NCBI GenBank assembly: GCA_036386675.1
Contig: DASVVE010000016.1
Location: forward strand, 122,561 to 186,560
Reading direction: 5' to 3'
Length of the DNA stretch: 64,000 bases
From: Chloroflexia bacterium
GTDB taxonomy: Bacteria > Chloroflexota > Chloroflexia > QHBQ01 > JADMIH01
Shown: piece by piece, positions 1 through 64,000 of the stretch
How the letters are laid out: the number at the start of each line of letters is the position of its first letter
How positions within the stretch are numbered: position 1 is the first letter of the stretch
Translations under genes and position numbers: made by a program
The notes under the pieces: generated by a model
The model's database searches: none
What the model was told of the DNA's origin: nothing
The model's input: only the letters and a program-made list of their open reading frames with translations

Positions 1-305
1 GTGTTCTGGCAGGAGGCGTTCCTCAACGTGCTAAACCCCAGGACGGCCCTTTTCTTCTTCGCCTTCCTGCCCAGTTTGTAGACCCCTCCCGCGGCTCGGT
101 GGCTTTGCAAGTCCTGGTATTCGGCCTGGTCCTCGCCGTCATGCGAACCGTCAGCGCTAGTCTCTACGCGCTCCTGGCCGGGGCGCTGGGCACGTGGCTC
201 CGGGGCAATACGCGCTTCCTACAAGTTCAGCGTTATACCACCGGGGGAGTGTACATCGCACTCGGTCAGACCGCCGCAATCGCCAGCCAGGGTAAAGGCA
301 AGTAG
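1..305 (+). pseudogene. LysE/RhtB-family amino-acid exporter, 3' part, with an apparent -1 frameshift in a C-run. Frame 1 reads ...NPRTALFFFAFLPSL* and frame 3 continues ...QFVDPSRGSVALQVLVFGL... to the stop at 305.
   Basis: The LysE family motif NPKxxLFFxAFLPQFVDP is split between frame 1 (1-81, stop tag at 79-81) and frame 3 (ORF 99-305). Inserting one C at ~70-75 (ccc->cccc) restores AFLPQFVDPS. Confidence 0.6.
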
Positions 306-312
306 CCTGGTA

Positions 313-801
313 TCAGGTGCCGGCGCGGTCATTCCGCCTGTGAGTCTCTATTTCAGCCAGCAAGCCAGTATTACGCTCTATGAGGTCGTTAGCGATCCGG
401 CGGAACATTTCTCGGCGGTTGGCTTCGTCCTTGATGCTGGATGGGTCCGGGTAGCTCCAGTGGAGGTGCGCCGGTTTGCCTGGAAAGACGGGGCACGCCT
501 CCCGCGCCTGGTCGCAGACCGTCACAATGTAGTCGAAGTCTTGCCCGAGGAACTCCTTCAGGTGCTTTGACGTGAGTCCCTCCGTGCTGATGCCCAGGCT
601 CTCTAGCGTGCGTACAGCTTCAGGGTGCACGCGTCCCGGCTCGCTGCCCGCGCTGTAAGCCCTCACTCTGTCACCAGCCATGTGCCGCAGGGTCGCCTCG
701 GCCAATTGCGACCGCGCGCTGTTGTGGGTGCAAAGGAAGAGCACTGTGGCGGGGGCCTCTCCGTCCGCTGATTGCTTGTTCTGGTCCGCGTTCCTGTTCA
801 T
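313..801 (-). CDS. arsC: Arsenate reductase, LMW-PTP family, thioredoxin-coupled type
   Basis: P-loop CTHNSARS (C-x5-R) and the Cys pair CDQAREAC typical of Trx-dependent ArsC. 162 aa. Confidence 0.8.
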   Translation of the reverse strand: MNRNADQNKQSADGEAPATVLFLCTHNSARSQLAEATLRHMAGDRVRAYSAGSEPGRVHPEAVRTLESLGISTEGLTSKHLKEFLGQDFDYIVTVCDQAREACPVFPGKPAHLHWSYPDPSSIKDEANRREMFRRIANDLIERNTGLLAEIETHRRNDRAGT

Positions 802-1010
802 GTTGTAGGTCCTCTATGTGCTTTCTCTGCTTATCATCTTGGTCTAAGCCAAATTATCGTGCCTTTCCCGCGCCATTATAGGGTCGGCTCTTGCGAGGGT
901 CAAGGTAGCCTTTCCGGCCTCTTTGTACCTGGTCTCACTTTGCCTAAGACCTATTGACGAGCTAAATAAATTGTGTTACTATTTAGCCAGCTAAGTATAT
1001 TGGGTGGAAG

Positions 1011-1439
1011 ATGAAACAGTTCGAGGACAAAGTAGGGTACCTGCTCGTGCAGGTGTGCAAGGCCCACAGGCAATGCGCCGGTGTGGCCCTCAACGAGCAT
1101 GGCGTGCATGTAGGGCAGGAAATGATCCTCATGCAGCTTTATTGCCAGGAGGGCGTGCCGCAGTCCCAGCTTGTGGAGGCGCTTGGGGTGGGGCCTCCAA
1201 CGGTGACCAAGATGCTGCAACGAATGGAGGCAGCAGGGTTGGTCGAACGCAGGGTGGACCCCTACGACGCTCGCGTGTCGCTGGTCTACCTGACGGAACA
1301 GGGCAGGCAGACGGAGCCTCCCGTGATGCGCTCCTGGGAGCAACTGGAAGAGCGATTCGTCGCTGGCCTCACCGACATGGAGAAGGCCTTGCTGCGCCGT
1401 CTGCTGATGCAGGTCCTGAACAACCTCAACTCACAATAA
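1011..1439 (+). CDS. MarR-family transcriptional regulator
   Basis: 142 aa with a winged-helix MarR-like pattern (QSQLVEALGVGPPTVTKMLQRMEAAGLVERRVDP.DAR). Divergent from arsC. Confidence 0.8.
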   Translation: MKQFEDKVGYLLVQVCKAHRQCAGVALNEHGVHVGQEMILMQLYCQEGVPQSQLVEALGVGPPTVTKMLQRMEAAGLVERRVDPYDARVSLVYLTEQGRQTEPPVMRSWEQLEERFVAGLTDMEKALLRRLLMQVLNNLNSQ

Positions 1440-1534
1440 CATACCGACACTCCCTCGCGGAAGGCAAACCCGCGGGGGCTTCTTATTACTTTATAGTTTG
1501 CCGACTAAGCAATCTACAGCAAGGAGAACGCGAA

Positions 1535-1978
1535 ATGGCAACTCAAAATATGACCCTGGACAGGCAGACATACTCAATAGCGGATATATTCAAGGCGGCT
1601 CTGGTGGCGGTGGCGGCCGGTTCGGTGGCAAACATAGTGTTGTGGCTGCTGGCGGTTGGGGTGGGGCTGGTGCCCGGCGACTTCTGGGTGTTGCAGCCGG
1701 TCTCAATCATCACCTCGACGCTGGCATTCACTTTGGTTGGTGCGGTCGTGCTAGCGGTGCTGACACGGGTCAGCCGCAACCCGATGCGCACCTGGCGGGT
1801 AGTAGCGGTAGTGGGGCTGGTCCTATCCTTCTCCAAACCCTTCATGCTTCTCACAGGCAGCATGAAGGGCTTCCCGGTGCCTACCGCCTCGACTGTGGCG
1901 GTCATGCTCCTCATGCACACGATAGCGGGGATTTCGGCTATCTACTTCATGACCACCATGCCGAAGCCACGAAGCTAG
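1535..1978 (+). CDS. Small integral membrane protein (~147 aa, 4 predicted TM), unknown function
   Basis: ATG at 1535 preceded by aaggagaac. Hydrophobic segments ALVAVAAGSVANIVLWLLAVGVGLV and AFTLVGAVVLAVL. Shares the reading frame with the spurious longer ORF 1004-1978. Confidence 0.5.
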   Translation: MATQNMTLDRQTYSIADIFKAALVAVAAGSVANIVLWLLAVGVGLVPGDFWVLQPVSIITSTLAFTLVGAVVLAVLTRVSRNPMRTWRVVAVVGLVLSFSKPFMLLTGSMKGFPVPTASTVAVMLLMHTIAGISAIYFMTTMPKPRS

Positions 1979-2313
1979 GTCTTGGGGTCGTAACACCACA
2001 CAGATACGAAGCTGGCGAATTGCACCGCAGAGACGCAGAGAGCCTGCCCTGAGCGTAGCCGAAGCGCCGCGGAGATTACGCAGAGGAGAATTGTGGGGGT
2101 TCTTTGTAAGGGCAGCATCGTGCAGTACGATGCTGCCCTCGTTCACATCCAAACAACCCCCATCTCAGCGTACCCTTTGCGCTCTCTGCGTCTCTGCGGT
2201 GAATAATCTATTCCAGTGTGTCCATGCCAACCTATTAGATTTGCTGACACGTGTTGGCCCAGCATGTATAATAGGGCGGCATGCAGGGTACGTACTAATG
2301 GAGGCTTGAACCC

Positions 2314-2829
2314 TTGGACGTCGCTTCAGTTGTGATACGTGAAGCCCGCATCTCAGACGCCGCCGGGTGCATCACTTTCTTGCGCGAGATTACTTCCGAG
2401 CCTGACATCATGATCCCCGGCTACCCTGACGATTGGGACTTTCCGGTGCAGGATGAAGAGGCTTTTATCCAGGACATGGTGGCTACGCCCAATTGCCTGA
2501 TGCTGGTCGTGGAAGCCGAGGGGAGGATAATGGGCATCCTGACCTGTCACGGCGGCAAGCGGCGCGCTATGCAACATGCAGTGATGCTGGGTGTCTCGCT
2601 ACACAAGGACTACCGCGACCGTGGACTGGGCCACCAATTGATGCAACGAGCCATAGATTGGGCCAGGGCTACCGGCATCACACGTATCGAGCTATTTGTC
2701 TATGTAGAAAACGCAAAGGGCATCCACCTGTATGAGAAGTTCGGCTTCAAGATCGAGGGCCGCCGCACCCGCGCCTACTACCACCATGGCAGGTATATAG
2801 ACGACCTAATTATGGCGCTGTTGCTTTAG
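2314..2829 (+). CDS. GNAT-family N-acetyltransferase
   Basis: 171 aa with acetyl-CoA binding-like motifs (HQLMQRAIDWARATGITRIELFV...NAKGIHLYEKFGF). TTG start; an alternative GTG lies ~18 nt downstream. Confidence 0.75.
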   Translation: MDVASVVIREARISDAAGCITFLREITSEPDIMIPGYPDDWDFPVQDEEAFIQDMVATPNCLMLVVEAEGRIMGILTCHGGKRRAMQHAVMLGVSLHKDYRDRGLGHQLMQRAIDWARATGITRIELFVYVENAKGIHLYEKFGFKIEGRRTRAYYHHGRYIDDLIMALLL

Positions 2830-2978
2830 ACGATGGACGATAGACGATGGACTATGGCAGACGAAAACGCAAAGACGCAAAGAACTCAAAGGACGCGCAA
2901 AGTAGATTACTGTTGGGAAGGGTGCTGACCTCTACTCAGTCCTCAGTCCTGTCGTCCATCGTCCATCGTCCATCGTCC
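2829..2978. repeat. Modular palindromic tandem-repeat element (copy E1): [GACGATrGAC]n-[ACGCAAAG]n-conserved core-[CAGTCCT]n-[GTCCATCGTC]n
   Basis: gacgatggacgatagacgatggac...cgcaaagacgcaaag...tagattactgttgggaagggtgctgacctctactcagtcctcagtcct...gtcgtccatcgtccatcgtccatcgtcc. Lies between the GNAT stop and the plsX RBS. Confidence 0.85.
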
Positions 2979-2996
2979 CCAAAGGAGACTTACTAG

Positions 2997-3998
2997 ATGA
3001 GAATTGCCCTGGATGCAATGGGGGGCGACCACGCCCCGCTTGAGACAGTGAAGGGAGCCATCGAGGCGGCGCGGGAGTACGGCATCGAGGTGGTGCTGGT
3101 GGGGCAGGAGGCTGCTATCCAGGCTGAGCTTGCTAAGGGCGGTACGTCGGGTCTCAAGCTCACGATTGAGCCTGCCGCCTCCGTCATCCCGATGGACGAG
3201 CACCAGCCCTCTACGGCGTGGCGGCGGCAGCGCGATTCGTCCCTCACCGTCGGCTTGCAGTTGCTGGCCGACCGCAAGGTGGACGCGTTCGTGTCGGCGG
3301 GCAACACCGGCGCTGTGGTGTCAGGTGGGACGTTCGTGCTGCGGCGCATCGAGGGCATAGACCGCCCTGCATTGGGGGTGCCGTTCCCCGCGATGGGTAA
3401 CATAGGCAAAATATTCCTCGTAGACGTGGGGGCCACACCTGACGCCAAGGCTCACTACCTGCTACAGTGGGCGCGTCTCGCTTCAATCTACATGGAGCGC
3501 GTGTACGACGTGAAGAACCCGCGCGTGGGCCTTGTATCTAACGGTGAGGAGGAGATCAAAGGCTCGGAGCTGGTGCGCGAGACGTTTCCGCTGTTGCAGA
3601 ATAGCGGCCTCAACTTCGTGGGCAATGTGGAGGGCAAGGACGTGCCCAACGGCGTGGCCGACGTGGTGGTGACCGATGGCTTCACCGGCAACGTGCTCCT
3701 TAAGACCACTGAGGGTGTCGCCAAGATGATCTTCGACCTGCTCCGCGCCGAACTGACTTCCAGCATGGTGAGCAAGCTGTTCGCCGCCGCCCTGCGCCCC
3801 AACTTCCGCCGTATAGCCGCCCGCCTGGACTACGCTGAATATGGCGGCTCAATAGTGATGGGTGTGGACGGTCTGCTCATCAAGCCGCACGGCCGCTCCA
3901 ACGCCAAGGCGATCAAGAACGCCATCCGGGTAGCCAAGAGCGGGGTCGAGCAGGATGTGATGAGCATCTTCCGCCAGGTGGGGGCGGCTGGACAATAG
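2997..3998 (+). CDS. plsX: Phosphate acyltransferase PlsX
   Basis: MRIALDAMGGDHAP... N-terminus and PlsX-typical GNTGA and FTGNV regions. RBS aaaggagac upstream. Confidence 0.9.
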   Translation: MRIALDAMGGDHAPLETVKGAIEAAREYGIEVVLVGQEAAIQAELAKGGTSGLKLTIEPAASVIPMDEHQPSTAWRRQRDSSLTVGLQLLADRKVDAFVSAGNTGAVVSGGTFVLRRIEGIDRPALGVPFPAMGNIGKIFLVDVGATPDAKAHYLLQWARLASIYMERVYDVKNPRVGLVSNGEEEIKGSELVRETFPLLQNSGLNFVGNVEGKDVPNGVADVVVTDGFTGNVLLKTTEGVAKMIFDLLRAELTSSMVSKLFAAALRPNFRRIAARLDYAEYGGSIVMGVDGLLIKPHGRSNAKAIKNAIRVAKSGVEQDVMSIFRQVGAAGQ

Positions 3999-4194
3999 AC
4001 GATGGACGATGGACGATAGTAGGAGAGACGGAACCGCCAAGACGCCAAGGACGCCAAGGACGCCAAGAACCCGCCAAGGTTTAGAATTGTTGTTGCGAAG
4101 AGTGCTAACAGCTACTCAGTCCTCCTCACTCCTCACTCCTCACTCCTCACTCCTATCGTCCATCGTCCATCGTCCATCGTCCATCGTCCATCGT
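3999..4194. repeat. Modular palindromic tandem-repeat element (copy E2), same family as E1
   Basis: (gacgatggac)x3 - (gacgccaagg)x4 - tttagaattgttgttgcgaagagtgctaacagctactcagtcctc - (ctcactcct)x4 - (atcgtccatc)x4. Sits between convergent plsX and the methyltransferase gene. Confidence 0.85.
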
Positions 4195-4201
4195 CTGCCC
4201 T

Positions 4202-5044
4202 CTATCGTTCTCGCCGCACAACGGCGATGATGTGCGTGCCTCCGTCTAGCGCGCCCGGCTCCTTGCAGTAGTCTAGCTCCCATGCGAGGAGAGTCTGCCA
4301 TAGTTGGGGATCGGACCTGGCCTGTTGCGCGGTCTCTTTGTTGTGGAGTGACAGGTAGTTGGAGGCCGAGGCGGCTACTATCTCACAGTGGTGCGCCCGC
4401 AGCAAGGCTTCTAGCTCGGACCACCTGAACATGTGGCAATAGTGCCCACCCGCGATCTCGCCGTAGAGGTCCCCGGTGCTATTTACGCGATTCGCAGCCT
4501 CTAGCCCGAATTCCTCGGTTGCTTTGAACACGCCTGCTAAGAAGGCGTTTGTAGAGCCTATCATCGACATCACGCTGAGCAGCACGTAACCGCCTGGTTT
4601 GGTGACCCGCAACAGTTCCTCCAACGCCTGTCCCGCCCTATCGAACACGTAGCTGAGCGCGCCGCCATAGCAGACCGCCGCGTCAAATGTGCCGTCGGCT
4701 ATGGCTGACAGGTCGGTGACGTCCATCACCTGCCGGGCGACCACGGAGCCTTCAAGCCCTGCTTCCTCCAGCCTCCGGCGGTTCATCTCAAGCTGCACGG
4801 GCGATATATCCCCGACCGTTACGCGAGCACCTATCCCGGCCATCTCGATTGTGAAACGTCCGGGTCCTGCACCAACGTCGAGGACATGGTCGCCGGGCTG
4901 TATGAAGCGGCGCAGGTAGTGCGTGTGCAGGTGCAGGTTGACGAGGTTGGCAGCACCCGCCTCCTGCTCGAAGCGCTGCCACTCACGCTCGCCGTAGTTG
5001 TCGTAGAAGCGGCTGATGTAGTTGGGGTCGTACTTCTTGGTCAT
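4202..5044 (-). CDS. Class I SAM-dependent methyltransferase
   Basis: Motif I VLDVGAGPGRFT and a Rossmann-fold MTase pattern. 280 aa. Confidence 0.75.
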   Translation of the reverse strand: MTKKYDPNYISRFYDNYGEREWQRFEQEAGAANLVNLHLHTHYLRRFIQPGDHVLDVGAGPGRFTIEMAGIGARVTVGDISPVQLEMNRRRLEEAGLEGSVVARQVMDVTDLSAIADGTFDAAVCYGGALSYVFDRAGQALEELLRVTKPGGYVLLSVMSMIGSTNAFLAGVFKATEEFGLEAANRVNSTGDLYGEIAGGHYCHMFRWSELEALLRAHHCEIVAASASNYLSLHNKETAQQARSDPQLWQTLLAWELDYCKEPGALDGGTHIIAVVRRER

Positions 5045-5054
5045 GTGGTTTGAG

Positions 5055-5453
5055 TTATTGGGCTTGCGCCCTGGAGGGCATGCGGTGGGTGGAGGCGGCT
5101 TCTAGCAGGTGGCGCACGGCTGGGCGGGTGAGGTCTTCAGGCGTCGTTATCTTCAGGTGTCGGAACAGCTTGCCGGTGCCTTGCAAAAGTCCGTCGGGGT
5201 CGGGTAGCTCGCTCCCGTAGTTGAAGCCGAGGTCTATGTGGTTCTTGTGCACGCTGATGTAGCAGAAGTGCTCGGTCATCTTCTTCGGCCCCACGCCGTA
5301 GCCCGCGATCCGCTGGCGGGGCCAGGGCACCTCAACGATGTCCGGCATTACGTCTCTGATCAACTCCCTCGCTTGCAACGCAAGGTCTCGCACCTTCGGG
5401 GTGGCAGAGGCCAGGATTTCGTTGAAGCCCTCATCGGGTGATGCGTAGCTCAT
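5055..5453 (-). CDS. DUF1801 (YdhG-like) domain protein
   Basis: 132 aa with overall similarity to DUF1801 proteins. This is a family-level guess. Confidence 0.45.
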   Translation of the reverse strand: MSYASPDEGFNEILASATPKVRDLALQARELIRDVMPDIVEVPWPRQRIAGYGVGPKKMTEHFCYISVHKNHIDLGFNYGSELPDPDGLLQGTGKLFRHLKITTPEDLTRPAVRHLLEAASTHRMPSRAQAQ

Positions 5454-5576
5454 GTTTGTTTCCTCCTTAGCCCACGTTTGGCATGAACTTGTGTCCCATT
5501 ATAGGGGCTACTTGCCACTAACGACTACGAAATGCTACCTGCACCCAGTAAAGTAGGGAGCCTGAACTACAGGCAC

Positions 5577-5742
5577 CACACTCCCCCGTGTCATCCTGAG
5601 CGCAGCGAAGGATCTCAAATGCTCCTCTTGTCGTTGCGGTGAACCCACAGCACCCTACCTTTTTTGCTCAAAGTTCAACAGCCTCCCTACTCAGCTTCTT
5701 GAGATCCTTCGCTGCGCTCAGGATGACACGGGGGAGTGTGGT
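5577..5742. repeat. MITE-like palindrome: 43-bp perfect terminal inverted repeats (ccacactcccccgtgtcatcctgagcgcagcgaaggatctcaa) around an ~80-bp spacer
   Basis: The left arm 5577-5619 is the exact reverse complement of the right arm 5700-5742. Located immediately upstream of the wecB-like gene. Confidence 0.85.
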
Positions 5743-5850
5743 CCCACTGGTCCCGCTTTGACACAGCCGTGGCTATCACCTGTGCTGCTTTGCCTGCATC
5801 GCTTCCGGGGTGTTATAATAGCCGTTGGCTCTCGAGGAGCCTGCTCAACC

Positions 5851-6912
5851 ATGAAGATACTCTCTGTTGTAGGCGCACGGCCGCAATTTATCAAGGCTGC
5901 TCCCGTGAGCCGGGCTATGTCGAGGGCAGGCGTCGAAGAAGTGCTCTTGCATACGGGGCAACACTACGACCCCGCGATGTCCGAGGTCTTTTTCGCGGAG
6001 CTGGACATTCCCGCGCCACGGCACAACCTGGGGGTAGGTTCTGGCTCGCACGCGGGCCAGACCGCTGCTATGCTTGTGGGCATCGAGCAGGTGCTGCTGG
6101 AAGAACGGCCCGATTACCTGCTGATATACGGCGACACCAACTCCACGCTGGCCGGGGCGCTGTCGGCAGCCAAGCTGGGCGTGCCGGTGGCCCACATCGA
6201 GGCGGGGTTGCGCTCCTACAACCGCGCTATGCCGGAGGAGATCAACCGCGTGGTGGCCGACAGCCTATCCAGCCTGCTCTTCTGCCCGACGGCTGCAGCT
6301 TCGGCCAATCTGCAACGCGAAGGCATCACGGGCGGTGTGTTCGTGATCGGTGACGTGATGTACGACGCCATACTCGACTCTCTGCCACGTGCCGAGGACA
6401 TGGCGTCCTCGCTCCTGTCGCGGATTGGAGTGGAGAGCGGTGGGTACTTGCTGGCGACGGTGCACCGGGCGTCCAACACCGACGACCCACGCAACCTGGC
6501 TAACATAGTAGGGGCGCTGAGCGACTCCGGCATGCCTGTGGTCTTCCCGGTACACCCACGCACCCGGAGGGCGCTGGAACAGGCGGGCGTCGTCCCCGGC
6601 GAAAACGTGCGGCAGGTGGAGCCGGTGTCCTACCTTGAGATGGTGGCGCTGGAAAAGCACGCCCGCAAGATACTCACCGACTCGGGAGGCGTGCAAAAGG
6701 AGGCGATGTGGCTGGCGGTGCCCTGCATCACCATGCGCGACGAGACCGAATGGGTGGAAACGGTGGAGCTGGGTTGGAATACCCTCACCGGCACCGACCC
6801 CGCCCGCATACGAGCCGCCATACAAGCCCCGCGTATCCATTCCACCCCACCCGACGTGTATGGTGATGGACACGCGGCAGAGAATATCGTGAATGTGATA
6901 TGTAACACGTAA
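5851..6912 (+). CDS. UDP-N-acetylglucosamine 2-epimerase (non-hydrolysing), WecB/MnaA family
   Basis: MKILSVVGARPQFIKAAPV...HTGQHYD...GDTNSTLAGALSAAKLGVPVAHIEAGLRS. The ORF-track start at 5758 is upstream of the true ATG at 5851. Confidence 0.85.
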   Translation: MKILSVVGARPQFIKAAPVSRAMSRAGVEEVLLHTGQHYDPAMSEVFFAELDIPAPRHNLGVGSGSHAGQTAAMLVGIEQVLLEERPDYLLIYGDTNSTLAGALSAAKLGVPVAHIEAGLRSYNRAMPEEINRVVADSLSSLLFCPTAAASANLQREGITGGVFVIGDVMYDAILDSLPRAEDMASSLLSRIGVESGGYLLATVHRASNTDDPRNLANIVGALSDSGMPVVFPVHPRTRRALEQAGVVPGENVRQVEPVSYLEMVALEKHARKILTDSGGVQKEAMWLAVPCITMRDETEWVETVELGWNTLTGTDPARIRAAIQAPRIHSTPPDVYGDGHAAENIVNVICNT

Positions 6913-6965
6913 CGCGTAACAGACGGGTGCCATTTACGACTTACGAGTTACGTGTTACGAGTCAC
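6901..6965. repeat. Short palindromic element built of CGTAAC/GTTACG repeats, overlapping the last codons of wecB
   Basis: tgtaacacgtaacgcgtaac...ttacgagttacgtgttacgagtcac. The wecB stop taa (6910-6912) lies inside the left arm. Confidence 0.7.
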
Positions 6966-6983
6966 CAAGGAAGGAAACAAGCC

Positions 6984-8063
6984 ATGATTAACATAGCCCG
7001 GCCCATGATAGGGGAGGAGGAGAAGGCGGCGGTGCTTGCCGTGCTCGAGTCGGGGCAACTCGCCCAGGGGGGCGTAGTGGCCGAGTTCGAGCGGGCCTTT
7101 GCCGACTATTGCGGCGTCAAGCACGCGATTGCCACGAGCAACGGCACTACCGCCCTGCACGTGGCCCTTCTCGCCCATGACATAGGGCCGGGAGATGAAG
7201 TAATTACGGTGCCGTTCACCTTCATCGCCTCGGCTAACTCCGTGCTCTACACCGGGGCGAAGCCTGTGTTCGTAGACATTGAGCCGGACAGCTTCAACAT
7301 CGACGTGGACCAGGTTGAGGCGGCGATTACCCCTCGCACGAAGGCCATCATGCCGGTGCATTTGTACGGTAATATAGCCGAGATGTCGCGCCTTATGGAG
7401 ATAGCAGAGCGGCACGGCCTTGTCGTGATCGAAGATGCCGCCCAGGCGCATGGGGCCGAAGATGGTGGAAAGCGGGCCGGTAGCTGGGGCACGGGCTGCT
7501 TTTCTTTCTACCCGACTAAGAACATCACCACCGGCGAGGGTGGGATGATTACCACCGACGACGACTGCGTAGCCGACAAGGCCCGGCTGGTGCGCGGACA
7601 TGGCATGCGCGTGCGCTACTACCACGAGATGCTGGGCTTCAACTTCCGCATGACCAACATCCACGCCGCGATAGGCATGGCACAACTCCCCAAGCTCGAA
7701 GGCTTCAACGCTCGCCGCATCGAGAACGCCGCGTATTTGAGCGAGCACCTGCCTTCCGACAAGGTGCGCGTGCCCACGGTCCGGCCCGGCACGCGCCACG
7801 TCTTCCACCAGTACACGGTGCGCATACTTCCACCGCTGGACAGGGACGACGCCCGCAAGCAGCTTGCCGAGTCGGGAGTGGGCAGCGAAATCTACTACCC
7901 CGTGCCCGTCCACCGGCAGCAGTTCTACACGGAGCAGGGCGACTGGGGGAGTTTCCCTGTGTCGGAGCAGGCCTCTCAGGAGGTGCTGTCGCTCCCGATC
8001 CACCCAGGCCTCAGCCGCCAGGACCTTGAGACTATTGTAGATGCCGTGCGGGGCCTGGGCTAA
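6984..8063 (+). CDS. DegT/DnrJ/EryC1/StrS-family PLP-dependent sugar aminotransferase (WbpE/PglE-like)
   Basis: MINIARPMIGEEEKAAVLAVLESGQLAQGG...ATSNGTTALH. RBS aaggaagg. The ORF-track start at 6927 is not the real start. Confidence 0.85.
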   Translation: MINIARPMIGEEEKAAVLAVLESGQLAQGGVVAEFERAFADYCGVKHAIATSNGTTALHVALLAHDIGPGDEVITVPFTFIASANSVLYTGAKPVFVDIEPDSFNIDVDQVEAAITPRTKAIMPVHLYGNIAEMSRLMEIAERHGLVVIEDAAQAHGAEDGGKRAGSWGTGCFSFYPTKNITTGEGGMITTDDDCVADKARLVRGHGMRVRYYHEMLGFNFRMTNIHAAIGMAQLPKLEGFNARRIENAAYLSEHLPSDKVRVPTVRPGTRHVFHQYTVRILPPLDRDDARKQLAESGVGSEIYYPVPVHRQQFYTEQGDWGSFPVSEQASQEVLSLPIHPGLSRQDLETIVDAVRGLG

Positions 8064-8065
8064 CG

Positions 8066-9100
8066 ATGAGCAACCCGCCCGGCATGGACTCCCGCCCTCC
8101 GAAGCTAGCCGTCATAGGCGCAGGCTCGATGGGCCGCAACCACCTGCGCGTGCTGAACGACCTGGAGTCGGTGGATCTGGTGGGCGTGGCCGATGCAGAC
8201 CTTGCCACCGCCGAGCGGGTCGCCCGCCGCTTCCACATCTCGGCTTATGGTAGCTACGCCGATCTGCTGGACAGGGAACGGCCTGATGGGGTGGTAGTGG
8301 CGGTGCCCACGGTGCTGCACCGGGAGGTGACGCTGGCGGCCATAGAACGCGGGGTGCATGTGCTGGTGGAGAAGCCGATAGCATTCACGGTAGCCGAGGG
8401 CCAGGAGATGATCGAGGCGGCCCGGCAGGCAGGGGTGATCCTCACGGTGGGGCATATCGAGCGCTACAACCCGGCGATACTGGAGTTGCACAAGCGGCTC
8501 AGGGAGCAGCAGCTTGGCCGGGTCTTCCAGATGAACGCACGCAGGCTCGGCCCCTTCCCGCCCCGCGTGCGTGACGTTGGTGTGGTCATCGATCTGGCGA
8601 CGCACGATGTCGACATAATGCGCTTCTTGAGCGGCTCGGAAGTGGTGCGGGTGCAGGCCGAGACCGCCCGCCGCATCCACACCGAGCACGAGGACCTGCT
8701 GTCCGGGCTGCTCCGTTTCGAGAACGACTCGATTGGTGTGCTAGATATTAACTGGCTGACGCCCACCAAGATACGCGAGCTGATGATTACCGGGGAGCGG
8801 GGCGCGTTCCAGGTGAACTACCTGACCCAGGACCTATACTTCTACGAGAATAATTACGCCAAGACCGACTGGGACACCATCTCGAACATCGAGGGGGTGA
8901 GCGAGGGCGACATGGTCCGCCTACGCATCGAGAAGACCGAACCGCTACGCGTGGAACTTGACCGATTCGCCCGCGCCATCAGGGGCGAAGAAGTGTCCAT
9001 AGTATCGGGCGAGGACGGGCTGCACGCCCTGCACGTAGCTACAAAAATTGTGGAGTCGGGGCTAGAGGGTAGGGCCATCTATTTGAGCGAGGAAGGTTAG
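8066..9100 (+). CDS. Gfo/Idh/MocA-family NAD-dependent oxidoreductase (WbpB-like UDP-sugar 3-dehydrogenase)
   Basis: N-terminal Rossmann fold KLAVIGAGSMGRNHL and the EKP motif of the Gfo/Idh/MocA family. Adjacent to the aminotransferase. Confidence 0.8.
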   Translation: MSNPPGMDSRPPKLAVIGAGSMGRNHLRVLNDLESVDLVGVADADLATAERVARRFHISAYGSYADLLDRERPDGVVVAVPTVLHREVTLAAIERGVHVLVEKPIAFTVAEGQEMIEAARQAGVILTVGHIERYNPAILELHKRLREQQLGRVFQMNARRLGPFPPRVRDVGVVIDLATHDVDIMRFLSGSEVVRVQAETARRIHTEHEDLLSGLLRFENDSIGVLDINWLTPTKIRELMITGERGAFQVNYLTQDLYFYENNYAKTDWDTISNIEGVSEGDMVRLRIEKTEPLRVELDRFARAIRGEEVSIVSGEDGLHALHVATKIVESGLEGRAIYLSEEG

Positions 9101-9103
9101 GTC

Positions 9104-10408
9104 TTGGAGAAAGCAGCGCGGAGTGAGTACAGAGTAGCGGTCGTGGGCCTGGGCAAGATCGGCCTGCCCCTGGCGGCGCAGTTCGCGCACAACGGCCTGG
9201 AGGTCATGGGCTGCGACATATCCCAAGAGGTAGTAGATACCATCAACTCCGGGCACTCCCACGTCAAAGAGGAGCCGGGGCTTGAAGAGATGGTAGCCGA
9301 GGGAGTGAGCGCGGGCCGCCTTACCGCCACCATCGACACGTCCGCCGCCGTAAGCCGCTGCAACGTGGTAGTTGTGATTGTACCGCTGATGGTGGACGAG
9401 GGGCGCAACATCGATTATCGAGCTATTGATTCCGCCACTCGCTCGGTCGCTGAGGGGTTGCAGCGCGAAACGCTGGTCATATACGAAACGACGCTGCCCG
9501 TGGGCACCACGCGCACCCGGCTGGGTTCGATGTTGGAGCAGGGTTCAGGGCTGGCTGCCGGCCGCGATTTCTGCCTGGCGTTCAGCCCTGAGCGCGTCTA
9601 CAGCGGTCGTATATTCAGCGACTTGCACAAGTACCCCAAGGTGGTCGGCGGGGTGACGCCGGAGTGCACAGCTTCTGCCGAGCGTTTCTACGCCGTGGCC
9701 CTGGAAGGCGCGCCCGTATTGCCCATGCGCGATGCCGATACCGCCGAGTTCGTCAAGCTGGTCGAGACCACCTATCGCGACGTGAACATCGCCCTCGCCA
9801 ACGCCTTCGCCCGCTTCGCCGCCGAGCGCGACATACCTGTGCTAGAGGCGATTGCGGCGGCCAACACGCAGCCTTTCTCCCACGTCCACCGGCCCGGCAT
9901 AGCGGTGGGCGGGCACTGCATCCCTGTCTACCCCTACTTCCTGATGAACAGTACCGAGGACGACGGTATGTCGCTGGTACGGCGCGCCCGCGAGCTTAAC
10001 GACAGCATGGTAGCGTGGGCGCTCGACCGGCTTGAGGAGTCGCTGGGCGGGTTGAGCGGCAAGAGGGTGCTGGTGCTGGGGCTAGCATACCGGGAGAACG
10101 TCAAGGAAACGGCTTTTTCCGGGGCCGTCCGCCTGCTGAGCGAGTTGAAGGCGCGGGGCGCGGTGCCTCTCATCAACGACCCGCTCTACAGCACCGAGGA
10201 ACTCGCCCGCTACGCCGAGCCTAGCCAACTGGACGACCTGCCTGCCTTCGATGCGCTGGTGCTCCAGGCGTACCACGAGGAATACCGCAACCTCGATTGG
10301 ATCCGCATGTCAGAGCATGGTTGCAAGGTGGTGCTCGACGGACGCAACGCGCTCGCTCGCGCCGAAATAGAGGGCTCCGGTATGCGCTACACCGGCATAG
10401 GGCAATAG
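9104..10408 (+). CDS. UDP-sugar 6-dehydrogenase (UDP-GlcNAc/ManNAc dehydrogenase, WbpA/WecC family)
   Basis: RVAVVGLGKIGLPLAAQF with nucleotide-sugar dehydrogenase central and C-terminal domains. TTG start. Confidence 0.85.
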   Translation: MEKAARSEYRVAVVGLGKIGLPLAAQFAHNGLEVMGCDISQEVVDTINSGHSHVKEEPGLEEMVAEGVSAGRLTATIDTSAAVSRCNVVVVIVPLMVDEGRNIDYRAIDSATRSVAEGLQRETLVIYETTLPVGTTRTRLGSMLEQGSGLAAGRDFCLAFSPERVYSGRIFSDLHKYPKVVGGVTPECTASAERFYAVALEGAPVLPMRDADTAEFVKLVETTYRDVNIALANAFARFAAERDIPVLEAIAAANTQPFSHVHRPGIAVGGHCIPVYPYFLMNSTEDDGMSLVRRARELNDSMVAWALDRLEESLGGLSGKRVLVLGLAYRENVKETAFSGAVRLLSELKARGAVPLINDPLYSTEELARYAEPSQLDDLPAFDALVLQAYHEEYRNLDWIRMSEHGCKVVLDGRNALARAEIEGSGMRYTGIGQ

Positions 10409-10456
10409 CCCGTGAGTTCCGATGCCTGACGCTGTCAAGAAGGTGGGTGTTCGCGC

Positions 10457-11647
10457 ATGAAGGTCCTCTGTATATTCGGCACGCGGCCGGAGGCGATCAA
10501 GATGGCCCCTGTGCTCCACCACTTGCGCCAATACCCGGGCACCATCAGCGCCAAGGCTTGCGTGACCGGGCAGCACAGGCAGATGCTCGACCAGGTGCTA
10601 CAGGTCTTCGACATCCAACCCGATTACGACCTGTCTATCATGACTGAGGACCAGACCCTTGCTACACTGACGGCCAGGGCACTTACCGCCCTCGACCCGG
10701 TCATCGCGCAGGAACGGCCGGACTGGATATTGGTGCAGGGCGATACCACCACCGCTATGGTGGGTGCGCTGGCGGCCTTCTACCATCGCCTGCAAGTGGG
10801 GCACGTCGAAGCCGGGTTGAGGACCTGGAACAAATACCATCCCTATCCCGAAGAGATCAACCGGAGAATAGTGGATTGCATCGCCGATCTGCATTTTGCC
10901 CCGACACAATGGGCGGCTGATAATTTGTTGCGGGAGGGGGTGCCGGAGAGTGGCGTGCTCGTCAGTGGGAACACCGTTGTAGACGCTCTCATCTCCGTCA
11001 CCGAAAAGCCGCTGTCCGAGCAGACCGAGCGTATACTTAGGGAGTTGGGAGTTTCCCCGGAAAGAGGTCACTCGGACCCGACAAGTGGCCTGTCGCTCGC
11101 GGCACGGGGTCACGGTCCGCCATTGCTCCTGGTAACTGCCCACCGCCGCGAGAACTTCGGCGGCCCCCTGGAGAACATATGTGACGCCCTGGGTGAAATC
11201 GCCAGGCGGCGGAGTGACGTACGCATCGTGTTCCTGGTGCATCTGAACCCCAACGTCCAGAAGGTAGTGCGTTCTCGCCTGGGGGAAGCAAAGAACATAA
11301 GCCTGATACCGCCCGTTGACTATCAGACGATGGCCCACCTGATGAAGCATTCCTACCTGATACTTACCGATTCGGGCGGGCTACAGGAGGAAGCGCCGAC
11401 GTTCCACGTGCCTGTACTGGTGATGCGCGAAACCACCGAGCGGCCGGAGGCCCTTGAGGCTGGTACGGCCCGGCTGGTAGGCACTCAGGCTGAGGATATA
11501 GTAGATCACGTGTCGCGCCTTCTCGACCGTTCGGATGAATATCGCGCCATGTCGGGGGCGCCGAACCCTTTTGGTGACGGGCATGCCGCCCCACGTATAG
11601 TGAAGGCCCTGATGGAGCGCAGCTCCAGGTTAGCGTACAGAGGCTGA
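10457..11647 (+). CDS. Second UDP-N-acetylglucosamine 2-epimerase paralog (WecB/WbpI-like)
   Basis: MKVLCIFGTRPEAIKMAPV...TGQHRQMLDQVL...GDTTTAMVGALAAFY...VEAGLRT. Confidence 0.85.
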   Translation: MKVLCIFGTRPEAIKMAPVLHHLRQYPGTISAKACVTGQHRQMLDQVLQVFDIQPDYDLSIMTEDQTLATLTARALTALDPVIAQERPDWILVQGDTTTAMVGALAAFYHRLQVGHVEAGLRTWNKYHPYPEEINRRIVDCIADLHFAPTQWAADNLLREGVPESGVLVSGNTVVDALISVTEKPLSEQTERILRELGVSPERGHSDPTSGLSLAARGHGPPLLLVTAHRRENFGGPLENICDALGEIARRRSDVRIVFLVHLNPNVQKVVRSRLGEAKNISLIPPVDYQTMAHLMKHSYLILTDSGGLQEEAPTFHVPVLVMRETTERPEALEAGTARLVGTQAEDIVDHVSRLLDRSDEYRAMSGAPNPFGDGHAAPRIVKALMERSSRLAYRG

Positions 11648-11677
11648 TGTATAGTCCTTCTCCTGTAACAGCATAGA

Positions 11678-13018
11678 TTGAACAAGTTTTTACCACCCTG
11701 GGCCAGAAATAAGCGTGCGGCGATGCTGCCGATAGGGTCGGTACGAGCGCGCCTGGCCTCCGGCACCTTCTGGGCGGTAATCGGGGCGGTACTATCGCAG
11801 GTGCTGGCATTGGTGGCTGCCGTCATTGTGGCGAGGTTGTTGGGCCGCACGGGCTTCGGGGAGCTAGGCATCCTCATCAGCACGGTCGGCACGTTCGGGA
11901 TAGTCGCGGGACTGGGGCTGGGTACCACCGCCACCAAGTACGTGGCCGAGCTACGTACAAGCGACCCGGCGCGTGCGGGGCAAATCCTCGGCTTATCAAT
12001 CTGGACTGCCGTGGTGACGGGCAGCCTTGCATCGGTGCTGCTCTTTGTGCTCGCGCCGGTGCTTGCGGCGGACGTCATCAACGCCCCTCACCTGGTGAAC
12101 GAGCTACGCCTGAGTTGCGGAGTGCTATTCTTCAGCGCCCTCAACGGCGCGCAACTGGGCGTGCTCTCGGGTCTTGAGGCGTTCAAACCCCTTGCCTACT
12201 TGAACGTGGTACGAGGGTTGCTTCAATTCCTCCTGACCGTAGCGGGGGTGGTGCTGTTCGGCTTTGTGGGAGCCGTGCTTGCGCTCGTAGCGGGCAATGC
12301 TCTGGCCTGCGCGCTCTATGAAGTGGCGGTTCGACGTGAGTGCCGCCGCGCCAACATCAAGTTTGAGTACCGGGGTACTCGTTCCGAGTGGCGCATTTTG
12401 TGGACGTTCGCCTTTCCCGCTTTCATGTCCGGAGCGATGTATACGCCTGTTGTCTGGGCGGGGAACGCGGCGCTGGCTAATCAGCCGAACGGGCTGGATG
12501 AACTCGGCTTGTTCAACGCCGCCAACCAGTGGCGCATGGCGATGATGTTCCTCCCCGGCGTGCTGGGTCAGGTTGTGATGCCTATCTTATCCAACTTATA
12601 CGGCGAGGGACGTGGCAGTAGCTATCGCAAGGTGTTGTTCGGCAACCTGGCGATTACGTTTGTCCTGAGCTTTGGCGCGGCGCTCGTACTTATCCTGGCC
12701 GCGCCCCTCATCATGTCGGCCTACGGCAGCGACTTCACTCAGGGCACGCAGGTACTCATACTCATGCTCCTTTCAACGGTACTCACATCAACCTCGGGCG
12801 TGGTCGGATACAGCATAGCGAGCCAGGACCGCATGTGGCACGCCTTCTGGCTCAATCTCATATGGGCGGCGGCTTTCGGCCTCTTCGTCTACCTCTTCAT
12901 CGGTCTGAAAGCTTATGGGCTGGCGCTGGCGTACCTGCTCTCCTACGCTATACACGCCGTCACGAGCACGTTGTATATGGTCTGGTCCCTTAAAAACAAG
13001 CGAGTGGCCGATGCCTAG
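11678..13018 (+). CDS. MOP-superfamily oligosaccharide flippase (Wzx-like)
   Basis: 446 aa with ~12 TM and a Polysacc_synt-like profile. TTG start at 11678; an alternative ATG is at 11723. Confidence 0.7.
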   Translation: MNKFLPPWARNKRAAMLPIGSVRARLASGTFWAVIGAVLSQVLALVAAVIVARLLGRTGFGELGILISTVGTFGIVAGLGLGTTATKYVAELRTSDPARAGQILGLSIWTAVVTGSLASVLLFVLAPVLAADVINAPHLVNELRLSCGVLFFSALNGAQLGVLSGLEAFKPLAYLNVVRGLLQFLLTVAGVVLFGFVGAVLALVAGNALACALYEVAVRRECRRANIKFEYRGTRSEWRILWTFAFPAFMSGAMYTPVVWAGNAALANQPNGLDELGLFNAANQWRMAMMFLPGVLGQVVMPILSNLYGEGRGSSYRKVLFGNLAITFVLSFGAALVLILAAPLIMSAYGSDFTQGTQVLILMLLSTVLTSTSGVVGYSIASQDRMWHAFWLNLIWAAAFGLFVYLFIGLKAYGLALAYLLSYAIHAVTSTLYMVWSLKNKRVADA

Positions 13019-14282
13019 AGTGCTGGTAATAAGATACGAGGGCCAACCTTTCCTGGTGAGGATGTCGAAGCTGCTGAGGACGATGCTCGACTCCGGCTGG
13101 CAGGTGGACGTGCTGATTCCCAGGGGCGGGTTGGGTGCGACAAACGTCTCTAAGGAAATGGGGCGCGACCTCACCGGGGAAGTAACATTGCTGGAGTTTC
13201 CCCATGAACTTCCCCGCACGATACCAGAGAGGTTGCTATATCGTCTCTCCGGGACGGGCTTCTTCGGCAGCAGCGAGTTCCGGCGCTACCTGACCGGTCT
13301 CCTTTCGAGGCAGAAGTACGACCTTATCTGGGCCAAGGATACGCCTATACTCCCGGCTGTCTTTCATGCGATAAAGAGGTCCGGCCACCCTCCGGTGCGG
13401 GTCGTGTGCGACATGTACGAGAATATCACCGAGCAGGTCTATGATACGTTCGTACGATACGGCAAGCTGTACGAACGGCTGTTGACGCAGGCTTCGCTGC
13501 TGATTAGCCGCCTGCGCCGGGCTGAGAGGCTATACCTTGCACGCTGCGACCATATATTCGTTGTGGTGGATACGGCCAAGACTTTTCTTGTGAAGCGCTA
13601 CGGTCTCGAGCCGTCCCGCATAACGGTAGTGCACAACGTCGAGATTCTGTCGGACTTCGACCGGATCGAGCCTGGACAGCCACTGCTTGATACGGACGTG
13701 CCGCTCATTTCCTTCGTCGGCGGTTTCGGCCCCCATCGTGGCATAGACACGCTGCTGGAGGCTGTGGCGCTGCTGGTTTCAAGGGGTGAGACGCGCTTCC
13801 GGCTGGCCCTGGTTGGTGCTTCCGGCTCGGAGCTTGCTCGCCTGGAAAGCGTCTGCCGGGAGCGCGGCCTGCAAGAGGTAGTTGTGCTGCGGGGGTATCT
13901 CTCACACCGCGAGGCGATGCGCTGGATGAAGCAGTCGAATATCGGTGTCATTCCGCACGTGAACACGCCGCAGATCAGAACTACCATACCAAATAAGTTG
14001 TTCCAGTATATGGCTGCCGGGGTACCTTGTATCGTGTCCGATGTGGGGCCGCTCGGCAGGATCGTGCGTCAGACAGGCTGTGGTCTTACCTTCCCGGCGG
14101 GGAACGCGCCGGAGCTAGCGGCTAGAATCGCCGATTTGCTGGCACACCCGGAGCAGATGCTGGAGCTTGGCAGGAACGGCAGAGCCAGTGTCGAGCGCCA
14201 ATACAGGTGGGAGATAGAAGGGCAAGAGTATGCTCGTTACCTCCTGGGCGTCATGAGTGCTATCCAGGACGTAAGCAAATAG
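13011..14282 (+). CDS. Glycosyltransferase family 4 (GT-B)
   Basis: C-terminal EX7E-type region (FVGGFGPHRGIDTLLEAV...IPNKLFQYMAAGVPCIVSD). The ATG at 13011 overlaps the flippase stop, so the ORF-track start at 12915 is too early. Confidence 0.8.
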   Translation: MPRVLVIRYEGQPFLVRMSKLLRTMLDSGWQVDVLIPRGGLGATNVSKEMGRDLTGEVTLLEFPHELPRTIPERLLYRLSGTGFFGSSEFRRYLTGLLSRQKYDLIWAKDTPILPAVFHAIKRSGHPPVRVVCDMYENITEQVYDTFVRYGKLYERLLTQASLLISRLRRAERLYLARCDHIFVVVDTAKTFLVKRYGLEPSRITVVHNVEILSDFDRIEPGQPLLDTDVPLISFVGGFGPHRGIDTLLEAVALLVSRGETRFRLALVGASGSELARLESVCRERGLQEVVVLRGYLSHREAMRWMKQSNIGVIPHVNTPQIRTTIPNKLFQYMAAGVPCIVSDVGPLGRIVRQTGCGLTFPAGNAPELAARIADLLAHPEQMLELGRNGRASVERQYRWEIEGQEYARYLLGVMSAIQDVSK

Positions 14283-14291
14283 AGGCTCCTG

Positions 14292-14300
14292 TGCTATACT
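14292..14300 (+). promoter_or_regulatory. Extended -10 promoter (TGcTATAcT) positioned for a leaderless transcript of the downstream GT-like gene
   Basis: tgctatact ends 7 nt before the ATG at 14308, and no RBS is present. Confidence 0.4.
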
Positions 14301-14307
14301 TTTAGTT

Positions 14308-15399
14308 ATGGGACGCACACGGGAGCCGGTTTCTCACTTATCCAGGCCGCGAATCCTCCACGCCCCCGCGAACATAGCGGGCATAGCGGGACTCCTCGCA
14401 CAGGCGCAACGGGACCTGGGCATCGACTCTACATCCGTCGAGTACTTTCAACGACCCTTCAGCTTTGGCGTTGACAGGACGCTAGCTTTGCAAGCCACGG
14501 ACGGGCGTGTCAAGAAAGCGGCCGCGATGGGCAGGTTCGCACTGGGTGCCCTTGCGCGTTACGACGTGTTTCACCTCTATTTCGGTAACACTTTGCTGCC
14601 GCGTCCATACCCTGATTTGCGGCTGCTTCGCGCGCTCGGCAAGCGTATTGTCTTCCACTTTTGCGGCTGTGAGTTGCGGCGACGGGAACCAAACGTCACC
14701 AAGTATTCGCTCAGCGCCTGCACCGATTGCGTGTCACACAGGTGTTCGTACCTGAAACACCCAGACCTCTCTTCGGCTGACGTGCTGATAGTGTCCACAC
14801 CCGACCTGCTCGAATTCGCTCCAGGGGCGCACGTATTGCCGGGGCCGGTGGACCTCGACCGCTGGACGCCAAAGGTCTCGCGTGGGGTACCGGTATCCAG
14901 GTCCGAGCCGGTACGGATCGTTCACGCGCCGACGAACCGGGAAGTAAAAGGTACCAAACATCTGCTTGCCGCGGTTGAGCGCCTCAACAGTGCCGGGTAC
15001 CCGGTTGAACTCGACCTGCTGGAGGGATTGCGGCACGAGCAAGTGCAGGTGCTCTCCGGGCGGGCGGATATCGCGGTGGACCAGCTGATGATTGGCTCAC
15101 ATGGCACCTTCTCGGTTGAGATGATGGCAATGGGCCTGCCGGTGGTCTGCCGCATACGTGAAGACTTGCGGAAGTTCTATCCACCCGACTTGCCTGTGAT
15201 AACCGCAGAGCCGGGCAGCATCTACGAGGTGCTGGAGTCGCTAATAACGCGGCCGGACACCTGGGCGGAACATGGCAGGCGTGGTATCCGGTACGTGCAA
15301 CGCGAGCACGAGATGCACCGTGTGGCCGCACGCGCCCTGTCGCTCTACAAAGTGGGCCTCAGTACGGCTGTCGCTGAGTACGTGGCAGCCGAGGCGTAA
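14308..15399 (+). CDS. GT-B-fold glycosyltransferase-like protein with a conserved Cys cluster (paralog A)
   Basis: C-terminal half is GT4-like (KGTKHLLAAVERL...SVEMMAMGLPVVC). Unusual insertion HFCGCELRRREPNVTKYSLSACTDCVSHRC. Confidence 0.6.
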   Translation: MGRTREPVSHLSRPRILHAPANIAGIAGLLAQAQRDLGIDSTSVEYFQRPFSFGVDRTLALQATDGRVKKAAAMGRFALGALARYDVFHLYFGNTLLPRPYPDLRLLRALGKRIVFHFCGCELRRREPNVTKYSLSACTDCVSHRCSYLKHPDLSSADVLIVSTPDLLEFAPGAHVLPGPVDLDRWTPKVSRGVPVSRSEPVRIVHAPTNREVKGTKHLLAAVERLNSAGYPVELDLLEGLRHEQVQVLSGRADIAVDQLMIGSHGTFSVEMMAMGLPVVCRIREDLRKFYPPDLPVITAEPGSIYEVLESLITRPDTWAEHGRRGIRYVQREHEMHRVAARALSLYKVGLSTAVAEYVAAEA

Positions 15400-15464
15400 G
15401 CAACCTGCTTCTTCCAGCATTTCGGCTCGCCTGTACGTGTACTGGCGGCAAGTCACGGTAGCTG

Positions 15465-15473
15465 TGCTATAAT
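15465..15473 (+). promoter_or_regulatory. Extended -10 promoter (TGcTATAAT), leaderless arrangement for paralog B
   Basis: tgctataat ends 8 nt before the ATG at 15482. The same ctgtgctataNtttt context is duplicated upstream of paralog A. Confidence 0.45.
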
Positions 15474-15481
15474 TTTCTCGT

Positions 15482-16612
15482 ATGAAACGTACATGGGAGC
15501 CGGTGCATCTCAAACATAGACCCAGGATACTCCATGCTCCGGCCAATGTCGCGGGCAGAGCCGGACTACTCGCCAGGGCGCAGCGTGACCTTGGTTTTGA
15601 CGCAACATCCGTCGAATACTTCCAACGTCCCTTCGACTTTGGTGTGGACCGGTCGTTAGGTCTGCGGCCGGCGGATGGCCGGGTGAAAAAAACGGCCAGG
15701 ATGGGCATGTTTGCCCTCGGTGCCTTCAGGCGGTACGATGTGTTCCATCTCTATTTCGGTAACACTTTGCTGCCGCACCCTTACCCGGACTTGCCGGTCC
15801 TTCGCTCCCTGGGTAAACGCATTGTCTTTCATTTTTGCGGCTGTGACATACGCCAGCGGGAATATACCCTCGATAAGTATTCACTCAGTGCGTGCACAGA
15901 CTGTATCTTGCAACCGTGCAAGCACGCGAGACACCCGGACCTCTCCGCGTGTGACATCGTCTCTGTGTCGTCGCCGGACTTACTGGAGTTCGCTCCGGGG
16001 GCGCAGCTGCTGCCGGGACCGATTGACCTGGAAAAATGGAGGCCGAAGGTATTGCGCCGGGAGCCGCCATCCCACTCTGACCCCGTACGTATCATTCACG
16101 CACCGACCGACCGCGACATAAAGGGTACTAAATACCTGCTTGCCGCAGCCGAGCGGCTCAAGAGTGCCGGGTACCCTGTGGAAGTTACCCTCCTGGAGGG
16201 CCTATCCCACGACCAGATACACGTGCTCTCCGAGCAGGCCGATATCGTGGTGGACCAACTGATGCTCGGCGTACATGGCATGTTTGCCGTCGAGATGATG
16301 GCAAGGGGCCTGCCCGTAATATGCCGGATACGCGAGGACCTGAGACGGTTCTATCCTCCCGACCTACCCCTAATCACGGCAGAGCCGGGCAGCATTTACG
16401 ACGTCCTCGAATCGCTGCTTACTCAGCCGGAGCGTTGGGCTGACCTCGGCCGCCGGGGCATCGAGTACGTACGGCGCGAGCATGAGATGCACCGTGTGGG
16501 GGCTCTTTCCCTGTCGCTGTATAACGTGCACGTGGATACGAGCATCAAGTCTACGCTACACGACGCTGTTCCTGGTTCTAATGGCTTCGAGAGCGAGCTA
16601 AGGCAAAATTGA
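15482..16612 (+). CDS. GT-B-fold glycosyltransferase-like protein with a conserved Cys cluster (paralog B)
   Basis: Roughly two-thirds identical to paralog A by eye; same HFCGCDIRQREYTLDKYSLSACTDCILQPC motif. Confidence 0.6.
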   Translation: MKRTWEPVHLKHRPRILHAPANVAGRAGLLARAQRDLGFDATSVEYFQRPFDFGVDRSLGLRPADGRVKKTARMGMFALGAFRRYDVFHLYFGNTLLPHPYPDLPVLRSLGKRIVFHFCGCDIRQREYTLDKYSLSACTDCILQPCKHARHPDLSACDIVSVSSPDLLEFAPGAQLLPGPIDLEKWRPKVLRREPPSHSDPVRIIHAPTDRDIKGTKYLLAAAERLKSAGYPVEVTLLEGLSHDQIHVLSEQADIVVDQLMLGVHGMFAVEMMARGLPVICRIREDLRRFYPPDLPLITAEPGSIYDVLESLLTQPERWADLGRRGIEYVRREHEMHRVGALSLSLYNVHVDTSIKSTLHDAVPGSNGFESELRQN

Positions 16613-16654
16613 CATACCATCTTCACTTACCAAATATTCCTACGAGCCACGTAC

Positions 16655-18178
16655 GTGCTGTCCAGGCTCTCTAGTCTCTCCAAAGATGCCGTCGTCTACG
16701 GGCTGGCCGGGGCCGTCGCGCGCGTCTCCGGGCTGGTGCTCCTGCCTGTGTACACCCGCGTCTTCGAGGACACAGAGAGCTACGGCGTATGGCAGATAGT
16801 GAGCATCTTCGGCGCTTTGCTGGTGGCGGTGGCCGCGCTGGGTCTTGACGGCGCGACCTCAATCCTCTACTTCGCGACCGACTCCCCTGACGAGCGGAAG
16901 CGCATCACTACGCTGTGGGCCTCTATGTCGCTGGTGGTGGCGGTGCCGCTTACCCTGCTGCTCGTTCTGCTCTCCGGCCCGATTTCCAGCCTGACCACCG
17001 GCTCGGAGCGGTATACGGACCTCTTTATTGTAGGCATAGCCCTGCTGCCGTTCAACATACTGCAACTGGTGGTGGCGGGCATCTTGCGCTTGCACTTCCG
17101 ACGCCTAGCTTACGCCGCGCTCAACCTGGGGCTGACGGTCTTGGTGCTCTCCACAAGCATCTACCTGGTGGTTGGCCTCCGCATGGAGGTGATGGGCGCG
17201 CTGCTGGGCACGCTGCTGGGCACGGCGGTGGCCGCAATCGCCGGCCTATGGACGGTGCGCTCCGCCGTCGATTGGCGGCTGCTGACTTCGGAGGCCTGGC
17301 CTCTGGCTGCCAGGCTGCTCCAACTGGGCGCGCCCCTGGTGCCGGCGGCTGCCGCCCTGTGGGTACTCGGCTTCTCCAATGCCTTCTTCGTGGCTCGCCT
17401 CCTCAGTACCAGCGATACCGGCGTTTTCCGCGTCGGCGCGCAGATCGCCTCGGTGCTGGGGATAGCGGTGTACGCTTTCCAGTTCGCGTGGTCGCCGTTC
17501 AGCCTCTCCATAGCGCGGGAGCCTGATGCCGGGAAGGTCTATTCCAGGGTAGGGATACTCTATACCGCGGTTTCGGTGGGAGCCGCCGTCCTGCTGGGTG
17601 GGGCCGCTCCCATAGTGCTGCTGCTGGCAAGGGGTGACTACGCCCCGGCCGCTACGGTAATTGGGCTGCTTGCCCTGTCCATGGCCTCGGTCGGCTCGTA
17701 CTATATCTTTGCGGTAGGCGGGGGTATCGCCCAGCGGACCGGGCCGGTGGGTTGGACCAACGTGGTCGCGGCCATCGCCAACGTCGCCCTCAACGCCGCA
17801 CTCATCCCGCTCTGGGGCATCGTGGGCGCGAGTATTGCTTCGCTGGCCGCGAATCTATTATCTATAATACTCCTCTATACCGTGTCGCAACGCATCTACC
17901 CGGTACCCTTCGACGGGTTGAGGATGGCGGGCGTCTGGCTGGTGGGTACGGCGGCGGTAGCAATTGCGGCCCTGTTCAACATCTCGGTACAACCGTCACC
18001 GCTGATGTCGATGGGGTTTACGCTCCTGCTCATGCTAGGTTACGTAGTGGCGCTCTTCCTCATGGGCGCGGTCACGCCTCGACAGCTATCGTTGGGGCTG
18101 GCGGGGGTCAGGTCGGCGCTGGGGAGAGGTCCGGCCGCCCCGGTATCGGGGGGCACGGCGGGCGAGGGCAGGAGGTAG
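16655..18178 (+). CDS. Second MOP-family polysaccharide biosynthesis/flippase protein (507 aa, ~14 TM)
   Basis: GTG start; hydrophobic throughout with a Polysacc_synt-like N-terminus (VVYGLAGAVARVSGLVLLPVYTRVF). Confidence 0.7.
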   Translation: MLSRLSSLSKDAVVYGLAGAVARVSGLVLLPVYTRVFEDTESYGVWQIVSIFGALLVAVAALGLDGATSILYFATDSPDERKRITTLWASMSLVVAVPLTLLLVLLSGPISSLTTGSERYTDLFIVGIALLPFNILQLVVAGILRLHFRRLAYAALNLGLTVLVLSTSIYLVVGLRMEVMGALLGTLLGTAVAAIAGLWTVRSAVDWRLLTSEAWPLAARLLQLGAPLVPAAAALWVLGFSNAFFVARLLSTSDTGVFRVGAQIASVLGIAVYAFQFAWSPFSLSIAREPDAGKVYSRVGILYTAVSVGAAVLLGGAAPIVLLLARGDYAPAATVIGLLALSMASVGSYYIFAVGGGIAQRTGPVGWTNVVAAIANVALNAALIPLWGIVGASIASLAANLLSIILLYTVSQRIYPVPFDGLRMAGVWLVGTAAVAIAALFNISVQPSPLMSMGFTLLLMLGYVVALFLMGAVTPRQLSLGLAGVRSALGRGPAAPVSGGTAGEGRR

Positions 18179-18180
18179 CG

Positions 18181-18600
18181 GCGAGTGCCGAGTGCGAACG
18201 ACCGGCTAATGGTACTTATCCTACCATCCTGGTACCCTACTGGGAGGTACCCGATGGGTGGGGTCCTCATGGAGGAGCAGGCGCGGCCTCTATACTGAAG
18301 AAGCGTGGGGTTGAAGTGATGTTGGACCTTATGGGAGATGGCCGCAACGGACGCGAATACGCGGCGACCGGCGTGGCCGACCTATGCCGTTTCCATGATA
18401 CGCTGCGACATGAGGAAGTAGTCAAAATGATACGTGGTTATGATGTGCTGGTGGTGTGCTCCCTTGCCGAGACCTTTGGGGTGGTGGCGGTGGCGGCGAT
18501 TGCCCCGGAGTGCCGGTGGTGGCGACACGCTCTGGCGGGCCGGAGGGGATAGTGACGGCCACCAGGGCGGCACTTTACAGGGAAGTCCTAGGGGGTTGCG
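18181..18600 (+). pseudogene. Remnant of a GT4 glycosyltransferase (C-terminal domain only, frameshifted)
   Basis: Frame 1 encodes ...ILKKRGVEVMLDLMGDGRNGREY...EEVVKMIRGYDVLVVCSLAETFGVVAVAAIA, then the +1 frame encodes PVVATRSGGPEGIV. No N-terminal GT domain is present because the fragment directly abuts the flippase stop. Confidence 0.6.
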
Positions 18601-18606
18601 GTTAAT

Positions 18607-19809
18607 ATGAAAGTGCTGATGATCGTGCAGGAGCCGGTAATCACCCGGCGCATCCTCCAGGAAGCCCGCAGCCTCATAGAAGCAGGGCACAGCGTCAGCA
18701 TCCTTTCGCGCGCCGGGGGCACGGAAGATACGGTTGAGGAAGTGGACGGCATAACTGTGGAATGGGTGGCCGTGAGGGGCCGCGATCCTCGCTTTGGTTG
18801 GCTTTACCGCCTGGTGGGCGACAACCTCGGCAGCAACGTGGCCGCCCTGTGGAGCGTGCTGACGATGCGTCACACCTTTACCTTGAGGGCCTTCGCCAGG
18901 GCTGTAGCGGCTAAAGCGGACGTGTATCACGCGCACGACCTGAACAACCTTGAGCTTGCCTGCCGCGCCGCTCGGTCGAACGAGGCTCGCGTAGTATTCG
19001 ATTCCCACGAGCTATTCACCGAGCTAGGCAACCGCTGGATACAGTTGAGGCGCAGGGCCTGGACGAGGCTGGAGAGCAAGCTCATCAAGCGGGCGGAATT
19101 CGTGGTGACGGTCAACGAGTTCATCGGTGAAGAACTAGCCACGCGGTATGGCGTGCCTGCCCCGCTCGTAGTGATGAACTGCCCCGATCCACCATCTGAC
19201 TTCGACCCCTCCAAGGGCTACAACATCCTCCGCGAGCGCCTCGGAATGTCTTCCGATCGCAAGATTGTGCTTTACCAGGGCTGGATGTCGGAGGGGCGGG
19301 GCCTCGAAAGCCTGGTGAGGTGCGCGCCCCTGCTGGCGGATGACGCGGCGGTGGTCTTCATAGGCTACGGCGACTACCAGGAGGTGCTGGCGCGTATCGC
19401 GCTGGAGGAAGCGCCGGGGCGGGTGTACTTTCTCCCGGCTGTGTCCCACCGTGAGCTGCTGCCATACTGCGCCTCGGCTGACGTGGGCCTCATCCCCTAC
19501 CAGGCCGTGGACCTGAACAACTACTATTCCTCGCCCAACAAGCTCTTCGACTACATCCAGGCTGGTCTGCCGATAGTCGCCAGCGACTTCCCGTTCCTGC
19601 GCAAGGTAATAGCCACCGACAACCTGGGCGTGGTGGCCGAGTTGAGCACGCCGGAGAGCTACGCCAGGGCCATCAACCAGGTGCTGACCCTGCCCGATGG
19701 CGGTGAGCAAATACGGTCCAACATGCGCCGCGTCGCCCCAGGTTACACGTGGCAGAGCCAGGCACGCGGGCTGGTCTCGGCATATGAAAAGCTGTCAGCG
19801 GGCGGCTGA
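18607..19809 (+). CDS. Glycosyltransferase family 4
   Basis: 400 aa; YHAHDLNNL...FIGYGDYQEV...SPNKLFDYIQAGLPIVASD. Confidence 0.85.
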   Translation: MKVLMIVQEPVITRRILQEARSLIEAGHSVSILSRAGGTEDTVEEVDGITVEWVAVRGRDPRFGWLYRLVGDNLGSNVAALWSVLTMRHTFTLRAFARAVAAKADVYHAHDLNNLELACRAARSNEARVVFDSHELFTELGNRWIQLRRRAWTRLESKLIKRAEFVVTVNEFIGEELATRYGVPAPLVVMNCPDPPSDFDPSKGYNILRERLGMSSDRKIVLYQGWMSEGRGLESLVRCAPLLADDAAVVFIGYGDYQEVLARIALEEAPGRVYFLPAVSHRELLPYCASADVGLIPYQAVDLNNYYSSPNKLFDYIQAGLPIVASDFPFLRKVIATDNLGVVAELSTPESYARAINQVLTLPDGGEQIRSNMRRVAPGYTWQSQARGLVSAYEKLSAGG

Positions 19810-19891
19810 GAAATTGGTGCCGCTCGCGTGCTCCCCGGTGGTCTGTGGGCGTGCCGGCGCGTTTGGAGCCTTGAGGGTTGCGTCCAACGCG

Positions 19892-19924
19892 AACGGGCGG
19901 CAGAATAAGGCTCTGCCGCCCGTT
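19892..19924. terminator. 13-bp perfect stem-loop between the convergent GT4 and oppF genes (no U-tract)
   Basis: aacgggcggcaga-ataaggc-tctgccgcccgtt. Confidence 0.45.
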
Positions 19925-19946
19925 GCGAATGGAGATATGCCGTGTT

Positions 19947-21164
19947 CTAGTGGTGCACTACCGTCGTCTCGTCCTTGCCGAGGAGCGAGCTTGTTTCGCC
20001 CGGCAGAGGCATCTTGGTGAAGGGTGCGAAGTGGCAGGCGACGAAGTGCTCCAACTGGCCGGGAGGGGCCACGTTGCGCCATTCGGGTACCTGCTGCTTG
20101 CATATGTCCTGCGCCAGCCAACAGCGGGTGTGGAAGCGGCAGCCGGTCGGCGGGTTGAGCGGCGAAGGCACGTCACCCTTGAGGATGATGCGTTCGCGCC
20201 TGATCCGGGGATCGGGCACCGGGATGGCTGACAGCAGCGCGTGAGTGTAGGGGTGCTGGGGGCTGGCGAAAAGCGCGGTGCGTTCCGCAAGCTCCGCCAT
20301 CTTGCCCAGGTACATCACGCCCACGCGGTCGGAGATATGCTCCACCACGCTCAGGTTGTGCGCGATGAAGAGATAGGTGAGGCCCATCTCCCCCTGCAAG
20401 TCCTTCAAGATGTTGAGCACCTGCGACTGAATGGACACGTCGAGGGCCGACACCGGCTCGTCGCACACGATGAACCTGGGCCGTAGCACCAGCGCACGAG
20501 CGATACCGATACGCTGCCTCTGGCCGCCGGAGAACTCGTGCGGGTAGCGCTTGGCGTGCTCCGGGAGCAGACCCACATGGGCCAGTGCGTCGTATACGCG
20601 GTCCTGGCGCTCCGTCTTGGGAACGCCGTGAATGATCAGGCCCTCACCGATGCTCTCACCTATAGGAACGCGTGGGTCGAGCGAGGAGAAGGGGTCCTGG
20701 AAGATGATCTGCATGTCCCTGCGGGCCTTCTTCAGTTCGTCGGCCTTTAGCTCGAACAGGTTCCTCCCCTGGAAGCGCACCTCGCCCCCGGTGGCCGGGG
20801 TGAGGCGGAGCAACGTGCGGCCAACCGTGGTCTTGCCACAGCCGGACTCTCCCACCAGGCCGAGCGTTTCGCCCTCCCGGATGAAGAAGCTTACGTCATC
20901 GACCGCTTTCGTCCAGGCCACCGTGCGCTGGAGGAGGCCGCCGCGTACCGGGAAATACTTCACCAGCCGGTCCACTTCGAGCAGCACGTCCGACTTCTTG
21001 CCGTTGGTCGATTTGACCCTTTCAGTCGAGGCCGTAGCGACGGACACTCTGCCACTACTCGACCCGTTGCTGCCCTCTAACGAACCATCAGCCCCCGGCT
21101 CCGTGGGAGTGGGTGAGCCGAGGTCTTCCGGCGAGTGCAGTGATGTGCTTTGCTGGTCGCTCAT
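19947..21164 (-). CDS. ABC transporter ATP-binding protein, OppF/DppF type
   Basis: Walker [10 protein letters not shown], signature FSGGQRQR, and a C-terminal oligopeptide/nickel TOBE extension. N-terminal S/T/G-rich low-complexity region. Confidence 0.85.
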
Positions 21165-21178
21165 AAGCAGTTGCTCCT

Positions 21179-21250
21179 TGGACGGACGATAGACGATAGA
21201 CGATAGACGATGGCTTGTTTCCTATCGTCCGCCGTCCATCGTCTATCGTC
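21179..21250. repeat. Minimal GACGATAGAC/GTCTATCGTC hairpin element inside the oppD-oppF intergenic gap
   Basis: ggacggacgatagacgatagacgatagacgatgg-cttgttt-cctatcgtccgccgtccatcgtctatcgtcc. Confidence 0.75.
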
Positions 21251-21251
21251 C

Positions 21252-22439
21252 TCATACTACTGGTTCCGCTCCTTCTGGTTGGCCCACACCGTCAGTCACC
21301 CGTGTGGGGGGCTTGTCTTTCTGACCCTGTTCGGCAATCTCGTCCGCGTAGAGCCAGCATCGCGCGCTGCGGAACTCGCTCAACCGGATGAGGCCGGGTT
21401 CTTCTGTCCGGCAAATATCCATCACGTAGGGACAGCGGTTGGCGAAGCGGCAGCCCGGCGGCAGGTTACGCAACGAAGGCACCGAGCCAGGTATGACCGC
21501 CAGCTTGTCTTTGATCTCGCCAAGCACCGGGATAGAAGCCAGCAGGCCCTGTGTGTAAGGGTGCTTAGGCTCGTCAAATAGCTCCTGTACCGGCGATTCC
21601 TCCACCACCTTGCCCGCGTACATCACCACCACGTTGTCGGCCATCTCGGCTATAACGCCCAGGTCGTGCGTGATCAGCATGATACCCGTGTTGTAGCGGG
21701 ACTTGAGGTCGCGCATCAACTCCAAGATCTGCGCCTGGATCGTCACGTCGAGCGCGGTGGTCGGCTCGTCGGCGATCAATAGTTCCGGCTCGCAGGCGAG
21801 GGCCATAGCGATCATCACGCGCTGGCACATACCACCCGACATTTCGTGCGGGTAGGAGTCGACGCGGGTCTTGGCGGAAGGAATACCGACCATCGTCAAC
21901 AGTTCAATTGCGCGCTGGCGGGCCTGCTGCTTGGTGAAGCTGCGGTGGATCATCAGCGATTCCGAGATCTGGTCGCCCACGCGGAACACGGGGTTGAGGC
22001 AGGAGGTCGGCTGCTGGAAAATCATCGAGATGCGGTTGCCCCGGATGTGGCGCATCTCTTCTTCGGAGAGGTGGGCGATTTCGAGACCTCGCAGCCTGAT
22101 TTCCCCCTCTATGATCTTGCCCGGAGAGGAGATGAGGCGCATGATCGACATGGATGTAACGCTCTTGCCGCACCCCGACTCGCCCACCACGCCGAGCGTC
22201 TCGCCCTGGCGCACCTTCAGGCTGACCCCATCTACTGCCCTGACGACGCCGTCTTCGGTGAAGAAGTGGGTCTTGAGGCCCTCCACACGCAGAAGCTCCG
22301 TAGGCTCATTCATGTTCTCGGGGTAGTCCTTCATCAGGGCATCGTGTTCCGTCCCCGTGTTTGCCCCGGTCCTACGCGCCGAGCCCTGGGTCCTCTCCCT
22401 ATTTTTCGTCTGAGTGTCCAGAGTGCTACCTCCTTTCAA
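21252..22439 (-). CDS. ABC transporter ATP-binding protein, OppD/DppD type
   Basis: Walker [11 protein letters not shown], signature MSGGMCQRV, and a C-terminal oligopeptide ABC extension. Confidence 0.85.
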
Positions 22440-22853
22440 AATCCGCCCGGTGCTGTGACGTGTCGCGCGCCTACTGTCGTGTTACGCGACCCATGCCCCG
22501 CGGTTCCAGTCCCTTACATGATATGTTGCTCAACTATTACTATGCTTGCGCTATGTTTCCGGCTCCAGCAGACTCACATGCGAAAATCTGAAGCCATGCC
22601 GAAGTAAAGGGGATTTACATGGCAGTAAAGTCAATCAACCGGACAGGGTATCGCTGCTCTCTAGTTCGCTTTCCTGGTTCCTTGGTTGGCTTGCTAAGGG
22701 GATCCGCTTCTCGTGTGTTGACCGCGCACACTACGGCAAAAAGCGTGCCCCCAGTGTAGCAAATGTGCGCACAGGTGTCAACTGCGACATCAAATGTGAC
22801 AGTCACCTGCGTTCCTAATGCAATACACAACGGCGTGCCTGGAAAGGTTCAAA

Positions 22854-23018
22854 GGGACGAGGGACGATAGGAGACGGAAACGCCAAGACGCTAAGACGCC
22901 AAGTACCACGCCAAGGTTAAAGATTGTTTTTAGTTGGGTGCTGACCTGTACCCAGTCCTCAGTCCTCAGTCCTCAGTCCTCAGTCCTCAGTCCTCATCAC
23001 TCCTATCGTCCATCGTCC
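22854..23018. repeat. Modular palindromic tandem-repeat element (copy E4) with a conserved core
   Basis: gggacgagggacgatagg...(acgccaaga-like)x4...ttaaagattgtttttagttgggtgctgacctgtacccagtcctc(agtcctc)x5...atcgtccatcgtcc. Confidence 0.8.
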
Positions 23019-23020
23019 AC

Positions 23021-24277
23021 TCAAGCCAGTTCCAACAGTGACCCTGTGAAGAGACCCGCGCCTGCTTGTACGGGGGGTACGTGCATGACTTTGCCCCTGG
23101 CGAAATAGGGGAAATCAGGCCACTCGGCTGGCTCTCCGGCGTTCTTGCCGGGTACTGGGAAGAGGCGGGCGGTGAGGGGCTTGTCCAGCTTGACGGCCAG
23201 CGCGGCCATGTCGGTGATGATGCGTTCGAGTTGCGGCAGGGTCACGTCGCCGGGTAGGGGCACCGTGTCGAGGCCGAGGCCGCACACGGCGGACATGAGG
23301 AGCAGGGTGTCTATGGTCACCAGCCCTTCGGCGGCGCGGTCGGCCAGCGTCTGGTCTTCGAGGGCGGGCAGCATGAGGCCGGAGTAGCCGACGGTGGGTA
23401 GCTGCTCGCGGGCCTGCTTGAGGACGCTTGTGAAGAAGGCAGCGGCGGTCAGGGTGCCGGGGCTACCCAGCGGTGCGCCACTCAGCAGCTCCAGCGCGTA
23501 GCCTATGCTCCTACTCTGCTCCGGGAAGGGGGCCATCGAAATGTCGAGGCCGGTGAAAGTGTAGCCATGCTCGGCAGCCAGGCCCACGCACACGTCGGCG
23601 GCCTTCCCGGCTTCCTCTTCCAGCAGGCCGAGCAGCCTTAGTCTCGCCTCTTCCAGCGAGCCTGCTCCCTCGAATGCCCGCACGGCCAGGTCCGCCGCTT
23701 CAAGGGCCAGGCCGAACTCGGGTCGCCCGCCGTTGCGGTCGTCCTCCTTGTAGTAGGCGGCGGGGAAGAAAGGGACGTGGGGAGGGCAGTTGCAGGCCGC
23801 CGCGAAGCGCAGGTTGCCGAAACCCTCAGGGGTGCGCTCGGCCAGCGCCTGTGTGATGTGGGCGGAGGCCCTCACGGCCTCAAGGTTGACTACGCCGCCG
23901 CTCCCGGTGCGCGTCCCCACCTGTATGCTGGCGAAGGCGTTACCCGCCGCGAGCAGTAGCTCCGGGACCAACTCGAAGAACGGCTCTGACCCATTCTGGG
24001 GCGTGGTCGCCTGGAGCGTACCCATCGAGAAGTAGTCTATACCGGCCTCAGCGCACGCACTCCCCAGGTCCGCGACTTTGTCCGGCGCTGCATCGTCAGG
24101 CAGGAGCCACTCTTCCAGGGGCTGCGCTGCCAGGCGGGTGGTCTGCACGGTGAAGCCCTGGGCCTCCAGCGCCTGCCTGCCCGCCGTAGCGAACGACCCC
24201 AACCTCGTGGCAAGCTCAAGCCGCTCTGCGTCCTCGGTGGAAAGCGCCGCCCCGGTCGTAAGCGAGCGGATGTTCAC
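23021..24277 (-). CDS. Conserved hypothetical protein (possibly DUF711/UPF0210-like)
   Basis: 418 aa, soluble, no confident motif. The family assignment is from memory only. Confidence 0.35.
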   Translation of the reverse strand: MNIRSLTTGAALSTEDAERLELATRLGSFATAGRQALEAQGFTVQTTRLAAQPLEEWLLPDDAAPDKVADLGSACAEAGIDYFSMGTLQATTPQNGSEPFFELVPELLLAAGNAFASIQVGTRTGSGGVVNLEAVRASAHITQALAERTPEGFGNLRFAAACNCPPHVPFFPAAYYKEDDRNGGRPEFGLALEAADLAVRAFEGAGSLEEARLRLLGLLEEEAGKAADVCVGLAAEHGYTFTGLDISMAPFPEQSRSIGYALELLSGAPLGSPGTLTAAAFFTSVLKQAREQLPTVGYSGLMLPALEDQTLADRAAEGLVTIDTLLLMSAVCGLGLDTVPLPGDVTLPQLERIITDMAALAVKLDKPLTARLFPVPGKNAGEPAEWPDFPYFARGKVMHVPPVQAGAGLFTGSLLELA

Positions 24278-24912
24278 TACGGAGCCGAGCCTTCGACCGG
24301 GTAGCCCGCCTGCTCCCAGAGGGTGCGCGCGTACGGCCCCTGCATTACTTTCAGGTTCGTGTACCCAAGGCTTCGCATCAGGCTCTTGGTCGAGCCTAGG
24401 CTCTCTTCATCGTTGGGGCACTCGCAGTAGATGGCTACATTCCCGGTCTTGGGTATCTCAGCCGCGCGCGTGATGATGTCGGCCTGGGGGATGTTTATTG
24501 CCCCGGCCACGTGGCTCTGCGCGTAAATCTCTGGCCGCATCACGTCTATGATCGTGACGTCGTTCGCCTCTTGCAAGGCCCGCACCTCCTGTATCGAGAG
24601 GCGCGGCACGTCAGCCACTAAGCCGAGGAAGGAGACTATGGTTGCCGTCGCCGCCGCGCTCGGATCGAGGTTCTGCGGGGCGGTGTTGCCTGATGGGTCC
24701 TGGCCGGTACTGGCGGTGTTGGTCGCTGTGCTGCCACTGTTCTGCAATACAACAAAGAGTATCACCAGCACCACAAAGGCGGCGCTGACCCCAAGTAGTA
24801 CCATGCCGAAGGTATCGGGGCCGGACTTCACGGGCTTGTAGCCGGGTGCGTTGCGGGGGTCTATCGGCCTGCTCGGCCCCCGTAGCTTGGTGGGTTTTCG
24901 CTTGGTGCTCAT
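24277..24912 (-). CDS. Membrane-anchored rhodanese-domain protein
   Basis: Internal start MSTKRKPTKL, one TM (MVLLGVSAAFVVLVILFVVL), and a C-terminal rhodanese fold with active-site CECPND. The stop overlaps the downstream start (ATGA). Confidence 0.7.
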   Translation of the reverse strand: MSTKRKPTKLRGPSRPIDPRNAPGYKPVKSGPDTFGMVLLGVSAAFVVLVILFVVLQNSGSTATNTASTGQDPSGNTAPQNLDPSAAATATIVSFLGLVADVPRLSIQEVRALQEANDVTIIDVMRPEIYAQSHVAGAINIPQADIITRAAEIPKTGNVAIYCECPNDEESLGSTKSLMRSLGYTNLKVMQGPYARTLWEQAGYPVEGSAP

Positions 24913-25036
24913 GTTGCCCTTTCTGAGGGAGAATTGCGAAACTATAACATAGCGAACGTGGGAGCAACAAGCCAGTTCCTGAGCCAGGGAAGGTAGGAGC
25001 CAATGCGGTGACACACCAATTGTGACGCTAATATCC

Positions 25037-27979
25037 CTAACTCGGACCCAGAGTGGGTATAGTTGCGGGAAGAGTCTTGATTAGCTCAACAATGGCTTCC
25101 TGGGCCTGCCCTGAAAGCAGTTGTTGACCTACGGTGATTAACACGATAGCCAGCGGAGACAGATAGCCTAAGATGAAGCGTGCATCTCGTAGCGGGTAGA
25201 AATCAAAAATGTGTCGCCAGTAGTAGCCCTTCTCCCGGACGGTTGTAACGTCCATGAGCACTCCCAGTGCTACCAAAAATACCACTAATTCTAAAGTGCG
25301 GAAGAACCAACTGGTGCTCAGTGCTTGCCCGGTCCATGCATGGATTAAGGCATCGAAGCCCAAGGATAACCCATAAACACCTGCCAGGGCCACACCCTTA
25401 AGTGCACCATTGTTCCACGGCAGGTAAGTCGGCAAGTACGCATACAGACACCCCATGATGAATGCGGCAACTAGCCAGAAAGCTATCTCGTCGAGCACCC
25501 CCCTGGCAATCTGGAACACTGCCATAGTGGATGATGAGAATGCTTCTACTCCGCCCTGAGTGAGAAGTACATAGATGTAAAAGACAATAGGGAACAGGGC
25601 AAGCTTCCAACCGATAGTTACTGCTAGTTGTCCATTCTCCCACCAAGTGTTCCTAGGCCCCAATGCTAAACCGAGCCTATGTGGTGACAAACGCGACGGT
25701 GCCATGTGCGGTAAACGCAGCCATCTCGTCCTTCTGGTCGTGCCCCGTCGCAATGCCTCAATTTCCTGTTCTATAGCTTGATACTCCCGGCTGCTCTCAC
25801 CTGCATCCTTCTTGCCTTCCGAGAATTCCTTGTATTGAGTCGCCTCCTTGTTTTCCAGCCCTCTAATTGCTTTTGCCCGTTCGAGAAATTCGCTAACGAG
25901 GGCGGCACGTCTCGCGAACAGGTCTTCCTGCGTCAAACCAGGATTATGCGCAAGAATGCTGGAAATAACCCTTTCGACAGCCCTGAAGCGCCTCGTAAAA
26001 AGCTTGTTCATCAAGAAGAGAGCTGCGATGAAAGCAAGTGGGACCCCAAAGCCAAATAGTTGGCCGTCGGTGCCCACCACGAACGTGGCAAATAGGAGTG
26101 CCATTGAAGCCAAAGCCCAGCGGTCAGCGCTAAAAAGTAGGACGTTTGGAGACTGCGAAGCCTGGATATACAGCACGCGTAACAAGCCGAACAATGCTAT
26201 GTATGGTAAGAAGGCTATTAATTGAGCAAAAAGACTGAAGGGGTAACTTCCAAGTGAGGCAATTACCGACTCGAACCACTCTGAAGATCCAAAAGTGGAG
26301 GTATTGAATACAGTTTCCGGTGCGCTCCAGATCTTACTTCTTCTATATTCAAGTCTCACCCACTGTGCGAACGTGAGGAGCGCAAGCAAGGCAGGAATGG
26401 CGTTGAGCCACCACTGGTACCTGGCTCCGCGCGCCGGGTCGATCTTGATTACCTTCGCTGCGACTGGGTGCGGAGCGAGTGCGATGGCAAAGCGCACCAG
26501 TCCAGCCAACACGAAATACACCAGGCACAAGAATACCAGGCCGACGAGTAGCAACCACCACGGCTGATCGAACCATTCCCACAACTTATTGTCATTCGGT
26601 GCAGAGCTTGACATAAAATAGGCTATGGAACTGAACGCCGAGGGTAGGTTCAGCACTGTTAAGCTCGCCAAAGTAGTAAGTCCAATCAACAAGCGGTAGA
26701 CAAGTGGTAGCTTTCGGTTAATTTTCCGCCAGAATAGGACAGAGGCTAATGAGAAGAAAAAAGCAGAGGTAAGCAACAAAATTGAGTTCTTGAAGCCGAG
26801 GAGGAGGACCGAATTTCTGACTGTCTCATCGTAAAACCCGGAACCAGGAGCGCTGCTAGAGATGATAAGCGGATAAGCGAATATCCATAATCCATAATAT
26901 AGGAGTCCTTCCGCCGGTAGCAGCATTAGGACCAAAAGCATCCAACGTAGTGATTTTCTTGCAGGTGTCACTACATCTCTTGTGTTCTTTTTCTTCTCGG
27001 CTCCCTTTGCCGCCAGGATTCTAAACGTAGAAAAGAGAATGACGGTAGGTATAGCATAGCTTACGAGTAGGTGCAGAAAGGACCACATCGATTGATCAAC
27101 AAGAGAGCGTAGCACTGTCAGGGACAAATCAGAGGTAAGATGGCCCCGCACAGTCACATCCTGGTCAATGGCATTTTCTGACAGGTTCCAACTCACACTA
27201 CCTTGTTCGTTCAATATTGATGGTGACGGGCTTGCAGAGATGACTCTCATCCCTATCAGTTGCATGTCAATGATCCAGGTTGTCGGCGTCAGCCACTCGG
27301 CGGTTGTGAGTGCATCCCTGCCGCTTATCTCGAAAAATACCTCTGATTCAGAGGAGCTAATGTACCATGGCATTATTGTGCGAGGGTAGGAATAGAGCGC
27401 ATTAGTATTGGTGATAGTCACAGTAGCGACGTTCTGGTCTACTGATATGACAGGCGGCGCAATGCGGCTGAAGCTCTCGTGCCAGGACCCAGGCAATATG
27501 TCTTTCAAAGCCGCAAGGTAGTTCTCATCGTTCCGAGTGTGCCGTAGTAAGGTAGCTACTTCGGGACGGCTCGCGGGGAGGCTGATTGAAAAAGTACTGG
27601 TGACGATAGGGTAGGTAGCGGTGGTTGCGTCAACATCGAGTCGTGTTGTCACAGTTATTGGAGCGGGTGGGGAAGGCGGCGTAGCTACCGTATCGCTCGC
27701 ACCCTCGGGAAGTATAGTGATAGTGAGGGGTGACTGTAGAGTAAGAGTTAATACGGCAGAGACGGCTTCCGCCGGCAGGAGAGATGTTCCTGGCATGCGT
27801 CCAACACCGGGCTCACTATGTAGAGCAGCATTACCAAGCTTTACGTAACTTGACTGCGAAGCCAAATAAGCTGTTGCTCTGGCGGATGTGGTAGTTACAG
27901 TTGAGGCAGCCAAACCAAGGAGTAACAACAATCCGCCGAGTAGCCATATGCTGCGTGGTTGAATTGAGAAGTGTGACAT
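25037..27979 (-). CDS. Large polytopic membrane protein (~980 aa) with a ~330-aa N-terminal extracytoplasmic domain, unknown function
   Basis: Start MSHFSIQPRSIWLLGG... at 27979, preceded by GGAGG. Signal/anchor, then ~18 hydrophobic segments. Visibly lower GC than the flanks. Confidence 0.6.
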   Translation of the reverse strand: MSHFSIQPRSIWLLGGLLLLLGLAASTVTTTSARATAYLASQSSYVKLGNAALHSEPGVGRMPGTSLLPAEAVSAVLTLTLQSPLTITILPEGASDTVATPPSPPAPITVTTRLDVDATTATYPIVTSTFSISLPASRPEVATLLRHTRNDENYLAALKDILPGSWHESFSRIAPPVISVDQNVATVTITNTNALYSYPRTIMPWYISSSESEVFFEISGRDALTTAEWLTPTTWIIDMQLIGMRVISASPSPSILNEQGSVSWNLSENAIDQDVTVRGHLTSDLSLTVLRSLVDQSMWSFLHLLVSYAIPTVILFSTFRILAAKGAEKKKNTRDVVTPARKSLRWMLLVLMLLPAEGLLYYGLWIFAYPLIISSSAPGSGFYDETVRNSVLLLGFKNSILLLTSAFFFSLASVLFWRKINRKLPLVYRLLIGLTTLASLTVLNLPSAFSSIAYFMSSSAPNDNKLWEWFDQPWWLLLVGLVFLCLVYFVLAGLVRFAIALAPHPVAAKVIKIDPARGARYQWWLNAIPALLALLTFAQWVRLEYRRSKIWSAPETVFNTSTFGSSEWFESVIASLGSYPFSLFAQLIAFLPYIALFGLLRVLYIQASQSPNVLLFSADRWALASMALLFATFVVGTDGQLFGFGVPLAFIAALFLMNKLFTRRFRAVERVISSILAHNPGLTQEDLFARRAALVSEFLERAKAIRGLENKEATQYKEFSEGKKDAGESSREYQAIEQEIEALRRGTTRRTRWLRLPHMAPSRLSPHRLGLALGPRNTWWENGQLAVTIGWKLALFPIVFYIYVLLTQGGVEAFSSSTMAVFQIARGVLDEIAFWLVAAFIMGCLYAYLPTYLPWNNGALKGVALAGVYGLSLGFDALIHAWTGQALSTSWFFRTLELVVFLVALGVLMDVTTVREKGYYWRHIFDFYPLRDARFILGYLSPLAIVLITVGQQLLSGQAQEAIVELIKTLPATIPTLGPS

Positions 27980-28180
27980 AACTCGACTACCTCCACTATG
28001 GGAAAGTTCGCTACCATCAGGTGCCCGACATCCCTGCATGTGTCTCACAACGTCCTATATTGTACACAGAACTCATCAAATTTCCATGCAGGGTGAGAGG
28101 TATCCGTAGATGCTGCTAAGGACACGTATCGTGGCGGCATGTGTCCTTAGCAGCATCGCACATGTCGGATGTAATTAAGG

Positions 28181-28343
28181 ATGCAACTACAGGTCAAAAC
28201 TTGCCCATGTTTGCAGTGAAACTTTGCAACTGCCTGTGGAGAAAGTCTGCAACTACCCTCAATTTAGCAAACAAAGTATGCAACTGGCCTCGTACTCCTG
28301 TGCTGCGACGTCGGCCACAGAGTCGCAAATCTCTGCAACTAGC
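28181..28343. promoter_or_regulatory. Array of five direct repeats TGCAACT(A/G)(C/G)C in the upstream region of the large membrane-protein gene
   Basis: Copies at 28181, 28224, 28247, 28278 and 28333. A further copy plus its inverted partner at 28381/28431 form a hairpin. Confidence 0.35.
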
Positions 28344-28380
28344 CTAACCCTCTCTCCTCACAAACTGGTGTAGCTAAACA

Positions 28381-28441
28381 TTGCAACCAGCCTACAGGAC
28401 TCTGAGTTGTTTCTCAAGTCAGAGTCCTGTAGGCTGGTTGC
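28381..28441. terminator. 24-bp perfect inverted repeat hairpin downstream of the lipoprotein gene
   Basis: tgcaaccagcctacaggactctga-gttgtttctcaag-tcagagtcctgtaggctggttgca. Confidence 0.45.
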
Positions 28442-28526
28442 ACTGGGTGTCCGTCCCGAATTGTGGAGCAAAGCTAGACCGATACCACGTGGGGAGCGAG
28501 TAGGCTGTTACGTGCTAGAGATCCAA

Positions 28527-29651
28527 TTATTTATCTGCGCAACTCGCAGTTCCCCAGGATTCGAGTGATAGACTGGTTGGCGGGAACGACTCGTATGCAG
28601 CAACCCTCGTCCAAGCAAAGCCTGAGATATGATACCTTAGACCTTTACCCTGACCTGTCGCTCTGTCCCAGAGGGGTACAGGGACTATGAAACCACTCGT
28701 CTGTAAGAAGTCAAGGGTGCTCCTGGTCTCCGGACTTGTGCCGATGTTCTCGATTGTCTGTAGCCAGTCTCCTACAGATGCCCTATGGTCGTTGGCATCC
28801 TCTGAGTTGGCGTAATTTACGTTCTCGCCGGGCGTTGGTAAGGCAGAAGCTCTACCCGGACTGCCTGTGCCGGAACTGAATGCTAACCATCTGAAGCCCC
28901 GGGCACCCGCAGTATCTAGACTCACCTTGTTCTTGTCGTGGCGACTTTTCGATCCTTTGAAGCTGTCGGCGTGAACTGCCAGAGGATACACCTTACAGGG
29001 GGTGTTGGTCTCCCACTGTCTTGTTTGTAGGTTGTAAGCAATCATAGAGGTGGAACCGTCTTTCTGGGGAGCGATCAGAATAACGCGAGGCAAGTCTATG
29101 TATGCGATGTCCAGGGCGCCTTGCTTCTGTGGCGAGGTATACAGGATAACGTCACTTAGGTCCCGGCCTTCGAGTGTGGTCGTAAAAACCTGAACCGCAC
29201 CCTGTAGCGGATCATCACTTAGCACTCCGGCGTTCAGATACGCATATTCGTTACCCAACTTACCTCCCCAACAGGAAGTCACATGAAAAGTCCTGCTACC
29301 CCCTCCGCACGTTCCCAAACCGGGTTCAGGCGTGTCTTGCGGCTCAGGAGTGGCCGGAGGAGGTAGTGTCGGCATGGGTGCCTTGTTCTCAGCGACCCTG
29401 GTCTTCGCTGCGTCTCGCTTCGCTTGATCCATATCCAGGAAGGCTTGTTTTGTAGCCTCTACTTCCGCACGCGTCGGCGTATGAGTCTGGGAGGCGGCGA
29501 CTGTCTGATTCGGCACGCTGAGGGCATTGCCGGAGTCGTTCTGCGTGTCGTCGTTGTTACCGTTACATCCTGCGATGAGCAACAGGCTCACTAGTAGAGC
29601 AGGTCCCAGTACCCTTATGGCTGTGGTCCGTCTCTTGGTACTCACTTTCAC
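28527..29651 (-). CDS. Lipoprotein (lipobox LIAGC), unknown function
   Basis: N-terminus MKVSTKRRTTAIRVLGPALLVSLLLIAGCNG with a Pro/Thr-rich linker. 374 aa. Confidence 0.65.
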   Translation of the reverse strand: MKVSTKRRTTAIRVLGPALLVSLLLIAGCNGNNDDTQNDSGNALSVPNQTVAASQTHTPTRAEVEATKQAFLDMDQAKRDAAKTRVAENKAPMPTLPPPATPEPQDTPEPGLGTCGGGSRTFHVTSCWGGKLGNEYAYLNAGVLSDDPLQGAVQVFTTTLEGRDLSDVILYTSPQKQGALDIAYIDLPRVILIAPQKDGSTSMIAYNLQTRQWETNTPCKVYPLAVHADSFKGSKSRHDKNKVSLDTAGARGFRWLAFSSGTGSPGRASALPTPGENVNYANSEDANDHRASVGDWLQTIENIGTSPETRSTLDFLQTSGFIVPVPLWDRATGQGKGLRYHISGFAWTRVAAYESFPPTSLSLESWGTASCADK

Positions 29652-29740
29652 TTTGTTCCTCCTGACCCTGGCTTGCTACAAAAGTATGCCCAACCGTACA
29701 CAGTTGATCGCTGGAGTGGTACAAACCTGAGCATACAGGC

Positions 29741-32700
29741 TTATGGATAAATAATGTCGGTTACTCCATATTGCAAAATTGACTGAGGTTCAAGTAAAGG
29801 GTTAGGCACCTTCTGGGGTGCAGTAGGAGATCCAGTTAGGGGAGCATGAGGCGAGCTAAGCATATCTGTCAATGCTTGCCATGCTCGATGAGGTGGTAAG
29901 TAGGGACAGCCAGCACCTCCTGCCGCGCCGCTAGTGCAGGAGTAGGGTTGCCAATTACCCGTGCAGTCGGCCCCGTCCTGGGTCGTACATTTGTCATTAA
30001 ACCGCTCGTTGAAGCGTGCCGGTGTACTTGTCATACGTGCGGCACATGTGCTGTTTACGGCACAGCCTGACATGGCTCCTAAGAAACGCATATTGCTGCC
30101 CTGGTGAACCTTGGCATACCATTTGACGTTGTACCATTCCCACATGTAGGGTGTGAGGTATATTTGTGGCAGCGGCCAGGCATTAACCAAACCATATGAC
30201 ACATAGTACACACGATTCAGTGCCTCGCTTACTAGAGGACTTTGCGCCCATGTTGTCGGGCTCCCGCCTCGGGGGCAGCCCTCACAACTACCAAAGTTGA
30301 ACGCCGCCACATCTGGAATTGAGGTAAAGCCTTCTGCCCAGTACTTGGTCCCAGACTTCGCCGAGTCGTTGATCCTGTATCTACTCCATCGATCTGGATC
30401 GGCTGTCACGTTGTCAGCATTCACATTGGGGCAGGGACCTCGTTCACCTAGCACGGTATCCCTACAGTCCAGGTCAGTGGATGCATAGTACTCAAAGTCA
30501 TAACCACCTGCAAAGCTGACAGCACCACTCAAATATGGGTCTGACGCAGCTTCCTGACGCAGAGCACTTACCATTCCGGCCCACGCCGCTCCATGGCTGT
30601 AATTCAGATCCATATTATCCTGCCAGATATGTGGGCCATCAGCCAGGTACGCGGTATTGCTAACGCCTAGAACGATCGTCAGGTCAGCCACCGTGTTAGG
30701 AGCCTGGCAGCCCTGTCCAAGCGTATAGCCTAGGGCGAACTCTCGCGCTATAGCCTGGACTTCAGCCAACGAAACTAACGTACGAACAACTATGAGTCGT
30801 GCTCCATATTCGACACCTGGTGGGGAACTTACGCTTTGGATATATGGCCCTCCAAAATCCAGCACTACCAGACCTGTCTCGCCTCTTTGCCGCGCTTCAC
30901 ACCCCAAGAGCCGTGCATCGGCAGGATCGGCACTCTGTATGTAATAACTTGTGGTATGTTTTGGAGGTGTCGGTAAGGCAAAGCCCTGGGCTGAAGATAC
31001 CGCCCACTGACCTGTACCTGACTGTGCAGTAGCTACAATTTGATACATCCGGTATGCTGAATCTCCCGGCAGCGTAACTGTGTTCCATCCGCCTGTCAGC
31101 GTAACGGCAGATGTAATCGTTTGGGCGTCAGACATACCGCAGATACCCCATTGGTCGCAACTAACCTGATTTCCAGCTCTAATGTCAATTGTAGTAGCGT
31201 AGTTGCCTTCCTGGTATAGCCTGATAGTACCAACATTCGTAGGTGTTGTCAGGTCAACACGCCAGTTGTCACTTCGTGCCCCCCATATTGTAGCTTCGTT
31301 GCCATCCGTGGCGTTACCGGCCATGTATGCACAGCCACCGAAACATTCGGCACCATCCCAGGCGCGCTTGCCCAGGAACACGTCATCGGGAGGTGGAGGA
31401 GGCGGAGGAGTACCCATGATCCCTTGTATGGTGTGTACTCTCCAGCCGTCCTGTATCCCAATATGTGCTGTTGCTACAATGCTATACATACGGTACGCTG
31501 CATCTCCGGGCAGAGCAATCTCGTTCCACCCATTTACCACAGCCACATTGGCCTTTATTGTTCGCGGATCGCTCGTATCACAAATGCCCCAGCCGTCGCA
31601 CCCTACGACAGTGCCTGCGACTATGTCAACAGCCGTAGCATAGTTTCCGTCCTGGAAGAACGTTATCTTTACGATCGGCACTTGCTGCCCAACATCTACA
31701 CGCCAACTGTTGCTTCTGGCTCCCCAGTACGTGGTGCTGTTGTTGTCTACGGCATTTCCTGCCATGTTGGCACAGCCGCCAAAGCACTCGTTTCCGTCCC
31801 ACGCCGGCTTGCCTAGGAAGACGTCCTCCCCGGCCGCCGGGGTGGCCGGAGTGCTGGAAGGAGTAGCCGTGTTTGTTGATGTGGGTGTCGAGGTAGGTGT
31901 CGAAGTGGATGTAGATGTTGCTGTGAATGTTGGCGTGGGAGTAGCTCCAGGAACACCGTTACAGATGTAGGCATCCTGCACCTTGCTGCCCGTGTTATAG
32001 AGCGAACTGTCCATGTATAGAGGAGCGGACGGCGCGGTTACGGTGCTCGTGTACACAGCTACACCGTTGCGGTAGTAGCGCACTAGCCCCGAGCTACCCA
32101 CTCCAATAGCCAGCTCGTCACCTACGTCGTACAAGCTCACCGCTCCTTTAGTGGTACCGCTCTCTGCAACCGTCAAGCCACTGGTGCCCGGGTCTATATA
32201 GAAGGCGTAGTCCAGGTTCTGCCAGGTAACGTTGTTGGAGGGGTCATCGGAGAGGCCAAACATCAATATGTCCTGCGTCGAGGCCACCGTGGCGCGCACG
32301 TATCCTGTGCTGCCGGGCTGCAGGGCCGCACTAGATATGGCACCCGCGTTCCAGCCCGTACCTCCCGCCGTCTTCGCCAGGGTATTGCCTGTGGGGGTGG
32401 CATTCTGCCCGCCGGTCCACGTTACCGGCTGGCAGTTGCTCGTAGATATAGGTTCAGTGAGGCTGGCACCGCAAAGAGATGCATCCTGCACCTTGCTGCC
32501 CGAAGTGTAAAGGGAGCTATCTAGGAACAGTGGGTACTTGGGCGCTACCGTGCTGGTGTAGAGTAGCTCACCGTTCTTGTAGTAGCGGACGATCTGTGTA
32601 TCGTCCACGGCCACTCGCAACGTGTCCCCGGCATCGTACAGCCCATATCCTCCCCTGTTGGTCCCCTTCTCCACGATCTGTAATTTGCCCGCGTACGGGT

Positions 32701-34150
32701 CTATGTAGAAAGCATAATCGATGCTCTGCCACTGCACGTCAATATCGGAATTGGACAGGCCAAACATGAGGATGTCGCCGGACGAAGCCACTGTCATCTG
32801 AACATAGCCACGCCCTGACAGGATGCCCTTCCTGGAGGCACCTCCTGCGTTCCAGGCGCTGCCCCCGCTTACCTTTGTGATCGTATTCCCTGCGGCCGAG
32901 ACGTTGCGCTTACCCGTCCACGCCCCGTCCAGGCTGTCGCATGGCGACTGAGGCAAAGCCGGGTGCGCGCTCGCCCCACAAATCTGAGCATTCTGTACCT
33001 TACCACCCACATTCCAGATGGAGCTATCCATATAAAGGGGGTAAGTGGGTGCCGCTGTGCTGGTGTAGACGAGCTGGTTATTGAGATAGTATCGCACTAC
33101 CCCCGCTTGGTCTACCGCGATAGTTAGTTCATCTCCCGCATCATACATGCTCCACAAGGCTTTGGTGTTGCCCTTCTCCTGGACTGATAGCACGCCTACG
33201 CCCGGGTCTATATAGAAGGCGTAGTCCAGACTGGTCCAGTTTACGTCGCTGTCCTGGTGGGAGAGGCCAAACATGAGGGTATCGATGCCTGAAGCTATGG
33301 TGGCTCGCACGTACCCGCTGTTGCCGGACTGTATAGCCTGGCTGGAAGCAGCCCCGGCGTTCCAGCCGCTGCCCCCGGCCGTCTTCTGAACAGTGTTGCC
33401 GGTGGACATAGCGTTGCGGGTGTGGACCCACGTCACCGCCTCACAGGTGGAGGTAGGCAGCGGCGCGGGCGCACTGCCCCCGCAAATCTGCGCGTTCTGC
33501 ACCTTGCCGCCCGAGTTCCAGATGGAGCTATCCATGTACAAAGGAAAGGTCGGGGCTACCAGGCTGGTGTAAAGGAGGTTGCCATTGCGATAGTAGCGTA
33601 CTGAAGTACCCTCTACAGCTACTCGCAGTACATCTCCGGCCGCGTATGCGCCGTAGCTGGCGAGGCCAGCTCCACGCTCTATTATCGTGAGACCCCCCGA
33701 GACTGCCGGGTCTATGTAGAACGCGTAGTCAAGAGACTGCCAATGTGCATCTTTATCAATGCGAGACAGCCCGAACATGAGCGTATGGCTGGTTGAAGCC
33801 ACCGTCGCTTCAACATGCCCGCTGCTTCCCGATTGGATGCCTACACTGGAAGCGGCACCTGCATTCCAGGCGCTACCGCCCGCTGTTTTCTCAATCGTGT
33901 TGCCGGTAGCAACCACGTTCCGCTTGTGGACCCATGTTACTGCCTGGCAGTCTTCCGGTCCGCTCATGAGGGCTGCCGCCGACGCAACGTCAACACCTGG
34001 GAAGGGGGTGAGGGTGACCGACTGTAGTGAGAGGGATGAAAGGGTGAGAAACAGGATCACCATGAAGACGATGCGAAGATACCAATGGGAAGAGCGTGGG
34101 CGGAACATGATGTGGGGGCATCCCTTCGCGTGTGAACGCATGTAGAACAC
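29741..34150 (-). CDS. Giant secreted multidomain protein (1469 aa): 5x LamG/ConA-like repeats, 2x discoidin (F5/8 type C)-like domains, and a ~500-aa Cys-containing C-terminal domain
   Basis: Five ~150-aa repeats with TGNTxxKTAGGxxWNAGAxS...MFGLS...DYAFYIDP...GDxLxVAV...RYYxNGxLxYTS. PT/S-rich and poly-Pro linkers. AWDGxECFGGCAxMAGNAxDxNxxTxWGARS discoidin-like modules. The start is uncertain among three Met codons (34150, 34141, 34108). Confidence 0.7.
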   Translation of the reverse strand: MFYMRSHAKGCPHIMFRPRSSHWYLRIVFMVILFLTLSSLSLQSVTLTPFPGVDVASAAALMSGPEDCQAVTWVHKRNVVATGNTIEKTAGGSAWNAGAASSVGIQSGSSGHVEATVASTSHTLMFGLSRIDKDAHWQSLDYAFYIDPAVSGGLTIIERGAGLASYGAYAAGDVLRVAVEGTSVRYYRNGNLLYTSLVAPTFPLYMDSSIWNSGGKVQNAQICGGSAPAPLPTSTCEAVTWVHTRNAMSTGNTVQKTAGGSGWNAGAASSQAIQSGNSGYVRATIASGIDTLMFGLSHQDSDVNWTSLDYAFYIDPGVGVLSVQEKGNTKALWSMYDAGDELTIAVDQAGVVRYYLNNQLVYTSTAAPTYPLYMDSSIWNVGGKVQNAQICGASAHPALPQSPCDSLDGAWTGKRNVSAAGNTITKVSGGSAWNAGGASRKGILSGRGYVQMTVASSGDILMFGLSNSDIDVQWQSIDYAFYIDPYAGKLQIVEKGTNRGGYGLYDAGDTLRVAVDDTQIVRYYKNGELLYTSTVAPKYPLFLDSSLYTSGSKVQDASLCGASLTEPISTSNCQPVTWTGGQNATPTGNTLAKTAGGTGWNAGAISSAALQPGSTGYVRATVASTQDILMFGLSDDPSNNVTWQNLDYAFYIDPGTSGLTVAESGTTKGAVSLYDVGDELAIGVGSSGLVRYYRNGVAVYTSTVTAPSAPLYMDSSLYNTGSKVQDAYICNGVPGATPTPTFTATSTSTSTPTSTPTSTNTATPSSTPATPAAGEDVFLGKPAWDGNECFGGCANMAGNAVDNNSTTYWGARSNSWRVDVGQQVPIVKITFFQDGNYATAVDIVAGTVVGCDGWGICDTSDPRTIKANVAVVNGWNEIALPGDAAYRMYSIVATAHIGIQDGWRVHTIQGIMGTPPPPPPPDDVFLGKRAWDGAECFGGCAYMAGNATDGNEATIWGARSDNWRVDLTTPTNVGTIRLYQEGNYATTIDIRAGNQVSCDQWGICGMSDAQTITSAVTLTGGWNTVTLPGDSAYRMYQIVATAQSGTGQWAVSSAQGFALPTPPKHTTSYYIQSADPADARLLGCEARQRGETGLVVLDFGGPYIQSVSSPPGVEYGARLIVVRTLVSLAEVQAIAREFALGYTLGQGCQAPNTVADLTIVLGVSNTAYLADGPHIWQDNMDLNYSHGAAWAGMVSALRQEAASDPYLSGAVSFAGGYDFEYYASTDLDCRDTVLGERGPCPNVNADNVTADPDRWSRYRINDSAKSGTKYWAEGFTSIPDVAAFNFGSCEGCPRGGSPTTWAQSPLVSEALNRVYYVSYGLVNAWPLPQIYLTPYMWEWYNVKWYAKVHQGSNMRFLGAMSGCAVNSTCAARMTSTPARFNERFNDKCTTQDGADCTGNWQPYSCTSGAAGGAGCPYLPPHRAWQALTDMLSSPHAPLTGSPTAPQKVPNPLLEPQSILQYGVTDIIYP

Positions 34151-34865
34151 CTGTCTATAGAGGATACTGCCTCAAGACCAGGTGCTCGCCTTTATTAGGT
34201 TGTAACAGCTTGCAGTAGGAATAGAGTTCCTACCGGAGTCCAACAGAACAGCAAACGTAGGGCGTGACAACGACGATAAATCTCCTGACTATAGAGGTCA
34301 AGAGACTGAACGGCCTTGGTAAACACGTAAGGTCGCTGCACACGCTACACGGCGATACAGAGCGCGCCCGTGTGCAATCAACGCGAAGTGACGGTTTGCG
34401 GTTTTTGGTGAGCTTAGTTTACGAAAGTCGACCTTTACAAACAAGCTAATTGACTACGTAGTTTAGCGTAACTATGGTCTTAAGCACGTGGCGATGGAAA
34501 TGGAGAGCGACCAATTACGGAATGTAGTGAGAAATGGCGGATTGGCAGACATAGTAACATGAATTACAAGCCACAACCCCACTCCCTGGTAGGTCAGCCC
34601 ACTCTATCGGAGATAGGGTGCGCGCAACGTTATTGGTGTTAATCATGATTGCTAAGATACGGGCGTCACACCTAAATCCTCCATCCATATGTGTTGCACT
34701 TGACTGGTTACCAACCTGTGACTACACACATCATGACGCGGCTGCATGTTAGGCCCGACACAAAGAACATGTAGCGGTGAAGATCAGCATTGTTGTAATG
34801 GACCACCCGCCACGGGTATAGATGGAAAAGAAAGGACATATGCGATATGACTAAAGTCGATACTA

Positions 34866-35766
34866 AGAGCGCCTTTCAAAACCTGGCCCGTGACTTGCGG
34901 TGGTAGTGGGCACTATGAGCAAGCCACTAGTACCAGACGAACTATGGGAGATTGTAGAGCCACTGTTGCCAGCTGAGCCACCTAAGCCAAAGGGAGGTCG
35001 TCCTCGCGGGCCGGGCCGAGCAGCCCTTGCAGGGCTCATCTTCGTGCTGCGAAGGGGCCTACCCTGGGAGATGCTACCCCAAGAGATGGGCTGTGGGAGT
35101 GGAGTAACCTGCTGGCGCAGATTGCGTGAGTGGCAGAAGAAGGGAGTGTGGCGCAAGCTGCACAGGGCGTTGCTCAACCGCCTGGGAGAAGCAGACAAGA
35201 TAGATTGGTCACGCGCCAGCCTGGACTCAGATACTGTTCCAGCTAAGGGTGTAAAAAGGGGGACCCGAAAGCTACGGCTGTTGGGCCGAACCCCACAGAT
35301 AAGGGCAACACCCAGAGGGTGCCCGGCACGAAGCGCCATGTTGTGGTCGAGCGGCAAGGCATACCGCTGGCCGTGAAACTCACCGGTGCCAACACCCACG
35401 ACTCGAAGGTGTTCGAGGAGATGGTGGACAGCATAGAACCTATCAAACGTCCACTCGGCAAGCCTGGCCGACCTCGCAAGCGCCCGGACAAGTTGCACGC
35501 TGACAAGGCGTATGACATATCCAGGTGCCGCAAGGCTCTTGCGAAGAGGGGCATCAAGTGTCGCATAGCGCGTAAAGGAGTAGAGAGCAGCCAGAAGCTG
35601 GACAGGCACAGGTGGGTGGTTGAGCGCACCCTCTCCTGGCTCGACCGTAAACGTCGGCTCACCATCCGCTACGAGCGTCGTGACGATATTCACCTGGCGT
35701 TCCTGCATCTTGGTTGTGTCCTCATCTGCCTCAATCACCTGTTATGATGGTTTTGAAGGGCGCTCT
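34866..35766 (+). mobile_element. IS5-family (IS427-group-like) insertion sequence, ~900 bp, with 18-bp imperfect terminal IRs
   Basis: IRL agagcgcctttcaaaacc (34866-34883) matches IRR ggttttgaagggcgctct (35749-35766) with one mismatch. Encloses orfA/orfB. Confidence 0.85.
34900..35747 (+). CDS. IS5/IS427-type transposase orfAB, produced by a -1 programmed frameshift at A AAA AGG (35253-35259)
   Basis: orfA 34900-35376 (frame 1) and orfB 35319-35747 (frame 3). The -1 fusion reads ...GVKKGDPKATAVGPNPTDKGNTQRVPGTKRHVVVERQGIPLAVKLTGANTHDS, the typical IS5 DDE transposase context. Confidence 0.8.
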
Positions 35767-35892
35767 AAGCACATCGCACTTGGCCAGTTGCAGACTTTTG
35801 CTTCACCTCAGTTGCAAGGCTTGTCACACTATAGTTGCAAACTTTATGGGATCCGACAGTGCAGTAGGAGATCCTCGCCTATCGTCCATTGT

Positions 35893-36831
35893 CTACTTCA
35901 GTAGCGGGCTTTTGCCTCCCCAGTGCTTGGAGAAGTGGTCGTAGAATAGGAAGTTCTGGGCGTAGCCTGCATACTTGCCGAAGCGGTCGCGGAAGGCCCC
36001 GACCACGGCGTTGTAGGCGGAGGTGGTAATCGTCTTGCGGTCGGCCCAGTCGGGGAAGTAGAGGTCCTTGGCAAGCTGCCACACGTGGGTGTCTACCGGC
36101 ACCGCCTCGGGCTTGTCCAGCGAGAAGAGGCACACGCAGTCGGCTATCTTGGCCCCGATGCCGTTTAGAGCCACCAGTTCGCGGTGAGCTTGCTCGTATG
36201 GCATGTCGCGCAACGAGTAGGCCCAGCCCGGCCCCCGCTCTACTATTTGCCTGGCGACCTTAACGATGTTGGTTGCTCTGAAGCCCAGCGAAGATATGCG
36301 CGTCAGGTGGTTCACGTCGCAGTGGGCCAGGGTCTCCGCGTTGGGGAAGGAAAAGTAGCGCGTGCCGTCCAGTTCTGCTACCAGGTCTCCATACTCGCGG
36401 CTGAACACGCTGATGGAGTAGGCGATCCGGGGTACGCTGTTCGCGGTGGAGCAGACGAACGATAGGATACACTCCTCCGGCTCTTGCCGCGCCACCCGCA
36501 GGCCCGACCAACGCCGCGCCGCCTCACCCGCAGCCGGGTCTGCCGCCTCGATAAGCCGGACGATTTCTCCCATGTTTACACCAAGTTGGAAATAGTCGCG
36601 GATCAGCGCATCGTCGGAGGCCTGCGGATAAGTCCACCATGTGAAGCGCTCACCGTCCTGCCTTATGCCTACGACGGTGGCCCGCACCACGCCCGTCCAC
36701 CAGCCGTCCGCGTTGCGCTTCCAGCGGAAAGCTTGCCCGGAGGCCAGCGTGTCGTCAAGGGAGAACTGTAGAGGGTCGTAAGTGAACGAGTTAAGTTGCA
36801 ACTGGGGAGGGGTGTATGTGGTCATACGCAA
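35893..36831 (-). CDS. ogg: 8-oxoguanine DNA glycosylase / AP lyase (OGG1 family, HhH-GPD)
   Basis: OGG_N region followed by an HhH-GPD motif LVALNGIGAKIADCVCLF...PVDTHV. Confidence 0.75.
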   Translation of the reverse strand: MRMTTYTPPQLQLNSFTYDPLQFSLDDTLASGQAFRWKRNADGWWTGVVRATVVGIRQDGERFTWWTYPQASDDALIRDYFQLGVNMGEIVRLIEAADPAAGEAARRWSGLRVARQEPEECILSFVCSTANSVPRIAYSISVFSREYGDLVAELDGTRYFSFPNAETLAHCDVNHLTRISSLGFRATNIVKVARQIVERGPGWAYSLRDMPYEQAHRELVALNGIGAKIADCVCLFSLDKPEAVPVDTHVWQLAKDLYFPDWADRKTITTSAYNAVVGAFRDRFGKYAGYAQNFLFYDHFSKHWGGKSPLLK

Positions 36832-36884
36832 TTATAGTCCAATATCGTGGCGGAAGGGGAATAGGAGCAGTGTTGTACAGCGAT

Positions 36885-37022
36885 CCGCAAAGGCTCAAAG
36901 AGCGCAAAGATAACACGGAGAACAATAGAGTGTTCCAACGAGAGGAGCAGGGTACGTGCTGTCGTACCCTGCTCCTCATTGAACTCTCCGAACCTTAATT
37001 TACCCGGCCTGGTCCTTTGCGG
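36885..37022. repeat. Palindromic element with CGCAAAG repeats and a central hairpin gagcagggtacgtgctgtcgtaccctgctc
   Basis: ccgcaaaggctcaaagagcgcaaag ... gaggagcagggtacgtgctgtcgtaccctgctcctc ... cctttgcgg. Lies between ogg and tdk. Confidence 0.7.
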
Positions 37023-37039
37023 CTTAACGTTTCAGTTCC

Positions 37040-37780
37040 TTATGCGCTGGCGAGGTCCGAGGGTTTGCCACCGGAGACCACGCGGAGGTGGGAGGGCGGT
37101 TCTTCTGGGTTATTAGCAGCGTCTTCCAGGGGCACTTCTATGACGCCCTGGTCCGGGCGTGGTACCTCGTGGCAATGGCGGCAGCGCGCTTCGTAGTTTT
37201 CTTTGGCCCCGACCATGATTATTGGGTCGTCGTAGTTGGCTGGTCGTCCGTCGATGAGGCGCTGGGTGCGGCTGGCGGGTGCCCCACACGCCACGCAAAT
37301 CGCCTGCAGCTTGTCCACCATCTCGGCCTCGGCCATGAGCAGGGGCATAGGGCCGAACGGCTCTCCCCTGAAGTCGAGGTCAAGCCCCGCCGCGATTACC
37401 CTCACGCCGTTGTGGGTCAGCCGCTTGCACAGGTCAACCACACCCTCATCGAAGAACTGCGCCTCGTCAATGGCGACCACGGTGGTGTCAGGCTCTACCA
37501 GGCCCTCTAGCTCGGTGGAGCCACCTACGGGGACGGCTGTGTGCAGCACGCCGTTATGCGAGGCGACCTGCACGGCTGAATAGCGCGTGTCGATGCGAGG
37601 CTTGAAGACCTGCACCTTCTGCCGGGCAATCTGCGCCCTTTTGACTCGGCGGATCAACTCCTCCGTCTTACCGGAGAACATACTGCCGCAGACCACTTCC
37701 AGCCACCCGCCCGCGTAATGCTTGGGGTGTGGGCCGAGCGGCCCCTGGTCCTGCATGTAGCGTTGCACGTAATCTCCCAT
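37040..37780 (-). CDS. tdk: Thymidine kinase
   Basis: [15 protein letters not shown]-loop and a C-terminal Zn ribbon (CVACG...CRHCH). Start MGDYV, preceded by aaggtggg. Confidence 0.9.
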
Positions 37781-37891
37781 CTTCCCACCTTTCAACCGGG
37801 ATAACCGCAATCATACGGTGGAAAAGGTGGCACGCTCTCTGTTTGCGCATCGATGCGAGGTATTGTTTTGCACAAGCTGAGCCAGGTTAGG

Positions 37892-38013
37892 AAGGACGAT
37901 AGAGGAGTGGTTAGTGGTTAGTGGTTAGTGGTTAGTTATTATCCGACCATCCTAATCTTTGCGCGTCCTTTGCGCTCTTTGCCTCTTTGCGTTTTCGTCT
38001 CCTACCATCGTCC
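37892..38013. repeat. Modular tandem-repeat element (copy E5), inverted orientation of the E1 family
   Basis: The reverse complement contains gacgatgg...acgaaaacgcaaagaggcaaagagcgcaaaggacgcgcaaag (near-identical to the E1 segment) followed by (actaacc)x4. Confidence 0.8.
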
Positions 38014-38072
38014 ATTAAAGCAAAAGAGACCAGAGCGCGAGGCCCGGTCTCTTCTCTGCTAACCCAATCGAG

Positions 38073-38408
38073 TTAGGCTTCGGTCGCGACCTCTTCAGTC
38101 TCGGTGGCCTCAGCCTGTGGGGCGGGGCGGCGCTCCTGGGGAGGAGGCGGCACGTTGGCCCTGTTGCCGGAGCCGCGGCGGGCGACCCGGACCTCATTGC
38201 TGGTCACGGTGCGGTTGCCCATGCGGCGCATGAAGCGCTCTACCTGGCCCGCCGTGTCAACGATGCGCTGCTCGCCGGTATAGAATGGGTGACAATTGCT
38301 GCAAAGGTCCGTCTTGAGGACTTCCTTGGTAGACATCGTCTGCCAGGTGTTGCCGCAAGCGCAGTGAACCGTTGCAAGTACGTACTTGGGGTGGATTCCT
38401 GCCTTCAT
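38073..38408 (-). CDS. rpmE: 50S ribosomal protein L31 with a ~40-aa Pro/Glu-rich C-terminal extension
   Basis: MKAGIHPKY...CxC...CSNCHPFYTG core, then ...NVPPPPQERRPAPQAEATETEEVATEA. Confidence 0.9.
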   Translation of the reverse strand: MKAGIHPKYVLATVHCACGNTWQTMSTKEVLKTDLCSNCHPFYTGEQRIVDTAGQVERFMRRMGNRTVTSNEVRVARRGSGNRANVPPPPQERRPAPQAEATETEEVATEA

Positions 38409-38428
38409 TGTTGTTTTACCTCGCTTGT

Positions 38429-38529
38429 TTAATTACGAATTACTAATTACGAATTACCAATTGTTTGTTACGAACCACGAATTACCACTTCCGAAATACC
38501 TGAGTAATTCGTAATTAGTAATTCGTAAC
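38429..38529. repeat. Palindromic element of TAATTACGAAT tandem repeats between rpmA and rpmE
   Basis: aattacgaattactaattacgaattaccaatt ... gagtaattcgtaattagtaattcgtaa. Confidence 0.75.
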
Positions 38530-38533
38530 TCGG

Positions 38534-38830
38534 CTACGCAGTAGCCGTAGCGGTCTCGGCAACCTGTCCGTTGGCGCGCTCGGCGTACACGCTGACCCGC
38601 TTCCTGTCCTTGGTGGCGTTCTCAAACTTGACGTAGCCATCCACGAGCGAGAAGAGGGTGTGGTCGCGGCCGAGGCCCACGTTGTTGCCGGGGTGGATCT
38701 TGGTGCCGCGCTGGCGCACGATGATGCTGCCGGAGCGGACGGCCTGTCCATCGCCGCACTTCACGCCGAGCATCTTCGGGTTGCTGTCTCGACCGTTGCG
38801 GGACGAACCTACACCTTTTTTATGAGCCAT
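38534..38830 (-). CDS. rpmA: 50S ribosomal protein L27
   Basis: [19 protein letters not shown]...[19 protein letters not shown]. Confidence 0.95.
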
Positions 38831-38847
38831 TGCTTTCTCCCTTCGGG

Positions 38848-38934
38848 AGAGTGGATAGTGGATAGTGGATAGTGGTTAGAAGCTCTTTGCTAACCACTAT
38901 CCACTATCCACTATCCACTATCCACTATCCACTC
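38848..38934. repeat. Palindromic element of GTGGATA tandem repeats between rplU and rpmA
   Basis: gagagtggatagtggatagtggatagtggttag-aagctctttg-ctaaccactatccactatccactatccactatccactcc. Confidence 0.75.
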
Positions 38935-38937
38935 CAG

Positions 38938-39252
38938 TTACAGAGCGATTTCCTTGATCGAGAGCCTGGTGAGGCCCTGGCGGTGACCCGTCTTGCGGCG
39001 GATGCGCTTCTTCGGCTTGTACTTGAACACAACGAGCTTGGGGCCTTTGGCCTGCCCGATGACGGTGGCGATCACACGAGCGCCCGCGACTGTGGGTGTG
39101 CCAACTTGCACGCCGTTGTCGCCCCCGCCCACCATGAGCACCTCGCCCAGCTCTACCTGGCTGCCCTTCTCGGCATCAAGCAGTTCTACCTCTATCGTAT
39201 CACCGGGAGCTACCCTGAACTGGTGGCCTCCGGCCTTTATGATTGCGTACAC
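38938..39252 (-). CDS. rplU: 50S ribosomal protein L21
   Basis: MYAIIKAGGHQFRVAPGDTIEVE...KYKPKKRIRRKTGHRQ. Confidence 0.95.
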   Translation of the reverse strand: MYAIIKAGGHQFRVAPGDTIEVELLDAEKGSQVELGEVLMVGGGDNGVQVGTPTVAGARVIATVIGQAKGPKLVVFKYKPKKRIRRKTGHRQGLTRLSIKEIAL

Positions 39253-39488
39253 CTAATTTCCTCCGCTACTATTTGGGTCACAGCCTCTAATTATATCCGC
39301 GTTTGGGCGTGCTGTCAAGCGTGAAACTCGAGGCGAGAGCGCAGCTTAGGGGTCGCGGATTCTCTGCATGTGCAGTACGTACGGTATGCAGCCGGAAGCA
39401 GCGGAAGCGCAAGTAGTACAAATACGAGGAGGACTTGCACCGGCTCATGCTCTGCATGTTCAGGAAGCTGGCTGAAGGGGCAAGACAG

Positions 39489-40088
39489 CTAAGGACTAGC
39501 GTGGAGAGTGTTGAGGATCAGAGAAGCATTGCGCGCCCAAGTCTCACGATAGAAGGCGAGGATTAAGAGGTCCATGTAATGGCCGTTCCAAAAGACGTGC
39601 TCCCGCAATCGCCCTTCTTCAACGAAGAACCGCCCAATGCCGCTCTTGAAGCCCTGGTAGCTCTCTTCAGTGCTCTCCATATAGATCTTTCTGAAGGGCC
39701 AGGCGTTGAACGCATAGTTGAAGCCCAGCGCTATGCCCTCGGCAATCAGCCCGGCCCCCTGCACTTCGGGCACGCCAATCGCTGAAAGGTAGGCGAAGCC
39801 ATCCCGAAAGTTGGGCGAAGTAATTGCGATTAGTCCCAAAGGTTGCCCGGAATCGACGCCTTCGACAATAAACTGGGCAAGGACGCTCTCCCATAGTGAC
39901 CCGGCGATCTTGTCTGGGCTAGGCGTGGCCCCGGCGAAACGGACACGCCCGCCGGACAACGGCGAGGTCATAAGGTCATAAAGAAAGAAGCTGTCCTGGT
40001 CTGAAATGACCCGCAGGCGGATGTGCCGCGTGCGCATCAGCGGGAAGGGACGTAGTGGCTGTTGTCCGGTAGCGGAGTCGTCAGACAA
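39489..40088 (-). CDS. GNAT-family acetyltransferase (Acetyltransf_3/RimL-like)
   Basis: TRHIRLRVISDQD...LYDLM N-terminus typical of PF13302. Last gene of the MauE-like operon. Confidence 0.7.
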   Translation of the reverse strand: MSDDSATGQQPLRPFPLMRTRHIRLRVISDQDSFFLYDLMTSPLSGGRVRFAGATPSPDKIAGSLWESVLAQFIVEGVDSGQPLGLIAITSPNFRDGFAYLSAIGVPEVQGAGLIAEGIALGFNYAFNAWPFRKIYMESTEESYQGFKSGIGRFFVEEGRLREHVFWNGHYMDLLILAFYRETWARNASLILNTLHASP

Positions 40089-40812
40089 GACTTATGGCCC
40101 CGGCCAGAATGAACAGGCTGGCAGCTACCGAGACGAAGCTGTCAGAGCCGCGAATGAAGAGGCTGGCGGACTGCAAGCGGTTGGAGGCGACCAGTTGCAT
40201 CATAAGCGGCACGGCTCGCCCGAGTCCAAACCCCAGGGCCACAAGCAGAGCATTTGCAAGGGTGAATTGTGCAAGGAGTAGTGCGAGCAGCAGAATATAG
40301 GGTGCGGCTGAGGGCACGTAGGTGCGCAGTCCCGTTCCTAGTTCCACTCCGAACCGGTAGGCACCGCGAACGAGGCTCCCACCGAACACCTCGGCAGGGA
40401 TCAGGCGCCGCGACTCAGGTAAAGAGATGATGCTCGACAGCGGGCCATCCTTGGACAACAAGACAAAGACCGCTGCTATGCCAAGCATGGCAGCCCGCAC
40501 CTCAGCACTGAGCGGTTCGGCAAAACCGCTCAGTACCCACGCGCAAAATCCTGTGAGCAAGGCTCCATGCGAAGTCCCCACCAGGTATGCGGCGACGATC
40601 TTATAGTCGAACAGGGACCGATGTCTCTTGGGCGGCAGCAACACGGCTGCGCTGTTAAGACTTCAAATCGACCCCGCGAGCGACAACCCCGCAGCGAAGC
40701 CTATGCTCAGTGTAATGAGTGTTTCGGTCCGCACGAGCGCGGTCGCACCGATAAGCCCGGCGAGGATCACCCAGATCCACGAAACTGGTCTTGTCAAGGC
40801 ACTTATGGACAT
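40081..40812 (-). CDS. Integral membrane protein interrupted by a single in-frame TGA (plus 40663-40665). Possibly a CcdA/DsbD-like thiol-disulfide transporter; either a pseudogene or recoded.
   Basis: ORFs 40663-40851 and 40081-40644 are in the same frame, separated only by tga: ...FAAGLSLAGSI*SLNSAAVLLPPKRH.... ~8 TM in total. The resemblance to the CcdA motif AGLxSFxSPCVLPLLP is loose. Confidence 0.35.
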
Positions 40813-41447
40813 AGCGTTAGCTGGTCGTCGCAGGACACGAGGCCCTGGCATATAGTAGGCTCCCAGTAATCGTTACCGTCAAACTTCTTGTAGCCATCGT
40901 GGCACCGGAATACCGCCGACTGCTGGCAGTTCCCACAAGCGCCCACCTTCCACTTCCAGGCATCTTTGCCGTTGCAAACGTCAGGCTCTCTGTCTTTGTA
41001 CTGAATACTACCTCGCAGGCCGGTGAAATGCCAGTTGTACGATGGATTGTTGACTGGATCGGCAGCCTGCTCGGCGCACGTAGCACAAAACCAGGGGTCC
41101 ATATGGTCTGGAGCGAAGCCAAAGCAAGCTTCGTTGCAGGTACCGCCATATGGAGGATAGCCTGCACAATCGTAGTAGGTGGTGTAACTTGCACTGGCTG
41201 CCCGTTCGAGCGTCCCGATATTCGCTAATTCGCCGAGCGCTCCGAGAGCGCCTCCTCTTGCGGCCGTTGCCGTCTGCAAGCGCTGCACAAGTTGCATTCC
41301 GAGAGGTACCCCAATCAAGCTCAAGATGTTGCCCTTGCGCATTGGATGGTCCGGGTATGCTTCCACAACGTCCGAGTCGGTGCTGGGCCGCCGCCCCAAC
41401 CTTTCCGCTCCTTCGATAGTAGGAATGTCCTGTATGTCAAAGTTCAT
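40803..41447 (-). CDS. 12-Cys protein with an N-terminal ~90-aa non-hydrophobic region and a ~125-aa C-terminal Cys/Trp-rich domain
   Basis: Strong RBS aggagg 6 nt upstream of ATG 41447. C-terminal domain YYDCAGYPPYGGTCNEACFG...DPWFCATCAEQ...VCNGKDAWKWKVGACGNCQQ...RCHDGY...YWEPTICQGLVSCDDQLTLCP. No N-terminal signal peptide. Confidence 0.55.
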   Translation of the reverse strand: MNFDIQDIPTIEGAERLGRRPSTDSDVVEAYPDHPMRKGNILSLIGVPLGMQLVQRLQTATAARGGALGALGELANIGTLERAASASYTTYYDCAGYPPYGGTCNEACFGFAPDHMDPWFCATCAEQAADPVNNPSYNWHFTGLRGSIQYKDREPDVCNGKDAWKWKVGACGNCQQSAVFRCHDGYKKFDGNDYWEPTICQGLVSCDDQLTLCP

Positions 41448-41494
41448 GGTGGTCCTCCTGTCATTTGATCCCCACTAGCTAGATGGAATATCGA

Positions 41495-42013
41495 CTATGC
41501 AACCGCCAGCAGTTTATTAAGCGAATCCAACGAATTGATTGGCGTTGCTTTGAGGACTCTGCCATCTGCGCCTGCTACGAGTGCAAAAGGGGTGACCCGG
41601 ATCCCAAGCTCGGTACTGATTTGCGGCCCGGCGTGCAGGACGGTGGCATTTGAGGGAATGTCCGGGGCAGGCGAGGGCAACTGATCGACCCAGGCAACGG
41701 CCAGGGGGGCGTTCGACGGCAGATGCAGATGCTGTAGCTCGTTCAATACGCGCGCGCATGAAGTGCAATTCGAGGAGAGGAATACAAGCACCCGTGGTAC
41801 TACAGGCGACTCCCCGAGGAGGTCCTGTAATCGTCTACCGAGCAAGTTAGCATAGGGTGTGTTTTCCTTGGAAACGGACGCGGCCCGTTCGAGTCGCTGT
41901 AGCCGCGAGTGCAGGTTCCCGATTACCAGCATGAGCAAGAGCACCGCAACCCAGGTGACAAAGAGAGCGGCGAAAGCGAAGCTTGACCGGGAGTCCAGCA
42001 AAGTATCAAACAT
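41495..42013 (-). CDS. Membrane-anchored thioredoxin-like protein (TlpA/ResA/MauD-like), CxxC = CTSC
   Basis: N-terminal TM FAFAALFVTWVAVLLLMLVIG, then a redoxin-fold region VLVFLSSNCTSCARVL. Confidence 0.7.
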   Translation of the reverse strand: MFDTLLDSRSSFAFAALFVTWVAVLLLMLVIGNLHSRLQRLERAASVSKENTPYANLLGRRLQDLLGESPVVPRVLVFLSSNCTSCARVLNELQHLHLPSNAPLAVAWVDQLPSPAPDIPSNATVLHAGPQISTELGIRVTPFALVAGADGRVLKATPINSLDSLNKLLAVA

Positions 42014-42581
42014 TGTTGCTACCTTCTGTTTGGCGTAGCCCCGCCGAGAAGGCGGGGAGCATGAAGACGGCTGTGGTTAGTGTCATACCCCAGGCGAGGG
42101 GCAATGCGGCAGCGAAACCTAATAGCTCATATCCGGCATCCAGCGAGCGGCCAAATCCGAGTCCGGTAACTACCAGACCCAGCACCGACATCAACAGAAG
42201 CGCGGAAGCTGGAACGATGGAGGCCGGTGTTAGGGGGCCTGCGAAGGGCGAGCAGCCACAGGAGGTAATACCCGCCGGCCTTCTGAGCAGCAGACGGATA
42301 TATAACACGAACGCAGCCCCGGCTACAGTGGAGAGCGCGAAGAGAGGTAATGCCACTGGCGCAAACTCTGAATTTAGCAGCACCAACACGAACGCACCGC
42401 CTGCTACAGTTTCCAGGACTGTAACCAGGATTGAAGCCGGGGTCGCAAGCCGGGTTGGAACGATGCCATGAGAGCGCACAAGGCTTCTAAAGTGAGCGAA
42501 GCCCAGCAGATGGCCCATGCCGCCGATCAAAAGTGTCGTAGCAACATATCCGAGACTAAGGTAGTAGGCGAAAGTCATCAA
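42006..42581 (-). CDS. MauE-like (methylamine-utilisation protein MauE / DoxX-like) membrane protein with a CGC motif
   Basis: 191 aa, 4-5 TM, with ...LETVAGGAFVLVLL... and GITSCGCSPFAGP resembling the MauE xDCGCFG signature. Confidence 0.55.
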   Translation of the reverse strand: MMTFAYYLSLGYVATTLLIGGMGHLLGFAHFRSLVRSHGIVPTRLATPASILVTVLETVAGGAFVLVLLNSEFAPVALPLFALSTVAGAAFVLYIRLLLRRPAGITSCGCSPFAGPLTPASIVPASALLLMSVLGLVVTGLGFGRSLDAGYELLGFAAALPLAWGMTLTTAVFMLPAFSAGLRQTEGSNNV

Positions 42582-43285
42582 CGGTTACTTCTCGGCGACC
42601 ATTCCACCCGCAAGCTCTGCGTCATAGCCAGCATCTCTCGTGAGTCGGCTTCAGTGAGCGGATCAATCCTCACGACAGATGTTGGACTCACGAATATCAA
42701 CGCATTGCTGCCCTCTCGAATACGAAAGAGCTCTCCAGTGTTGGTCGCGAGTCCTCTCATCCTGGGGATGCCTTGAAGTGTACTGTGGATTGCAGGCTGG
42801 ATGTTGAGCACGCCCAATCCGGGGATTTCTTTGATCACTTGAGGCTCTCGCGGCTGCGGTGTAATAGGGGAGTCGATAGCGACCCCTGCCGAGCGTTCGC
42901 TAAACTGGAGGGTATCGAAGACCTCAATGAGGCGCTCTCGCTCCGTGCCGACCATCGAGGTAGTGAGGCAGCCGCTCTTGCCTTCCCAGGCACCAACGGT
43001 CAAGTCCCTGAAGCCGCCTGTCGCCGTTGCCATCCTCACCTCGGCGACCCGGAGCTTCCCGCCTTTGAGGTCGTAGTCCTCTACCGCCTTACGTGTAATT
43101 GCGTTATTTCGGCGTACTGCCTTCTCGACGGAGGCGGTATAACCAGCAGGATATACCGCGAATGGGTGCGCACGCATAAGCGAGGGAACGATTGCCCAGC
43201 CGGTCGTGCTGATTCGCGTGGACAGATCAGCGTCCGCTTCAACCGTAATTATGGACCCGTCGATTGCTAGATGTTCCACCCTCAT
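42578..43285 (-). CDS. Hypothetical soluble protein (235 aa), first gene of the MauE-like operon
   Basis: No recognisable motif. Overlaps the MauE-like start by 4 nt; a ~490-bp AT-rich region lies upstream. Confidence 0.5.
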   Translation of the reverse strand: MRVEHLAIDGSIITVEADADLSTRISTTGWAIVPSLMRAHPFAVYPAGYTASVEKAVRRNNAITRKAVEDYDLKGGKLRVAEVRMATATGGFRDLTVGAWEGKSGCLTTSMVGTERERLIEVFDTLQFSERSAGVAIDSPITPQPREPQVIKEIPGLGVLNIQPAIHSTLQGIPRMRGLATNTGELFRIREGSNALIFVSPTSVVRIDPLTEADSREMLAMTQSLRVEWSPRSNR

Positions 43286-43779
43286 AAGACACCTCCTCGC
43301 TCAATAGTTCAGCTTTAAGGAACATATTGCGGTCTATTCGAGGCTGAATAGACCTTGTTGTCAGGGGACTCCCAGGCCGCCGGGCCGGCTAAGAAGGATA
43401 CGCTAGAGGTATGGCGGGTGCGGAAGCTATGATTCGAGTATGGACCAGTCGAATGGAGAGCTTTACCGGTTGTTAGATTTGCAAGTTGCCTGGGGACGTT
43501 ATAGCAGTCTAGCTTTGAAGCATAGATTCTCGTGCAAAGTAGTTAGATCTTGTTAGACCAGTAGATTGTACGACAATCAGATAGCTAACATTCTACATCC
43601 AGTCAACTCCTATGTCAATAGGTTTCACAAGAAACGACGAAGCAGTAGAGTGAGCTAGGCCTTGACGTTTGGACCAGGGAAGCAAATTTCACCGTTCCCT
43701 CTATTACCGGGTGCTCATAAGTGGGGCTGTGCCGTGGCTGGTTTGTTGCTCATGGACACTAGTTTTCACCGAACGTGCT

Positions 43780-44955
43780 CTAACACGACTTGTCCGTGAC
43801 GGGCAGTGCTGCCTCAATCCTGACTGAGTGGCTGGACAGCCAGCTACGCCCCTTCAGGAGGAGCGCGCCGCACAACAACGCCACCAGCGCTGACATGGCA
43901 AGGTATGTTGTGTGGACCCCGAACCCGTCGGCCAGCAGCCCCAGTCCAGGCTCGGTTACCGTCAGGAAGACTGTAGCAAATAGGGACTGTATCGAGAGGA
44001 CCGTAGCCCGCGCATCATCCGGTACGCGGCCCTGGATGACGGCAAGCAGCACCGGCTGGGTAAGCGCGAACAGAAAGGCGGCCATAGCGGCCATGATGAG
44101 GATTGGTATGACCGGGGCTACACCGAGCAGCAGCAGGCAGAATACCAGGAATAGAGGCACGCCAAGGAGGAGTCTGTCTGTGCCGATGCTCCTCTGTGCC
44201 CCTGGCACGGCAAGCGACCCGGCGATGCTCATCCCTTGCACGCCCACCATGACCACCCCCAACGCTACTACCGGCAGACCCACAGCGAGCGTATAGGGCT
44301 GCAGGAAGACCTCCACATAGAAGCCGACGCAACCCAACACGACCAGGTACGCGATCGCCCAACGCAGAGTAGCGTGTTCGCGTAACGCTGATACGGCCTG
44401 TATGACGATCTGTGTGTACGGCGGGTCCTTGCCTGCGTGCTCCTTTCCTTCAGCGACCTGAGATGCCCCACGCGTTTCTCTGAAGGAGAGGATGGGGATT
44501 AGCGTTGCGCCGATAAGGGCGCTCGTGATGAAGGCGGGTAGCACCAGGTCTACGGAGGCGATGGCCCCCACCGCCAGGCCCGCGATCATGGCGCTGACCA
44601 TTCTGATTGCCCTGGCATGCCCGGCGATCTTCGCGTACTCACCTTCTCTGCCCAGGATTTTCATCGTCTCGAAGAGCAGGGCTTCGTCCGCGCCCGAGCT
44701 AAAGGTCACAGCCAACCCGCCGATGAACTGCGCGGAGGCCATCACCAGGAAGTCACCGGAGAGGGCGAACACCAGCCAAATTACGCAGCCAATGACGGCG
44801 CTGAGTGACAGCGAGAGCTTACGGCCGTACTTGTCGGCTACGATGCCAGTAGGTATCTCAAACAGGAAGATGCCGAGCCAGAAGGGGAGGTCGAGGAGGG
44901 TGACTTCCGTAAGACTGTACCCATAGTGCTGCTGTAGAAAGACCACCCACAGCAC
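43780..44955 (-). CDS. MFS transporter
   Basis: 12-TM pattern with a DKYGRK loop motif. The annotated GTG start likely truncates the N-terminus: the upstream in-frame sequence ...RLRLLTTEQKYRPNIRSYFLLSGLRGAATGTPIV looks like MFS TM1, but the only candidate start there is CTG. Confidence 0.75.
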   Translation of the reverse strand: MLWVVFLQQHYGYSLTEVTLLDLPFWLGIFLFEIPTGIVADKYGRKLSLSLSAVIGCVIWLVFALSGDFLVMASAQFIGGLAVTFSSGADEALLFETMKILGREGEYAKIAGHARAIRMVSAMIAGLAVGAIASVDLVLPAFITSALIGATLIPILSFRETRGASQVAEGKEHAGKDPPYTQIVIQAVSALREHATLRWAIAYLVVLGCVGFYVEVFLQPYTLAVGLPVVALGVVMVGVQGMSIAGSLAVPGAQRSIGTDRLLLGVPLFLVFCLLLLGVAPVIPILIMAAMAAFLFALTQPVLLAVIQGRVPDDARATVLSIQSLFATVFLTVTEPGLGLLADGFGVHTTYLAMSALVALLCGALLLKGRSWLSSHSVRIEAALPVTDKSC

Positions 44956-45116
44956 AATGGGTGTGCCGGTTGCCGCGCCCCTCAGCCCCGACAGGAGGAA
45001 GTAGCTCCTGATGTTGGGGCGGTACTTTTGCTCTGTCGTTAGAAGACGCAGCCTATTGGACCTCCAGGGTGGCTTTCTTACTGGTGTGGGAGTTTACCAG
45101 ACCTGTGGCGCTCACG

Positions 45117-46640
45117 CTAGTTGCCTGTAAAGGTGTCTTCGAACAGCAGCCAGCGGTCGGCGTGGTAGAAATTGGGCGACTGCCTTACCATGCCCCGCAA
45201 TTCAACGCTGCCTGAGGAGGCGTACAGGACGTATATCTGCCGCGCTGCCAGGTTGGGGTAGACCATCAAGCCGCCGTCGAAGTAGGCCACCACGCCGCCC
45301 GCCTGCGTGCCTGGGGTGTGAGTCTGCACGTCGGCGGGTCCGGTGGCCCAGCCCAGCCTCTCCCGCAGGTTGCGTTCCTTCCATACCTTGAGCATCGTGC
45401 CGGATGGCGCATGGAGGCCTGGGGGTACGTCGGTGGGCGCGGCGGGTATGTTCGCCTCGTACTGCTCGACCCAGTTGAACGTTTGCACGCGCCCATCCTC
45501 GAACAGTGCGTATATGTCATGCACCTCAAGTTGCCGGTAAGCGTCCCGGACCGTGACACTGAGCATTTGCCCATGCTCGAAAAACTGCCGGGCAACTGTC
45601 GTAAACTTCTCCGGCTGGGTCAGGCAGTTCAGGCGTACTTTCACTACCTCGTTCTCGCTGTAGACCTTGCCGAAGCCCCGTGTCGGCCCGTTGGGTGGGC
45701 ATGCGTTCAGCAGCACGCCTGGCTTGCCCGCGCCCTTGTAGCGCCAGTCGTAGTAGTGCTGGCCCACGTTGCCCATCTGCACCTTGAAGCCTTCGGGCGC
45801 GTCGGGCACGTAGGTGAGCACCCGCCGCTCGTACGCCTGCAACAGGGCCAGCGTCTGCTTGCCCGCGATTCCTATACGGGTCCAGTAGGCTTCGCTAACC
45901 GGGTAGCCTGTTACGTAAAAGTACGGCTCGCTCAACCGGGCGGACTTCTGCCGGCCGTTCTCTATCACCGGCCCTTCGGCGTTGAGGAACTGCCAGAACA
46001 CGTCGGGGATGTTGTGTTTGGTGGCAGGCTCGTAGTACGCATACTTGACCCCGAACTGCTCCGGCTGCCCTACCTCTATCGAGGCGGTCACGGAGTTCGG
46101 GTAGCCATCGCCCGCTAGCACCTGGGTGACTGTCGCCCCCACTGCCGCCTGTGCTTCCAACTCTAGCACGTACCCGAGGCTGGCGTAAGTGATCGCTCCC
46201 GTATCACCCGCCACCGGGATCTTCGCGGGGTAGCGGAAGGAGAACTTGCTGTTCCCGGTTTGCATGTTGCCGCTGACAAGCTCTCTTGTCAGCAAGCCGT
46301 TGGTGACGTAGAAGGGGCTGCCTGGGTCCGCGTTGGGGTCGTTGATCTCCATGCGGCTCTTGTCAAAGTACTGCACCTTGCGCTGCCCGCCCGGCCCTTC
46401 GGCGTAGTCTTCCAGCAGCTGGCCGGTGTTGGGCTGCGGCCCCCAGTACCAGCTTCGCTTTACAGCGCCGGTGGCTACCAGGGAATCGGTGCGGTTCCAC
46501 ACTCTCTCGAAAGCAGGGTCGGCAAAGGCGCGTGCCTGTCCCTGGCCAGCTTGTGCAGTCGAGTCAGCGGGCGTGGCGTTCAACAAGATGGGTGCAAGCA
46601 GGGACAGAGTGGTCAGGGCTAGAGGCTGCTGGGTCTTCAC
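45117..46640 (-). CDS. Secreted protein of unknown function (paralog 1)
   Basis: Signal peptide MKTQQPLALTTLSLLAPILLNA. Shares the FADPAFERVW...RSWYWGPQPNTGQ...YFDKSRMEINxP...FYVTNGLLTRELVSGNMQTGNSKF core with the next gene. Confidence 0.6.
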   Translation of the reverse strand: MKTQQPLALTTLSLLAPILLNATPADSTAQAGQGQARAFADPAFERVWNRTDSLVATGAVKRSWYWGPQPNTGQLLEDYAEGPGGQRKVQYFDKSRMEINDPNADPGSPFYVTNGLLTRELVSGNMQTGNSKFSFRYPAKIPVAGDTGAITYASLGYVLELEAQAAVGATVTQVLAGDGYPNSVTASIEVGQPEQFGVKYAYYEPATKHNIPDVFWQFLNAEGPVIENGRQKSARLSEPYFYVTGYPVSEAYWTRIGIAGKQTLALLQAYERRVLTYVPDAPEGFKVQMGNVGQHYYDWRYKGAGKPGVLLNACPPNGPTRGFGKVYSENEVVKVRLNCLTQPEKFTTVARQFFEHGQMLSVTVRDAYRQLEVHDIYALFEDGRVQTFNWVEQYEANIPAAPTDVPPGLHAPSGTMLKVWKERNLRERLGWATGPADVQTHTPGTQAGGVVAYFDGGLMVYPNLAARQIYVLYASSGSVELRGMVRQSPNFYHADRWLLFEDTFTGN

Positions 46641-47017
46641 TGAATGCTCCTCTCTACACTCACTTGTGTTACTACCGTGCTACTGTAATGTTACTACAAA
46701 ATAACTGCCTTGTAACTCCTATGTCTTAAATGTGGACGGACGCCTATTTCAAGCGGTTGCGAGGTATCGTGAGGTATCGCATTGTCTTCCCTACCTGAAC
46801 GTCCGCCAATCCGAACACTCTACCGGCTACACGCTGGCCTGCCTCAGACCGTACAGGAATGAGCTTTCATGCTGTTGTCCCAGACCCCTCACTCTAACCC
46901 TACGGCTAACAACCGGCCCACTTATATTCGCCTGCCCGCGGTCCACGAACCGCGCGCTTAAGTCCTAACCGGGTGGCCTTTCTCGGGTAGCAGCATAGGG
47001 CCTGTAGAGGTATTGAG

Positions 47018-49075
47018 TTACCAATCGCGAGCGTCGTTGCGGTACTTCCACTCATGTGGAAACGGTCCTGACCGGGAAGGGGCAACCGGACCTGCTGGGG
47101 CCGCTGAGGTCTGGAATAATGGTTGGGTTACAGGTCCAGGTATCACCGGGGAGATAGAAGAACCTGTAGTGAGGCTAACGGGTAACGTAGCAGTAGGGCT
47201 GGGGACCAGTACGGGAGTGAAGGTAGGGGGCGGAGTAGGGGGTAGAGTCGGGGGTAAAGTAGGAGGTAGCGTAGCAGTAGGGCTGAGAACCAGCACAGGA
47301 GTGAAGGTAGGAGGCACAATAGGAACTGGAGTATCAGTGTAAGTAGCAGTAGCAACGGGAACCGAAGTAGGATCAAGGTCTGGAGTTGGAGCAATAATGT
47401 AAGTAGTTGCGGTGGCGGTGGAGCCAAGAACCAGGGTAGCACTAGGCTTGGGAATCGACGTAGGATCAAGGTCTGGAGGTGGGCCCGTGGTGGAGGTAGA
47501 CGTGGGAGTATTCTGGGGCGTGTCCGCGTCGGTGAGTGTATCGGGAAAGACCAGCCAGTGGTCGGCGTGGAACCATCTGGCCGAGGGATTTTCAGCGGGG
47601 TTTAGCTCGGCGCTACCCGACGAGGCGTACAGCACGTATATCCGCCGCACCGCCAGGTTCGGGTAGATCATCAGCCCTCCCTCGAAGTAAGCTACCAGAC
47701 CGCCGGTCTCCGTGCCTGGGGTATTCGTCTGTACGTCCGCGGGTGCGGTAGCCCAGCCTAGGCTTTCGCGCAGGTTCTGTTCGATCCAGACTTTGAGGAA
47801 AGTGCCGGTGGGTGGATAGAGGCCAGGCGGCACGTCCTTGGGCGACTCGGGTATATTGGTGGGGTCTACGTCGTTGAATGTCAGGACGCGCCCGTTATCG
47901 AACAACACATAGATGTCCTCGCGATCAGACATCCCGAATGTGTGAATACCTGCTTCATCGACGGTACCGCCCGCAGCACGTGCCGTTACGCTCACCATCT
48001 CACCACGCTGGTAGATCTGGCGCGTCACGGTGGCAGCCTTCTCCCGCTCGCGCATACACTTCAGGCGGACCCTTACGAACTCGTGATCCTGATATATGGG
48101 AGAGAATTTTCGCCCTGGGGTGCCGGACTGGCATGGCTTTAGAAGCACTTCGGGCTTGCCCGCGCCCTTGTAACGCCAATCGAGATAGTGCAGGCCCACG
48201 TTGCCCATCTGCACCTTGAAACCCTCTGGGGCGTCGGGTACGTAGGTGAGCACCCGCCGCTCGTATGCCTGCACCATGACGGGCGTCTGCTTACCCTCTA
48301 TCATCACCTTGGTCCAGTAGGCTTCACTTACCGGATAGCCCGTTACGTAGAAGTACGGCACGCTGAGTTGCGCGGTCGTCTTCTGGTCGTTCTCCATAAC
48401 GGGTCCCTGGGCGTTGAGGAAGTCAAAGAACACAGTGGGGATGTTGTGTTTGGTGGCAGGCTCGTAGTACGCATATGTAACACCAAACTCCCTGGCACGC
48501 TGTACATAAAACTGGGCTCTCGCGGAGTCGGGGTAGCCGTCGTCGGCAAGCCTTTGGACGACTTGCTTGCCTACGGCCTGCTGCGCGTCCTGCTCTATCA
48601 CGTAACCCAGGCTTGCGTACTTAACCGTTCCTGAGGCACCTGGCGAGTCGCCCGCCACCGGGATTTCGGCTGGGTAGCGAAAAGTGAACTTGCTGTTCCC
48701 GGTCTGCATGTTGCCGCTAACAAGCTCCCTGGTGAGCAGGCCGTTGGTGACGTAGAAGGGGCTGTTCTTGTCACCCGCGGGGTTGTTGATCTCCATGCGG
48801 CTCTTATCGAAATACTGCACGAGATGCTTACCCTGCGGCCCCTCTGCATAGTCCTCAAGTACCTGCCCTGTGTTAGGTTGCGGACCCCAGTACCAGCTTC
48901 GCTTTACTGCCCCATTCGCGACAAACGAATCGGTGCGGGTCCACACTCGCTCGAAGGCGGGGTCCGCGAACCTGCCTTCCTGATTAGCATGCACGGCCGA
49001 GCTACCGGGCGTGACACTAAGCAGGGGCAGTACAAGCAACAAGCTGATACAGACGAGAAGCTGTCGAGTCTTCAT
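47018..49075 (-). CDS. Secreted protein of unknown function (paralog 2) with a ~180-aa Pro/Thr-rich C-terminal extension
   Basis: Roughly two-thirds identical to paralog 1 over ~500 aa by eye, then ...PTLPPTLPPTPPPTFTPVLV... low-complexity repeats. Confidence 0.6.
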   Translation of the reverse strand: MKTRQLLVCISLLLVLPLLSVTPGSSAVHANQEGRFADPAFERVWTRTDSFVANGAVKRSWYWGPQPNTGQVLEDYAEGPQGKHLVQYFDKSRMEINNPAGDKNSPFYVTNGLLTRELVSGNMQTGNSKFTFRYPAEIPVAGDSPGASGTVKYASLGYVIEQDAQQAVGKQVVQRLADDGYPDSARAQFYVQRAREFGVTYAYYEPATKHNIPTVFFDFLNAQGPVMENDQKTTAQLSVPYFYVTGYPVSEAYWTKVMIEGKQTPVMVQAYERRVLTYVPDAPEGFKVQMGNVGLHYLDWRYKGAGKPEVLLKPCQSGTPGRKFSPIYQDHEFVRVRLKCMREREKAATVTRQIYQRGEMVSVTARAAGGTVDEAGIHTFGMSDREDIYVLFDNGRVLTFNDVDPTNIPESPKDVPPGLYPPTGTFLKVWIEQNLRESLGWATAPADVQTNTPGTETGGLVAYFEGGLMIYPNLAVRRIYVLYASSGSAELNPAENPSARWFHADHWLVFPDTLTDADTPQNTPTSTSTTGPPPDLDPTSIPKPSATLVLGSTATATTYIIAPTPDLDPTSVPVATATYTDTPVPIVPPTFTPVLVLSPTATLPPTLPPTLPPTPPPTFTPVLVPSPTATLPVSLTTGSSISPVIPGPVTQPLFQTSAAPAGPVAPSRSGPFPHEWKYRNDARDW

Positions 49076-49360
49076 TGCCGACTCCTCTCAAGTCACACGT
49101 GCGTGACCGGCACGTAACTCCTATGTAACTACGGCGGCTACAATAGGCATGCGGTCGGCACTTGCCGGTTGCCTTGGTGGCCGTTGCACATCTTCGCCGA
49201 ACCCTGGCACGAAACTAGCTACACATCAGGCTGTCGCAGACCGTCCAGAATCGGCTCTTGCAAGATGTGGATGGGTTATACTGGCCGTACCAAACCGCTG
49301 TCCCTGCCTAGCGGCGATAGGGAAGTGGTGTACACCCATTCTATCTCAATGAGGAGAAGA

Positions 49361-50920
49361 ATGATAGACGAAAGAATAAATATCACCCCACTTGACTTCG
49401 ACGCAGAAGCACACCTGCCTTCGGGCTTCCTCGATTTCTTCCTGCCGCTGCACCGAGAGTTCACCCGCCGCCAGCAGGCGCTGGCTCGCAGGCGTGCTGA
49501 TGTGCTTGCCTACGCCCATATGGGCAACCTGCCCGACCATCTGCTACCCTCTGAGGCCACTACGGGCGACTGGCGTATAGACCTGCCGGAATGGTGCCGC
49601 GACCAGCGCAACCAGATGACCGGCCCCGCCGACGATGCCGAGCTAGTGGTAAAGATGCTCAACTCCGGCGCGCCCGGCGTGATGCTCGACCTCGAAGATT
49701 CGATGGCGAACTCCTGGCCTAACACGCTGAAGGGTATCAGCAACGTCCTCTCCGCGCTGGTGGGTGAGCTAACTTATGCGGACCAAAAACGGGGCAGCGA
49801 GGTGGGCATCAAAGACAGCCCCACCGTCATCTGGACCCGGCCGCGCGGCCTGCACATCTCGCAGGCAGGGGTGGTGCCCGGCGACGAACTGACTTCAGCC
49901 TCGCTGTTCGACGTAGCCATGATTGCGTACCAGGCGGACCCGGCGAGGCTTAAGCACCCGCTGTGCATCTACATCCCCAAGACCGAGTCGGCGGACGAAG
50001 CCTTGTGGTGGCGCGATCTCTTCCAGGCTATATCGGTGGCAAAAGGTTTGCCGCGCGACTACATCAAGTGCATGGCGCTGGTAGAGTCGCACCCGCTGGC
50101 GTTCCAGATGGAGGAGTTCGTCTACAACCTGCGCGAGCACATACTCGGTCTTAACCTGGGGCGGTGGGACTACATGGCGAGCCTCATCCACTTCAACTTC
50201 AACGATCCCCGTTGGGTGCTGCCCGACCGCAACACGATACCCCACAACGTGCCCTTCTTCCAGAACCTGCGCGAGTTAATACCGGAAATCTGTCATAAGC
50301 GTGGCATCCTCGCTATCGGCGGCATGACGGCCCTCTTTCCCAGCCGCGTCGACTCCGAATTGAACGAACGAGCGCTCAAAGTGCTTGCCGAGGACAAAAA
50401 GAACGAGGCGAACAGCCTGATGGACGGCGCGTGGACCGGCCACCCCGACCAGAACGAGATCGCGGTGAGCCAGTTCCCATATCCGAACCAGCTAGATGCC
50501 CGTCCGCAGGGTATAGACAGGTACCCCGACCTGCGCCCCTCGCCCGAAGGTGTGGGCAAGCGGACCCTGGCGGGCACGCGCGCCGCCGTGAGGACGGTCA
50601 TACGCTATCGCAACGGCGTGCTAAACGGTAAGGGCGCGAGCCTGCTCGATGGCTACATGGAGGACTTGGCGACCGACCGCATCTACCGGCTGATGATCGC
50701 CCAGCGCATCAAGCACCGCGGCTCCGTGACCATCACCGGCGAAGAAGGGGAGACGGTCGAGCACACGCCCGACCTCGTGAGCCGCCTGTTTGACGAGGAG
50801 CTTGACAGGCTGCTACGGGAGTTGCCTGAGAATGCTCCCCCGGACGCTGCGGGCAAGTTCAAGATGGCCCGCGAGATAAGCGAAAGGATGATTACCAGGG
50901 GCGAGTTCGACCCGGTTTAG
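49361..50920 (+). CDS. aceB: Malate synthase A
   Basis: MIDERINITPLDF...LPxFL...DWRI..xP.DLRDRRVEITGP-like N-terminus and the ...WTGHPDQ... pattern. ATG at 49361 after gaggag; the ORF-track start at 49169 is too early. Confidence 0.9.
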   Translation: MIDERINITPLDFDAEAHLPSGFLDFFLPLHREFTRRQQALARRRADVLAYAHMGNLPDHLLPSEATTGDWRIDLPEWCRDQRNQMTGPADDAELVVKMLNSGAPGVMLDLEDSMANSWPNTLKGISNVLSALVGELTYADQKRGSEVGIKDSPTVIWTRPRGLHISQAGVVPGDELTSASLFDVAMIAYQADPARLKHPLCIYIPKTESADEALWWRDLFQAISVAKGLPRDYIKCMALVESHPLAFQMEEFVYNLREHILGLNLGRWDYMASLIHFNFNDPRWVLPDRNTIPHNVPFFQNLRELIPEICHKRGILAIGGMTALFPSRVDSELNERALKVLAEDKKNEANSLMDGAWTGHPDQNEIAVSQFPYPNQLDARPQGIDRYPDLRPSPEGVGKRTLAGTRAAVRTVIRYRNGVLNGKGASLLDGYMEDLATDRIYRLMIAQRIKHRGSVTITGEEGETVEHTPDLVSRLFDEELDRLLRELPENAPPDAAGKFKMAREISERMITRGEFDPV

Positions 50921-51015
50921 GAAGAGGGAACAGAGACGTTCTTCATGCCTATGGTCGAACGCCCGGCCGGAATGTTGTTCAGAACGGATAGGTTAACAAG
51001 GAGGTTAACAGCGCT

Positions 51016-52233
51016 ATGGTACAAGAAGTAACTAAGAATGTGACACAGGACGGGCACAGCAACGGTCATGGTAACGGTCAGAATCCGACGTCTGAACAGC
51101 CCCAGCTAGAGCTTGCGCCCACGCCGCTCTTGCCTGAAGGGTACATGGTGCCTAAGTCACGTTGGACGCACCCCAGCACTCGGATGCGGCAGTTGCTGGA
51201 AACTGAGCCATACTTGTTCGGGCCGGGGGTGTACGATCCTTTCGGCGCGCAGCTTGCGATGTACTACGGCTTCAAGGCGGTCTACTTCAGCGGCTATTCC
51301 TTCGCGATAGGCCACCTCGGCACCACCGATATGGACCTCTACTCCAGCGTGGAGATAGCCGACGCCGCCCGCCGCACGGTGAGCGCCCTGCGCAAGTTCC
51401 AGCTAACGATGGCTGTTGGCGAGCCGGAGAAGGGCACACCTCCGAAGCACCTGGAGATGCCGCCCCTCATCGTGGACATGGACGGCGGCTATGGCAACAT
51501 CTTCAACGTCCAGCGGACGGCGGAGCTTTACGTTGGCGCGGGCGTGGCGGCCGCCCACATCGAGGACCAGGTGCTGCCTAAGCGCTGCGGCCACATCGGT
51601 GGCAAGGCCCTCATCGGGGTGAACGAGATGGTCGGCAAATTGCGCATGGCCCGCGCCGTGGCCGACGACCTGGGCAACAGCGATTTTGTAATCATCGCCC
51701 GCACCGACGGTCTGAGCGCGGTAGACGCGCCGGAATCGCAGCGCGGGATGGAGTTGGCAATCGAGCGTGGCTTGCGCTACCTCGACACCGGCATCCCCGA
51801 CCTGCTCTGGTGCGAGTTCCCCACCTCCGACCGCGAACCTGTTGAGACGTTCGCCAGCGAAATCAGGAAGCGCTTCCCTGAAGCACGCTTCGCCTTCAAC
51901 TGGTCCTCCTCGTTCAAGTGGTTCAACGACCCCAACCCGACTACCTTTGCCGAGCTAGGCGACATGGGCTTCAAGTTCCTGTTCATCACCCTGGGCGGGC
52001 AGCACGCCACCGGCTACGGCCTCAGCAACCTCCTGCAAGAGATGTCCCAGACGCAGGAGCAAGGCTACATCAATCTGCAACGCAAGGAGTTCGTAGAAGG
52101 CGGCGACTACCCCACCAAGAGCCACCACTTCTTCTCCGGTGTGCCCTACCACCACGCCGTAGGCAAGCTATACGACGCGGCCCGCCTCGGCACCGAGTAC
52201 ATGGAGGAGCTACCGGAGGGGAAGGTAGTCTAG
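51016..52233 (+). CDS. aceA: Isocitrate lyase (ICL/PEP-mutase superfamily)
   Basis: Signature KRCGHIGGK and adjacency to aceB. RBS aaggagg. N-terminal ~45-aa extension. Confidence 0.75.
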   Translation: MVQEVTKNVTQDGHSNGHGNGQNPTSEQPQLELAPTPLLPEGYMVPKSRWTHPSTRMRQLLETEPYLFGPGVYDPFGAQLAMYYGFKAVYFSGYSFAIGHLGTTDMDLYSSVEIADAARRTVSALRKFQLTMAVGEPEKGTPPKHLEMPPLIVDMDGGYGNIFNVQRTAELYVGAGVAAAHIEDQVLPKRCGHIGGKALIGVNEMVGKLRMARAVADDLGNSDFVIIARTDGLSAVDAPESQRGMELAIERGLRYLDTGIPDLLWCEFPTSDREPVETFASEIRKRFPEARFAFNWSSSFKWFNDPNPTTFAELGDMGFKFLFITLGGQHATGYGLSNLLQEMSQTQEQGYINLQRKEFVEGGDYPTKSHHFFSGVPYHHAVGKLYDAARLGTEYMEELPEGKVV

Positions 52234-52293
52234 GGACGATGGACGATGGACGATGGACGATGGGTAGAGGGAACAAACCCCTCTGCCCATCGT
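52234..52293. repeat. (GGACGATGGAC)x4 ... cccatcgtc hairpin element directly after the aceA stop
   Basis: gggacgatggacgatggacgatggacgatggg-tagagggaacaaacccctctg-cccatcgtc. Confidence 0.7.
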
Positions 52294-52344
52294 CTGTTGT
52301 AGTGGCTGGAGCAACATAGAGCACGGGAACCAGTCTTGCCCTTC

Positions 52345-52538
52345 TCATCTTGAGCGTAGCAAAGGATCAGTGGCTCGTGCTTGGTTGCGTAACAGTGGCG
52401 ACCAAAGCCTCGGCCTTGTCATTCTGAACGCAGTGAAGAATCTCGTCCTTCAGCACCCAAGTTTCACCTTTCCTACAGCAACAGAGTCCCATAAGAAAGC
52501 GGGAGCATACTGGTATGGGACGAGATTCTTCGCTACGC
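52345..52538. repeat. Diverged copies of the 5577-5742 palindrome family (arms gtcattctgaacgcagtgaagaatctcgtc / gacgagattcttcgctacgctcagaataac, plus a third partial arm tcatcttgagcgtagcaaaggatc)
   Basis: Arms at 52417-52446 and 52509-52538 are imperfect reverse complements and differ at ~5 positions from the gtcatcctgagcgcagcgaaggatctc arms at 5590. The partial arm is at 52345-52368. Confidence 0.6.
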
Positions 52539-52620
52539 TCAGAATAACAAAGGGGGTAAGGTTCCGCAGCTCGATAGTAGCGCAGCCGCGTTCTATCTTA
52601 GAGAGGGGCACCGCAGGGGA

Positions 52621-53445
52621 TTATCTCCGCGCTACGAACAGGCCGTTGTCCTTGCGGATGTGGAGCGGTCCGTTGGCGTCGAGTTCCGCCTGAACGAAGG
52701 CTGCTAGCGCCTGGGTCTGATCCGTGTCGAAGACGGAGCCTGAACTGGAGAGTATGTAGTCTATCAGCGGGCGGGCTTCGGTTACTTCCAGCGAATCCTC
52801 GTAGCGCAGTAGCTCAACATGGCTGAAGTGCCGCGCGATTTCCTCGCCGCCGGTTTCCAGCACGAAGCCCAGCCTGTGCTCTTGTGTGTCCGTCGTAGCC
52901 GGGCCGAATGGCAGCCTTGCCGCTGCTACCGGGTCGAAGCGGTCCAACATCTCGAAAATCTCGTACAGGTGCATGCGGCCAAGCGTTGACACGTACAGCT
53001 TGCCTTCCGCTTTGAGCACGCGCCGCATTTCGGCAAGCGCCTTGCTGCGGTCCGGCACGTGATAGAGCATGTACATTGCCAGCACGCCGTCGAAGCTCTC
53101 ATCAGGGAAAGGGAGCGACATGGCATCCGCCTGCTGGAAGCTGAAGCCCTCCGCACCTTCCAGGTTGGCTCGCGCCTCCTCGACCATGCCTGGGGAGAGA
53201 TCGGTGAGCACCACTTCCCAGTCCTGGGGCATCCGAGTCAGGTTCTCCTCCCAGAGGGTGCCTGGGCCGCAACCTACTTCCAGGACCCTGGCTCTTTCCG
53301 GCAGGTCAAGCTGGTGGAACAACCAGCGGAACCAGCCGTACTTGTTGGTGCTGTAAAGCTCGTGCAGGCGTATCCGCGCGTTGAGGTTGTCCGCCGTCTT
53401 GTACTGGCTGGAAAGTAGGTAGTTCTGGTCGGAGATGCTTGACAT
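52621..53445 (-). CDS. Class I SAM-dependent methyltransferase
   Basis: VLEVGCGPGTL motif I; 274 aa. Confidence 0.75.
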   Translation of the reverse strand: MSSISDQNYLLSSQYKTADNLNARIRLHELYSTNKYGWFRWLFHQLDLPERARVLEVGCGPGTLWEENLTRMPQDWEVVLTDLSPGMVEEARANLEGAEGFSFQQADAMSLPFPDESFDGVLAMYMLYHVPDRSKALAEMRRVLKAEGKLYVSTLGRMHLYEIFEMLDRFDPVAAARLPFGPATTDTQEHRLGFVLETGGEEIARHFSHVELLRYEDSLEVTEARPLIDYILSSSGSVFDTDQTQALAAFVQAELDANGPLHIRKDNGLFVARR

Positions 53446-53460
53446 AAATAGAAACGAAAC

Positions 53461-55374
53461 CTACAAGTAGAGCATACCGAAGGTGAGAGGTTGCTTGAAT
53501 TGTAGGCGATTGCCGGTGGAGGTCATTAGCTCCTGCTGGGCTGGGTTGGGGTTGTCGTTATCGCCCGCCGAAGCCACGAAGCCGATACCCATGCCGGGCT
53601 GCGGGCGAAAGCCCCCAAAGGCGGCCCAGGGCAGCATAGCCTCGATGACGTAGCCGTTATTGGTGAGCCTGCGTTGGGCGCGTACCATGACGAGCTTGTT
53701 GCGGTTGGGGTCCCTGTCCGGGTTCCAGAATACCGCTTCGGGGCCGTGGCTGGCGAAGTCGCCTGGGGAGAGACCTAGCTGGAAGTCGTCGCCGTTGCCG
53801 GCGGCCACATTGAAGTCACCTGCCAGGTCTAGGTCGAACCATATCTCAATATCGTCGCCGTTGTACAGGCTGTAGCTGCGGGTACCGGCAGTCTGCACGT
53901 GCACGTCGTCGGTGACTACCGCGCCTATGTAGAAGTTGACGTCGTCCCAGGCAAAATTGAAGGTGGCGCTCAGGTCCTGGGGGCCTTCCCAGCGCAGGTC
54001 GCGCACCTTTTCGTTGATGTAGGTAATATCCGGGGCGGGCACCGCCCACTGCTCCGCCCCGGCCCAATCGGACATATCACCGTCAATGGTAAGAGGCTGG
54101 AGCGCGCGCGGCACGTGGATGTCGGGTCCGTTGCCGGTGCGCACGGGGCCGCTGTAGGTGGTAGGGCCGGGGGCCTGGAAGCGGTCCGCGCCGCCGTAGC
54201 CGGCCTGGCCGTTCTGCCCGATCCTGAGCGGGAATACACCCGCCCCCGCCGCCATGACGACCACCCCCAGCGCCACCAGCAACAGCGCGAAGAAGAGCAG
54301 CACCGTCCGGCGACCGCGTCCCCGCTGCTGGGGCATACGCGTATAGGTGACGTGCGGGTCGAACTGCTCGTAAACTTCGTAGGGTGGGTCTACCTCGTTG
54401 ACGTAGGGATTTATCGTCTGCTGTCCGCCGTTCCACTGCTGCGCGTTGTTGTCGTAGCCCCCGGCAGGTTGCGGCACGTAGCGGGTAGCGTTCCCAGACC
54501 CGTTGGTGCCAGGCTTGGCTTTGAGCCAGGGTCCACCTTGGGGAAGCCAGCGGGCCACTTCTTCCAGGTCGCGGGCTAGGTCCAGAGCGTCGGAGTAGCG
54601 CAGGGTAGGGTTCTTGGCGAGGGCGCGGTCGATGATCGGTTGTAGCTCCTGGGGCAATCGCGGGTTCATCGAGCGAAGGGGCGGCGGCGCGTCGTGTACC
54701 TGCCGGTAGAGGACGCTGGCGGTGTTTTCCCCCGCGAACGGTGTCACTCCGGTGAGCATCTCGTACAGCACCACGCCGAGCGAATAAATATCTGAGCGCT
54801 GTTCCGCCGGGCGGCCGCTAATCTGCTCCGGCGCTAAATAGTCGGCAGTGCCCATTACCAGGCCCGTGGCCGTCAGCCCCGCCTGTGCCGCTCCCCCCGC
54901 CCGCGCGATGCCGAAGTCCGAGAGCACCACAGAGCCGTCCGGCTCTACAAGGATGTTGCCGGGCTTTACGTCGCGGTGGATGACGCCGTTCTTGTGTGCG
55001 TAATGTAACGCGTGGGCCACGGGCACGATGACATTGACGGCGGTTTCGAGGGGCAGAGGGCCGTTGTCTTGCAGGATGTCGCGCAGAGTAGTGCCCTGCA
55101 CGTAGCGCATGGAGATGTAGTGGAGGCTGCCGTCCTGCTGCACGTCGTACACGCGTACGATGTTGGGGTGCTCCAGGTTGGCCGCGGTGACCGCCTCGCG
55201 CTTGAAGCGCTCTACCGCCTTGGGGTCTATGGCGAGCGCAGGGTCGAGCACCTTGATAGCCACCGCGCGGTTGAGCACCGTATCATGCGCCCTGTAGACC
55301 GTAGCCATGCCGCCCCTGCCAAGGAGGGACTCCAGGTGGTACTTGCCTAATCTGCGGCCTAGGAGTGTATCCAA
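53461..55374 (-). CDS. Ser/Thr protein kinase with one TM and an extracellular CBM9-like C-terminal domain
   Basis: Hanks kinase motifs (GRGGMATVYRA, HRDVKPGNIL, DFGIAR), a Pro/Gln-rich linker, TM VLLFFALLLVALGVVVMAAGA, and a C-terminal beta-sandwich-like domain. Confidence 0.85.
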   Translation of the reverse strand: MDTLLGRRLGKYHLESLLGRGGMATVYRAHDTVLNRAVAIKVLDPALAIDPKAVERFKREAVTAANLEHPNIVRVYDVQQDGSLHYISMRYVQGTTLRDILQDNGPLPLETAVNVIVPVAHALHYAHKNGVIHRDVKPGNILVEPDGSVVLSDFGIARAGGAAQAGLTATGLVMGTADYLAPEQISGRPAEQRSDIYSLGVVLYEMLTGVTPFAGENTASVLYRQVHDAPPPLRSMNPRLPQELQPIIDRALAKNPTLRYSDALDLARDLEEVARWLPQGGPWLKAKPGTNGSGNATRYVPQPAGGYDNNAQQWNGGQQTINPYVNEVDPPYEVYEQFDPHVTYTRMPQQRGRGRRTVLLFFALLLVALGVVVMAAGAGVFPLRIGQNGQAGYGGADRFQAPGPTTYSGPVRTGNGPDIHVPRALQPLTIDGDMSDWAGAEQWAVPAPDITYINEKVRDLRWEGPQDLSATFNFAWDDVNFYIGAVVTDDVHVQTAGTRSYSLYNGDDIEIWFDLDLAGDFNVAAGNGDDFQLGLSPGDFASHGPEAVFWNPDRDPNRNKLVMVRAQRRLTNNGYVIEAMLPWAAFGGFRPQPGMGIGFVASAGDNDNPNPAQQELMTSTGNRLQFKQPLTFGMLYL

Positions 55375-55551
55375 TGTGAGTTGTTAGCTGCCGATGGTTG
55401 GTGCTCAGGGGATCGCAAGAGACGGAACGCGCGTGCGATACCAGCGACATTATACGGCCAATTGCCGCCTGCTTACCAGCGTTTGCACGTTGCACCGGGT
55501 TGGGCACTGCCGCCAGCAGTACTCCGGCCGACGCACGGTGACGTGCCGCTT

Positions 55552-56865
<1,314 letters not shown>

Positions 56866-56937
56866 TTAACATCAGGGTCGAATATCCGATGCATGATACC
56901 CCAGGCAGGGGGAGTTGGCAAGACGCGCTTGATGTTT

Positions 56938-57093
56938 AAACGCCAAGACGCGGAGACGCCAAGGACGCGCCAAGTAAACTAAGGTTTAGAGAGTACAAGA
57001 GGACCAGGGTACAGTATGTCGTACCCTGGTCCTTTATCTTGAGCCACAATCCTACTATTGGCGTGGTCCTTGGCGTCTCCGCGTCTTGGCGTT
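56938..57093. repeat. Palindromic element: ~37-bp near-perfect IR arms of ACGCCAAG-type repeats around the central hairpin ggaccagggtacagtatgtcgtaccctggtcc
   Basis: aaacgccaagacgcggagacgccaaggacgcgccaag ... ggaccagggtacagtatgtcgtaccctggtcc ... ttggcgtggtccttggcgtctccgcgtcttggcgttt. Confidence 0.8.
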
Positions 57094-57102
57094 TAGACGT
57101 GG

Positions 57103-59328
57103 CTACTGCTTGGGCAGCGGCATGCGCAGGAACGGCTCGGTCGGGGTGCGTTGGCCGGGGATGTAGCCTCTGGGCGTTTCTGGAGCCATTTCTACGCCCG
57201 CGCCGTTGGTGCTCGACGTGTCAGGCTCGTCGGTCTTCAGGGCTATAAGCTCGGACCGGGGCACCGGCACCTGGATGCCTTCGCGCTGAAACACCTCGTA
57301 GATGTCCATCATCAGGTCGTTGGTCACTTTGGATTGGCGCTCGAAGTTTTCCAGCTTGATGTCATCGATGTAGTAACTCATGTTGTAGAAGTAGAAGTAG
57401 TCACCGAAGCCCTTGAAGCTGGCACCTGGCACCTTCCAGTCCTCGAACGGCTCGTGGAACCTGTTGCTGTTGATCCACCGCTTGATGTTCGTCAGGTAGT
57501 TGTCGAGCAACTCCTCGTCGCCAGCGGGGAGCGACAGGAGCCTGGTGCTGAGCAGGCGCAGCTTGCGTTCCCACTGTTCGACCAATCGCTTGTATTCGCT
57601 GGGGGGAAGCACGTCTTCTTCCTTCCACTGCGTATAGCGCATGATGCGCGGGCGCAATTCGTTCAGCCGCCGCTCGCACATTGCCTGCATGCCGCCCCAC
57701 TGCGTGAACAAGCCCCTGATGCGCAATCGCTCCTGCCTGCTCAGGCCGCCCGCTTCCAGGGTGCGTAGCCAGTGGATAAGGCCGTCAAGCTCCGCGTTCA
57801 GCCCCTCAATCGAATCGAGCATCTCCATCTCGTTGTAGACGACCGCCACGTTCTGCACCCACAGCTTGATGCGCGACGATTCCTTGTAGAACCCCTTGAT
57901 GTGCAGCGCCTCGGCTACCACGTTGCCCGCCTCCACCAGCCGCGTCAGCAGGCCGTCCAACTCCTCAATTGCCCTCTTTTCGTGCGCGAGTAGCTCTTGC
58001 TCGATGGCTTCAGCTTTGACGTGCAACTCTTCAATCGAATTAAGAGCGGCGCGCAGAGGCTCCAATTCCACTTGGGACAGCGTGTTCGCGAGGCCATGCC
58101 AGGCCACATCTATCTCCGCTATCCTGTCGGTCTGCTGCCCGCCCATCGTCCGGCCGCTCGCGTCGACTCCGCCCAGGATGGTGCGCAACTGCTCCACGTC
58201 CCTCACCGCCTCGCCACGCGCCCGTAACTGGCTCAAGGCGATTTGCGCGTCTATCAAGCACTGGGTAAGCTGCGTGCGCACCTGGAGCAAGTTGCTGTAG
58301 AGGTCGTTGTTCGTGGCGGTATGCTCGCGCCACCATTCCTCGAGCGCGGTCTGGGCCATAGTGAGCACGGTGCTGCTGGCACCTGAGAGCATGGCTATCT
58401 TGTTGATCCGGTTGCGTAGCACCAACAGCTTCTTTTCGGGCACGTGGAGCACGTTACGGTGGCTCTGCACGATCTCCCTCAGCAGCGCCCTCACGCGTGC
58501 GGGGTCGGCGTCCATCGTGGTGCGTATCTGCGTGATCGTCCTCATGTCAACGGTCGGCTTGTTGATGTTAGCGATAGAGGACCGGGTGAGTACGTTGTTC
58601 GGCATGTAGATGAGGGCGTGGTTAGTCATGTCGTAAAGCTGGGTCATGCGCAGGCCCACCTTTTCCACACGGTAGATCTTGTTTTCGGGCAGGATGATAA
58701 GGTCGTCTTCCCGGAAGGGCGGGTCTATCATCAGGTAGACCCCGCTGAACAGGTTGCCTAACGTGTCCTGAAAGGCGAGACCGATGATGAGGCTGACCGC
58801 GCCGATGCTGGCGAGCAATACGCCGATGTTCACGTCAAGCGCCTGCAATATGAACGCGAGCGCCACCAGGAAGAAGACCAGCGGGCCGAGCGTCTTGACG
58901 ATGGGCACCATCAGGTCGTCCACGTTGCTCTCAGTCTCGGCCGCCCTGGATGCCAGCCACCGCAGCAAGAACTCGCGGACGACGCGCCAGGCCAGGTAGA
59001 ACACCACCGCTAACACGACCACGGTGTAGAGCCTGCGCAGCATGAGGGTGAAGTCCGGCCCCAGGGGCACTTCTTCGAGCGCCTGCACGACGCCGTACGC
59101 CACGATAGCGACGAAGATGGGCGCTCGTACTGTGCGCAACACCATATTGTCGAACTCGTTGCGTGTGGAACTCACCAGCATGCGCCCGACAGGGAACAGC
59201 AGCCAGTAAGCGAGCGCCCCTATAGCAGCCCAGACAACGAAGGTGAGCAAGACCTGTAACAGCCGGTCTTCAGGCCAGCCGTTTATCTGTATGAGAAGCG
59301 TGCCAAGAACCATGTTCAAACCTGCCAT
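57103..59328 (-). CDS. MscS-family mechanosensitive channel with a long (~450 aa) coiled-coil-rich cytoplasmic C-terminal extension
   Basis: MscS core ...SIGAVSLIIGLAFQDTLGNLFSGVYLMIDPPFREDDLI.... RBS GGAGG. Confidence 0.85.
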   Translation of the reverse strand: MAGLNMVLGTLLIQINGWPEDRLLQVLLTFVVWAAIGALAYWLLFPVGRMLVSSTRNEFDNMVLRTVRAPIFVAIVAYGVVQALEEVPLGPDFTLMLRRLYTVVVLAVVFYLAWRVVREFLLRWLASRAAETESNVDDLMVPIVKTLGPLVFFLVALAFILQALDVNIGVLLASIGAVSLIIGLAFQDTLGNLFSGVYLMIDPPFREDDLIILPENKIYRVEKVGLRMTQLYDMTNHALIYMPNNVLTRSSIANINKPTVDMRTITQIRTTMDADPARVRALLREIVQSHRNVLHVPEKKLLVLRNRINKIAMLSGASSTVLTMAQTALEEWWREHTATNNDLYSNLLQVRTQLTQCLIDAQIALSQLRARGEAVRDVEQLRTILGGVDASGRTMGGQQTDRIAEIDVAWHGLANTLSQVELEPLRAALNSIEELHVKAEAIEQELLAHEKRAIEELDGLLTRLVEAGNVVAEALHIKGFYKESSRIKLWVQNVAVVYNEMEMLDSIEGLNAELDGLIHWLRTLEAGGLSRQERLRIRGLFTQWGGMQAMCERRLNELRPRIMRYTQWKEEDVLPPSEYKRLVEQWERKLRLLSTRLLSLPAGDEELLDNYLTNIKRWINSNRFHEPFEDWKVPGASFKGFGDYFYFYNMSYYIDDIKLENFERQSKVTNDLMMDIYEVFQREGIQVPVPRSELIALKTDEPDTSSTNGAGVEMAPETPRGYIPGQRTPTEPFLRMPLPKQ

Positions 59329-59346
59329 AACTCCTCCATGTCATAA

Positions 59347-59443
59347 GTGCCGAGTGCCGAGTGCCGAGTACCGAGTGCCGAGTACCGGGTACCGAGTGAT
59401 TGTTGCGTACCTACTTGGCGCTCGGTACTCGGTACTCGGTACT
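59347..59443. repeat. Palindromic element of GTGCCGAGT/GTACCGAGT repeats; its right arm encodes the last ~10 residues of the histidine kinase
   Basis: gtgccgagtgccgagtgccgagtaccgagtgccgagtaccgggtaccgagtg-attgttgcgtacctacttggcg-ctcggtactcggtactcggtac. The HK C-terminus STEYRVPSAK* is read from this arm. Confidence 0.75.
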
Positions 59444-61294
59444 TCCTAGCGGTATTGTGAACCAGAAGATGCTGCCACCTTCGGGGTTGGGCGTCATGCC
59501 GATTTCGCCGCCGTGCGCCTGCACTATTTCCTTGCTGATATGCAGCCCCAGGCCCAAGCCGCGTTCCCGCCGAAGGGCCGCCGGTGCTCCACCGTTTGTA
59601 CTTGCGTCCTGTCCGGCGGGCCTGCGGTCCTGGTAGTAGCGGGAGAACAGGTGTGGGCGCATCTCCTCCGGCACGCCCGGCCCGTTGTCCGCCACCTCTA
59701 CGCGAGCCTGTCCGTCCTGCTGCTCCACGCGCACGAGCACGAGAGTACCGGGCGGGCTATAGCGTATGGCATTACCTACCAGATTGGTAAGCACCTGCTC
59801 GATCCTGGTCGCATCTACCACGCCTATTATACTGGCGGGAGCAACTAACTCAAGCCTGTGAGCACCCTGGTCAATCGACTCGGCTGCGGACATGGCAGAG
59901 CGTACAATCTCAGCCATATCACTCTCTCGCCTATCGAGCACCAACCTGCCTAACGAGATGCGGGAAGCATCCAGTAGTAGCTCTACGAGGGCGTTCAACC
60001 TCTTGGAGAGCTTGGTCATCTCCTCCAGGTACCGCACGAAACCGGGCGGCACATCGTCTTTGGCTGCCTGCCTGTTTTGAAGCTGGATGTAGCCGTGGAG
60101 CGCGGTGAGCGGGTTGCGTATCTCGTGAGCGGCGGTGGCGATGAACTCGTCCTTGCGGGCGTCCAACTCGCGCATGCGTGTGACGTCCTGCAACACCACA
60201 GCCGCGATGGTGATGTTGCCCCTGTCGTCGCGCAATGGGACGGCGCTCACGAGCAACGAGTGTCTGCCTTGTCCCGGTATTTCGGCCAGCATCTCTTCCT
60301 CGCGCACAACCTGGCCGTGGGTCAGCGCCCGCACGCTGGGGAACTCCTCGTGCGTGTAGGCCGTGCCGTCGGGTCGTGTGAAACCGTAGTGGGCGGCCCG
60401 GTCTTCAGGACGCAGGGCGTTCCACTCGTCGGTAGGGAAGAGGTGCTCGGCGGCATGGTTCTGGAGCACGGTGTTGCCGTCTGGAGGCACGATCAGCCTG
60501 ACGGGCACCGGTAGGCTTTCGATGATGGCCTGGAGGCGGGCGCTCTCGGCTTCAGCCGCCTCCGTGGCCTCCTTTTGCAACTTGGTCTCCCGCCTGGACA
60601 CCGCCGCCGCGAATATGGCGCTTGACAGGGCGAGCACTCCCACTCCAATCAGCAGGTAGAGTTCGTTGCGGCGGATGCGGAGCAGGTCGGCGTTGTACTG
60701 GCGCACCCGGTCGTTCAGCAGGTCGTTGAGCCTGGTGCTGCGCTCGCGGAAGCTGTTGAAGAGGTCGTTCCCCCTCCCGCTGACCACTATGTCCACGGCT
60801 TCCTGGGTGCGCCCTGAGCGGACCAGCTCGGTCGTCACCTGGGAGAAGTCCTCCCTCCATATGGTCGCCGCCGCCTGCATGTCGCGCACGAGGGTGGTGA
60901 TGGGCTGCGCATTCGGCTCGTCCACCGCGTCGAGGGCGGCGGCATCCTTCTCAAGTGTCTCCCACAGGCCCGGTAGTCGTTGCTCCGCCTGCCTGTAAGG
61001 TTCGAGGAACTGCTCGTCCTCGGTGATGATGTAGCCCCGGTTGGCGGCCTGCATGTCTACGTGCATGCCGTAGAGCGTGCGCTCCACCAGCAGGAGGTCG
61101 TTCGTTATGCGTATGTTCTCCTGCGCTCCCCGCCCCAGCAATTCGGTCACCACTCCCACGCCCGCCAGCACGAATACGAGCACAATCACCACGCCTATGA
61201 GTATAGGCGCTAACCGGTTGTTACTTCGATTCTGGACTGTGCGTAGGCGCGAGAGCATCGGGTCTTCCTGGGCAAGCGAAAAGAGGGCTTCCAC
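59411..61294 (-). CDS. Sensor histidine kinase (CHASE3-like extracytoplasmic domain, PAS, HisKA, HATPase_c)
   Basis: H-box ATAAHEIRNPLTAL, N-box LVGNAIRYS, and G-boxes DNGPGV / GLGLGL. The TM region flanks an N-terminal periplasmic domain. The start may be the internal MLSRL. Confidence 0.85.
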   Translation of the reverse strand: MEALFSLAQEDPMLSRLRTVQNRSNNRLAPILIGVVIVLVFVLAGVGVVTELLGRGAQENIRITNDLLLVERTLYGMHVDMQAANRGYIITEDEQFLEPYRQAEQRLPGLWETLEKDAAALDAVDEPNAQPITTLVRDMQAAATIWREDFSQVTTELVRSGRTQEAVDIVVSGRGNDLFNSFRERSTRLNDLLNDRVRQYNADLLRIRRNELYLLIGVGVLALSSAIFAAAVSRRETKLQKEATEAAEAESARLQAIIESLPVPVRLIVPPDGNTVLQNHAAEHLFPTDEWNALRPEDRAAHYGFTRPDGTAYTHEEFPSVRALTHGQVVREEEMLAEIPGQGRHSLLVSAVPLRDDRGNITIAAVVLQDVTRMRELDARKDEFIATAAHEIRNPLTALHGYIQLQNRQAAKDDVPPGFVRYLEEMTKLSKRLNALVELLLDASRISLGRLVLDRRESDMAEIVRSAMSAAESIDQGAHRLELVAPASIIGVVDATRIEQVLTNLVGNAIRYSPPGTLVLVRVEQQDGQARVEVADNGPGVPEEMRPHLFSRYYQDRRPAGQDASTNGGAPAALRRERGLGLGLHISKEIVQAHGGEIGMTPNPEGGSIFWFTIPLGSTEYRVPSAK

Positions 61295-61453
61295 TTATAT
61301 AGCGGCAGCCTATCCTTACTATAAAGCCGTATGCCTGCCCTGTCAATACGGCCAATGCCGCTAGAAAAAGCACAGCGGTGTGATCATTCTCCGGCAGGAG
61401 AGACACAGGAAAGTGTGGCATGTAACAAGTGGCATAGTAGCAGGCGGCATGGC

Positions 61454-61623
61454 GGCATGGTAGACGCCCGTCGATTGAAATCGAGGGCTACACATTGCGA
61501 AGTCTGCCCTGCGGCAGACTGGTTCACCTTGAGCATCTGTAAAGACCTAATGAAATGTTTCAGTCCCGCAGGGACTTTGCAAAGTGTAGCCCTCGATTTC
61601 AATCGACGGGCGTCTACCATGCC
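61454..61623. repeat. MITE-like palindrome: 39-bp perfect terminal inverted repeats (ggcatggtagacgcccgtcgattgaaatcgagggctaca) with an imperfectly palindromic interior, ~170 bp
   Basis: Left arm starts at 61454 and the right arm ends at 61623. Mirror-image ORFs 61331-61645(+) and 61384-61620(-) are artefacts of it. Confidence 0.85.
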
Positions 61624-61855
61624 GAGAATGACCTACGGAGAATGACCTCACCAAGGTATCGCAGCAAGGACGTTTGACGGTACCTGGCAGCCTACTGCGC
61701 TGCAACCCTTTGTGCAGGCTATAGCTAGCGTGTGGATTATCGTACGTTGAGGCCGTATTAGCTGCTATACTCGGCCCGAAACAGGAATGCCGCGATTGCG
61801 TGAGCGATCAACGTCTGCGGCATTTCCATGATTACCAGGAGCGAAGGGTAGGGTA

Positions 61856-62902
61856 ATGCAGATTCCCAGGGTGGGGTTTGACAAGCTACTGAATGCTACA
61901 GATGCCGCGAACAGGCTGTGGAGCCGCGTGGCCGTGGTGCGTTCGCGCCTCCAACGGAGGCAGTTGGCGGCTGTAGCCGTGTCGAGTGCGCCTATCACCA
62001 CCCAGCTAGTCGCGGCCGCGCTAGAGTCGCCCGACCGCTTCCAGATATCGGGCCTTCAGCCGGTGGACCGCTCGCGCACCTTCACTCTGCCCTGGGACCG
62101 GCAGCGCTTCGATGACGACGGCGGCCGGGACCAGGAACCCCGGAAGCCCCTCAACCTGCTCGACTGGCTCCTGCTCGGTTTGGAGGCGCTGGGTGCGCTG
62201 GTAGTGGCGTGGCTGGCCTTCCAGTACATCTACACGACCTATATCGACACCGCCCCTCGCAGGCTCACGCCGCCTCCCTCCAGGCCGGTCCCTTCAGGCG
62301 GTAGTGGGGCCATAGCGACCGCCACGCCGACCGTCCGGGTGACCGCCAGCCCTGAAGCCGAGGCCACCGCTACGTTTGTGTCTGAGGTGCTCCCACCCAT
62401 GATCGGGGGCGGGCCGGAGCCTACTGGGACTGCTACACCGGGTAGCGCCGGTACCCCCGCACCCACGGCTTCCCCCGAAGCCCTGCTCCCGAACCGGCTG
62501 CGCATTCCTGTCATGTTCCTGGACAGCGCCGTGCACGAGGTGACGGTGAACATGGGCGAGTGGGAGGTGTCCCCGATGGACGTGGGCCACCACGAGGGCA
62601 CGGCCAACCCCGGCGAAGTGGGCAACGTGGTGCTGGCGGGGCACCGGGACATCAATTCCGCGCTGTTCCGCGAGTTGGACCGGCTTCAGCCAGGCGACGA
62701 GGTATTCGTGGGCAACATGTTTGGCGAATACCGGTACCTGGTCGAAGAAAGCCTGGTGGTCAGCCCCGACTACGTGCAAGTCATGGACCCCACCGGCGAC
62801 AAACGCCTGACGCTGATTACGTGCACGCCCTTAGGCCTGGCTACCCAGAGGCTCGTAGTGATAGCCAAGCTGGATGAATCAAGCGTGGCGCAGGCACCCT
62901 AG
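61856..62902 (+). CDS. Sortase-family transpeptidase (class E/F-like) with an N-terminal cytoplasmic region, one TM and a Pro/Thr/Ala-rich linker
   Basis: Catalytic triad context: HEV...NVVLAGHRD...LTLITCTP. The start codon is uncertain. Confidence 0.7.
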   Translation: MQIPRVGFDKLLNATDAANRLWSRVAVVRSRLQRRQLAAVAVSSAPITTQLVAAALESPDRFQISGLQPVDRSRTFTLPWDRQRFDDDGGRDQEPRKPLNLLDWLLLGLEALGALVVAWLAFQYIYTTYIDTAPRRLTPPPSRPVPSGGSGAIATATPTVRVTASPEAEATATFVSEVLPPMIGGGPEPTGTATPGSAGTPAPTASPEALLPNRLRIPVMFLDSAVHEVTVNMGEWEVSPMDVGHHEGTANPGEVGNVVLAGHRDINSALFRELDRLQPGDEVFVGNMFGEYRYLVEESLVVSPDYVQVMDPTGDKRLTLITCTPLGLATQRLVVIAKLDESSVAQAP

Positions 62903-62970
62903 TAAAGAAAAAGCGCGCAACATTAGCCAATAAACCGATTTGCTAAGAGAGACAGGGAGATGAGATCGAG

Positions 62971-64000
62971 ATGAAGAACTACTTAGATGTGCAGAGTTCC
63001 GAGCGAAAGAACCTGAGGACTATTGTGTACTTGCTGCTGGCCGCATTGGTGTTGGGGTTGGGGCTGACCTTCGCTTCAACCGCCCAGGGCGCGCCACAAC
63101 AGCAGACCCAGGGCGCTATTACGGGCGCTGTGACGCTGGGCGAGGCGGGGGCTGAGGGTGTAACCGTGGAGTTGCGCCAGCACGCCAACAGCGGGGCAGA
63201 GAGCCTGCTCGCCACCACCACTACGGACGCCACCGGGCGCTACGTCTTCGTCAACCAGCCGAGCGCCCCCGGCGATGCCTTTTACTACATTCAGTTCCAG
63301 GGTGGCCCCGGCACGCTCGCTTCCTGGCGCACCTTCCCGATCATCTATCTCACCGGCACCGACTTCAACGTGCCCACCGTAGACATCTCCGACGTTACGC
63401 TGGTGGAGCCTGCGGCGGGAGGCACCGTCGCCCCCGGCAGCAAACTCAAGTGGAAGGCGCGACGTGCCGGGGAGACTTATCGCCTGTACATCTACGCGGC
63501 GGGGCAGGGAGACAAGCCGGTCGTGGACAGCGGCAGCCTCGGCGCAGGCACCGAGTACACGCTGGGTGAAGGCGGCCTGGCAGAGGGCCAGTATGAAGCT
63601 ATCGTGCAGGTGCGCGATGCGGTAATCGGTTTCGGACATAGCCGCGCCCGCTTCCAGTTCACAGTCACCAAAGCCCCGGTGAATACCCCGGTCGTAGGGG
63701 CCCAGCCGCAGGAGGGCAGCCCTGGCGCGCCCTCCGTGCAACTCACGCCCGAACAGCAGATAGCCCTTCCAACCACACAACCCCAGCAATCGGAAGGCGG
63801 CGAACCCGAAGCCGCTGAGAGTAACCCGGCGGCACAACCCACAGCCGAAACCCCCTCGCAGCCTGCGGGTAAGCCGGAACTGAAAGTACGCCTCTCCGCC
63901 GACAAGACCACCGTGGACCAGGGGCAATCGCTGGTGTACGTAATTGAGGTGCACAACGCCGGGGATGCCGCGGCCACCGATGTAGTGGTGACGGACAAGC
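62971..64000 (+). CDS. Secreted surface protein, 3'-partial: signal peptide, carboxypeptidase-regulatory-like domain, DUF11-type repeat. Likely a sortase substrate.
   Basis: ATG at 62971 after gggaga. MKNYLDVQSSERKNLRTIVYLLLAALVLGLGLTFASTAQG...ITGAVTLGEAGAEGVTVELRQ...TDATGRYVF...KVRLSADKTTVDQGQSLVYVIEVHNAGDAAATDVVVTDK. Continues past the window end. Absent from the ORF track, presumably because it has no stop. Confidence 0.6.
   Translation, partial: MKNYLDVQSSERKNLRTIVYLLLAALVLGLGLTFASTAQGAPQQQTQGAITGAVTLGEAGAEGVTVELRQHANSGAESLLATTTTDATGRYVFVNQPSAPGDAFYYIQFQGGPGTLASWRTFPIIYLTGTDFNVPTVDISDVTLVEPAAGGTVAPGSKLKWKARRAGETYRLYIYAAGQGDKPVVDSGSLGAGTEYTLGEGGLAEGQYEAIVQVRDAVIGFGHSRARFQFTVTKAPVNTPVVGAQPQEGSPGAPSVQLTPEQQIALPTTQPQQSEGGEPEAAESNPAAQPTAETPSQPAGKPELKVRLSADKTTVDQGQSLVYVIEVHNAGDAAATDVVVTDK

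What the first reader, a model, noticed from the sequence alone, without database searches (positions are those of the whole stretch)
14283..16612. Tandem paralogous GT-B glycosyltransferase-like genes with a conserved four-Cys insertion and duplicated leaderless extended -10 promoters
The two genes share the unusual motif HFCGC[ED][IL]RxRE...KYSLSACTDCxxxxC inside an otherwise GT4-like fold, which suggests a Zn-binding insertion. Each is preceded by the same ctgtgcTATA(a/c)Ttttc promoter-like sequence ending 7-8 nt before the ATG, with no Shine-Dalgarno. The promoter was duplicated with the gene and the mRNAs are probably leaderless.
Basis: partly seen in the sequence, partly recalled or inferred. 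Interest (0 to 1): 0.55.

Follow-up and report, generated by a model that had tools for sequence, protein, structure and literature searches.

The report
Cys4 GT4-like glycosyltransferase pair, leaderless promoters
Two neighbouring sugar-transferase genes in a soil Chloroflexia polysaccharide cluster belong to a large uncharacterised enzyme family with a probable four-cysteine metal site, and each appears to be transcribed from its own promoter placed right at the start codon; it is a tidy example of known phenomena, not a new kind of system.

Summary
Genes A (14308-15399) and B (15482-16612) are 72% identical paralogs. Each lies 7-8 nt downstream of CTGTGCTATA(C/A)TTTT and has no Shine-Dalgarno sequence. 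That 15-mer occurs nowhere else in the window, with 0 matches expected by chance.

The motif holds five cysteines. C121, C138, C141 and C146 behave as one four-ligand unit:
- They are present or absent together across 364 domains.
- One subfamily with Ala at 121 has a fourth cysteine in the loop instead.
- Two members have His in place of C141.

This supports a metal site, probably structural Zn, though neither the metal nor the geometry was tested. The segment is a remodelled loop rather than an inserted domain. C119 is variable.

The T(G/T/A)TGnTAnA(A/C)T box lies 5-9 nt before the start codon in 23 Chloroflexia-type loci (A and B included). Homologs from other phyla have SD-like sequences instead. 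That is strong comparative support for leaderless transcription, but it is not TSS proof.

A and B are old paralog lineages, not a recent duplication. Interest is moderate to low.

The parts
14290..14300 (+). Extended -10 promoter-like box of gene A: TGTGC + TATACT, followed by a 7-nt spacer (14301-14307) before the ATG
   Evidence: Sequence read. The 15-mer is unique to the two sites, with 0 expected by chance. The same box is conserved in orthologs L002/L003.
14308..15399 (+). Gene A, 363 aa, divergent GT4-like GT-B protein of the A-type lineage (86% identical to the L003 ortholog)
   Evidence: (PF13524, 29 bits against a cutoff of 25).
14656..14745 (+). Gene A Cys motif, residues 117-146: HFCGCELR...SACTDCVSHRC
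15463..15473 (+). Extended -10 promoter-like box of gene B: TGTGC + TATAAT, followed by an 8-nt spacer (15474-15481) before the ATG. An in-frame TAA lies inside the box.
   Evidence: Conserved in L001, L082 and L083.
15482..16612 (+). Gene B, 376 aa, divergent GT4-like GT-B protein of the B-type lineage (76-78% identical to L001/P0001/P0002)
15830..15919 (+). Gene B Cys motif, residues 117-146: HFCGCDIR...SACTDCILQPC. Proposed ligands are C121, C138, C141 and C146.
   Evidence: The modelled secondary structure has strand 113-118, short helices 126-132 and 137-140, coil to 158, then strand 159-162.
13011..14282 (+). Upstream canonical GT4 glycosyltransferase (GT4a). Its stop codon lies 25 nt before gene A's ATG.
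   Evidence: Pfam Glycos_transf_1 and Glyco_transf_4. JGI gene call.
16655..18178 (+). 507-aa membrane protein (MOP/Wzx-like; orthologs carry Pfam Polysacc_synt). It is the conserved downstream partner of the B-type or A-type gene.
5758..19809 (+). Surrounding co-oriented polysaccharide gene cluster: two UDP-GlcNAc 2-epimerases, a DegT aminotransferase, a GFO oxidoreductase, a UDP-sugar dehydrogenase, Wzx, GT4a, A, B, MOP507 and GT4b
   Evidence: Pfam scans. Synteny with L003.

Best explanation
A and B are two old paralog lineages of a large, uncharacterised, divergent GT4-like (Pfam PF13524-type) GT-B transferase family. They sit side by side in a Wzx-dependent polysaccharide cluster of an uncultured soil Chloroflexia bacterium, and each most likely adds one sugar to a lipid-linked repeat unit.

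The N-terminal domain carries a four-cysteine metal site (C121 at the end of strand 113-118, plus C138, C141 and C146). It is most probably structural Zn. It would staple an irregular, basic 40-residue loop where Cys-free relatives have an ordinary segment of similar length. By inference this shapes the acceptor- or membrane-facing surface next to the catalytic cleft. C119 is a lineage-specific extra cysteine; it appears to occupy the slot of the usual His of HG(S/T)D, and this register is inferred rather than tested.

Each gene has its own extended -10 promoter (TGTGC-TATA(C/A)T, weak -35) placed so that transcription should begin at or within 1-3 nt of the ATG. This would give leaderless mRNAs translated without a Shine-Dalgarno sequence.

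Shown: paralogy, fold, family breadth, Cys covariation, and conservation and gene-specific enrichment of the promoter box.
Inferred: metal binding and metal identity, role of the loop, transcription start, and donor/acceptor.
For: Paralogy and fold:
- 72% identity between A and B.
- AF2 pLDDT 90.5 and pTM 0.88.

Family breadth:
- 11,620 / 6,740 / 2,480 50%-identity clusters at E<=1e-3 / 1e-10 / 1e-30.
- 370 loci in GTDB genomes from Chloroflexota, Proteobacteria, Planctomycetota, Eisenbacteria, Firmicutes, Cyanobacteria and Archaea.
- Residues conserved family-wide include H206, K214-G215, D258-Q259, G263 and E271. This is consistent with an active enzyme.

Cys site:
- C121/C138/C141/C146 are invariant in 111/111 close homologs; C119 is present in 109/111.
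- Across 364 domains, Cys at position 121 goes with at least 3 Cys in the next 34 residues in 247/258 cases. Ser/Thr/Asp at 121 goes with 0-1 Cys.
- 24 domains with Ala at 121 carry CxxCx6CxC, four Cys inside the loop. This looks like ligand relocation.
- L037 and L041 have C141 replaced by His.

Promoter:
- The 15-mer is unique to the two sites.
- 23 loci share T(G/T/A)TGnTAnA(A/C)T, then 5-9 nt, then a start codon (22 ATG, 1 GTG), while the -35 region and flanks have diverged.
- In the scan of 27 Chloroflexia loci (308 kb), the box-plus-ORF-start pattern fell 16 times on the homolog and about 8 times on other genes.
- In the window it marks only A and B at real gene starts.
- Many other window genes have a clear SD.
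- Homologs from other phyla start at MRILHGP and most have an SD-like GGAG/GAGG upstream with no -10 box.
- The JGI gene caller truncated both genes to 290 and 215 aa.
- A second tandem pair, each copy with its own box, is in L091.
- Zheng et al. 2011 report TAtaaT-type leaderless genes at about 4.7% in Chloroflexi genomes (PMC3160421).
Against: - There are no TSS or RNA data.
- The cluster is co-oriented and tightly packed, with no convincing terminator between GT4a, A, B and MOP507. Read-through transcripts almost certainly exist as well.
- Metal identity is unknown. A Cys4 site in another GT-B enzyme, TibC, binds Fe (PMC4358343).
- The family lacks the first Glu of the GT4 EX7E motif (Gly263). 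It reaches Pfam thresholds only for PF13524. Glycosyl transfer is therefore inferred from fold and context, not shown.
- Six or seven Chloroflexia-type orthologs (L016, L018-L020, L022, L023, L025) lack the box.
- Several of the 23 loci are close relatives and are not independent (for example, L007 and L009 have identical upstream sequence).
Confidence: 0.68

Rival explanations
1. The Cys cluster binds iron (a rubredoxin-like Fe(Cys)4 site or an Fe-S cluster) rather than Zn. It may act as a redox or oxygen sensor or as an oligomerisation element, not a passive staple.
For: TibC, a GT-B heptosyltransferase, has a Cys4 'iron finger' needed for assembly and activity (PMC4358343). The C-x2-C-x4-C spacing plus a remote Cys and a fifth nearby Cys (C119) would also fit an Fe-S site. 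From my own recollection, unchecked: ThiC uses a CX2CX4C motif for a [4Fe-4S] cluster.
Against: Cys-to-His replacement at one ligand (L037, L041) and simple relocation of the fourth ligand are typical of structural Zn sites. No redox partner genes lie nearby. The site is dispensable in many family members, which have Ser at 121 and no Cys. That fits a structural role better.
Confidence: 0.15
2. The conserved TGnTAnnnT box is not an active promoter. A and B are translated from a long polycistronic mRNA by SD-independent initiation on the A/U-rich upstream stretch, or by re-initiation after the upstream stop codon.
For: All genes from 5758 to 19809 are co-oriented with short gaps (25, 82 and 42 nt around A and B) and there is no good terminator. 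The box is A/T-rich in a 59% GC genome. The generic sigma-70 scan, which needs both hexamers, did not flag either site.
Against: The conserved positions are exactly those that define an extended -10 element: T1, A2, A4, T6 and the TG two bases upstream are 23/23, while position 3 is free. General A/U-richness would not produce that pattern. Spacing to the start codon is fixed at 5-9 nt. 22/23 starts are ATG. The 82-nt A-B gap is long for re-initiation.
Confidence: 0.17
3. The proteins are not sugar transferases. They would be GT-B-fold enzymes with another chemistry (transfer of a non-sugar group from an activated donor), or non-catalytic partners of the neighbouring GT4s.
For: The first Glu of EX7E is an invariant Gly. 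There is no Pfam GT4 N-domain hit, and Glycos_transf_1 scores below its cutoff (21.8 against 26.4). NCBIfam has no family for them.
Against: The best structural neighbours are all nucleotide-sugar GT4 enzymes. The family keeps a K-G phosphate-binding-type motif, E271 and many invariant polar residues. It is fused to canonical GT4 and methyltransferase domains in multidomain proteins typical of polysaccharide synthesis. It sits in glycan clusters.
Confidence: 0.12
4. The cysteines form disulfides or are simply conserved surface residues, with no metal bound.
For: No direct metal evidence and no 3-D distances were obtained here.
Against: The enzyme is predicted to be cytoplasmic, which is a reducing environment. 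The all-or-none pattern involves four residues, the count stays at four when one ligand moves, and His substitutes for one Cys. None of that fits disulfides.
Confidence: 0.04

Closest known systems
GT4 retaining glycosyltransferases (BshA 6n1x, PimA 2gej, sucrose-phosphate synthase 6kih, PglH/WlaC)
   Different: Only 11-18% identity. The first Glu of EX7E is Gly263. No Pfam Glyco_transf_4 N-domain match. A family-specific signature (HxP...KG, DQ...G..G....E). The Cys4 loop follows the N-domain strand that ends in xGCD. The window's own canonical GT4b gives no meaningful profile match (hhalign probability 1.4%).
Pfam PF13524 Glyco_trans_1_2 ('Glycosyl transferase-like')
   Same: It is the only curated model that A and B pass (29 and 27.2 bits, cutoff 25), covering residues 270-344.
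   Different: The model covers only the last third of the protein and says nothing about the N-domain or the Cys motif. No characterised member was found in the literature searches.
TibC/BAHT heptosyltransferase 'iron finger' (PMC4358343)
   Same: A GT-B enzyme with a tetrahedral Cys4 metal site embedded in the catalytic fold that is needed for structural integrity. It serves as a mechanistic precedent.
   Different: In TibC the module is an insertion in the C-lobe, about 20 A from the cleft, and mediates dodecamer assembly. Here the site is in the N-domain, directly after the strand carrying the HG(S/T)D-equivalent motif. There is no sequence relationship, and the metal here is unknown.
Bacterial leaderless genes with a TANNNT box about 10-12 nt upstream of the start (Zheng et al. 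2011, PMC3160421)
   Same: TAnnnT with its first T 13-14 nt before the ATG, no SD, ATG start. Chloroflexi are reported to have about 4.7% such genes with a TAtaaT-like signal. In this window the count is 2, possibly 3, of about 45 genes.
   Different: Here the arrangement is tied to one gene family and conserved across diverged Chloroflexia genomes, while most neighbouring genes lack the box. The box is of the extended (TRTGn) type with no conserved -35.

Membership tests
GT-B fold / CAZy GT4-like | Two Rossmann-like domains with an inter-domain cleft; closest structures are GT4 enzymes | tested here: met
GT-B fold / CAZy GT4-like | EX7E motif in the C-terminal domain | tested here: not met
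   The first Glu aligns to Gly263, conserved in 98% of 364 domains. Only the second Glu (E271, 97%) is kept.
GT-B fold / CAZy GT4-like | Pfam Glycos_transf_1 (PF00534) and Glyco_transf_4 (PF13439/PF13579) above gathering score | tested here: not met
   B scores 21.8 bits on PF00534 against a cutoff of 26.4, and A gets no hit. Neither has an N-domain hit. Only PF13524 passes.
GT-B fold / CAZy GT4-like | Nucleotide-sugar-dependent glycosyl transfer | not testable with these tools
   Needs an enzyme assay. Context is supportive only.
Structural Cys4 (Zn-type) metal site | Four conserved ligands including a CxxC knuckle | tested here: met
   C121, C138-x2-C141 and C146 are invariant in 111/111 close homologs.
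Structural Cys4 (Zn-type) metal site | Ligands gained and lost together; ligand count preserved; Cys/His interchange | tested here: met
   247/258 domains with Cys121 have at least 3 downstream Cys, whereas Ser/Thr/Asp121 domains have 0-1. 24 Ala121 domains have four loop Cys. C141 is His in L037 and L041.
Structural Cys4 (Zn-type) metal site | Tetrahedral geometry (S-S distances about 3.5-4 A) in the 3-D structure | not testable with these tools
   Structure prediction returned no coordinates. Only secondary structure and pLDDT (88-93 over residues 121-150) are known.
Structural Cys4 (Zn-type) metal site | Bound Zn, as opposed to Fe or no metal | not testable with these tools
   Needs metal analysis of purified protein.
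Extended -10 sigma-70-type promoter | TAnnnT hexamer with TG one base upstream (TGnTAnnnT); -35 dispensable | tested here: met
   TGTGC-TATACT and TGTGC-TATAAT. TG, T1, A2, A4 and T6 are 23/23 in related loci. By my own reading, the -35 positions match TTGACA at only 3/6.
Leaderless gene (sense of Zheng et al. 2011) | -10-like box about 10-12 nt upstream of the start codon and no SD | tested here: met
   Spacers of 7 and 8 nt. No GGAG/GAGG within 20 nt. Many other window genes have a clear SD.
Leaderless gene (sense of Zheng et al. 2011) | Transcript 5' end at or within a few nt of the start codon | not testable with these tools
   No transcriptome data were available. No Rfam element lies in the region.
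TibC-type iron finger | Cys4 two-knuckle insertion in the C-lobe of a GT9-like heptosyltransferase | tested here: not met
   The site here is in the N-domain (residues 119-146) of a GT4-like fold. TibC features are from PMC4358343. It is an analogy only.

The most novel reading that the evidence does not exclude
The xGCD...CxxCx(3-5)C proteins would form a distinct, phylum-spanning glycosyltransferase family that deserves its own CAZy/Pfam entry. Its N-domain metal site (Zn or a redox-active Fe centre) would be an integral part of acceptor (lipid-PP-glycan) recognition or of redox control of envelope polysaccharide synthesis. In Chloroflexia the family would be locked to leaderless expression because its product is needed under conditions where SD-dependent initiation is limiting.
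Probability: 0.12. Interest if true: 0.6.

Novelty: new variant of a known kind. Interest (0 to 1): 0.35.

Why it matters
- Annotation. The JGI gene calls for both genes are truncated by 73 and 161 residues because the caller could not accept an SD-less start. The same error probably affects other members of the family in Chloroflexia metagenomes, and the conserved TRTGnTAnAMT-N5-9-ATG rule offers a simple fix.
- Enzymology. A family with thousands of sequence clusters has no specific Pfam or NCBIfam model for its N-domain, lacks the first Glu of EX7E, and exists in metal-site and metal-free versions. That gives a natural experiment on what a Cys4 staple contributes to a GT-B acceptor domain.
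- Gene expression. It is a clean, comparatively supported case of gene-specific leaderless internal promoters inside an otherwise SD-using operon, in a phylum where leaderless genes are reported at only about 5%.

None of this overturns current understanding.

Tried and rejected
- Cys-Cys distances could not be measured. The model's coordinates are not exposed.
- The afdb50 fold library was unavailable.
- Sequence search of the PDB with the single protein or the profile aligned only the C-terminal domain. hhalign against the window's canonical GT4b was meaningless (probability 1.4%). The equivalence of position 119 to the GT4 HG(S/T)D His therefore rests on the Cys-free family members (FHGSD[IV]R) and on my own knowledge of GT4 motifs.
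- NCBIfam gave no family.
- tblastn against plasmids returned only generic 'glycosyltransferase family 1 protein' labels at 31% identity or less.
- The metagenome-contig scan returned only distant relatives (32-43% identity) and not the source contig.
- Literature searches for PF13524 and for Zn/Cys GT4 enzymes found no characterised member.
- The fixed-spacer pattern was badly designed (6-nt spacer only) and found nothing.
- The terminator-like hit at 15454-15466 is a 5-bp stem overlapping promoter B. I judged it to be chance.
- Rejected: recent tandem duplication. A groups with L002/L003 and B groups with L001/L082/L083.
- Rejected: leaderless expression as this organism's default. Only A and B, and possibly the gene starting at 36825(-), show the layout in 64 kb.
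Full report
**1. What is in the sequence**

The two ORFs are as described: A at 14308-15399 (363 aa) and B at 15482-16612 (376 aa). They are 72% identical over 355 residues with no gaps. Both contain HFCGC(E/D)(L/I)R...KYSLSACTDCxxxxC.

Each ATG is preceded by CTGTGCTATA(C/A)TTTT, at 14289-14303 and 15462-15476. This string occurs nowhere else in the window on either strand, and none of 100 shuffles produced a match. The -10 hexamers are TATACT (14295-14300) and TATAAT (15468-15473). They end 7 and 8 nt before the ATG, and each follows TGTGC, which makes them extended -10 elements. By my own reading of the sequence, the -35 positions match TTGACA at only 3/6.

Neither gene has an SD within 20 nt. 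Many other genes in the window have GGAG/GGAGG 6-10 nt upstream of their likely starts. The starts are unambiguous: in-frame stops lie 11 and 3 codons upstream with no other start codon between. The next candidate starts downstream would delete the conserved first strand and loop (RILHAPxNxAG). The JGI gene caller did exactly that, producing 290-aa and 215-aa products (P0050 and P0051). The window comes from JGI metagenome 3300034760, contig Ga0334948_000014.

**2. What the proteins are**

Pfam gives only a marginal PF13524 'Glycosyl transferase-like' match to the last 75 residues (29 and 27.2 bits, cutoff 25). PF00534 scores below its cutoff, and there is no GT4 N-domain hit. NCBIfam has nothing.

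The family is very large. A profile search found 11,620 / 6,740 / 2,480 50%-identity clusters at E<=1e-3 / 1e-10 / 1e-30. There are 370 loci in one-genome-per-species GTDB contigs, spanning Chloroflexota, Proteobacteria (Thauera, Bradyrhizobium, Achromobacter), Planctomycetota, Eisenbacteria, Firmicutes, Cyanobacteria and several archaeal groups.

Family-wide conserved residues include R35, D56, D86, K112, G120, R124, H206, P208, K214-G215, D254, D258-Q259, G263, G266, E271, H334 and Y347. That pattern is consistent with an active enzyme. However, the first Glu of the GT4 EX7E motif is Gly263; only the second Glu (E271) is kept.

Multidomain relatives fuse this module to canonical GT4 domains or methyltransferases. 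In the window it sits in a co-oriented cluster: two UDP-GlcNAc 2-epimerases, a DegT aminotransferase, a GFO oxidoreductase, a UDP-sugar dehydrogenase, a Wzx flippase, GT4a, A, B, a 507-aa MOP-type membrane protein, and GT4b. From my own knowledge, this gene set resembles the WbpA/B/E/I route to 2,3-diacetamido uronic acids. A role as a polysaccharide glycosyltransferase is therefore the best reading, but it is inferred.

**3. The cysteines**

The motif holds five Cys, not four. In 111 full-length close homologs (down to about 39% identity), C121, C138, C141 and C146 are invariant, and C119 is present in 109.

More distant members show what belongs together. Among 364 aligned domains:
- 247 of the 258 with Cys at position 121 have at least three Cys in the next 34 residues.
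- Domains with Ser/Thr/Asp at 121 (the FHGSD[IV]R type) have none or one.
- 24 domains, mostly from roughly 1,000-aa two-module proteins, have Ala at 121 but four Cys in the loop (NFCxxCPxPGxFCxC). The count of four is kept by moving a ligand.
- Two Anaerolineae members (L037, L041) have His in place of C141.

Position 119 is variable among Cys121 proteins (C 176, H 34, Q 22, others). In the Cys-free members this position is most often His (FHGSD). By inference it corresponds to the His of the GT4 HG(S/T)D motif.

All-or-none inheritance, a preserved ligand count and Cys/His exchange are the signature of a tetrahedral metal site. Zn is the default expectation for a cytoplasmic structural site. 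Fe cannot be excluded, because the GT-B enzyme TibC carries an Fe(Cys)4 'iron finger' (PMC4358343).

The segment is not an inserted domain. Cys-free relatives have about the same number of residues between the two strands. The model shows strand 113-118, two short helices (126-132, 137-140) and a long coil to strand 159-162, at pLDDT 88-93. The loop is basic (R124 at 93%, R126, K132, K/R149-150). I propose, as inference, that the metal staples an irregular acceptor- or membrane-facing surface beside the cleft. I could not measure S-S distances because no coordinates were returned.

**4. The promoter box**

In 23 loci (A, B, 19 Chloroflexia MAG loci and two metagenome contigs) the start codon is preceded by T(G/T/A)TGn-TAnA(A/C)T:
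- T1, A2, A4, T6 and the TG are 23/23, while hexamer position 3 is free.
- The spacer is 5-9 nt, with a mode of 6-7.
- 22 of the 23 starts are ATG.
- The -35 region and all other flanking sequence have diverged.

Several of these loci are close relatives, so they are not 23 independent observations.

In the scan of 27 Chloroflexia loci (308 kb), the pattern 'box + 5-9 nt + start of an ORF of at least 100 aa' fell 16 times on the homolog itself and only about 8 times on other genes. In the window it marks only A and B at genuine gene starts; two further matches lie deep inside ORFs. One non-extended candidate is at 36825(-).

Homologs from other phyla start directly at M(R/K)I(L/F)HGP. Most have an SD-like GGAG/GAGG about 8-14 nt upstream, and none has a -10 box. 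The arrangement is therefore specific to Chloroflexia and comes with a poorly conserved 8-14 residue N-terminal extension (pLDDT 57).

This matches the published description of bacterial leaderless genes (TANNNT about 10-12 nt upstream of the start). Chloroflexi are reported there at about 4.7% of genes with a TAtaaT-like signal (PMC3160421).

It is not proof. The cluster is co-oriented, gaps are short, and no convincing terminator separates GT4a, A, B and MOP507. Read-through transcripts are expected in addition, and only 5'-end mapping can settle where transcription starts. No Rfam family matches anywhere in the window.

**5. History of the pair**

A and B are not a recent duplication.
- The closest syntenic relative, L003 (flanking genes 85-99% identical), has a single A-type gene (86% to A) between GT4a and MOP507.
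- L001, L082 and L083 (flanking genes 75-82% identical) have a single B-type gene (76-78% to B) in front of MOP507.
- A neighbour-joining tree groups A with L002/L003 and B with L001/L082/L083.

The pair therefore reflects an old duplication with differential loss, or recombination between variant clusters. Every member of both lineages carries the box, so the promoter predates the split. 'Duplicated with the gene' is right only in that sense.

A second tandem pair, each copy with its own TGTGCTATAAT + 7-8 nt + ATG, is in L091 (JGI 3300039219). Its first copy is frameshifted.

**6. Verdict**

- There are five Cys, of which four form the unit.
- The segment is a remodelled loop, not an insertion.
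- The metal is unidentified.
- The fold is GT4-like, but the family fails sequence-level membership tests for canonical GT4.
- The paralogs are old.

The components are all of known kinds: a GT-B transferase, a Cys4 metal staple and a leaderless extended -10 promoter. What is new is modest. First, this is a very large, unnamed family with a metal-site variant that no literature search here found characterised. Second, leaderless expression is linked to this gene family and conserved within a phylum where leaderless genes are reported to be uncommon. I rate it 'new variant of a known kind', interest about 0.35.

Noticed in passing
window 2829-2978, 3989-4208, 6934-6962, 21185-21211, 22953-22996, 37906-38933, 52234-52263, 59346-59443: Many intergenic regions carry short tandem heptamer repeats of 3-8 copies (e.g. 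ATCGTCC, GACGATA, CAGTCCT, GGATAGT/CTATCCA, AGTGCCG). Related units recur at distant sites and on both strands. From my own knowledge they resemble cyanobacterial STRR repeats.
   Followed up: partly
window 16609-16638 (and the equivalent sites in L001, L004, L082, L083): A perfect TTGACA overlaps gene B's TGA stop codon. It is followed 17-18 nt later by a GATAnT/AATATT -10-like hexamer about 16 nt before the GTG/ATG start of the 507-aa MOP-type gene, which also lacks an SD. The arrangement is conserved in B-type loci but not in L003, so a third internal promoter is likely.
   Followed up: partly
window 14308-16612 (JGI calls = L081 1563-2435 and 3001-3648): The public JGI annotation truncates gene A to 290 aa and gene B to 215 aa and calls a spurious 58-aa ORF between them on the opposite strand. 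In L082 the caller instead extended the B-type gene upstream through the promoter box.
   Followed up: yes
L091 1975-3017 and 3219-4349: A second tandem pair of family members, from another metagenome, where each copy has its own TGTGCTATAAT box. The first copy is split by a frameshift near 2613-2667 and is called as two fragments, so it is either a pseudogene or an assembly error.
   Followed up: partly
P0126, P0128, P0133, P0138, P0142, P0150, P0155-P0161 (about 1,000-1,700 aa proteins): Multidomain proteins contain two copies of the family module. Each copy has YGAD in place of xGCD and a four-Cys loop, NFCxxCPxPGxFCxC. This is a distinct subfamily in which the fourth ligand has moved into the loop.
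   Followed up: partly
window 36825 (- strand start; gene 35893-36825): This is the only other candidate leaderless start in the window: ggacTATAATtgcgtATG, with a 5-nt spacer and no TG extension, opening a 310-aa ORF two codons after an in-frame stop.
   Followed up: no
window 25037-35738 (- strand): Very large ORFs (1,003, 374, 1,469 and 291 aa) have third-position GC of only 0.53-0.60, against 0.70-0.83 for most genes in the window. This could mean foreign origin or unusual composition.
   Followed up: no
window 5758-11647: The gene set of two UDP-GlcNAc 2-epimerases, a DegT aminotransferase, a GFO/MocA oxidoreductase and a UDP-sugar dehydrogenase resembles, from my own knowledge, the WbpA/B/E/I route to UDP-2,3-diacetamido-2,3-dideoxy-mannuronic acid. 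No acetyltransferase was seen among the genes scanned.
   Followed up: no
L016 (Gaiellaceae MAG, 58% identical to B): An actinobacterial MAG carries a Chloroflexia-type family member with Asn at position 119 and an SD (GGGGGAGG) instead of the -10 box. This could be horizontal transfer or a binning error.
   Followed up: no

Follow-up and report, generated by a model that had tools for sequence, protein, structure and literature searches.

The DNA between an 8-oxoguanine DNA glycosylase gene (ogg) and a rhodanese-domain membrane protein gene in an uncultured Chloroflexia bacterium is best explained as a composite, horizontally acquired flexible island, built by at least three events in a hypervariable slot. 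We hold this reading to be probable. The island lies in a stretch of 64,000 nucleotides, here called the window, and carries three large minus-strand genes that encode a polytopic DUF6185 membrane protein, a lipoprotein and a secreted giant protein, together with an insertion sequence (IS) and several non-coding elements (Table 1).

Table 1. Features of the ogg–rhodanese slot; positions are those of the window.
Feature	Position	Strand	Remarks
Rhodanese-domain membrane protein (flank)	24277..24912	-	211 aa counted from M35 of the ORF
Whole inserted block	24973..35878		10,906 bp, 53.7% G+C; between rhodanese promoter and ogg stop
DUF6185 family polytopic membrane protein	25037..27979	-	980 aa; ORF extendable to 28048
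Inverted repeat	28109..28157	.	perfect 17 bp, 15-nt loop; upstream of DUF6185, where L002 intergenic-element homology ends
Array A	28172..28396	-	six ~25-nt sites, core AGTTGCA (minus-strand reading); non-coding
Hairpin	28379..28445	.	31-nt arms, 94% complementary, 5-nt loop; ~80 nt downstream of lipoprotein stop
Lipoprotein	28527..29651	-	374 aa; lipobox LIAG|C29; invariant C115, C127, C219, C371
Secreted multidomain protein (giant)	29741..34150	-	1469 aa; likelier start 34108, giving 1455 aa
C-terminal ~400-aa α/β-barrel-like domain of giant	29744..30940	-	residues 1071-1469; candidate catalytic domain
Two discoidin/F5-8 type C-like modules of giant	30965..31825	-	52% identical; poly-Pro linker between, Thr/Pro/Ser linker before
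Four tandem ~168-aa Cys-bracketed repeats of giant	31916..33952	-	ConA/LamG-like by sequence pattern
Leader upstream of giant gene	34151..34866	.	716 bp, non-coding, 48% G+C
Intact IS5-family insertion sequence	34867..35765	+	899 bp
Array B	35778..35849	+	three AGTTGCA-core sites (plus-strand reading); between IS and ogg stop
8-oxoguanine DNA glycosylase, ogg (flank)	35893..36831	-

Composition sets the block apart from its surroundings. G+C stands at 60.6% elsewhere in the window, and at 53.3% between 25037 and 34862 against 60.6% in the remainder. None of 337 windows of 9.8 kb outside the island fell under 57.9%, and 1-kb windows outside it averaged 60.6% (sd 2.8). A sequence-only reading had described a lower-GC island holding three large minus-strand ORFs, which lie where it placed them; sliding-window G+C bears out the dip, although the proposed contrast of ~50% versus ~62-65% was overstated. 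The dip is patchy, running from 48-50% in intergenic DNA through 50.6% in the DUF6185 gene, the lowest of the island genes, to 54.6% in the lipoprotein gene and 56.0% in the giant gene, whose repeat region (58.3%) is nearer host composition than other island parts. The atypical codon usage seen in the same reading is also real: GC3 is 0.48-0.59 in the island (DUF6185 0.54, lipoprotein 0.56, giant 0.59) versus 0.76-0.83 in flanking genes. The tetranucleotide profile is likewise discordant, correlating with the rest of the window at 0.32-0.45 versus 0.82-0.96 elsewhere. Searches around the island found no integrase, tRNA or flanking direct repeats, and searches with its three proteins found no close homologues beyond copies from the same population. 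With foreign composition, absence from the relatives' sites and no close homologues, the proposed horizontal acquisition of the block at 24973-35878 is well supported.

Comparison with relatives delimits the insertion. Homology to L002, L004 and L007 ends at 24971-24972, the rhodanese promoter region (24913-24972) being kept in relatives, and on the ogg side homology to L007 ends at 35879. In L007, L003 and L006, whose DUF711 proteins are 93%, 91% and 75% identical to that of the window, the gene order is TK-ogg-rhodanese-DUF711 with only 0.3-1.1 kb between ogg and rhodanese and no island. The short fillers of L007 and L003 bear no relation to each other, and L006, the most distant of these relatives, has the simplest junction (344 bp). 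The island is also missing upstream of rhodanese in L002 and L004, where an Rhs/YD toxin accompanied by immunity-like genes is found along with an orphan toxin cassette, and in L005, which carries a BNR-like secreted protein and a glyoxalase; the DNA compared in these three covers the rhodanese side, from which we infer that their cargo occupies the same ogg–rhodanese interval. None of L002-L007 has the block upstream of rhodanese, with the proviso that all relatives are metagenome-assembled genomes (MAGs), in which misassembly at variable regions is possible. Since the island is absent from three relatives and other cargo is found in three more, the slot is hypervariable.

These properties resemble those of flexible genomic islands and integration hotspots, with flanks of conserved core genes (ogg/TK and, opposite, rhodanese/DUF711/ABC), cargo that is different in every one of seven related genomes and consists mostly of secreted or envelope proteins and toxins, and atypical composition without a dedicated integrase. 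Unlike such islands as described, the cargo here is split by a non-coding AGTTGCA array. The slot would be filled through gene replacement or addition with no dedicated integrase involved, most likely by recombination within or close to the conserved flanks.

Alternatively, the block could be native, a set of surface genes that evolve fast, are weakly expressed and have relaxed codon usage; they would have stood at the site ancestrally, and the relatives sampled would since have lost or replaced them. Consistent with this, the array element inside it is clade-native, every genome varies at the slot, which makes loss frequent, and the giant's repeat region nears host G+C (58%). We nevertheless regard a native origin as improbable: GC3 is 0.2-0.3 lower than in any flanking gene, the tetranucleotides too are discordant, DUF6185 homologues nowhere exceed 36% identity, the contigs that carry the nearest relatives of the giant and the lipoprotein have 52-55% G+C and unrelated genes alongside, and the simple L006 junction argues for an empty ancestral state.

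The acquired block is itself composite. The three large genes had been taken for one module, a view we do not retain, as only the giant and lipoprotein genes form a conserved pair; DUF6185 homologues elsewhere have other neighbours and never adjoin that pair. A non-coding element common to two relatives parts DUF6185 from the pair in the island. This element, array A, recurs at 80-82% identity in L002 (9101-9278) and L005 (2557-2756), where it again separates variable cargo from rhodanese. The stretch 28155-28424 is homologous to L002 DNA abutting the rhodanese promoter, and DUF6185 sits exactly between these two here. Array B is inverted relative to array A. The hairpin downstream of the lipoprotein gene is kept in L005 and drew only sub-threshold miRNA-precursor matches from Rfam, as a generic hairpin would; it probably marks the end of a transcript or forms a structured element. 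The leader upstream of the giant gene yielded no ORF, Rfam family or homologue. Because only the giant and lipoprotein are paired and DUF6185 is placed separately, two or more events are needed besides the IS.

The IS5 element reported in the sequence-only reading is genuine. Its terminal inverted repeats (34863-34883 and 35749-35769) match at 17 of 21 nt and read GAGCGCC(T/C)TTCAAAACC, a TAA target duplication flanks it (34864-34866 and 35766-35768), and orfA and orfB are joined via a -1 frameshift at GTAAAAAGG (35251-35259; slippage on A5G) into a 282-aa transposase that matches NCBIfam NF033580 (IS5 family) over its full length with 242 bits (cut-off 110). In its ~0.9 kb length, 17-nt inverted repeats, 3-bp TAA duplication, orfA/orfB -1 fusion and GPNPTDKG motif it resembles other IS5-family two-ORF elements (NF033580; Pfam DUF4096 + DDE_Tnp_1); nothing unusual was found in it. 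It disrupts no ORF.

The idea that this element bounds the island does not stand. It is present as one copy in the window, carries its own TAA duplication, therefore representing a simple insertion, and is separated by 110 bp of non-homologous island DNA from the point where homology to relatives resumes. For the same reasons it is highly unlikely that the element mobilised the island as a composite or one-ended transposon, even though an intact IS sits at the ogg-side edge and in L028 the homologous gene pair has a related IS remnant (77% over 79 nt, right end included) upstream. That remnant has the opposite orientation and a different position, so it reflects an independent insertion, and no IS5-family element is known to transduce 10 kb one-endedly. 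The IS is a passenger, neither boundary nor vehicle of the island.

The DUF6185 protein has a signal/anchor helix and a disordered segment (24-102), then a β ectodomain (~109-281) and roughly 13-14 TM helices; a coiled coil (~684-745) lies in the cytoplasm, and the C-terminus forms a conserved helix bundle. Its closest match among 1.84 billion representatives is 36% identical. The β ectodomain is LppM-like, and LppM binds PIM glycolipids (PMC5217060). The DUF6185 protein would be an independent envelope protein that, by analogy, may handle lipids or glycolipids. The two proteins otherwise differ: M. tuberculosis LppM (Rv2171), a small lipoprotein, has a single helix at its C-terminus, the DUF6185 (PF19683) protein is far larger and polytopic (Table 1), and sequence identity is 6%. 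Glycolipid binding is an analogy only.

The giant (1455 aa in the gene call taken from ENA/NCBI copies) begins with a signal peptide, which would export it. Its four repeats are 53-66% identical pairwise, with a DNA period of 504-510; no Pfam family was found for them, PHROG 19691 'virion structural protein' matched over four stretches (E 5.7e-38), and Neuralized matched weakly. The second discoidin-like module passes the Pfam cut-offs for PF22633 (31.7 bits; cut-off 27.8) and PF00754 (28.2; cut-off 28.2), whereas the first scores under threshold. The C-terminal domain is the conserved part of the family, to which homologues fuse other carbohydrate-binding modules; it contains an invariant D1218-x-E1220 (GGYDFEYY) as well as GSCEGCP and PLPQIY motifs, and its best match is 75-81% identical, on the 55%-GC contig L028. 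From these features the giant is probably a carbohydrate-active enzyme, in which the repeats and discoidin-like modules may bind glycans while the C-terminal domain acts on polysaccharide with D1218/E1220 as the acid pair. This activity is conjectural because the domain matches no CAZy or Pfam family; it also matches no PDB chain, and its structural similarity is generic only. A surface or adhesion role, as first proposed, is plausible for the N-terminal two-thirds, but a conserved C-terminal domain fused in homologues to other carbohydrate-binding modules is a pattern more usual in enzymes than in adhesins; 'lectin-like' likewise suits the ConA-like and discoidin-like modules and falls short of the D-x-E domain.

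The PHROG match, and phage-tail domains (PF13550) in some giant homologues, could point to a prophage remnant in which the giant serves as tail fibre or receptor-binding protein. We consider this very improbable. The repeat, as a promiscuous module, occurs in giants of the T9SS, RHS and RCC1 kinds as well as phage-tail ones; the giant has a signal peptide; the region held no further phage gene, integrase or att site; and scans of a viral contig collection returned no relative of the lipoprotein or DUF6185.

The lipoprotein gene follows the giant gene after 89 bp and is probably co-transcribed with it. Its product had no match in Pfam, NCBIfam, PADLOC, PHROG or PDB. The C-terminal domain gene with a lipoprotein gene directly downstream recurs in four other independent contexts (L028, L029, L030 and L031/L032). 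In the closest, L028, the lipoprotein is more diverged than the domain (56% versus 75% identity); in L029, L031/L032 and L030 it is 49%, 36% and 32% identical, versus 56%, 39% and 37% for the domain in these more distant contexts. More distant stand-alone homologues of the domain have no lipoprotein neighbour. The lipoprotein, stabilised by disulfides, would partner the giant at the membrane's outer face, serving as anchor or receptor, or as regulator or inhibitor.

The pair invites two comparisons. Like multimodular CAZymes, in which a catalytic barrel is joined to variable carbohydrate-binding modules (such as F5/8 type C, DUF642 and NPCBM-associated), the giant has a single conserved α/β-barrel-like domain of ~400 aa that bears an invariant acidic pair, glycan-binding modules that change from homologue to homologue, a signal peptide and Thr/Pro linkers; here, however, the domain lacks a known family, and CAZymes do not typically have an obligate downstream lipoprotein such as that of ~270-420 aa found in the closer subfamily. 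Rhs/YD-repeat polymorphic toxin loci occupy the equivalent position in the sister genomes L002 and L004, and the giant's repeat domain is found in some RHS proteins, but the giant has no RHS/YD repeats, variable C-terminal toxin or small immunity gene.

The second comparison bears on whether the pair is an inter-bacterial competition module in a competition slot, with a secreted effector that degrades cell wall or exopolysaccharide and a cognate lipoprotein as immunity protein or inhibitor. The toxins, small membrane immunity-like genes and orphan cassette of the sister species, the repeat shared with RHS and phage tail proteins, and the strict adjacency of an extracytoplasmic lipoprotein gene in four other contexts are consistent with it. 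We think it unlikely, as the giant reverses polymorphic-toxin architecture (its conserved part is the C-terminal domain, its variable part the N-terminal modules), the lipoprotein is large, with identities near those of the domain in the three more distant contexts, and overall diverges less than immunity proteins typically do, orphan immunity copies did not turn up, PADLOC returned no meaningful match and toxin families none, and the distant stand-alone domain homologues have no lipoprotein neighbour.

Taken together, the preferred reading, an island assembled stepwise in the slot, would comprise the arrival of a two-gene cassette (the secreted multi-lectin protein with its terminal α/β-barrel-like domain, and the partner lipoprotein), the separate insertion of the DUF6185 gene between the rhodanese promoter and the non-coding array that the clade conserves, and a simple insertion by which the intact IS5-family element entered the non-coding DNA upstream of the cassette. 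As an island it is an ordinary kind of feature; the families that it carries as cargo are uncharacterised.

The interval between the ogg and rhodanese genes (24973-35878, 10,906 bp), which we call the island, differs in composition from its surroundings. G+C of the block 25037-34862 is 53.3%, against 60.6% for the remainder of the window, and outside the block no stretch of the same length (337 compared) falls below 57.9%. A sliding-window profile places the trough at 49-54% across 25.0-32 kb, with ~59% across 32-34 kb, 46-50% in the non-coding stretch at 34.15-34.86 kb, and ~60-65% in the rest of the window. The block that the sequence-only reading had seen by eye is therefore real in the profile, but its depth is ~7 points and not 12-15. 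The suspected atypical codon usage was borne out: GC3 is 0.54, 0.56 and 0.59 in the three large genes (island range 0.48-0.59) versus 0.76-0.83 in flanking genes, and the tetranucleotide profile is also discordant, correlating with the rest of the window at 0.32-0.45 compared with 0.82-0.96 elsewhere. All three minus-strand ORFs lie where they had been placed, and the lowest G+C among the island genes (50.6%) belongs to the one encoding the DUF6185 membrane protein.

Features of the ogg-rhodanese island (window coordinates)
Feature	Position	Strand	Remarks
DUF6185 membrane protein gene	25037-27979/28048	-	980 aa
Perfect 17-bp inverted repeat	28109-28157		exactly at end of homology to L002
Element homologous to relatives	28155-28424		in lipoprotein-DUF6185 spacer
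AGTTGCA array, six ~25-nt sites	28172-28396	-	in 28155-28424 element
Hairpin, 31-nt arms	28379-28445		94% complementary, 5-nt loop; ~80 nt past lipoprotein stop; kept in L005
Lipoprotein gene	28527-29651	-	374 aa
Giant secreted protein gene	29741-34150	-	1469 aa
IS5-family element	34867-35765	+	limits read base by base; TAA on each side
IS inverted repeats, 17-21 nt	34863-34883 and 35749-35769		within element: 34867-34883, 35749-35765
AGTTGCA array, three sites	35778-35849	+	inverted orientation, between IS and ogg

Other parts of the window also attract attention. A second, milder atypical block (38872-43285), placed between the L21/L27/L31 ribosomal-protein genes and a membrane-protein gene, comprises seven small ORFs with GC3 of 0.59-0.69 (~0.8 is typical); the only Pfam family among them is a MauE-like membrane protein (42006-42581). 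An ORF with a DUF6069 domain (1004-1978) has a low GC3 (0.54) in an otherwise high-GC3 neighbourhood. The long plus-strand gene run at ~5758-19809, ahead of ABC-transporter genes, ends in a group-1 glycosyltransferase gene (18607-19809; Pfam matches of the identical JGI gene) and looks like a polysaccharide-biosynthesis cluster.

To compare the same site in relatives, we searched related loci with the window genes by tblastn and blastn. With the flanking DUF711 protein as query, 19 loci turned up in Chloroflexia and Chloroflexota MAGs, at 94-40% identity. Three of them have ogg and rhodanese only 0.3-1.1 kb apart: L006 (DUF711 75% identical) reads TK-ogg-344 bp-rhodanese-DUF711, L007 (93%) has a gap of ~1 kb holding a 238-aa ORF, and L003 (91%) a gap of ~1.1 kb, in which an unrelated membrane ORF of 325 aa runs on the opposite strand. 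Upstream of rhodanese, L002 and L004 (both 94%) encode a SpvB/RHS-repeat protein of 2765 aa, whose C-terminus is an α/β-hydrolase-like toxin (GHSxG), together with a small membrane protein of 131-136 aa. This Rhs/YD polymorphic-toxin locus of the sister species spans L002 113-8907 and L004 82-5011, and in L004 it is joined by an orphan C-terminal toxin cassette, which is paired with a further small membrane protein. In L005 (86%), the corresponding place is taken by a 641-aa BNR-like secreted protein and a glyoxalase-family gene. In L002, L004 and L005, which lie on contigs DASVRN010000110, JALZHG010000005 and DASVQO010000016, the compared DNA stops short of ogg, and their cargo is assigned to the slot from the rhodanese side only.

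The seven genomes hold six different slot contents, and the three island genes are absent from the other six; the ogg-rhodanese site is a hypervariable slot. Far from being conserved in all relatives, the block is missing from every one compared, and foreign composition together with absence from the same site between conserved flanks upholds the proposed horizontal acquisition. That the genes are native and fast-evolving is improbable; here, as for the IS-mobilisation and prophage readings taken up below, specific tests contradict the alternative. PADLOC found nothing credible either on the three island proteins or on the fillers of the relatives. Database entries for identical island proteins carry the label 'MAG TPA: Chloroflexia bacterium' (HEX8597690-92), and copies together with the IS are present on one contig from ENA and on one from JGI (99.99% identical); given this identity, all copies come from the same population, and the JGI contig (L033) was dropped as a second strain since it added nothing. 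The source sample is listed under ENA ERZ27253081 and JGI 3300034760. A ~40-110-nt interspersed repeat recurs in intergenic DNA of the window (22855-22930, 2843-2950, 4004-4176, 37953-38013, 56938-57094) and, at 75-92% identity, in intergenic regions of L002, L003, L005, L007 and the further locus L010; it may be a REP/MITE-like element.

The IS5-family element had been taken as the island's boundary. Its orfA (DUF4096) and orfB (DDE_Tnp_1) overlap, and a -1 shift at GTAAAAAGG (35251) joins them into a 282-aa product carrying a GPNPTDKG motif. This fused transposase scores 242.3 bits against the NCBIfam IS5 model NF033580 (cut-off 110 bits), over model positions 4-258 of 258. Sequence shared with the closest informative relative restarts only at 35879, 110 bp past the IS, which puts the element inside the edge. 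It is present in a single copy in the window and interrupts no ORF. The IS is neither the boundary of the island nor its vehicle, and IS-mediated mobilisation of the island can hardly be entertained. A composite transposon was ruled out because no second copy brackets the cargo, and a gene disrupted by the IS was rejected because no ORF spans the restored junction. The IS is a simple insertion within the island's non-coding edge, probably a recent one. Its transposase is the only mobility gene: no integrase or recombinase among the island ORFs, no tRNA in the 64 kb and no flanking direct repeats were found. Cargo would instead be exchanged, we assume, by recombination in the conserved flanks. 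On a different contig, L028 (1506-1619) carries a remnant of a related IS upstream of a homologous domain-lipoprotein pair, with 77% identity over the last 79 nt and covering 30 aa of orfB; its opposite orientation marks it as an independent insertion by the same IS lineage.

The spacer between the lipoprotein and DUF6185 genes (480 bp) contains an element with 80-82% identity to non-coding DNA of L002 (9101-9278) and L005 (2557-2756), where it lies between the variable cargo and rhodanese. In L002 the element directly adjoins the conserved rhodanese promoter; in the window, the DUF6185 gene sits exactly between the two. The element carries the first of two AGTTGCA arrays (site consensus about GG[CT]AGTTGCA[GA]A[CG]TTT), which together bracket the IS, the giant gene and the lipoprotein gene and hold 8 of the 22 exact AGTTGCA heptamers in the 64 kb. 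When the window sites were turned into a position matrix, it found further sites, across 376 kb of loci, only in L002 (9074-9261) and L005 (2585-2742), at the equivalent place. The arrays could be operators, iterons or recombination landmarks. Rfam gave only sub-threshold miRNA-precursor matches for the hairpin in this spacer, and promoter and terminator scans did not rise above shuffled expectation.

The three genes are not one module. The giant and lipoprotein genes form one inherited cassette, since a lipoprotein homologue directly follows the domain gene in every closer context viewed, but homologues of DUF6185 have unrelated neighbours wherever these could be viewed, and its gene splits the conserved element from the promoter. 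DUF6185 was acquired separately, and the IS came as a third event. The likely picture for the whole is that of a flexible island, occupying a hotspot and built up in three or more events.

The giant protein (1469 aa, more likely 1455 aa starting at M15) comprises a signal peptide, four repeats, a Thr/Pro linker, two discoidin/F5-8 type C-like modules and a C-terminal domain. The Cys-bracketed repeats, ~168 aa each and 53-66% identical to one another, have no Pfam family but match PHROG 19691 (E 5.7e-38). The same module occurs in giant T9SS-sorted, RHS, RCC1-like and phage-tail proteins, and one protein that shares it is labelled 'LamG-like jellyroll'; it is a promiscuous, putatively lectin-type module. 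A prophage remnant would account for the PHROG match, but that match is limited to the repeat module, other phage structural or integration genes are lacking, and IMG/VR viral-contig scans contained no relatives of the lipoprotein or DUF6185; such an origin is extremely improbable. The second discoidin-like copy scores 31.7 bits against PF22633 (cut-off 27.8) and 28.2 against PF00754, exactly at threshold (28.2); the first, 52% identical to it, alone reaches 16-17 bits, below cut-off.

The C-terminal domain (residues 1071-1469, ~400 aa) has 20 detectable homologues, either alone or fused to FA58C, DUF642, NPCBM-associated, DUF11 or Tectonin modules. In D1218-x-E1220, which comes after predicted strand E141-148 of the domain, D1218 and E1220 are invariant in 19 sequences; other invariant positions include a W, G-S-C-E-G-C-P and P-L-P-Q-I-Y. 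The domain has no sequence match in Pfam, NCBIfam or the PDB and by sequence falls in no described GH family; Foldseek against the PDB returned nothing significant, and PDB sequence searches with the island proteins or profiles gave no match. The domain is read most economically as a barrel-type carbohydrate-active catalytic domain, so far undescribed, that is combined with variable binding modules.

The lipoprotein N-terminus (...LLVSLLLIAG, then C29) has a canonical lipobox (pattern [LVI][ASTVI][GAS]C), predicting lipidation, and the lipobox is kept in the homologues of L028 (LIGC) and L031 (LTGC). Four more cysteines besides C29 are invariant. No family is detectable; a described family for the C-terminal half was dropped, as Pfam at E<=5 was empty. 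Identity of the pair to its homologues falls from L028 (C-terminal domain 75-81%, adjacent lipoprotein 56%) through L029 (56% and 49%) and L031/L032 (39% and 36%) to L030 (37% and 32%), and the lipoprotein gene is directly downstream in each. Contig G+C of these homologues is 52-55%, with L030 the exception at 60%. More distant, stand-alone homologues of the domain have no lipoprotein neighbour; for the small gene downstream of one distant homologue (L035), hhalign against the lipoprotein partner reached a probability of only 52%. In L031 (1-5303; GCA_038239605.1, JBBSEP010000022.1), a DUF642-plus-domain gene is followed by the lipoprotein gene. Genes resembling those of type VII secretion lie ~3-8 kb away and encode an FtsK/SpoIIIE ATPase of 1444 aa, a YukD-domain protein and a BTAD regulator.

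Strict gene pairing, and the Rhs cassettes in the same slot of the sister species, would suit an effector-immunity system. Polymorphic toxin-immunity pairs, however, combine conserved N-terminal delivery regions with a variable C-terminal toxin and a small immunity gene. Here the domain logic is reversed, with a conserved C-terminal domain behind varying N-terminal modules, and the partner lipoproteins are large (266-420 aa) and well conserved, making effector-immunity an unlikely account. Tentatively, we favour a glycan-binding enzyme that is exported and has a membrane-anchored partner; the envelope protein beside them would be unrelated.

That third protein is a full-length member of a rare family, scoring 124.8 bits against PF19683 (gathering 25) over profile positions 14-818 of 825, and its identical copy is entered at NCBI as 'DUF6185 family protein'. 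A word-indexed homology search retrieved only the protein itself; an exhaustive HMMER search was needed to find relatives, giving 337 representatives among 1.84 billion, the best 36% identical. Scanning metagenomes for DUF6185 loci produced five short contigs with uninformative neighbours, and we found no literature on the family. An LppM-like ectodomain provides its first structural lead.

Islands of foreign composition that sit in a variable slot between core genes, with an IS as passenger, are well known. The novelty lies in the cargo: a barrel-like domain family lacking annotation, with its lipoprotein partner, the structural lead for DUF6185, and the AGTTGCA arrays in the slot. A bolder reading, which we think has a rather small chance of being right, makes the slot a dedicated competition/surface hotspot with AGTTGCA landmarks, where the pair is an undescribed effector-partner system alternating with Rhs cassettes. 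If so, the arrays would be recombination or regulatory landmarks of the slot in this Chloroflexia clade, and the pair would represent a new glycan-cleaving barrel family with lectin-module delivery and a cognate lipoprotein inhibitor or immunity protein. Current understanding is not overturned. The analysis records a hotspot in the flexible genome of an uncultured lineage of Chloroflexia, a group whose accessory genes for surface and competition functions have received little study, and defines two uncharacterised protein families, the ~400-aa barrel-like D-x-E domain and its co-inherited lipoprotein partner; its worth lies in annotation and in candidate new carbohydrate-active or envelope-acting proteins.

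What the first reader, a model, noticed from the sequence alone, without database searches (positions are those of the whole stretch)
27980..28526. Iteron-like array of TGCAACT(R)(S)C direct repeats plus two perfect hairpins in the control region of the island's membrane-protein gene
There are five direct copies (28181-28343) at irregular 23-55 bp spacing. A sixth copy and its inverted partner form a 24-bp perfect stem (28381-28441). A separate 17-bp perfect inverted repeat gatgctgctaaggacac/gtgtccttagcagcatc lies at 28110-28159. Such repeat arrays are typical binding platforms for a dedicated regulator, or iterons, and do not occur elsewhere in the window.
Basis: seen in the sequence. Interest (0 to 1): 0.6.

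Follow-up and report, generated by a model that had tools for sequence, protein, structure and literature searches.

The report
Transposon-end repeat arrays, not iterons
The flagged repeat array is real, but it is one of two mirror-image arrays that bracket a 7.7-kb block of cargo genes beside a DNA-repair gene in an uncultured Chloroflexia bacterium, so it looks like the end of a Tn7/Mu-type transposon without its own transposase rather than a gene switch or a replication origin.

Summary
The claim that the motif occurs nowhere else in the window is wrong. A second, inverted cluster of three copies lies at 35782-35852. Both clusters end outward in the same 8-mer, TGTCGGAT, which occurs only twice in the window. 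Each copy sits exactly 11 nt beyond the outermost repeat. Together they delimit an element at 28163-35858.

- **Architecture:** TGT...ACA termini, six spaced ~20-bp sites at one end, and three packed sites at the end 34 bp after the ogg stop codon. This is the layout of Tn7, which I checked on a real copy.
- **Conservation:** A related genome keeps the six-site array copy for copy but with other cargo and other flanks, and homology stops at the terminus. Three relatives keep the ogg-proximal end. One relative has an empty site.
- **Selection:** Site cores are more conserved than spacers.
- **Against:** There is no transposase between the ends, no clean 5-bp duplication, and no copy at another locus.

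Best reading (about 0.55): a non-autonomous or relic Tn7/Mu-type element. The array is not tied to the membrane-protein gene, and it shows no origin features. The main rival is binding sites for a host protein.

The parts
28163..35858 (.). Whole element bounded by the two inverted termini (7,696 bp including a later IS insertion). It lies inside the low-GC island at about 25.0-35.9 kb.
   Evidence: TGTCGGAT occurs only at 28163 (+) and 35858 (-) in the 64 kb, each 11 nt outside the outermost repeat. GC is 0.50-0.55 against 0.60-0.65 for the surroundings.
28163..28170 (+). Terminus of the spaced ('left-type') end: 5'-TGTCGGAT.
   Evidence: Homology with L130 stops exactly here.
28169..28392 (+). 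Six subterminal ~20-bp sites with consensus aAAGTyTGCAACTrGCC. Weight-matrix windows are 28169-28192, 28212-28235, 28235-28258, 28266-28289, 28321-28344 and 28369-28392.
   Evidence: Conserved copy for copy in L130:12538-12770 at 79% overall, with TTGCA cores 29/30 identical.
28379..28445 (.). Hairpin I1. Site 6 plus 17 further nt pair with an inverted partial copy (28431-28442). It lies 82 nt after the stop of the 374-aa gene, so it is probably that operon's terminator-type hairpin. It is absent from L130.
   Evidence: Long perfect hairpins without a U-tract follow homologous genes in L146 and L149.
28527..29651 (-). Cargo gene for a 374-aa predicted secreted protein or lipoprotein, with no Pfam family.
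   Evidence: Homologues at other loci carry no end arrays.
29741..34150 (-). Cargo gene for a 1,455-1,469-aa secreted repeat protein with an F5/8 type C (galactose-binding-like) domain.
34867..35765 (+). IS5-family insertion sequence with two overlapping ORFs (DUF4096 and DDE_Tnp_1). It has a TAA target duplication at 34864-34866 and 35766-35768 and is inserted 14 nt inside the third site of the packed end. It arrived later and is unrelated to the arrays.
35782..35852 (-). Three closely packed sites with 23/24-bp spacing, forming the 'right-type', ogg-proximal end. Weight-matrix windows are 35782-35805, 35806-35829 and 35829-35852.
   Evidence: Homologous ends lie next to ogg in L130, L139 and L140.
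35851..35858 (-). Terminus of the packed end, reading ATCCGACA on the + strand. It lies 34 nt after the ogg stop codon.
35893..36825 (-). ogg, the 8-oxoguanine DNA glycosylase gene. It is the conserved gene whose 3' end the packed end abuts, so it is the candidate attachment-site gene.
28109..28157 (.). Hairpin I2: a 17-bp perfect inverted repeat 5 nt outside the terminus, so it is not part of the element. It may be the original ogg terminator displaced by the insertion, or an insulator or operator ahead of the DUF6185 promoter.
   Evidence: Not conserved in L130. ogg is followed by hairpins in L134 and L142. The functional assignment is inferred.
28059..28086 (-). Sigma-70-like promoter match (TGGAAA-16-TACAAT) for the DUF6185 gene, outside the element.
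   Evidence: This is a consensus match only.
25037..27979 (-). DUF6185 membrane-protein gene (980 aa). It is part of the low-GC island but lies outside the repeat-bounded element.

Best explanation
The flagged array is the 'left-type' end of a transposon of the Tn7/Mu/IS21 kind. These are DDE (RNase-H-fold) transposases that bind several ~20-bp subterminal sites. Its partner, the 'right-type' end, lies at 35782-35858.

**Proposed structure and mechanism**
- The element (28163-35858) has termini 5'-TGTCGGAT...ATCCGACA-3'.
- It has six spaced sites at one end and three packed sites at the end that lies 34 bp after the stop codon of ogg.
- In such elements the transposase binds the repeated sites, pairs the two ends, cleaves at the terminal TGT/ACA, and joins the ends to a target chosen by a selector protein that recognises the 3' end of a conserved gene.
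- This element carries only cargo: two secreted-protein genes plus a later IS. It is therefore either mobilised in trans by a transposase encoded elsewhere, or a relic whose ends are still kept.
- It probably inserted between ogg and its terminator hairpin (I2).

**Shown**
- The two inverted arrays, the shared 8-nt terminus and the fixed 11-nt offset.
- Conservation of the ends with different cargo and different flanks in relatives.
- An empty site in one relative.
- Stronger conservation of site cores than of spacers.

**Inferred**
- That the binding protein is a transposase.
- That ogg is an attachment site.
- That I2 was the ogg terminator.
For: 1. **Mirror symmetry.** TGTCGGAT occurs twice in 64 kb, at 28163 (+) and 35858 (-). 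Each copy is exactly 11 nt outside the outermost TGCAACT copy of an array whose copies all point inward. A matching 8-mer at the same offset has a chance of about 1.5e-5.
2. **Same anatomy as Tn7, measured on a real copy** (R721, L145: 14,067 bp, 5-bp duplication GTGCG).
   - Tn7 has TGT termini, with the first site core 23 nt from the tip. Here the TGCAACT core starts at nt 20, so the AACT-type core compared with Tn7 starts at nt 22.
   - Tn7's right end has four sites at 20-21-bp spacing. Here there are three sites at 23-24 bp.
   - Tn7's left end has three sites spread over 143 bp. Here there are six sites over 230 bp.
   - Terminal sequences compare as TGTGGGCGGACAATAAAGTCTTAAACT (Tn7) against TGTCGGATCCCATAAAGTTTGCAACT (here).
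   - Site matrices correlate at 0.44 against a null of 0.26 +/- 0.07, with 28 of 2,000 shuffles as good. The alignment was anchored by me, so this is weak support.
   - Benler et al. 2021 (PMC8649781) report that inverted arrays of TnsB sites are the feature uniting Tn7-like elements. The outermost site sits a median of 12 bp from the boundary, and the Tn7 clade includes Chloroflexi.
3. **Boundary behaviour.** L130 (ogg 94% identical) keeps the six-site block at 79% identity, copy for copy. Homology starts at site 6 and stops at ...ATCCGACA, with unrelated DNA on both sides and different cargo (a WD40 gene) between its two ends.
4. **The packed end abuts ogg in four genomes** (window, L130, L139, L140), 19-34 nt after the stop. 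L132 has ogg directly followed by the rhodanese gene, which is an empty site.
5. **Constraint on the sites.**
   - Left end: cores 29/30, site flanks 65/78, spacers 90/125 identical (Fisher p = 0.003).
   - Right end in three genomes: terminus 24/24, cores 45/45, spacers 37%.
6. **Compatible with an old insertion.** The flanks TGCAC and TGTGC match at 3 of 5 positions (chance about 0.10). Hairpin I2 starts right after them, where a displaced ogg terminator would lie.
Against: - **No transposase.** No transposase, AAA+ helper or TniQ/TnsD-like gene lies between the ends or anywhere in the window or the related loci. Pfam finds only an unrelated IS5 transposase. tblastn with Tn7 TnsA-E finds nothing at E <= 1.
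- **No clean 5-bp target duplication.** The match is 3/5 in the window and 0/5 around the L130 unit.
- **No copy of the ends at any locus other than ogg.**
   - Exact-pattern scans of GTDB representative genomes, JGI metagenomes and IMG/VR found only simple repeats or chance hits.
   - Plasmid and phage collections gave no match.
   - These collections evidently do not hold the source genome, so the test is weak.
- **The right end looks vertically inherited.** Its divergence is comparable to neutral intergenic DNA. Conserved cores in situ would therefore fit a host-level function as well as repeated replacement by active copies.
- **The cargo gene is not tied to the ends.** Its homologues sit elsewhere without them.
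Confidence: 0.55

Rival explanations
1. The arrays are binding platforms for a host regulator or architectural protein that recognises the TTGCAA core. They control or insulate the accessory genes of this hot spot. They resemble transposon ends because they descend from co-opted ends, or by convergence.
For: Cores are under constraint in copies that appear vertically inherited, with no linked transposase. Each array lies upstream of a co-directional gene in both genomes: the right-type array lies upstream of the 1,469-aa gene or the WD40 gene, and the left-type array lies upstream of the DUF6185 gene or SpvB. Other islands at this hot spot carry their own repeated motifs next to a regulator (L142).
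Against: The island encodes no DNA-binding protein. The array is kept in L130 without a DUF6185 gene and 1.4 kb from the next gene. This reading gives no reason for a conserved 8-mer at a fixed 11-nt offset on the outer side of both arrays in mirror symmetry, or for homology to stop exactly at that 8-mer.
Confidence: 0.22
2. The arrays are arm-type sites of a tyrosine-recombinase integrative element, that is, attL and attR of an island integrated at the 3' end of ogg.
For: Integrated lambda-type elements carry repeated arm sites near both junctions, packed on one arm and spaced on the other (established knowledge). The location at the 3' end of a conserved gene and the variable cargo also fit.
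Against: No integrase or excisionase gene is in the island or the window. The sequence shared by the two junctions is inverted, not a direct core repeat. There is no tRNA gene. The sites are ~20 bp, not ~10 bp.
Confidence: 0.05
3. The array is a set of plasmid-type iterons, meaning the origin of an integrated replicon, with the inverted copy acting as a Rep operator.
For: The units are ~20 bp, and some are spaced 23-24 bp apart. One inverted partial copy exists.
Against: There is no Rep-like gene, no DnaA boxes, no AT-rich unwinding region and no GC-skew turn. Spacing in the flagged array is irregular at 23-55 bp. A second, inverted array lies 7.6 kb away. There is no similarity to any plasmid in PLSDB.
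Confidence: 0.02
4. The copies are chance clustering of a short word, or a by-product of the lineage's repeat-rich terminator hairpins.
For: The genome is full of inverted heptamer-repeat hairpins, and I1 and I2 resemble lineage-typical terminator hairpins. Exact-pattern hits in other phyla were simple tandem repeats.
Against: Enrichment is far above the shuffles. The array is conserved copy for copy in another species. The copies are not tandem, and the two clusters are too far apart to pair.
Confidence: 0.02

Closest known systems
Tn7 and Tn7-like transposons (TnsB-binding-site arrays; att-site insertion directed by TnsD/TniQ)
   Same: It shares TGT/ACA termini and an 8-nt tip followed about 12 nt later by the first of several ~20-bp sites. 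The sites are direct within an end and inverted between ends. One end is packed and adjacent to the 3' end of a conserved gene, and the other is spaced. Cargo is variable. The site consensus is partly alike: AAAGT..(A/C)AACT.
   Different: It has no tnsA/B/C or target-selector genes and no clean 5-bp duplication. There are six sites over 230 bp at the spaced end, against three over about 150 bp. Site spacing is 23-24 bp against 20-21 bp. I found no report of ogg as an attachment gene in the papers searched. No second-locus copy was found.
Defective Tn402/Tn5053 derivatives (class 1 integron backbones) and mini-Tn7 constructs: ends without working transposition genes, moved in trans
   Same: They consist of ends plus cargo only. 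This is a precedent for persistence and trans-mobilisation of such elements (established knowledge; mini-Tn7 and mini-Tn6022 were used in PMC11014353).
   Different: Those have known parent elements with matching ends. No parent is known here.
Phage Mu ends (MuA sites L1-L3 and R1-R3) and IS21-family ends (multiple IstA sites)
   Same: They have TG...CA tips and several ~20-bp transposase sites per end, with an asymmetric spaced and packed layout. The transposase is helped by an AAA+ partner (established knowledge).
   Different: Mu is a roughly 37-kb phage, and IS21 elements are 2-2.7 kb and carry istAB. Neither inserts at a fixed gene end. Both make target duplications.
Ancestral Tn7-like remnants at an attachment site (nrdB site of Acinetobacter baumannii)
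   Same: An old insertion is retained across related genomes downstream of a conserved gene, with partial loss of element parts (PMC11014353).
   Different: There the ends are hard to recognise and some copies keep tns genes. Here the ends are well kept and the genes are gone.
Plasmid iterons
   Same: They are repeated ~20-bp protein-binding units, some about 23 bp apart.
   Different: This array has no Rep gene and no origin features. It has a mirror-image partner array and terminal TGT tips.

Membership tests
Tn7-like transposon | Terminal 5'-TGT...ACA-3' | tested here: met
   TGTCGGAT at 28163 (+) and at 35858 (-). The same tip occurs in L130 (both ends), L139 and L140.
Tn7-like transposon | Arrays of three or more ~20-bp sites, direct within an end and inverted between ends, with the outermost site about 12 bp from the boundary | tested here: met
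   Six sites at 28169-28392 (+) and three at 35782-35852 (-). The first TGCAACT core starts at nt 20 from the tip (the AACT-type core at nt 22), against nt 23 for the core in Tn7. The criterion comes from PMC8649781.
Tn7-like transposon | Asymmetric ends: packed sites at the end next to the attachment gene, spaced sites at the other | tested here: met
   Spacing is 23/24 bp next to ogg and 43/23/31/55/48 bp at the far end. Tn7 shows 20-21 bp and 64/56 bp.
Tn7-like transposon | 5-bp target-site duplication | tested here: not met
   In the window the flanks are TGCAC and TGTGC, matching 3/5 (chance about 0.10). In L130 they are GACGT and CGAAA, matching 0/5. The Tn7 control shows GTGCG on both sides.
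Tn7-like transposon | tnsB-type DDE transposase with an AAA+ TnsC and a TniQ/TnsD selector inside the element | tested here: not met
   Pfam on all element ORFs and 30 window ORFs finds only an IS5 DDE_Tnp_1. tblastn with Tn7 TnsA-E finds no hit at E <= 1 in the window or in nine related loci.
Tn7-like transposon | Evidence of mobility: the same ends at other loci, or occupied and empty sites with exact boundaries | tested here: inconclusive
   There is an empty ogg-rhodanese junction in L132, but it is too diverged for a base-exact boundary. No other locus was found, but the collections scanned lack the source genome.
Plasmid iteron origin | Adjacent Rep initiator gene | tested here: not met
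   No Rep-like family was found in the island proteins.
Plasmid iteron origin | DnaA boxes, an AT-rich unwinding region and a skew turn | tested here: not met
   No TTWTNCACA match lies within 9 kb. GC is about 0.50, with no AT-rich block and no skew inflection.
Dedicated-regulator operator array | Regulator gene in the locus, and sites that travel with the regulated promoter | tested here: not met
   There is no DNA-binding protein in the island. The array is conserved in L130 without the DUF6185 gene or its promoter.
Tyrosine-recombinase island (attL/attR with arm sites) | Integrase gene and a direct core repeat at both junctions | tested here: not met
   There is no integrase. The shared junction sequence is inverted.

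The most novel reading that the evidence does not exclude
A clade of uncultured Chloroflexia keeps a pair of Tn7-type transposon ends at the 3' end of ogg as a long-lived landing pad. The termini and site cores are held under selection across species without any linked transposase, while the cargo between and beyond them (secreted, lectin-like, WD40 and toxin-complex proteins) is swapped. That would mean one of three things. There may be a family of transposase-less cargo shuttles driven in trans by an undescribed ogg-targeting Tn7-like system. The host may have co-opted the ends as regulatory sites. Or the host may have co-opted the ends to block further insertions at the locus (target immunity).
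Probability: 0.25. Interest if true: 0.65.

Novelty: new variant of a known kind. Interest (0 to 1): 0.45.

Why it matters
- **It corrects the annotation.** The array is not a promoter-control region or a replication origin. It marks the boundary of a mobile or formerly mobile cargo block, which redraws the island into an element (28163-35858) plus an older DUF6185 segment.
- **It gives a concrete search key.** TGTCGGAT-N11-TGCAACT arrays can be used to look for the matching transposase in Chloroflexia, a phylum with almost no genetic tools. A selector that targets the ogg 3' end would be a new site-specific insertion system.
- **The conservation raises a testable question.** The ends are conserved across species without a linked transposase. 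This makes it possible to test whether transposon ends can be kept by the host or by repeated replacement.

Tried and rejected
- **Rfam.** The whole window at gathering thresholds gave nothing. Permissive mode over 27900-28600 gave only sub-threshold miRNA-hairpin matches to I1, which are meaningless.
- **Triple-core pattern on IMG/VR.** It returned more than 120 hits, all generic tandem repeats. The pattern was too loose.
- **Stricter pattern on GTDB genomes.** The eight hits were simple AGTTGCA-type tandem repeats in Bacteroidota and Acidobacteriota, and none was in Chloroflexi. The source genome is not in that set.
- **End pattern on JGI metagenomes.** The four hits carried no further sites, so they are chance matches.
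- **End pattern on IMG/VR.** It returned no hits.
- **blastn of the array against plasmids and phages.** No match.
- **Homologues of the DUF6185 protein.** Only the protein itself was found.
- **Homologues of the 374-aa cargo protein.**
  - They occur at other loci (L146, L149) without end arrays, so cargo did not lead to more ends.
  - The same search did identify a near-identical JGI contig.
- **Search for a third end near the rhodanese gene.** The TTGCAA-like word there belongs to the conserved rhodanese promoter region, which is also present in L132 and L134. No weight-matrix hit was found there.
- **Sigma-54 and tandem-promoter readings of the motif.** I rejected these by inspecting the spacing.
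- **Supplement of Benler et al.** The only Chloroflexi entry held there has a different site motif, and the stored file is truncated.

Full report
**Setting**

The region 27980-28526 is the spacer between two minus-strand genes. One is a 980-aa DUF6185 membrane protein (25037-27979). The other is a 374-aa predicted secreted protein or lipoprotein (28527-29651). Both lie in a low-GC stretch at about 25.0-35.9 kb, with GC of 0.50-0.55 against 0.60-0.65 elsewhere. That stretch also holds a 1,469-aa secreted protein and an IS5-family insertion sequence.

The organism is an uncultured member of Chloroflexota, class Chloroflexia, judged from the names attached to close ogg homologues. Identical or near-identical DNA is present in ENA assembly ERZ27253081. 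It is also present in JGI metagenome 3300034760, which is 99.986% identical over 20.7 kb.

**Observation**

- They are far above chance.
- Both hairpins are very stable, with z-scores of -9.8 and -6.1.
- The statement that the motif occurs nowhere else in the window is wrong. Three more copies, in the opposite orientation and 23-24 bp apart, lie at 35786-35839. This is between the IS and the stop codon of ogg.
- A weight matrix built only from sites in other genomes picks out exactly nine strong sites in the window. Six are at 28169-28392 (+) and three at 35782-35852 (-).

**The key anatomy**

Read from the outside inwards, the two clusters begin alike:

- TGTCGGAT-gtaattaagga-TGCAACT... at 28163 (+)
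- TGTCGGAT-cccataaagtt-TGCAACT... at 35858 (-)

The 8-mer occurs only at these two places in 64 kb, each time exactly 11 nt outside the outermost repeat. The two clusters are therefore inverted ends of one 7,696-bp unit with TGT...ACA tips. One end has six spaced sites. The other has three packed sites, and that end lies 34 nt after the ogg stop.

The IS (34867-35765, TAA duplication) is a later simple insertion inside this unit.

**Related genomes**

Homologues of ogg gave nine related loci.

- **Empty site.** In L132, ogg is followed directly by the rhodanese and DUF711 genes.
- **Hot spot.** L134, L141 and L142 carry other genes in this interval, so it is a hot spot for variable content.
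- **Packed end next to ogg.** L130 (ogg 94% identical), L139 and L140 have the same packed end next to ogg, beginning with TGTCGGAT 19-31 nt after the stop. They have two to five sites.
- **Six-site block in L130.** It is kept copy for copy at 79% identity. Homology starts at site 6 and ends exactly at ...ATCCGACA.
- **Cargo in L130.** A WD40 gene lies between the two ends. Beyond the spaced end lies unrelated DNA and an SpvB-type gene, not a DUF6185 gene.

The array therefore travels with its terminus, not with the membrane-protein gene.

**Constraint**

- Between the window and L130, the TTGCA cores are 29/30 identical, the site flanks 65/78 and the spacers 90/125 (p = 0.003).
- At the packed end in three genomes, the 8-nt tip is 24/24 identical, the cores 45/45 and the spacers 37%.
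- These are functional protein-binding sites, not drift.
- Overall divergence of the packed end is similar to neutral intergenic DNA of the backbone. The ends therefore look old and vertically inherited, except that the L130 packed end is decaying.

**Comparison with a real Tn7**

I confirmed my recollection of the Tn7 right end by a 120/120 match to plasmid R721 and read both ends from that record.

| Feature | Tn7 (R721) | This element |
|---|---|---|
| Tips | TGT...ACA | TGT...ACA |
| 5-bp duplication | GTGCG on both sides | none clean |
| First AACT-type site core from tip | nt 23 | nt 22 (TGCAACT starts at nt 20) |
| Packed end | four sites at 20-21 bp, next to the attachment gene | three sites at 23-24 bp, next to ogg |
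| Spaced end | three sites | six sites |

The layout here is the same in kind. The site consensus is partly alike (AAAGT...AACT), but the matrix comparison gives only modest support (28 of 2,000 shuffles as good, with an anchor I chose). Benler et al. 2021 describe inverted arrays of TnsB sites about 12 bp from the boundary as the uniting feature of Tn7-like elements, and they place Chloroflexi elements in the Tn7 clade.

**What is missing**

- No transposase, AAA+ helper or selector gene is in the element, the window or the related loci.
- The flanks do not form a clean 5-bp duplication. The match is 3/5 in the window and 0/5 in L130.
- No copy of the ends was found anywhere but next to ogg. 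The large scans needed exact patterns and evidently do not contain the source genome, so this is a weak negative.
- Homologues of the 374-aa cargo gene occur at other loci without ends.
- L130 seems to hold a decayed older packed end behind its present unit, which would explain mismatched flanks through nested or tandem history. That is inference.

**The hairpins**

I1 lies 82 nt after the 374-aa gene. It is made of site 6 plus 17 nt and an inverted partial copy, and it is absent from L130. Homologous genes elsewhere are followed by similar long perfect hairpins without U-tracts. The window is also full of inverted heptamer-repeat hairpins between genes. I1 is therefore most simply this lineage's kind of terminator.

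I2 lies 5 nt outside the terminus and is not conserved in L130. ogg in other genomes is followed by a hairpin. I2 may therefore be the ogg terminator pushed 7.7 kb away by the insertion, or an insulator ahead of the DUF6185 promoter match at 28086-28059. This is inference.

**Verdict**

The best-supported reading (about 0.55) is that the flagged array is the spaced end of a Tn7/Mu-type element. The element has no transposition genes of its own, so it is either moved in trans or is a relic. It sits at the 3' end of ogg.

I do not file it as a member of the Tn7-like family, because two defining features were tested and not met: the transposition genes and the duplication. It has the anatomy of such an end and probably works like one.

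- **Main rival (about 0.22):** a host protein uses these sites, perhaps on co-opted ends.
- **Poorly supported:** iterons, integrase arm sites and chance.

Noticed in passing
window 59346-59443; 38846-38933; 38431-38532; 2829-2978; 3989-4195; also L134:4530-4580 and L146:3990-4060: Many intergenic inverted pairs of tandem heptamer arrays, for example (AGTGCCG)n facing (CTCGGTA)n. They form long hairpins after genes. They look like a lineage-typical terminator or repeat class and are not in Rfam.
   Followed up: partly
window 34867-35765: IS5-family insertion sequence with two overlapping ORFs (DUF4096 and DDE_Tnp_1), 17-nt inverted ends and a TAA duplication. It is inserted just inside the packed transposon end. 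A remnant of the same IS occurs in L149.
   Followed up: yes
window 39322-43800: A 4.5-kb block absent from the related genome L130. It holds six small genes, including a MauE-like membrane protein, a thioredoxin-like protein and a Cys-rich secreted protein. It is possibly a peptide-maturation or redox cluster.
   Followed up: partly
ogg-rhodanese interval: window 25037-35892; L130, L134, L140, L141, L142; empty in L132: This interval is a hot spot with different cargo in every related genome. The cargo includes WD40 plus SpvB, ADH plus cyclase, a 489-aa orphan, a propeller protein, and GH18 plus SLH plus a LuxR regulator plus a BTAD/NB-ARC protein. Some of these genomes lack the repeat-bounded ends.
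   Followed up: partly
L142:3640-3665, 4070-4095, 5040-5065: Three copies of GCGTCGGTAAAA(C/T)GTCGGG lie upstream of genes beside a LuxR-type response regulator. This is a likely true regulator-site set in another island at the same hot spot.
   Followed up: no
L125:4428-4560; L129:6950-7160: In Thermoanaerobaculia and Acidobacteriota MAGs, tandem (AGTTGCAG)n runs are followed by inverted (TGCAACTC)n runs. These are simple-repeat hairpins that share the heptamer by coincidence.
   Followed up: no
L130:12771-13000: Behind the spaced end of the L130 unit lies what looks like a decayed older packed end (the shared 'acaagcct' context). It is followed by DNA homologous to window 34696-34867. This suggests nested or tandem insertions at the ogg site.
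   Followed up: partly
window 28095-28170: The terminal ATCCG of the element can pair with CGGAT at 28100-28104 across hairpin I2, extending the predicted fold. This is probably chance.
   Followed up: no
window 47181-47353: An 84-bp tandem repeat of 2.1 copies (76% matches) lies inside or near the 685-aa ORF at 47018-49075. It was not examined.
   Followed up: no
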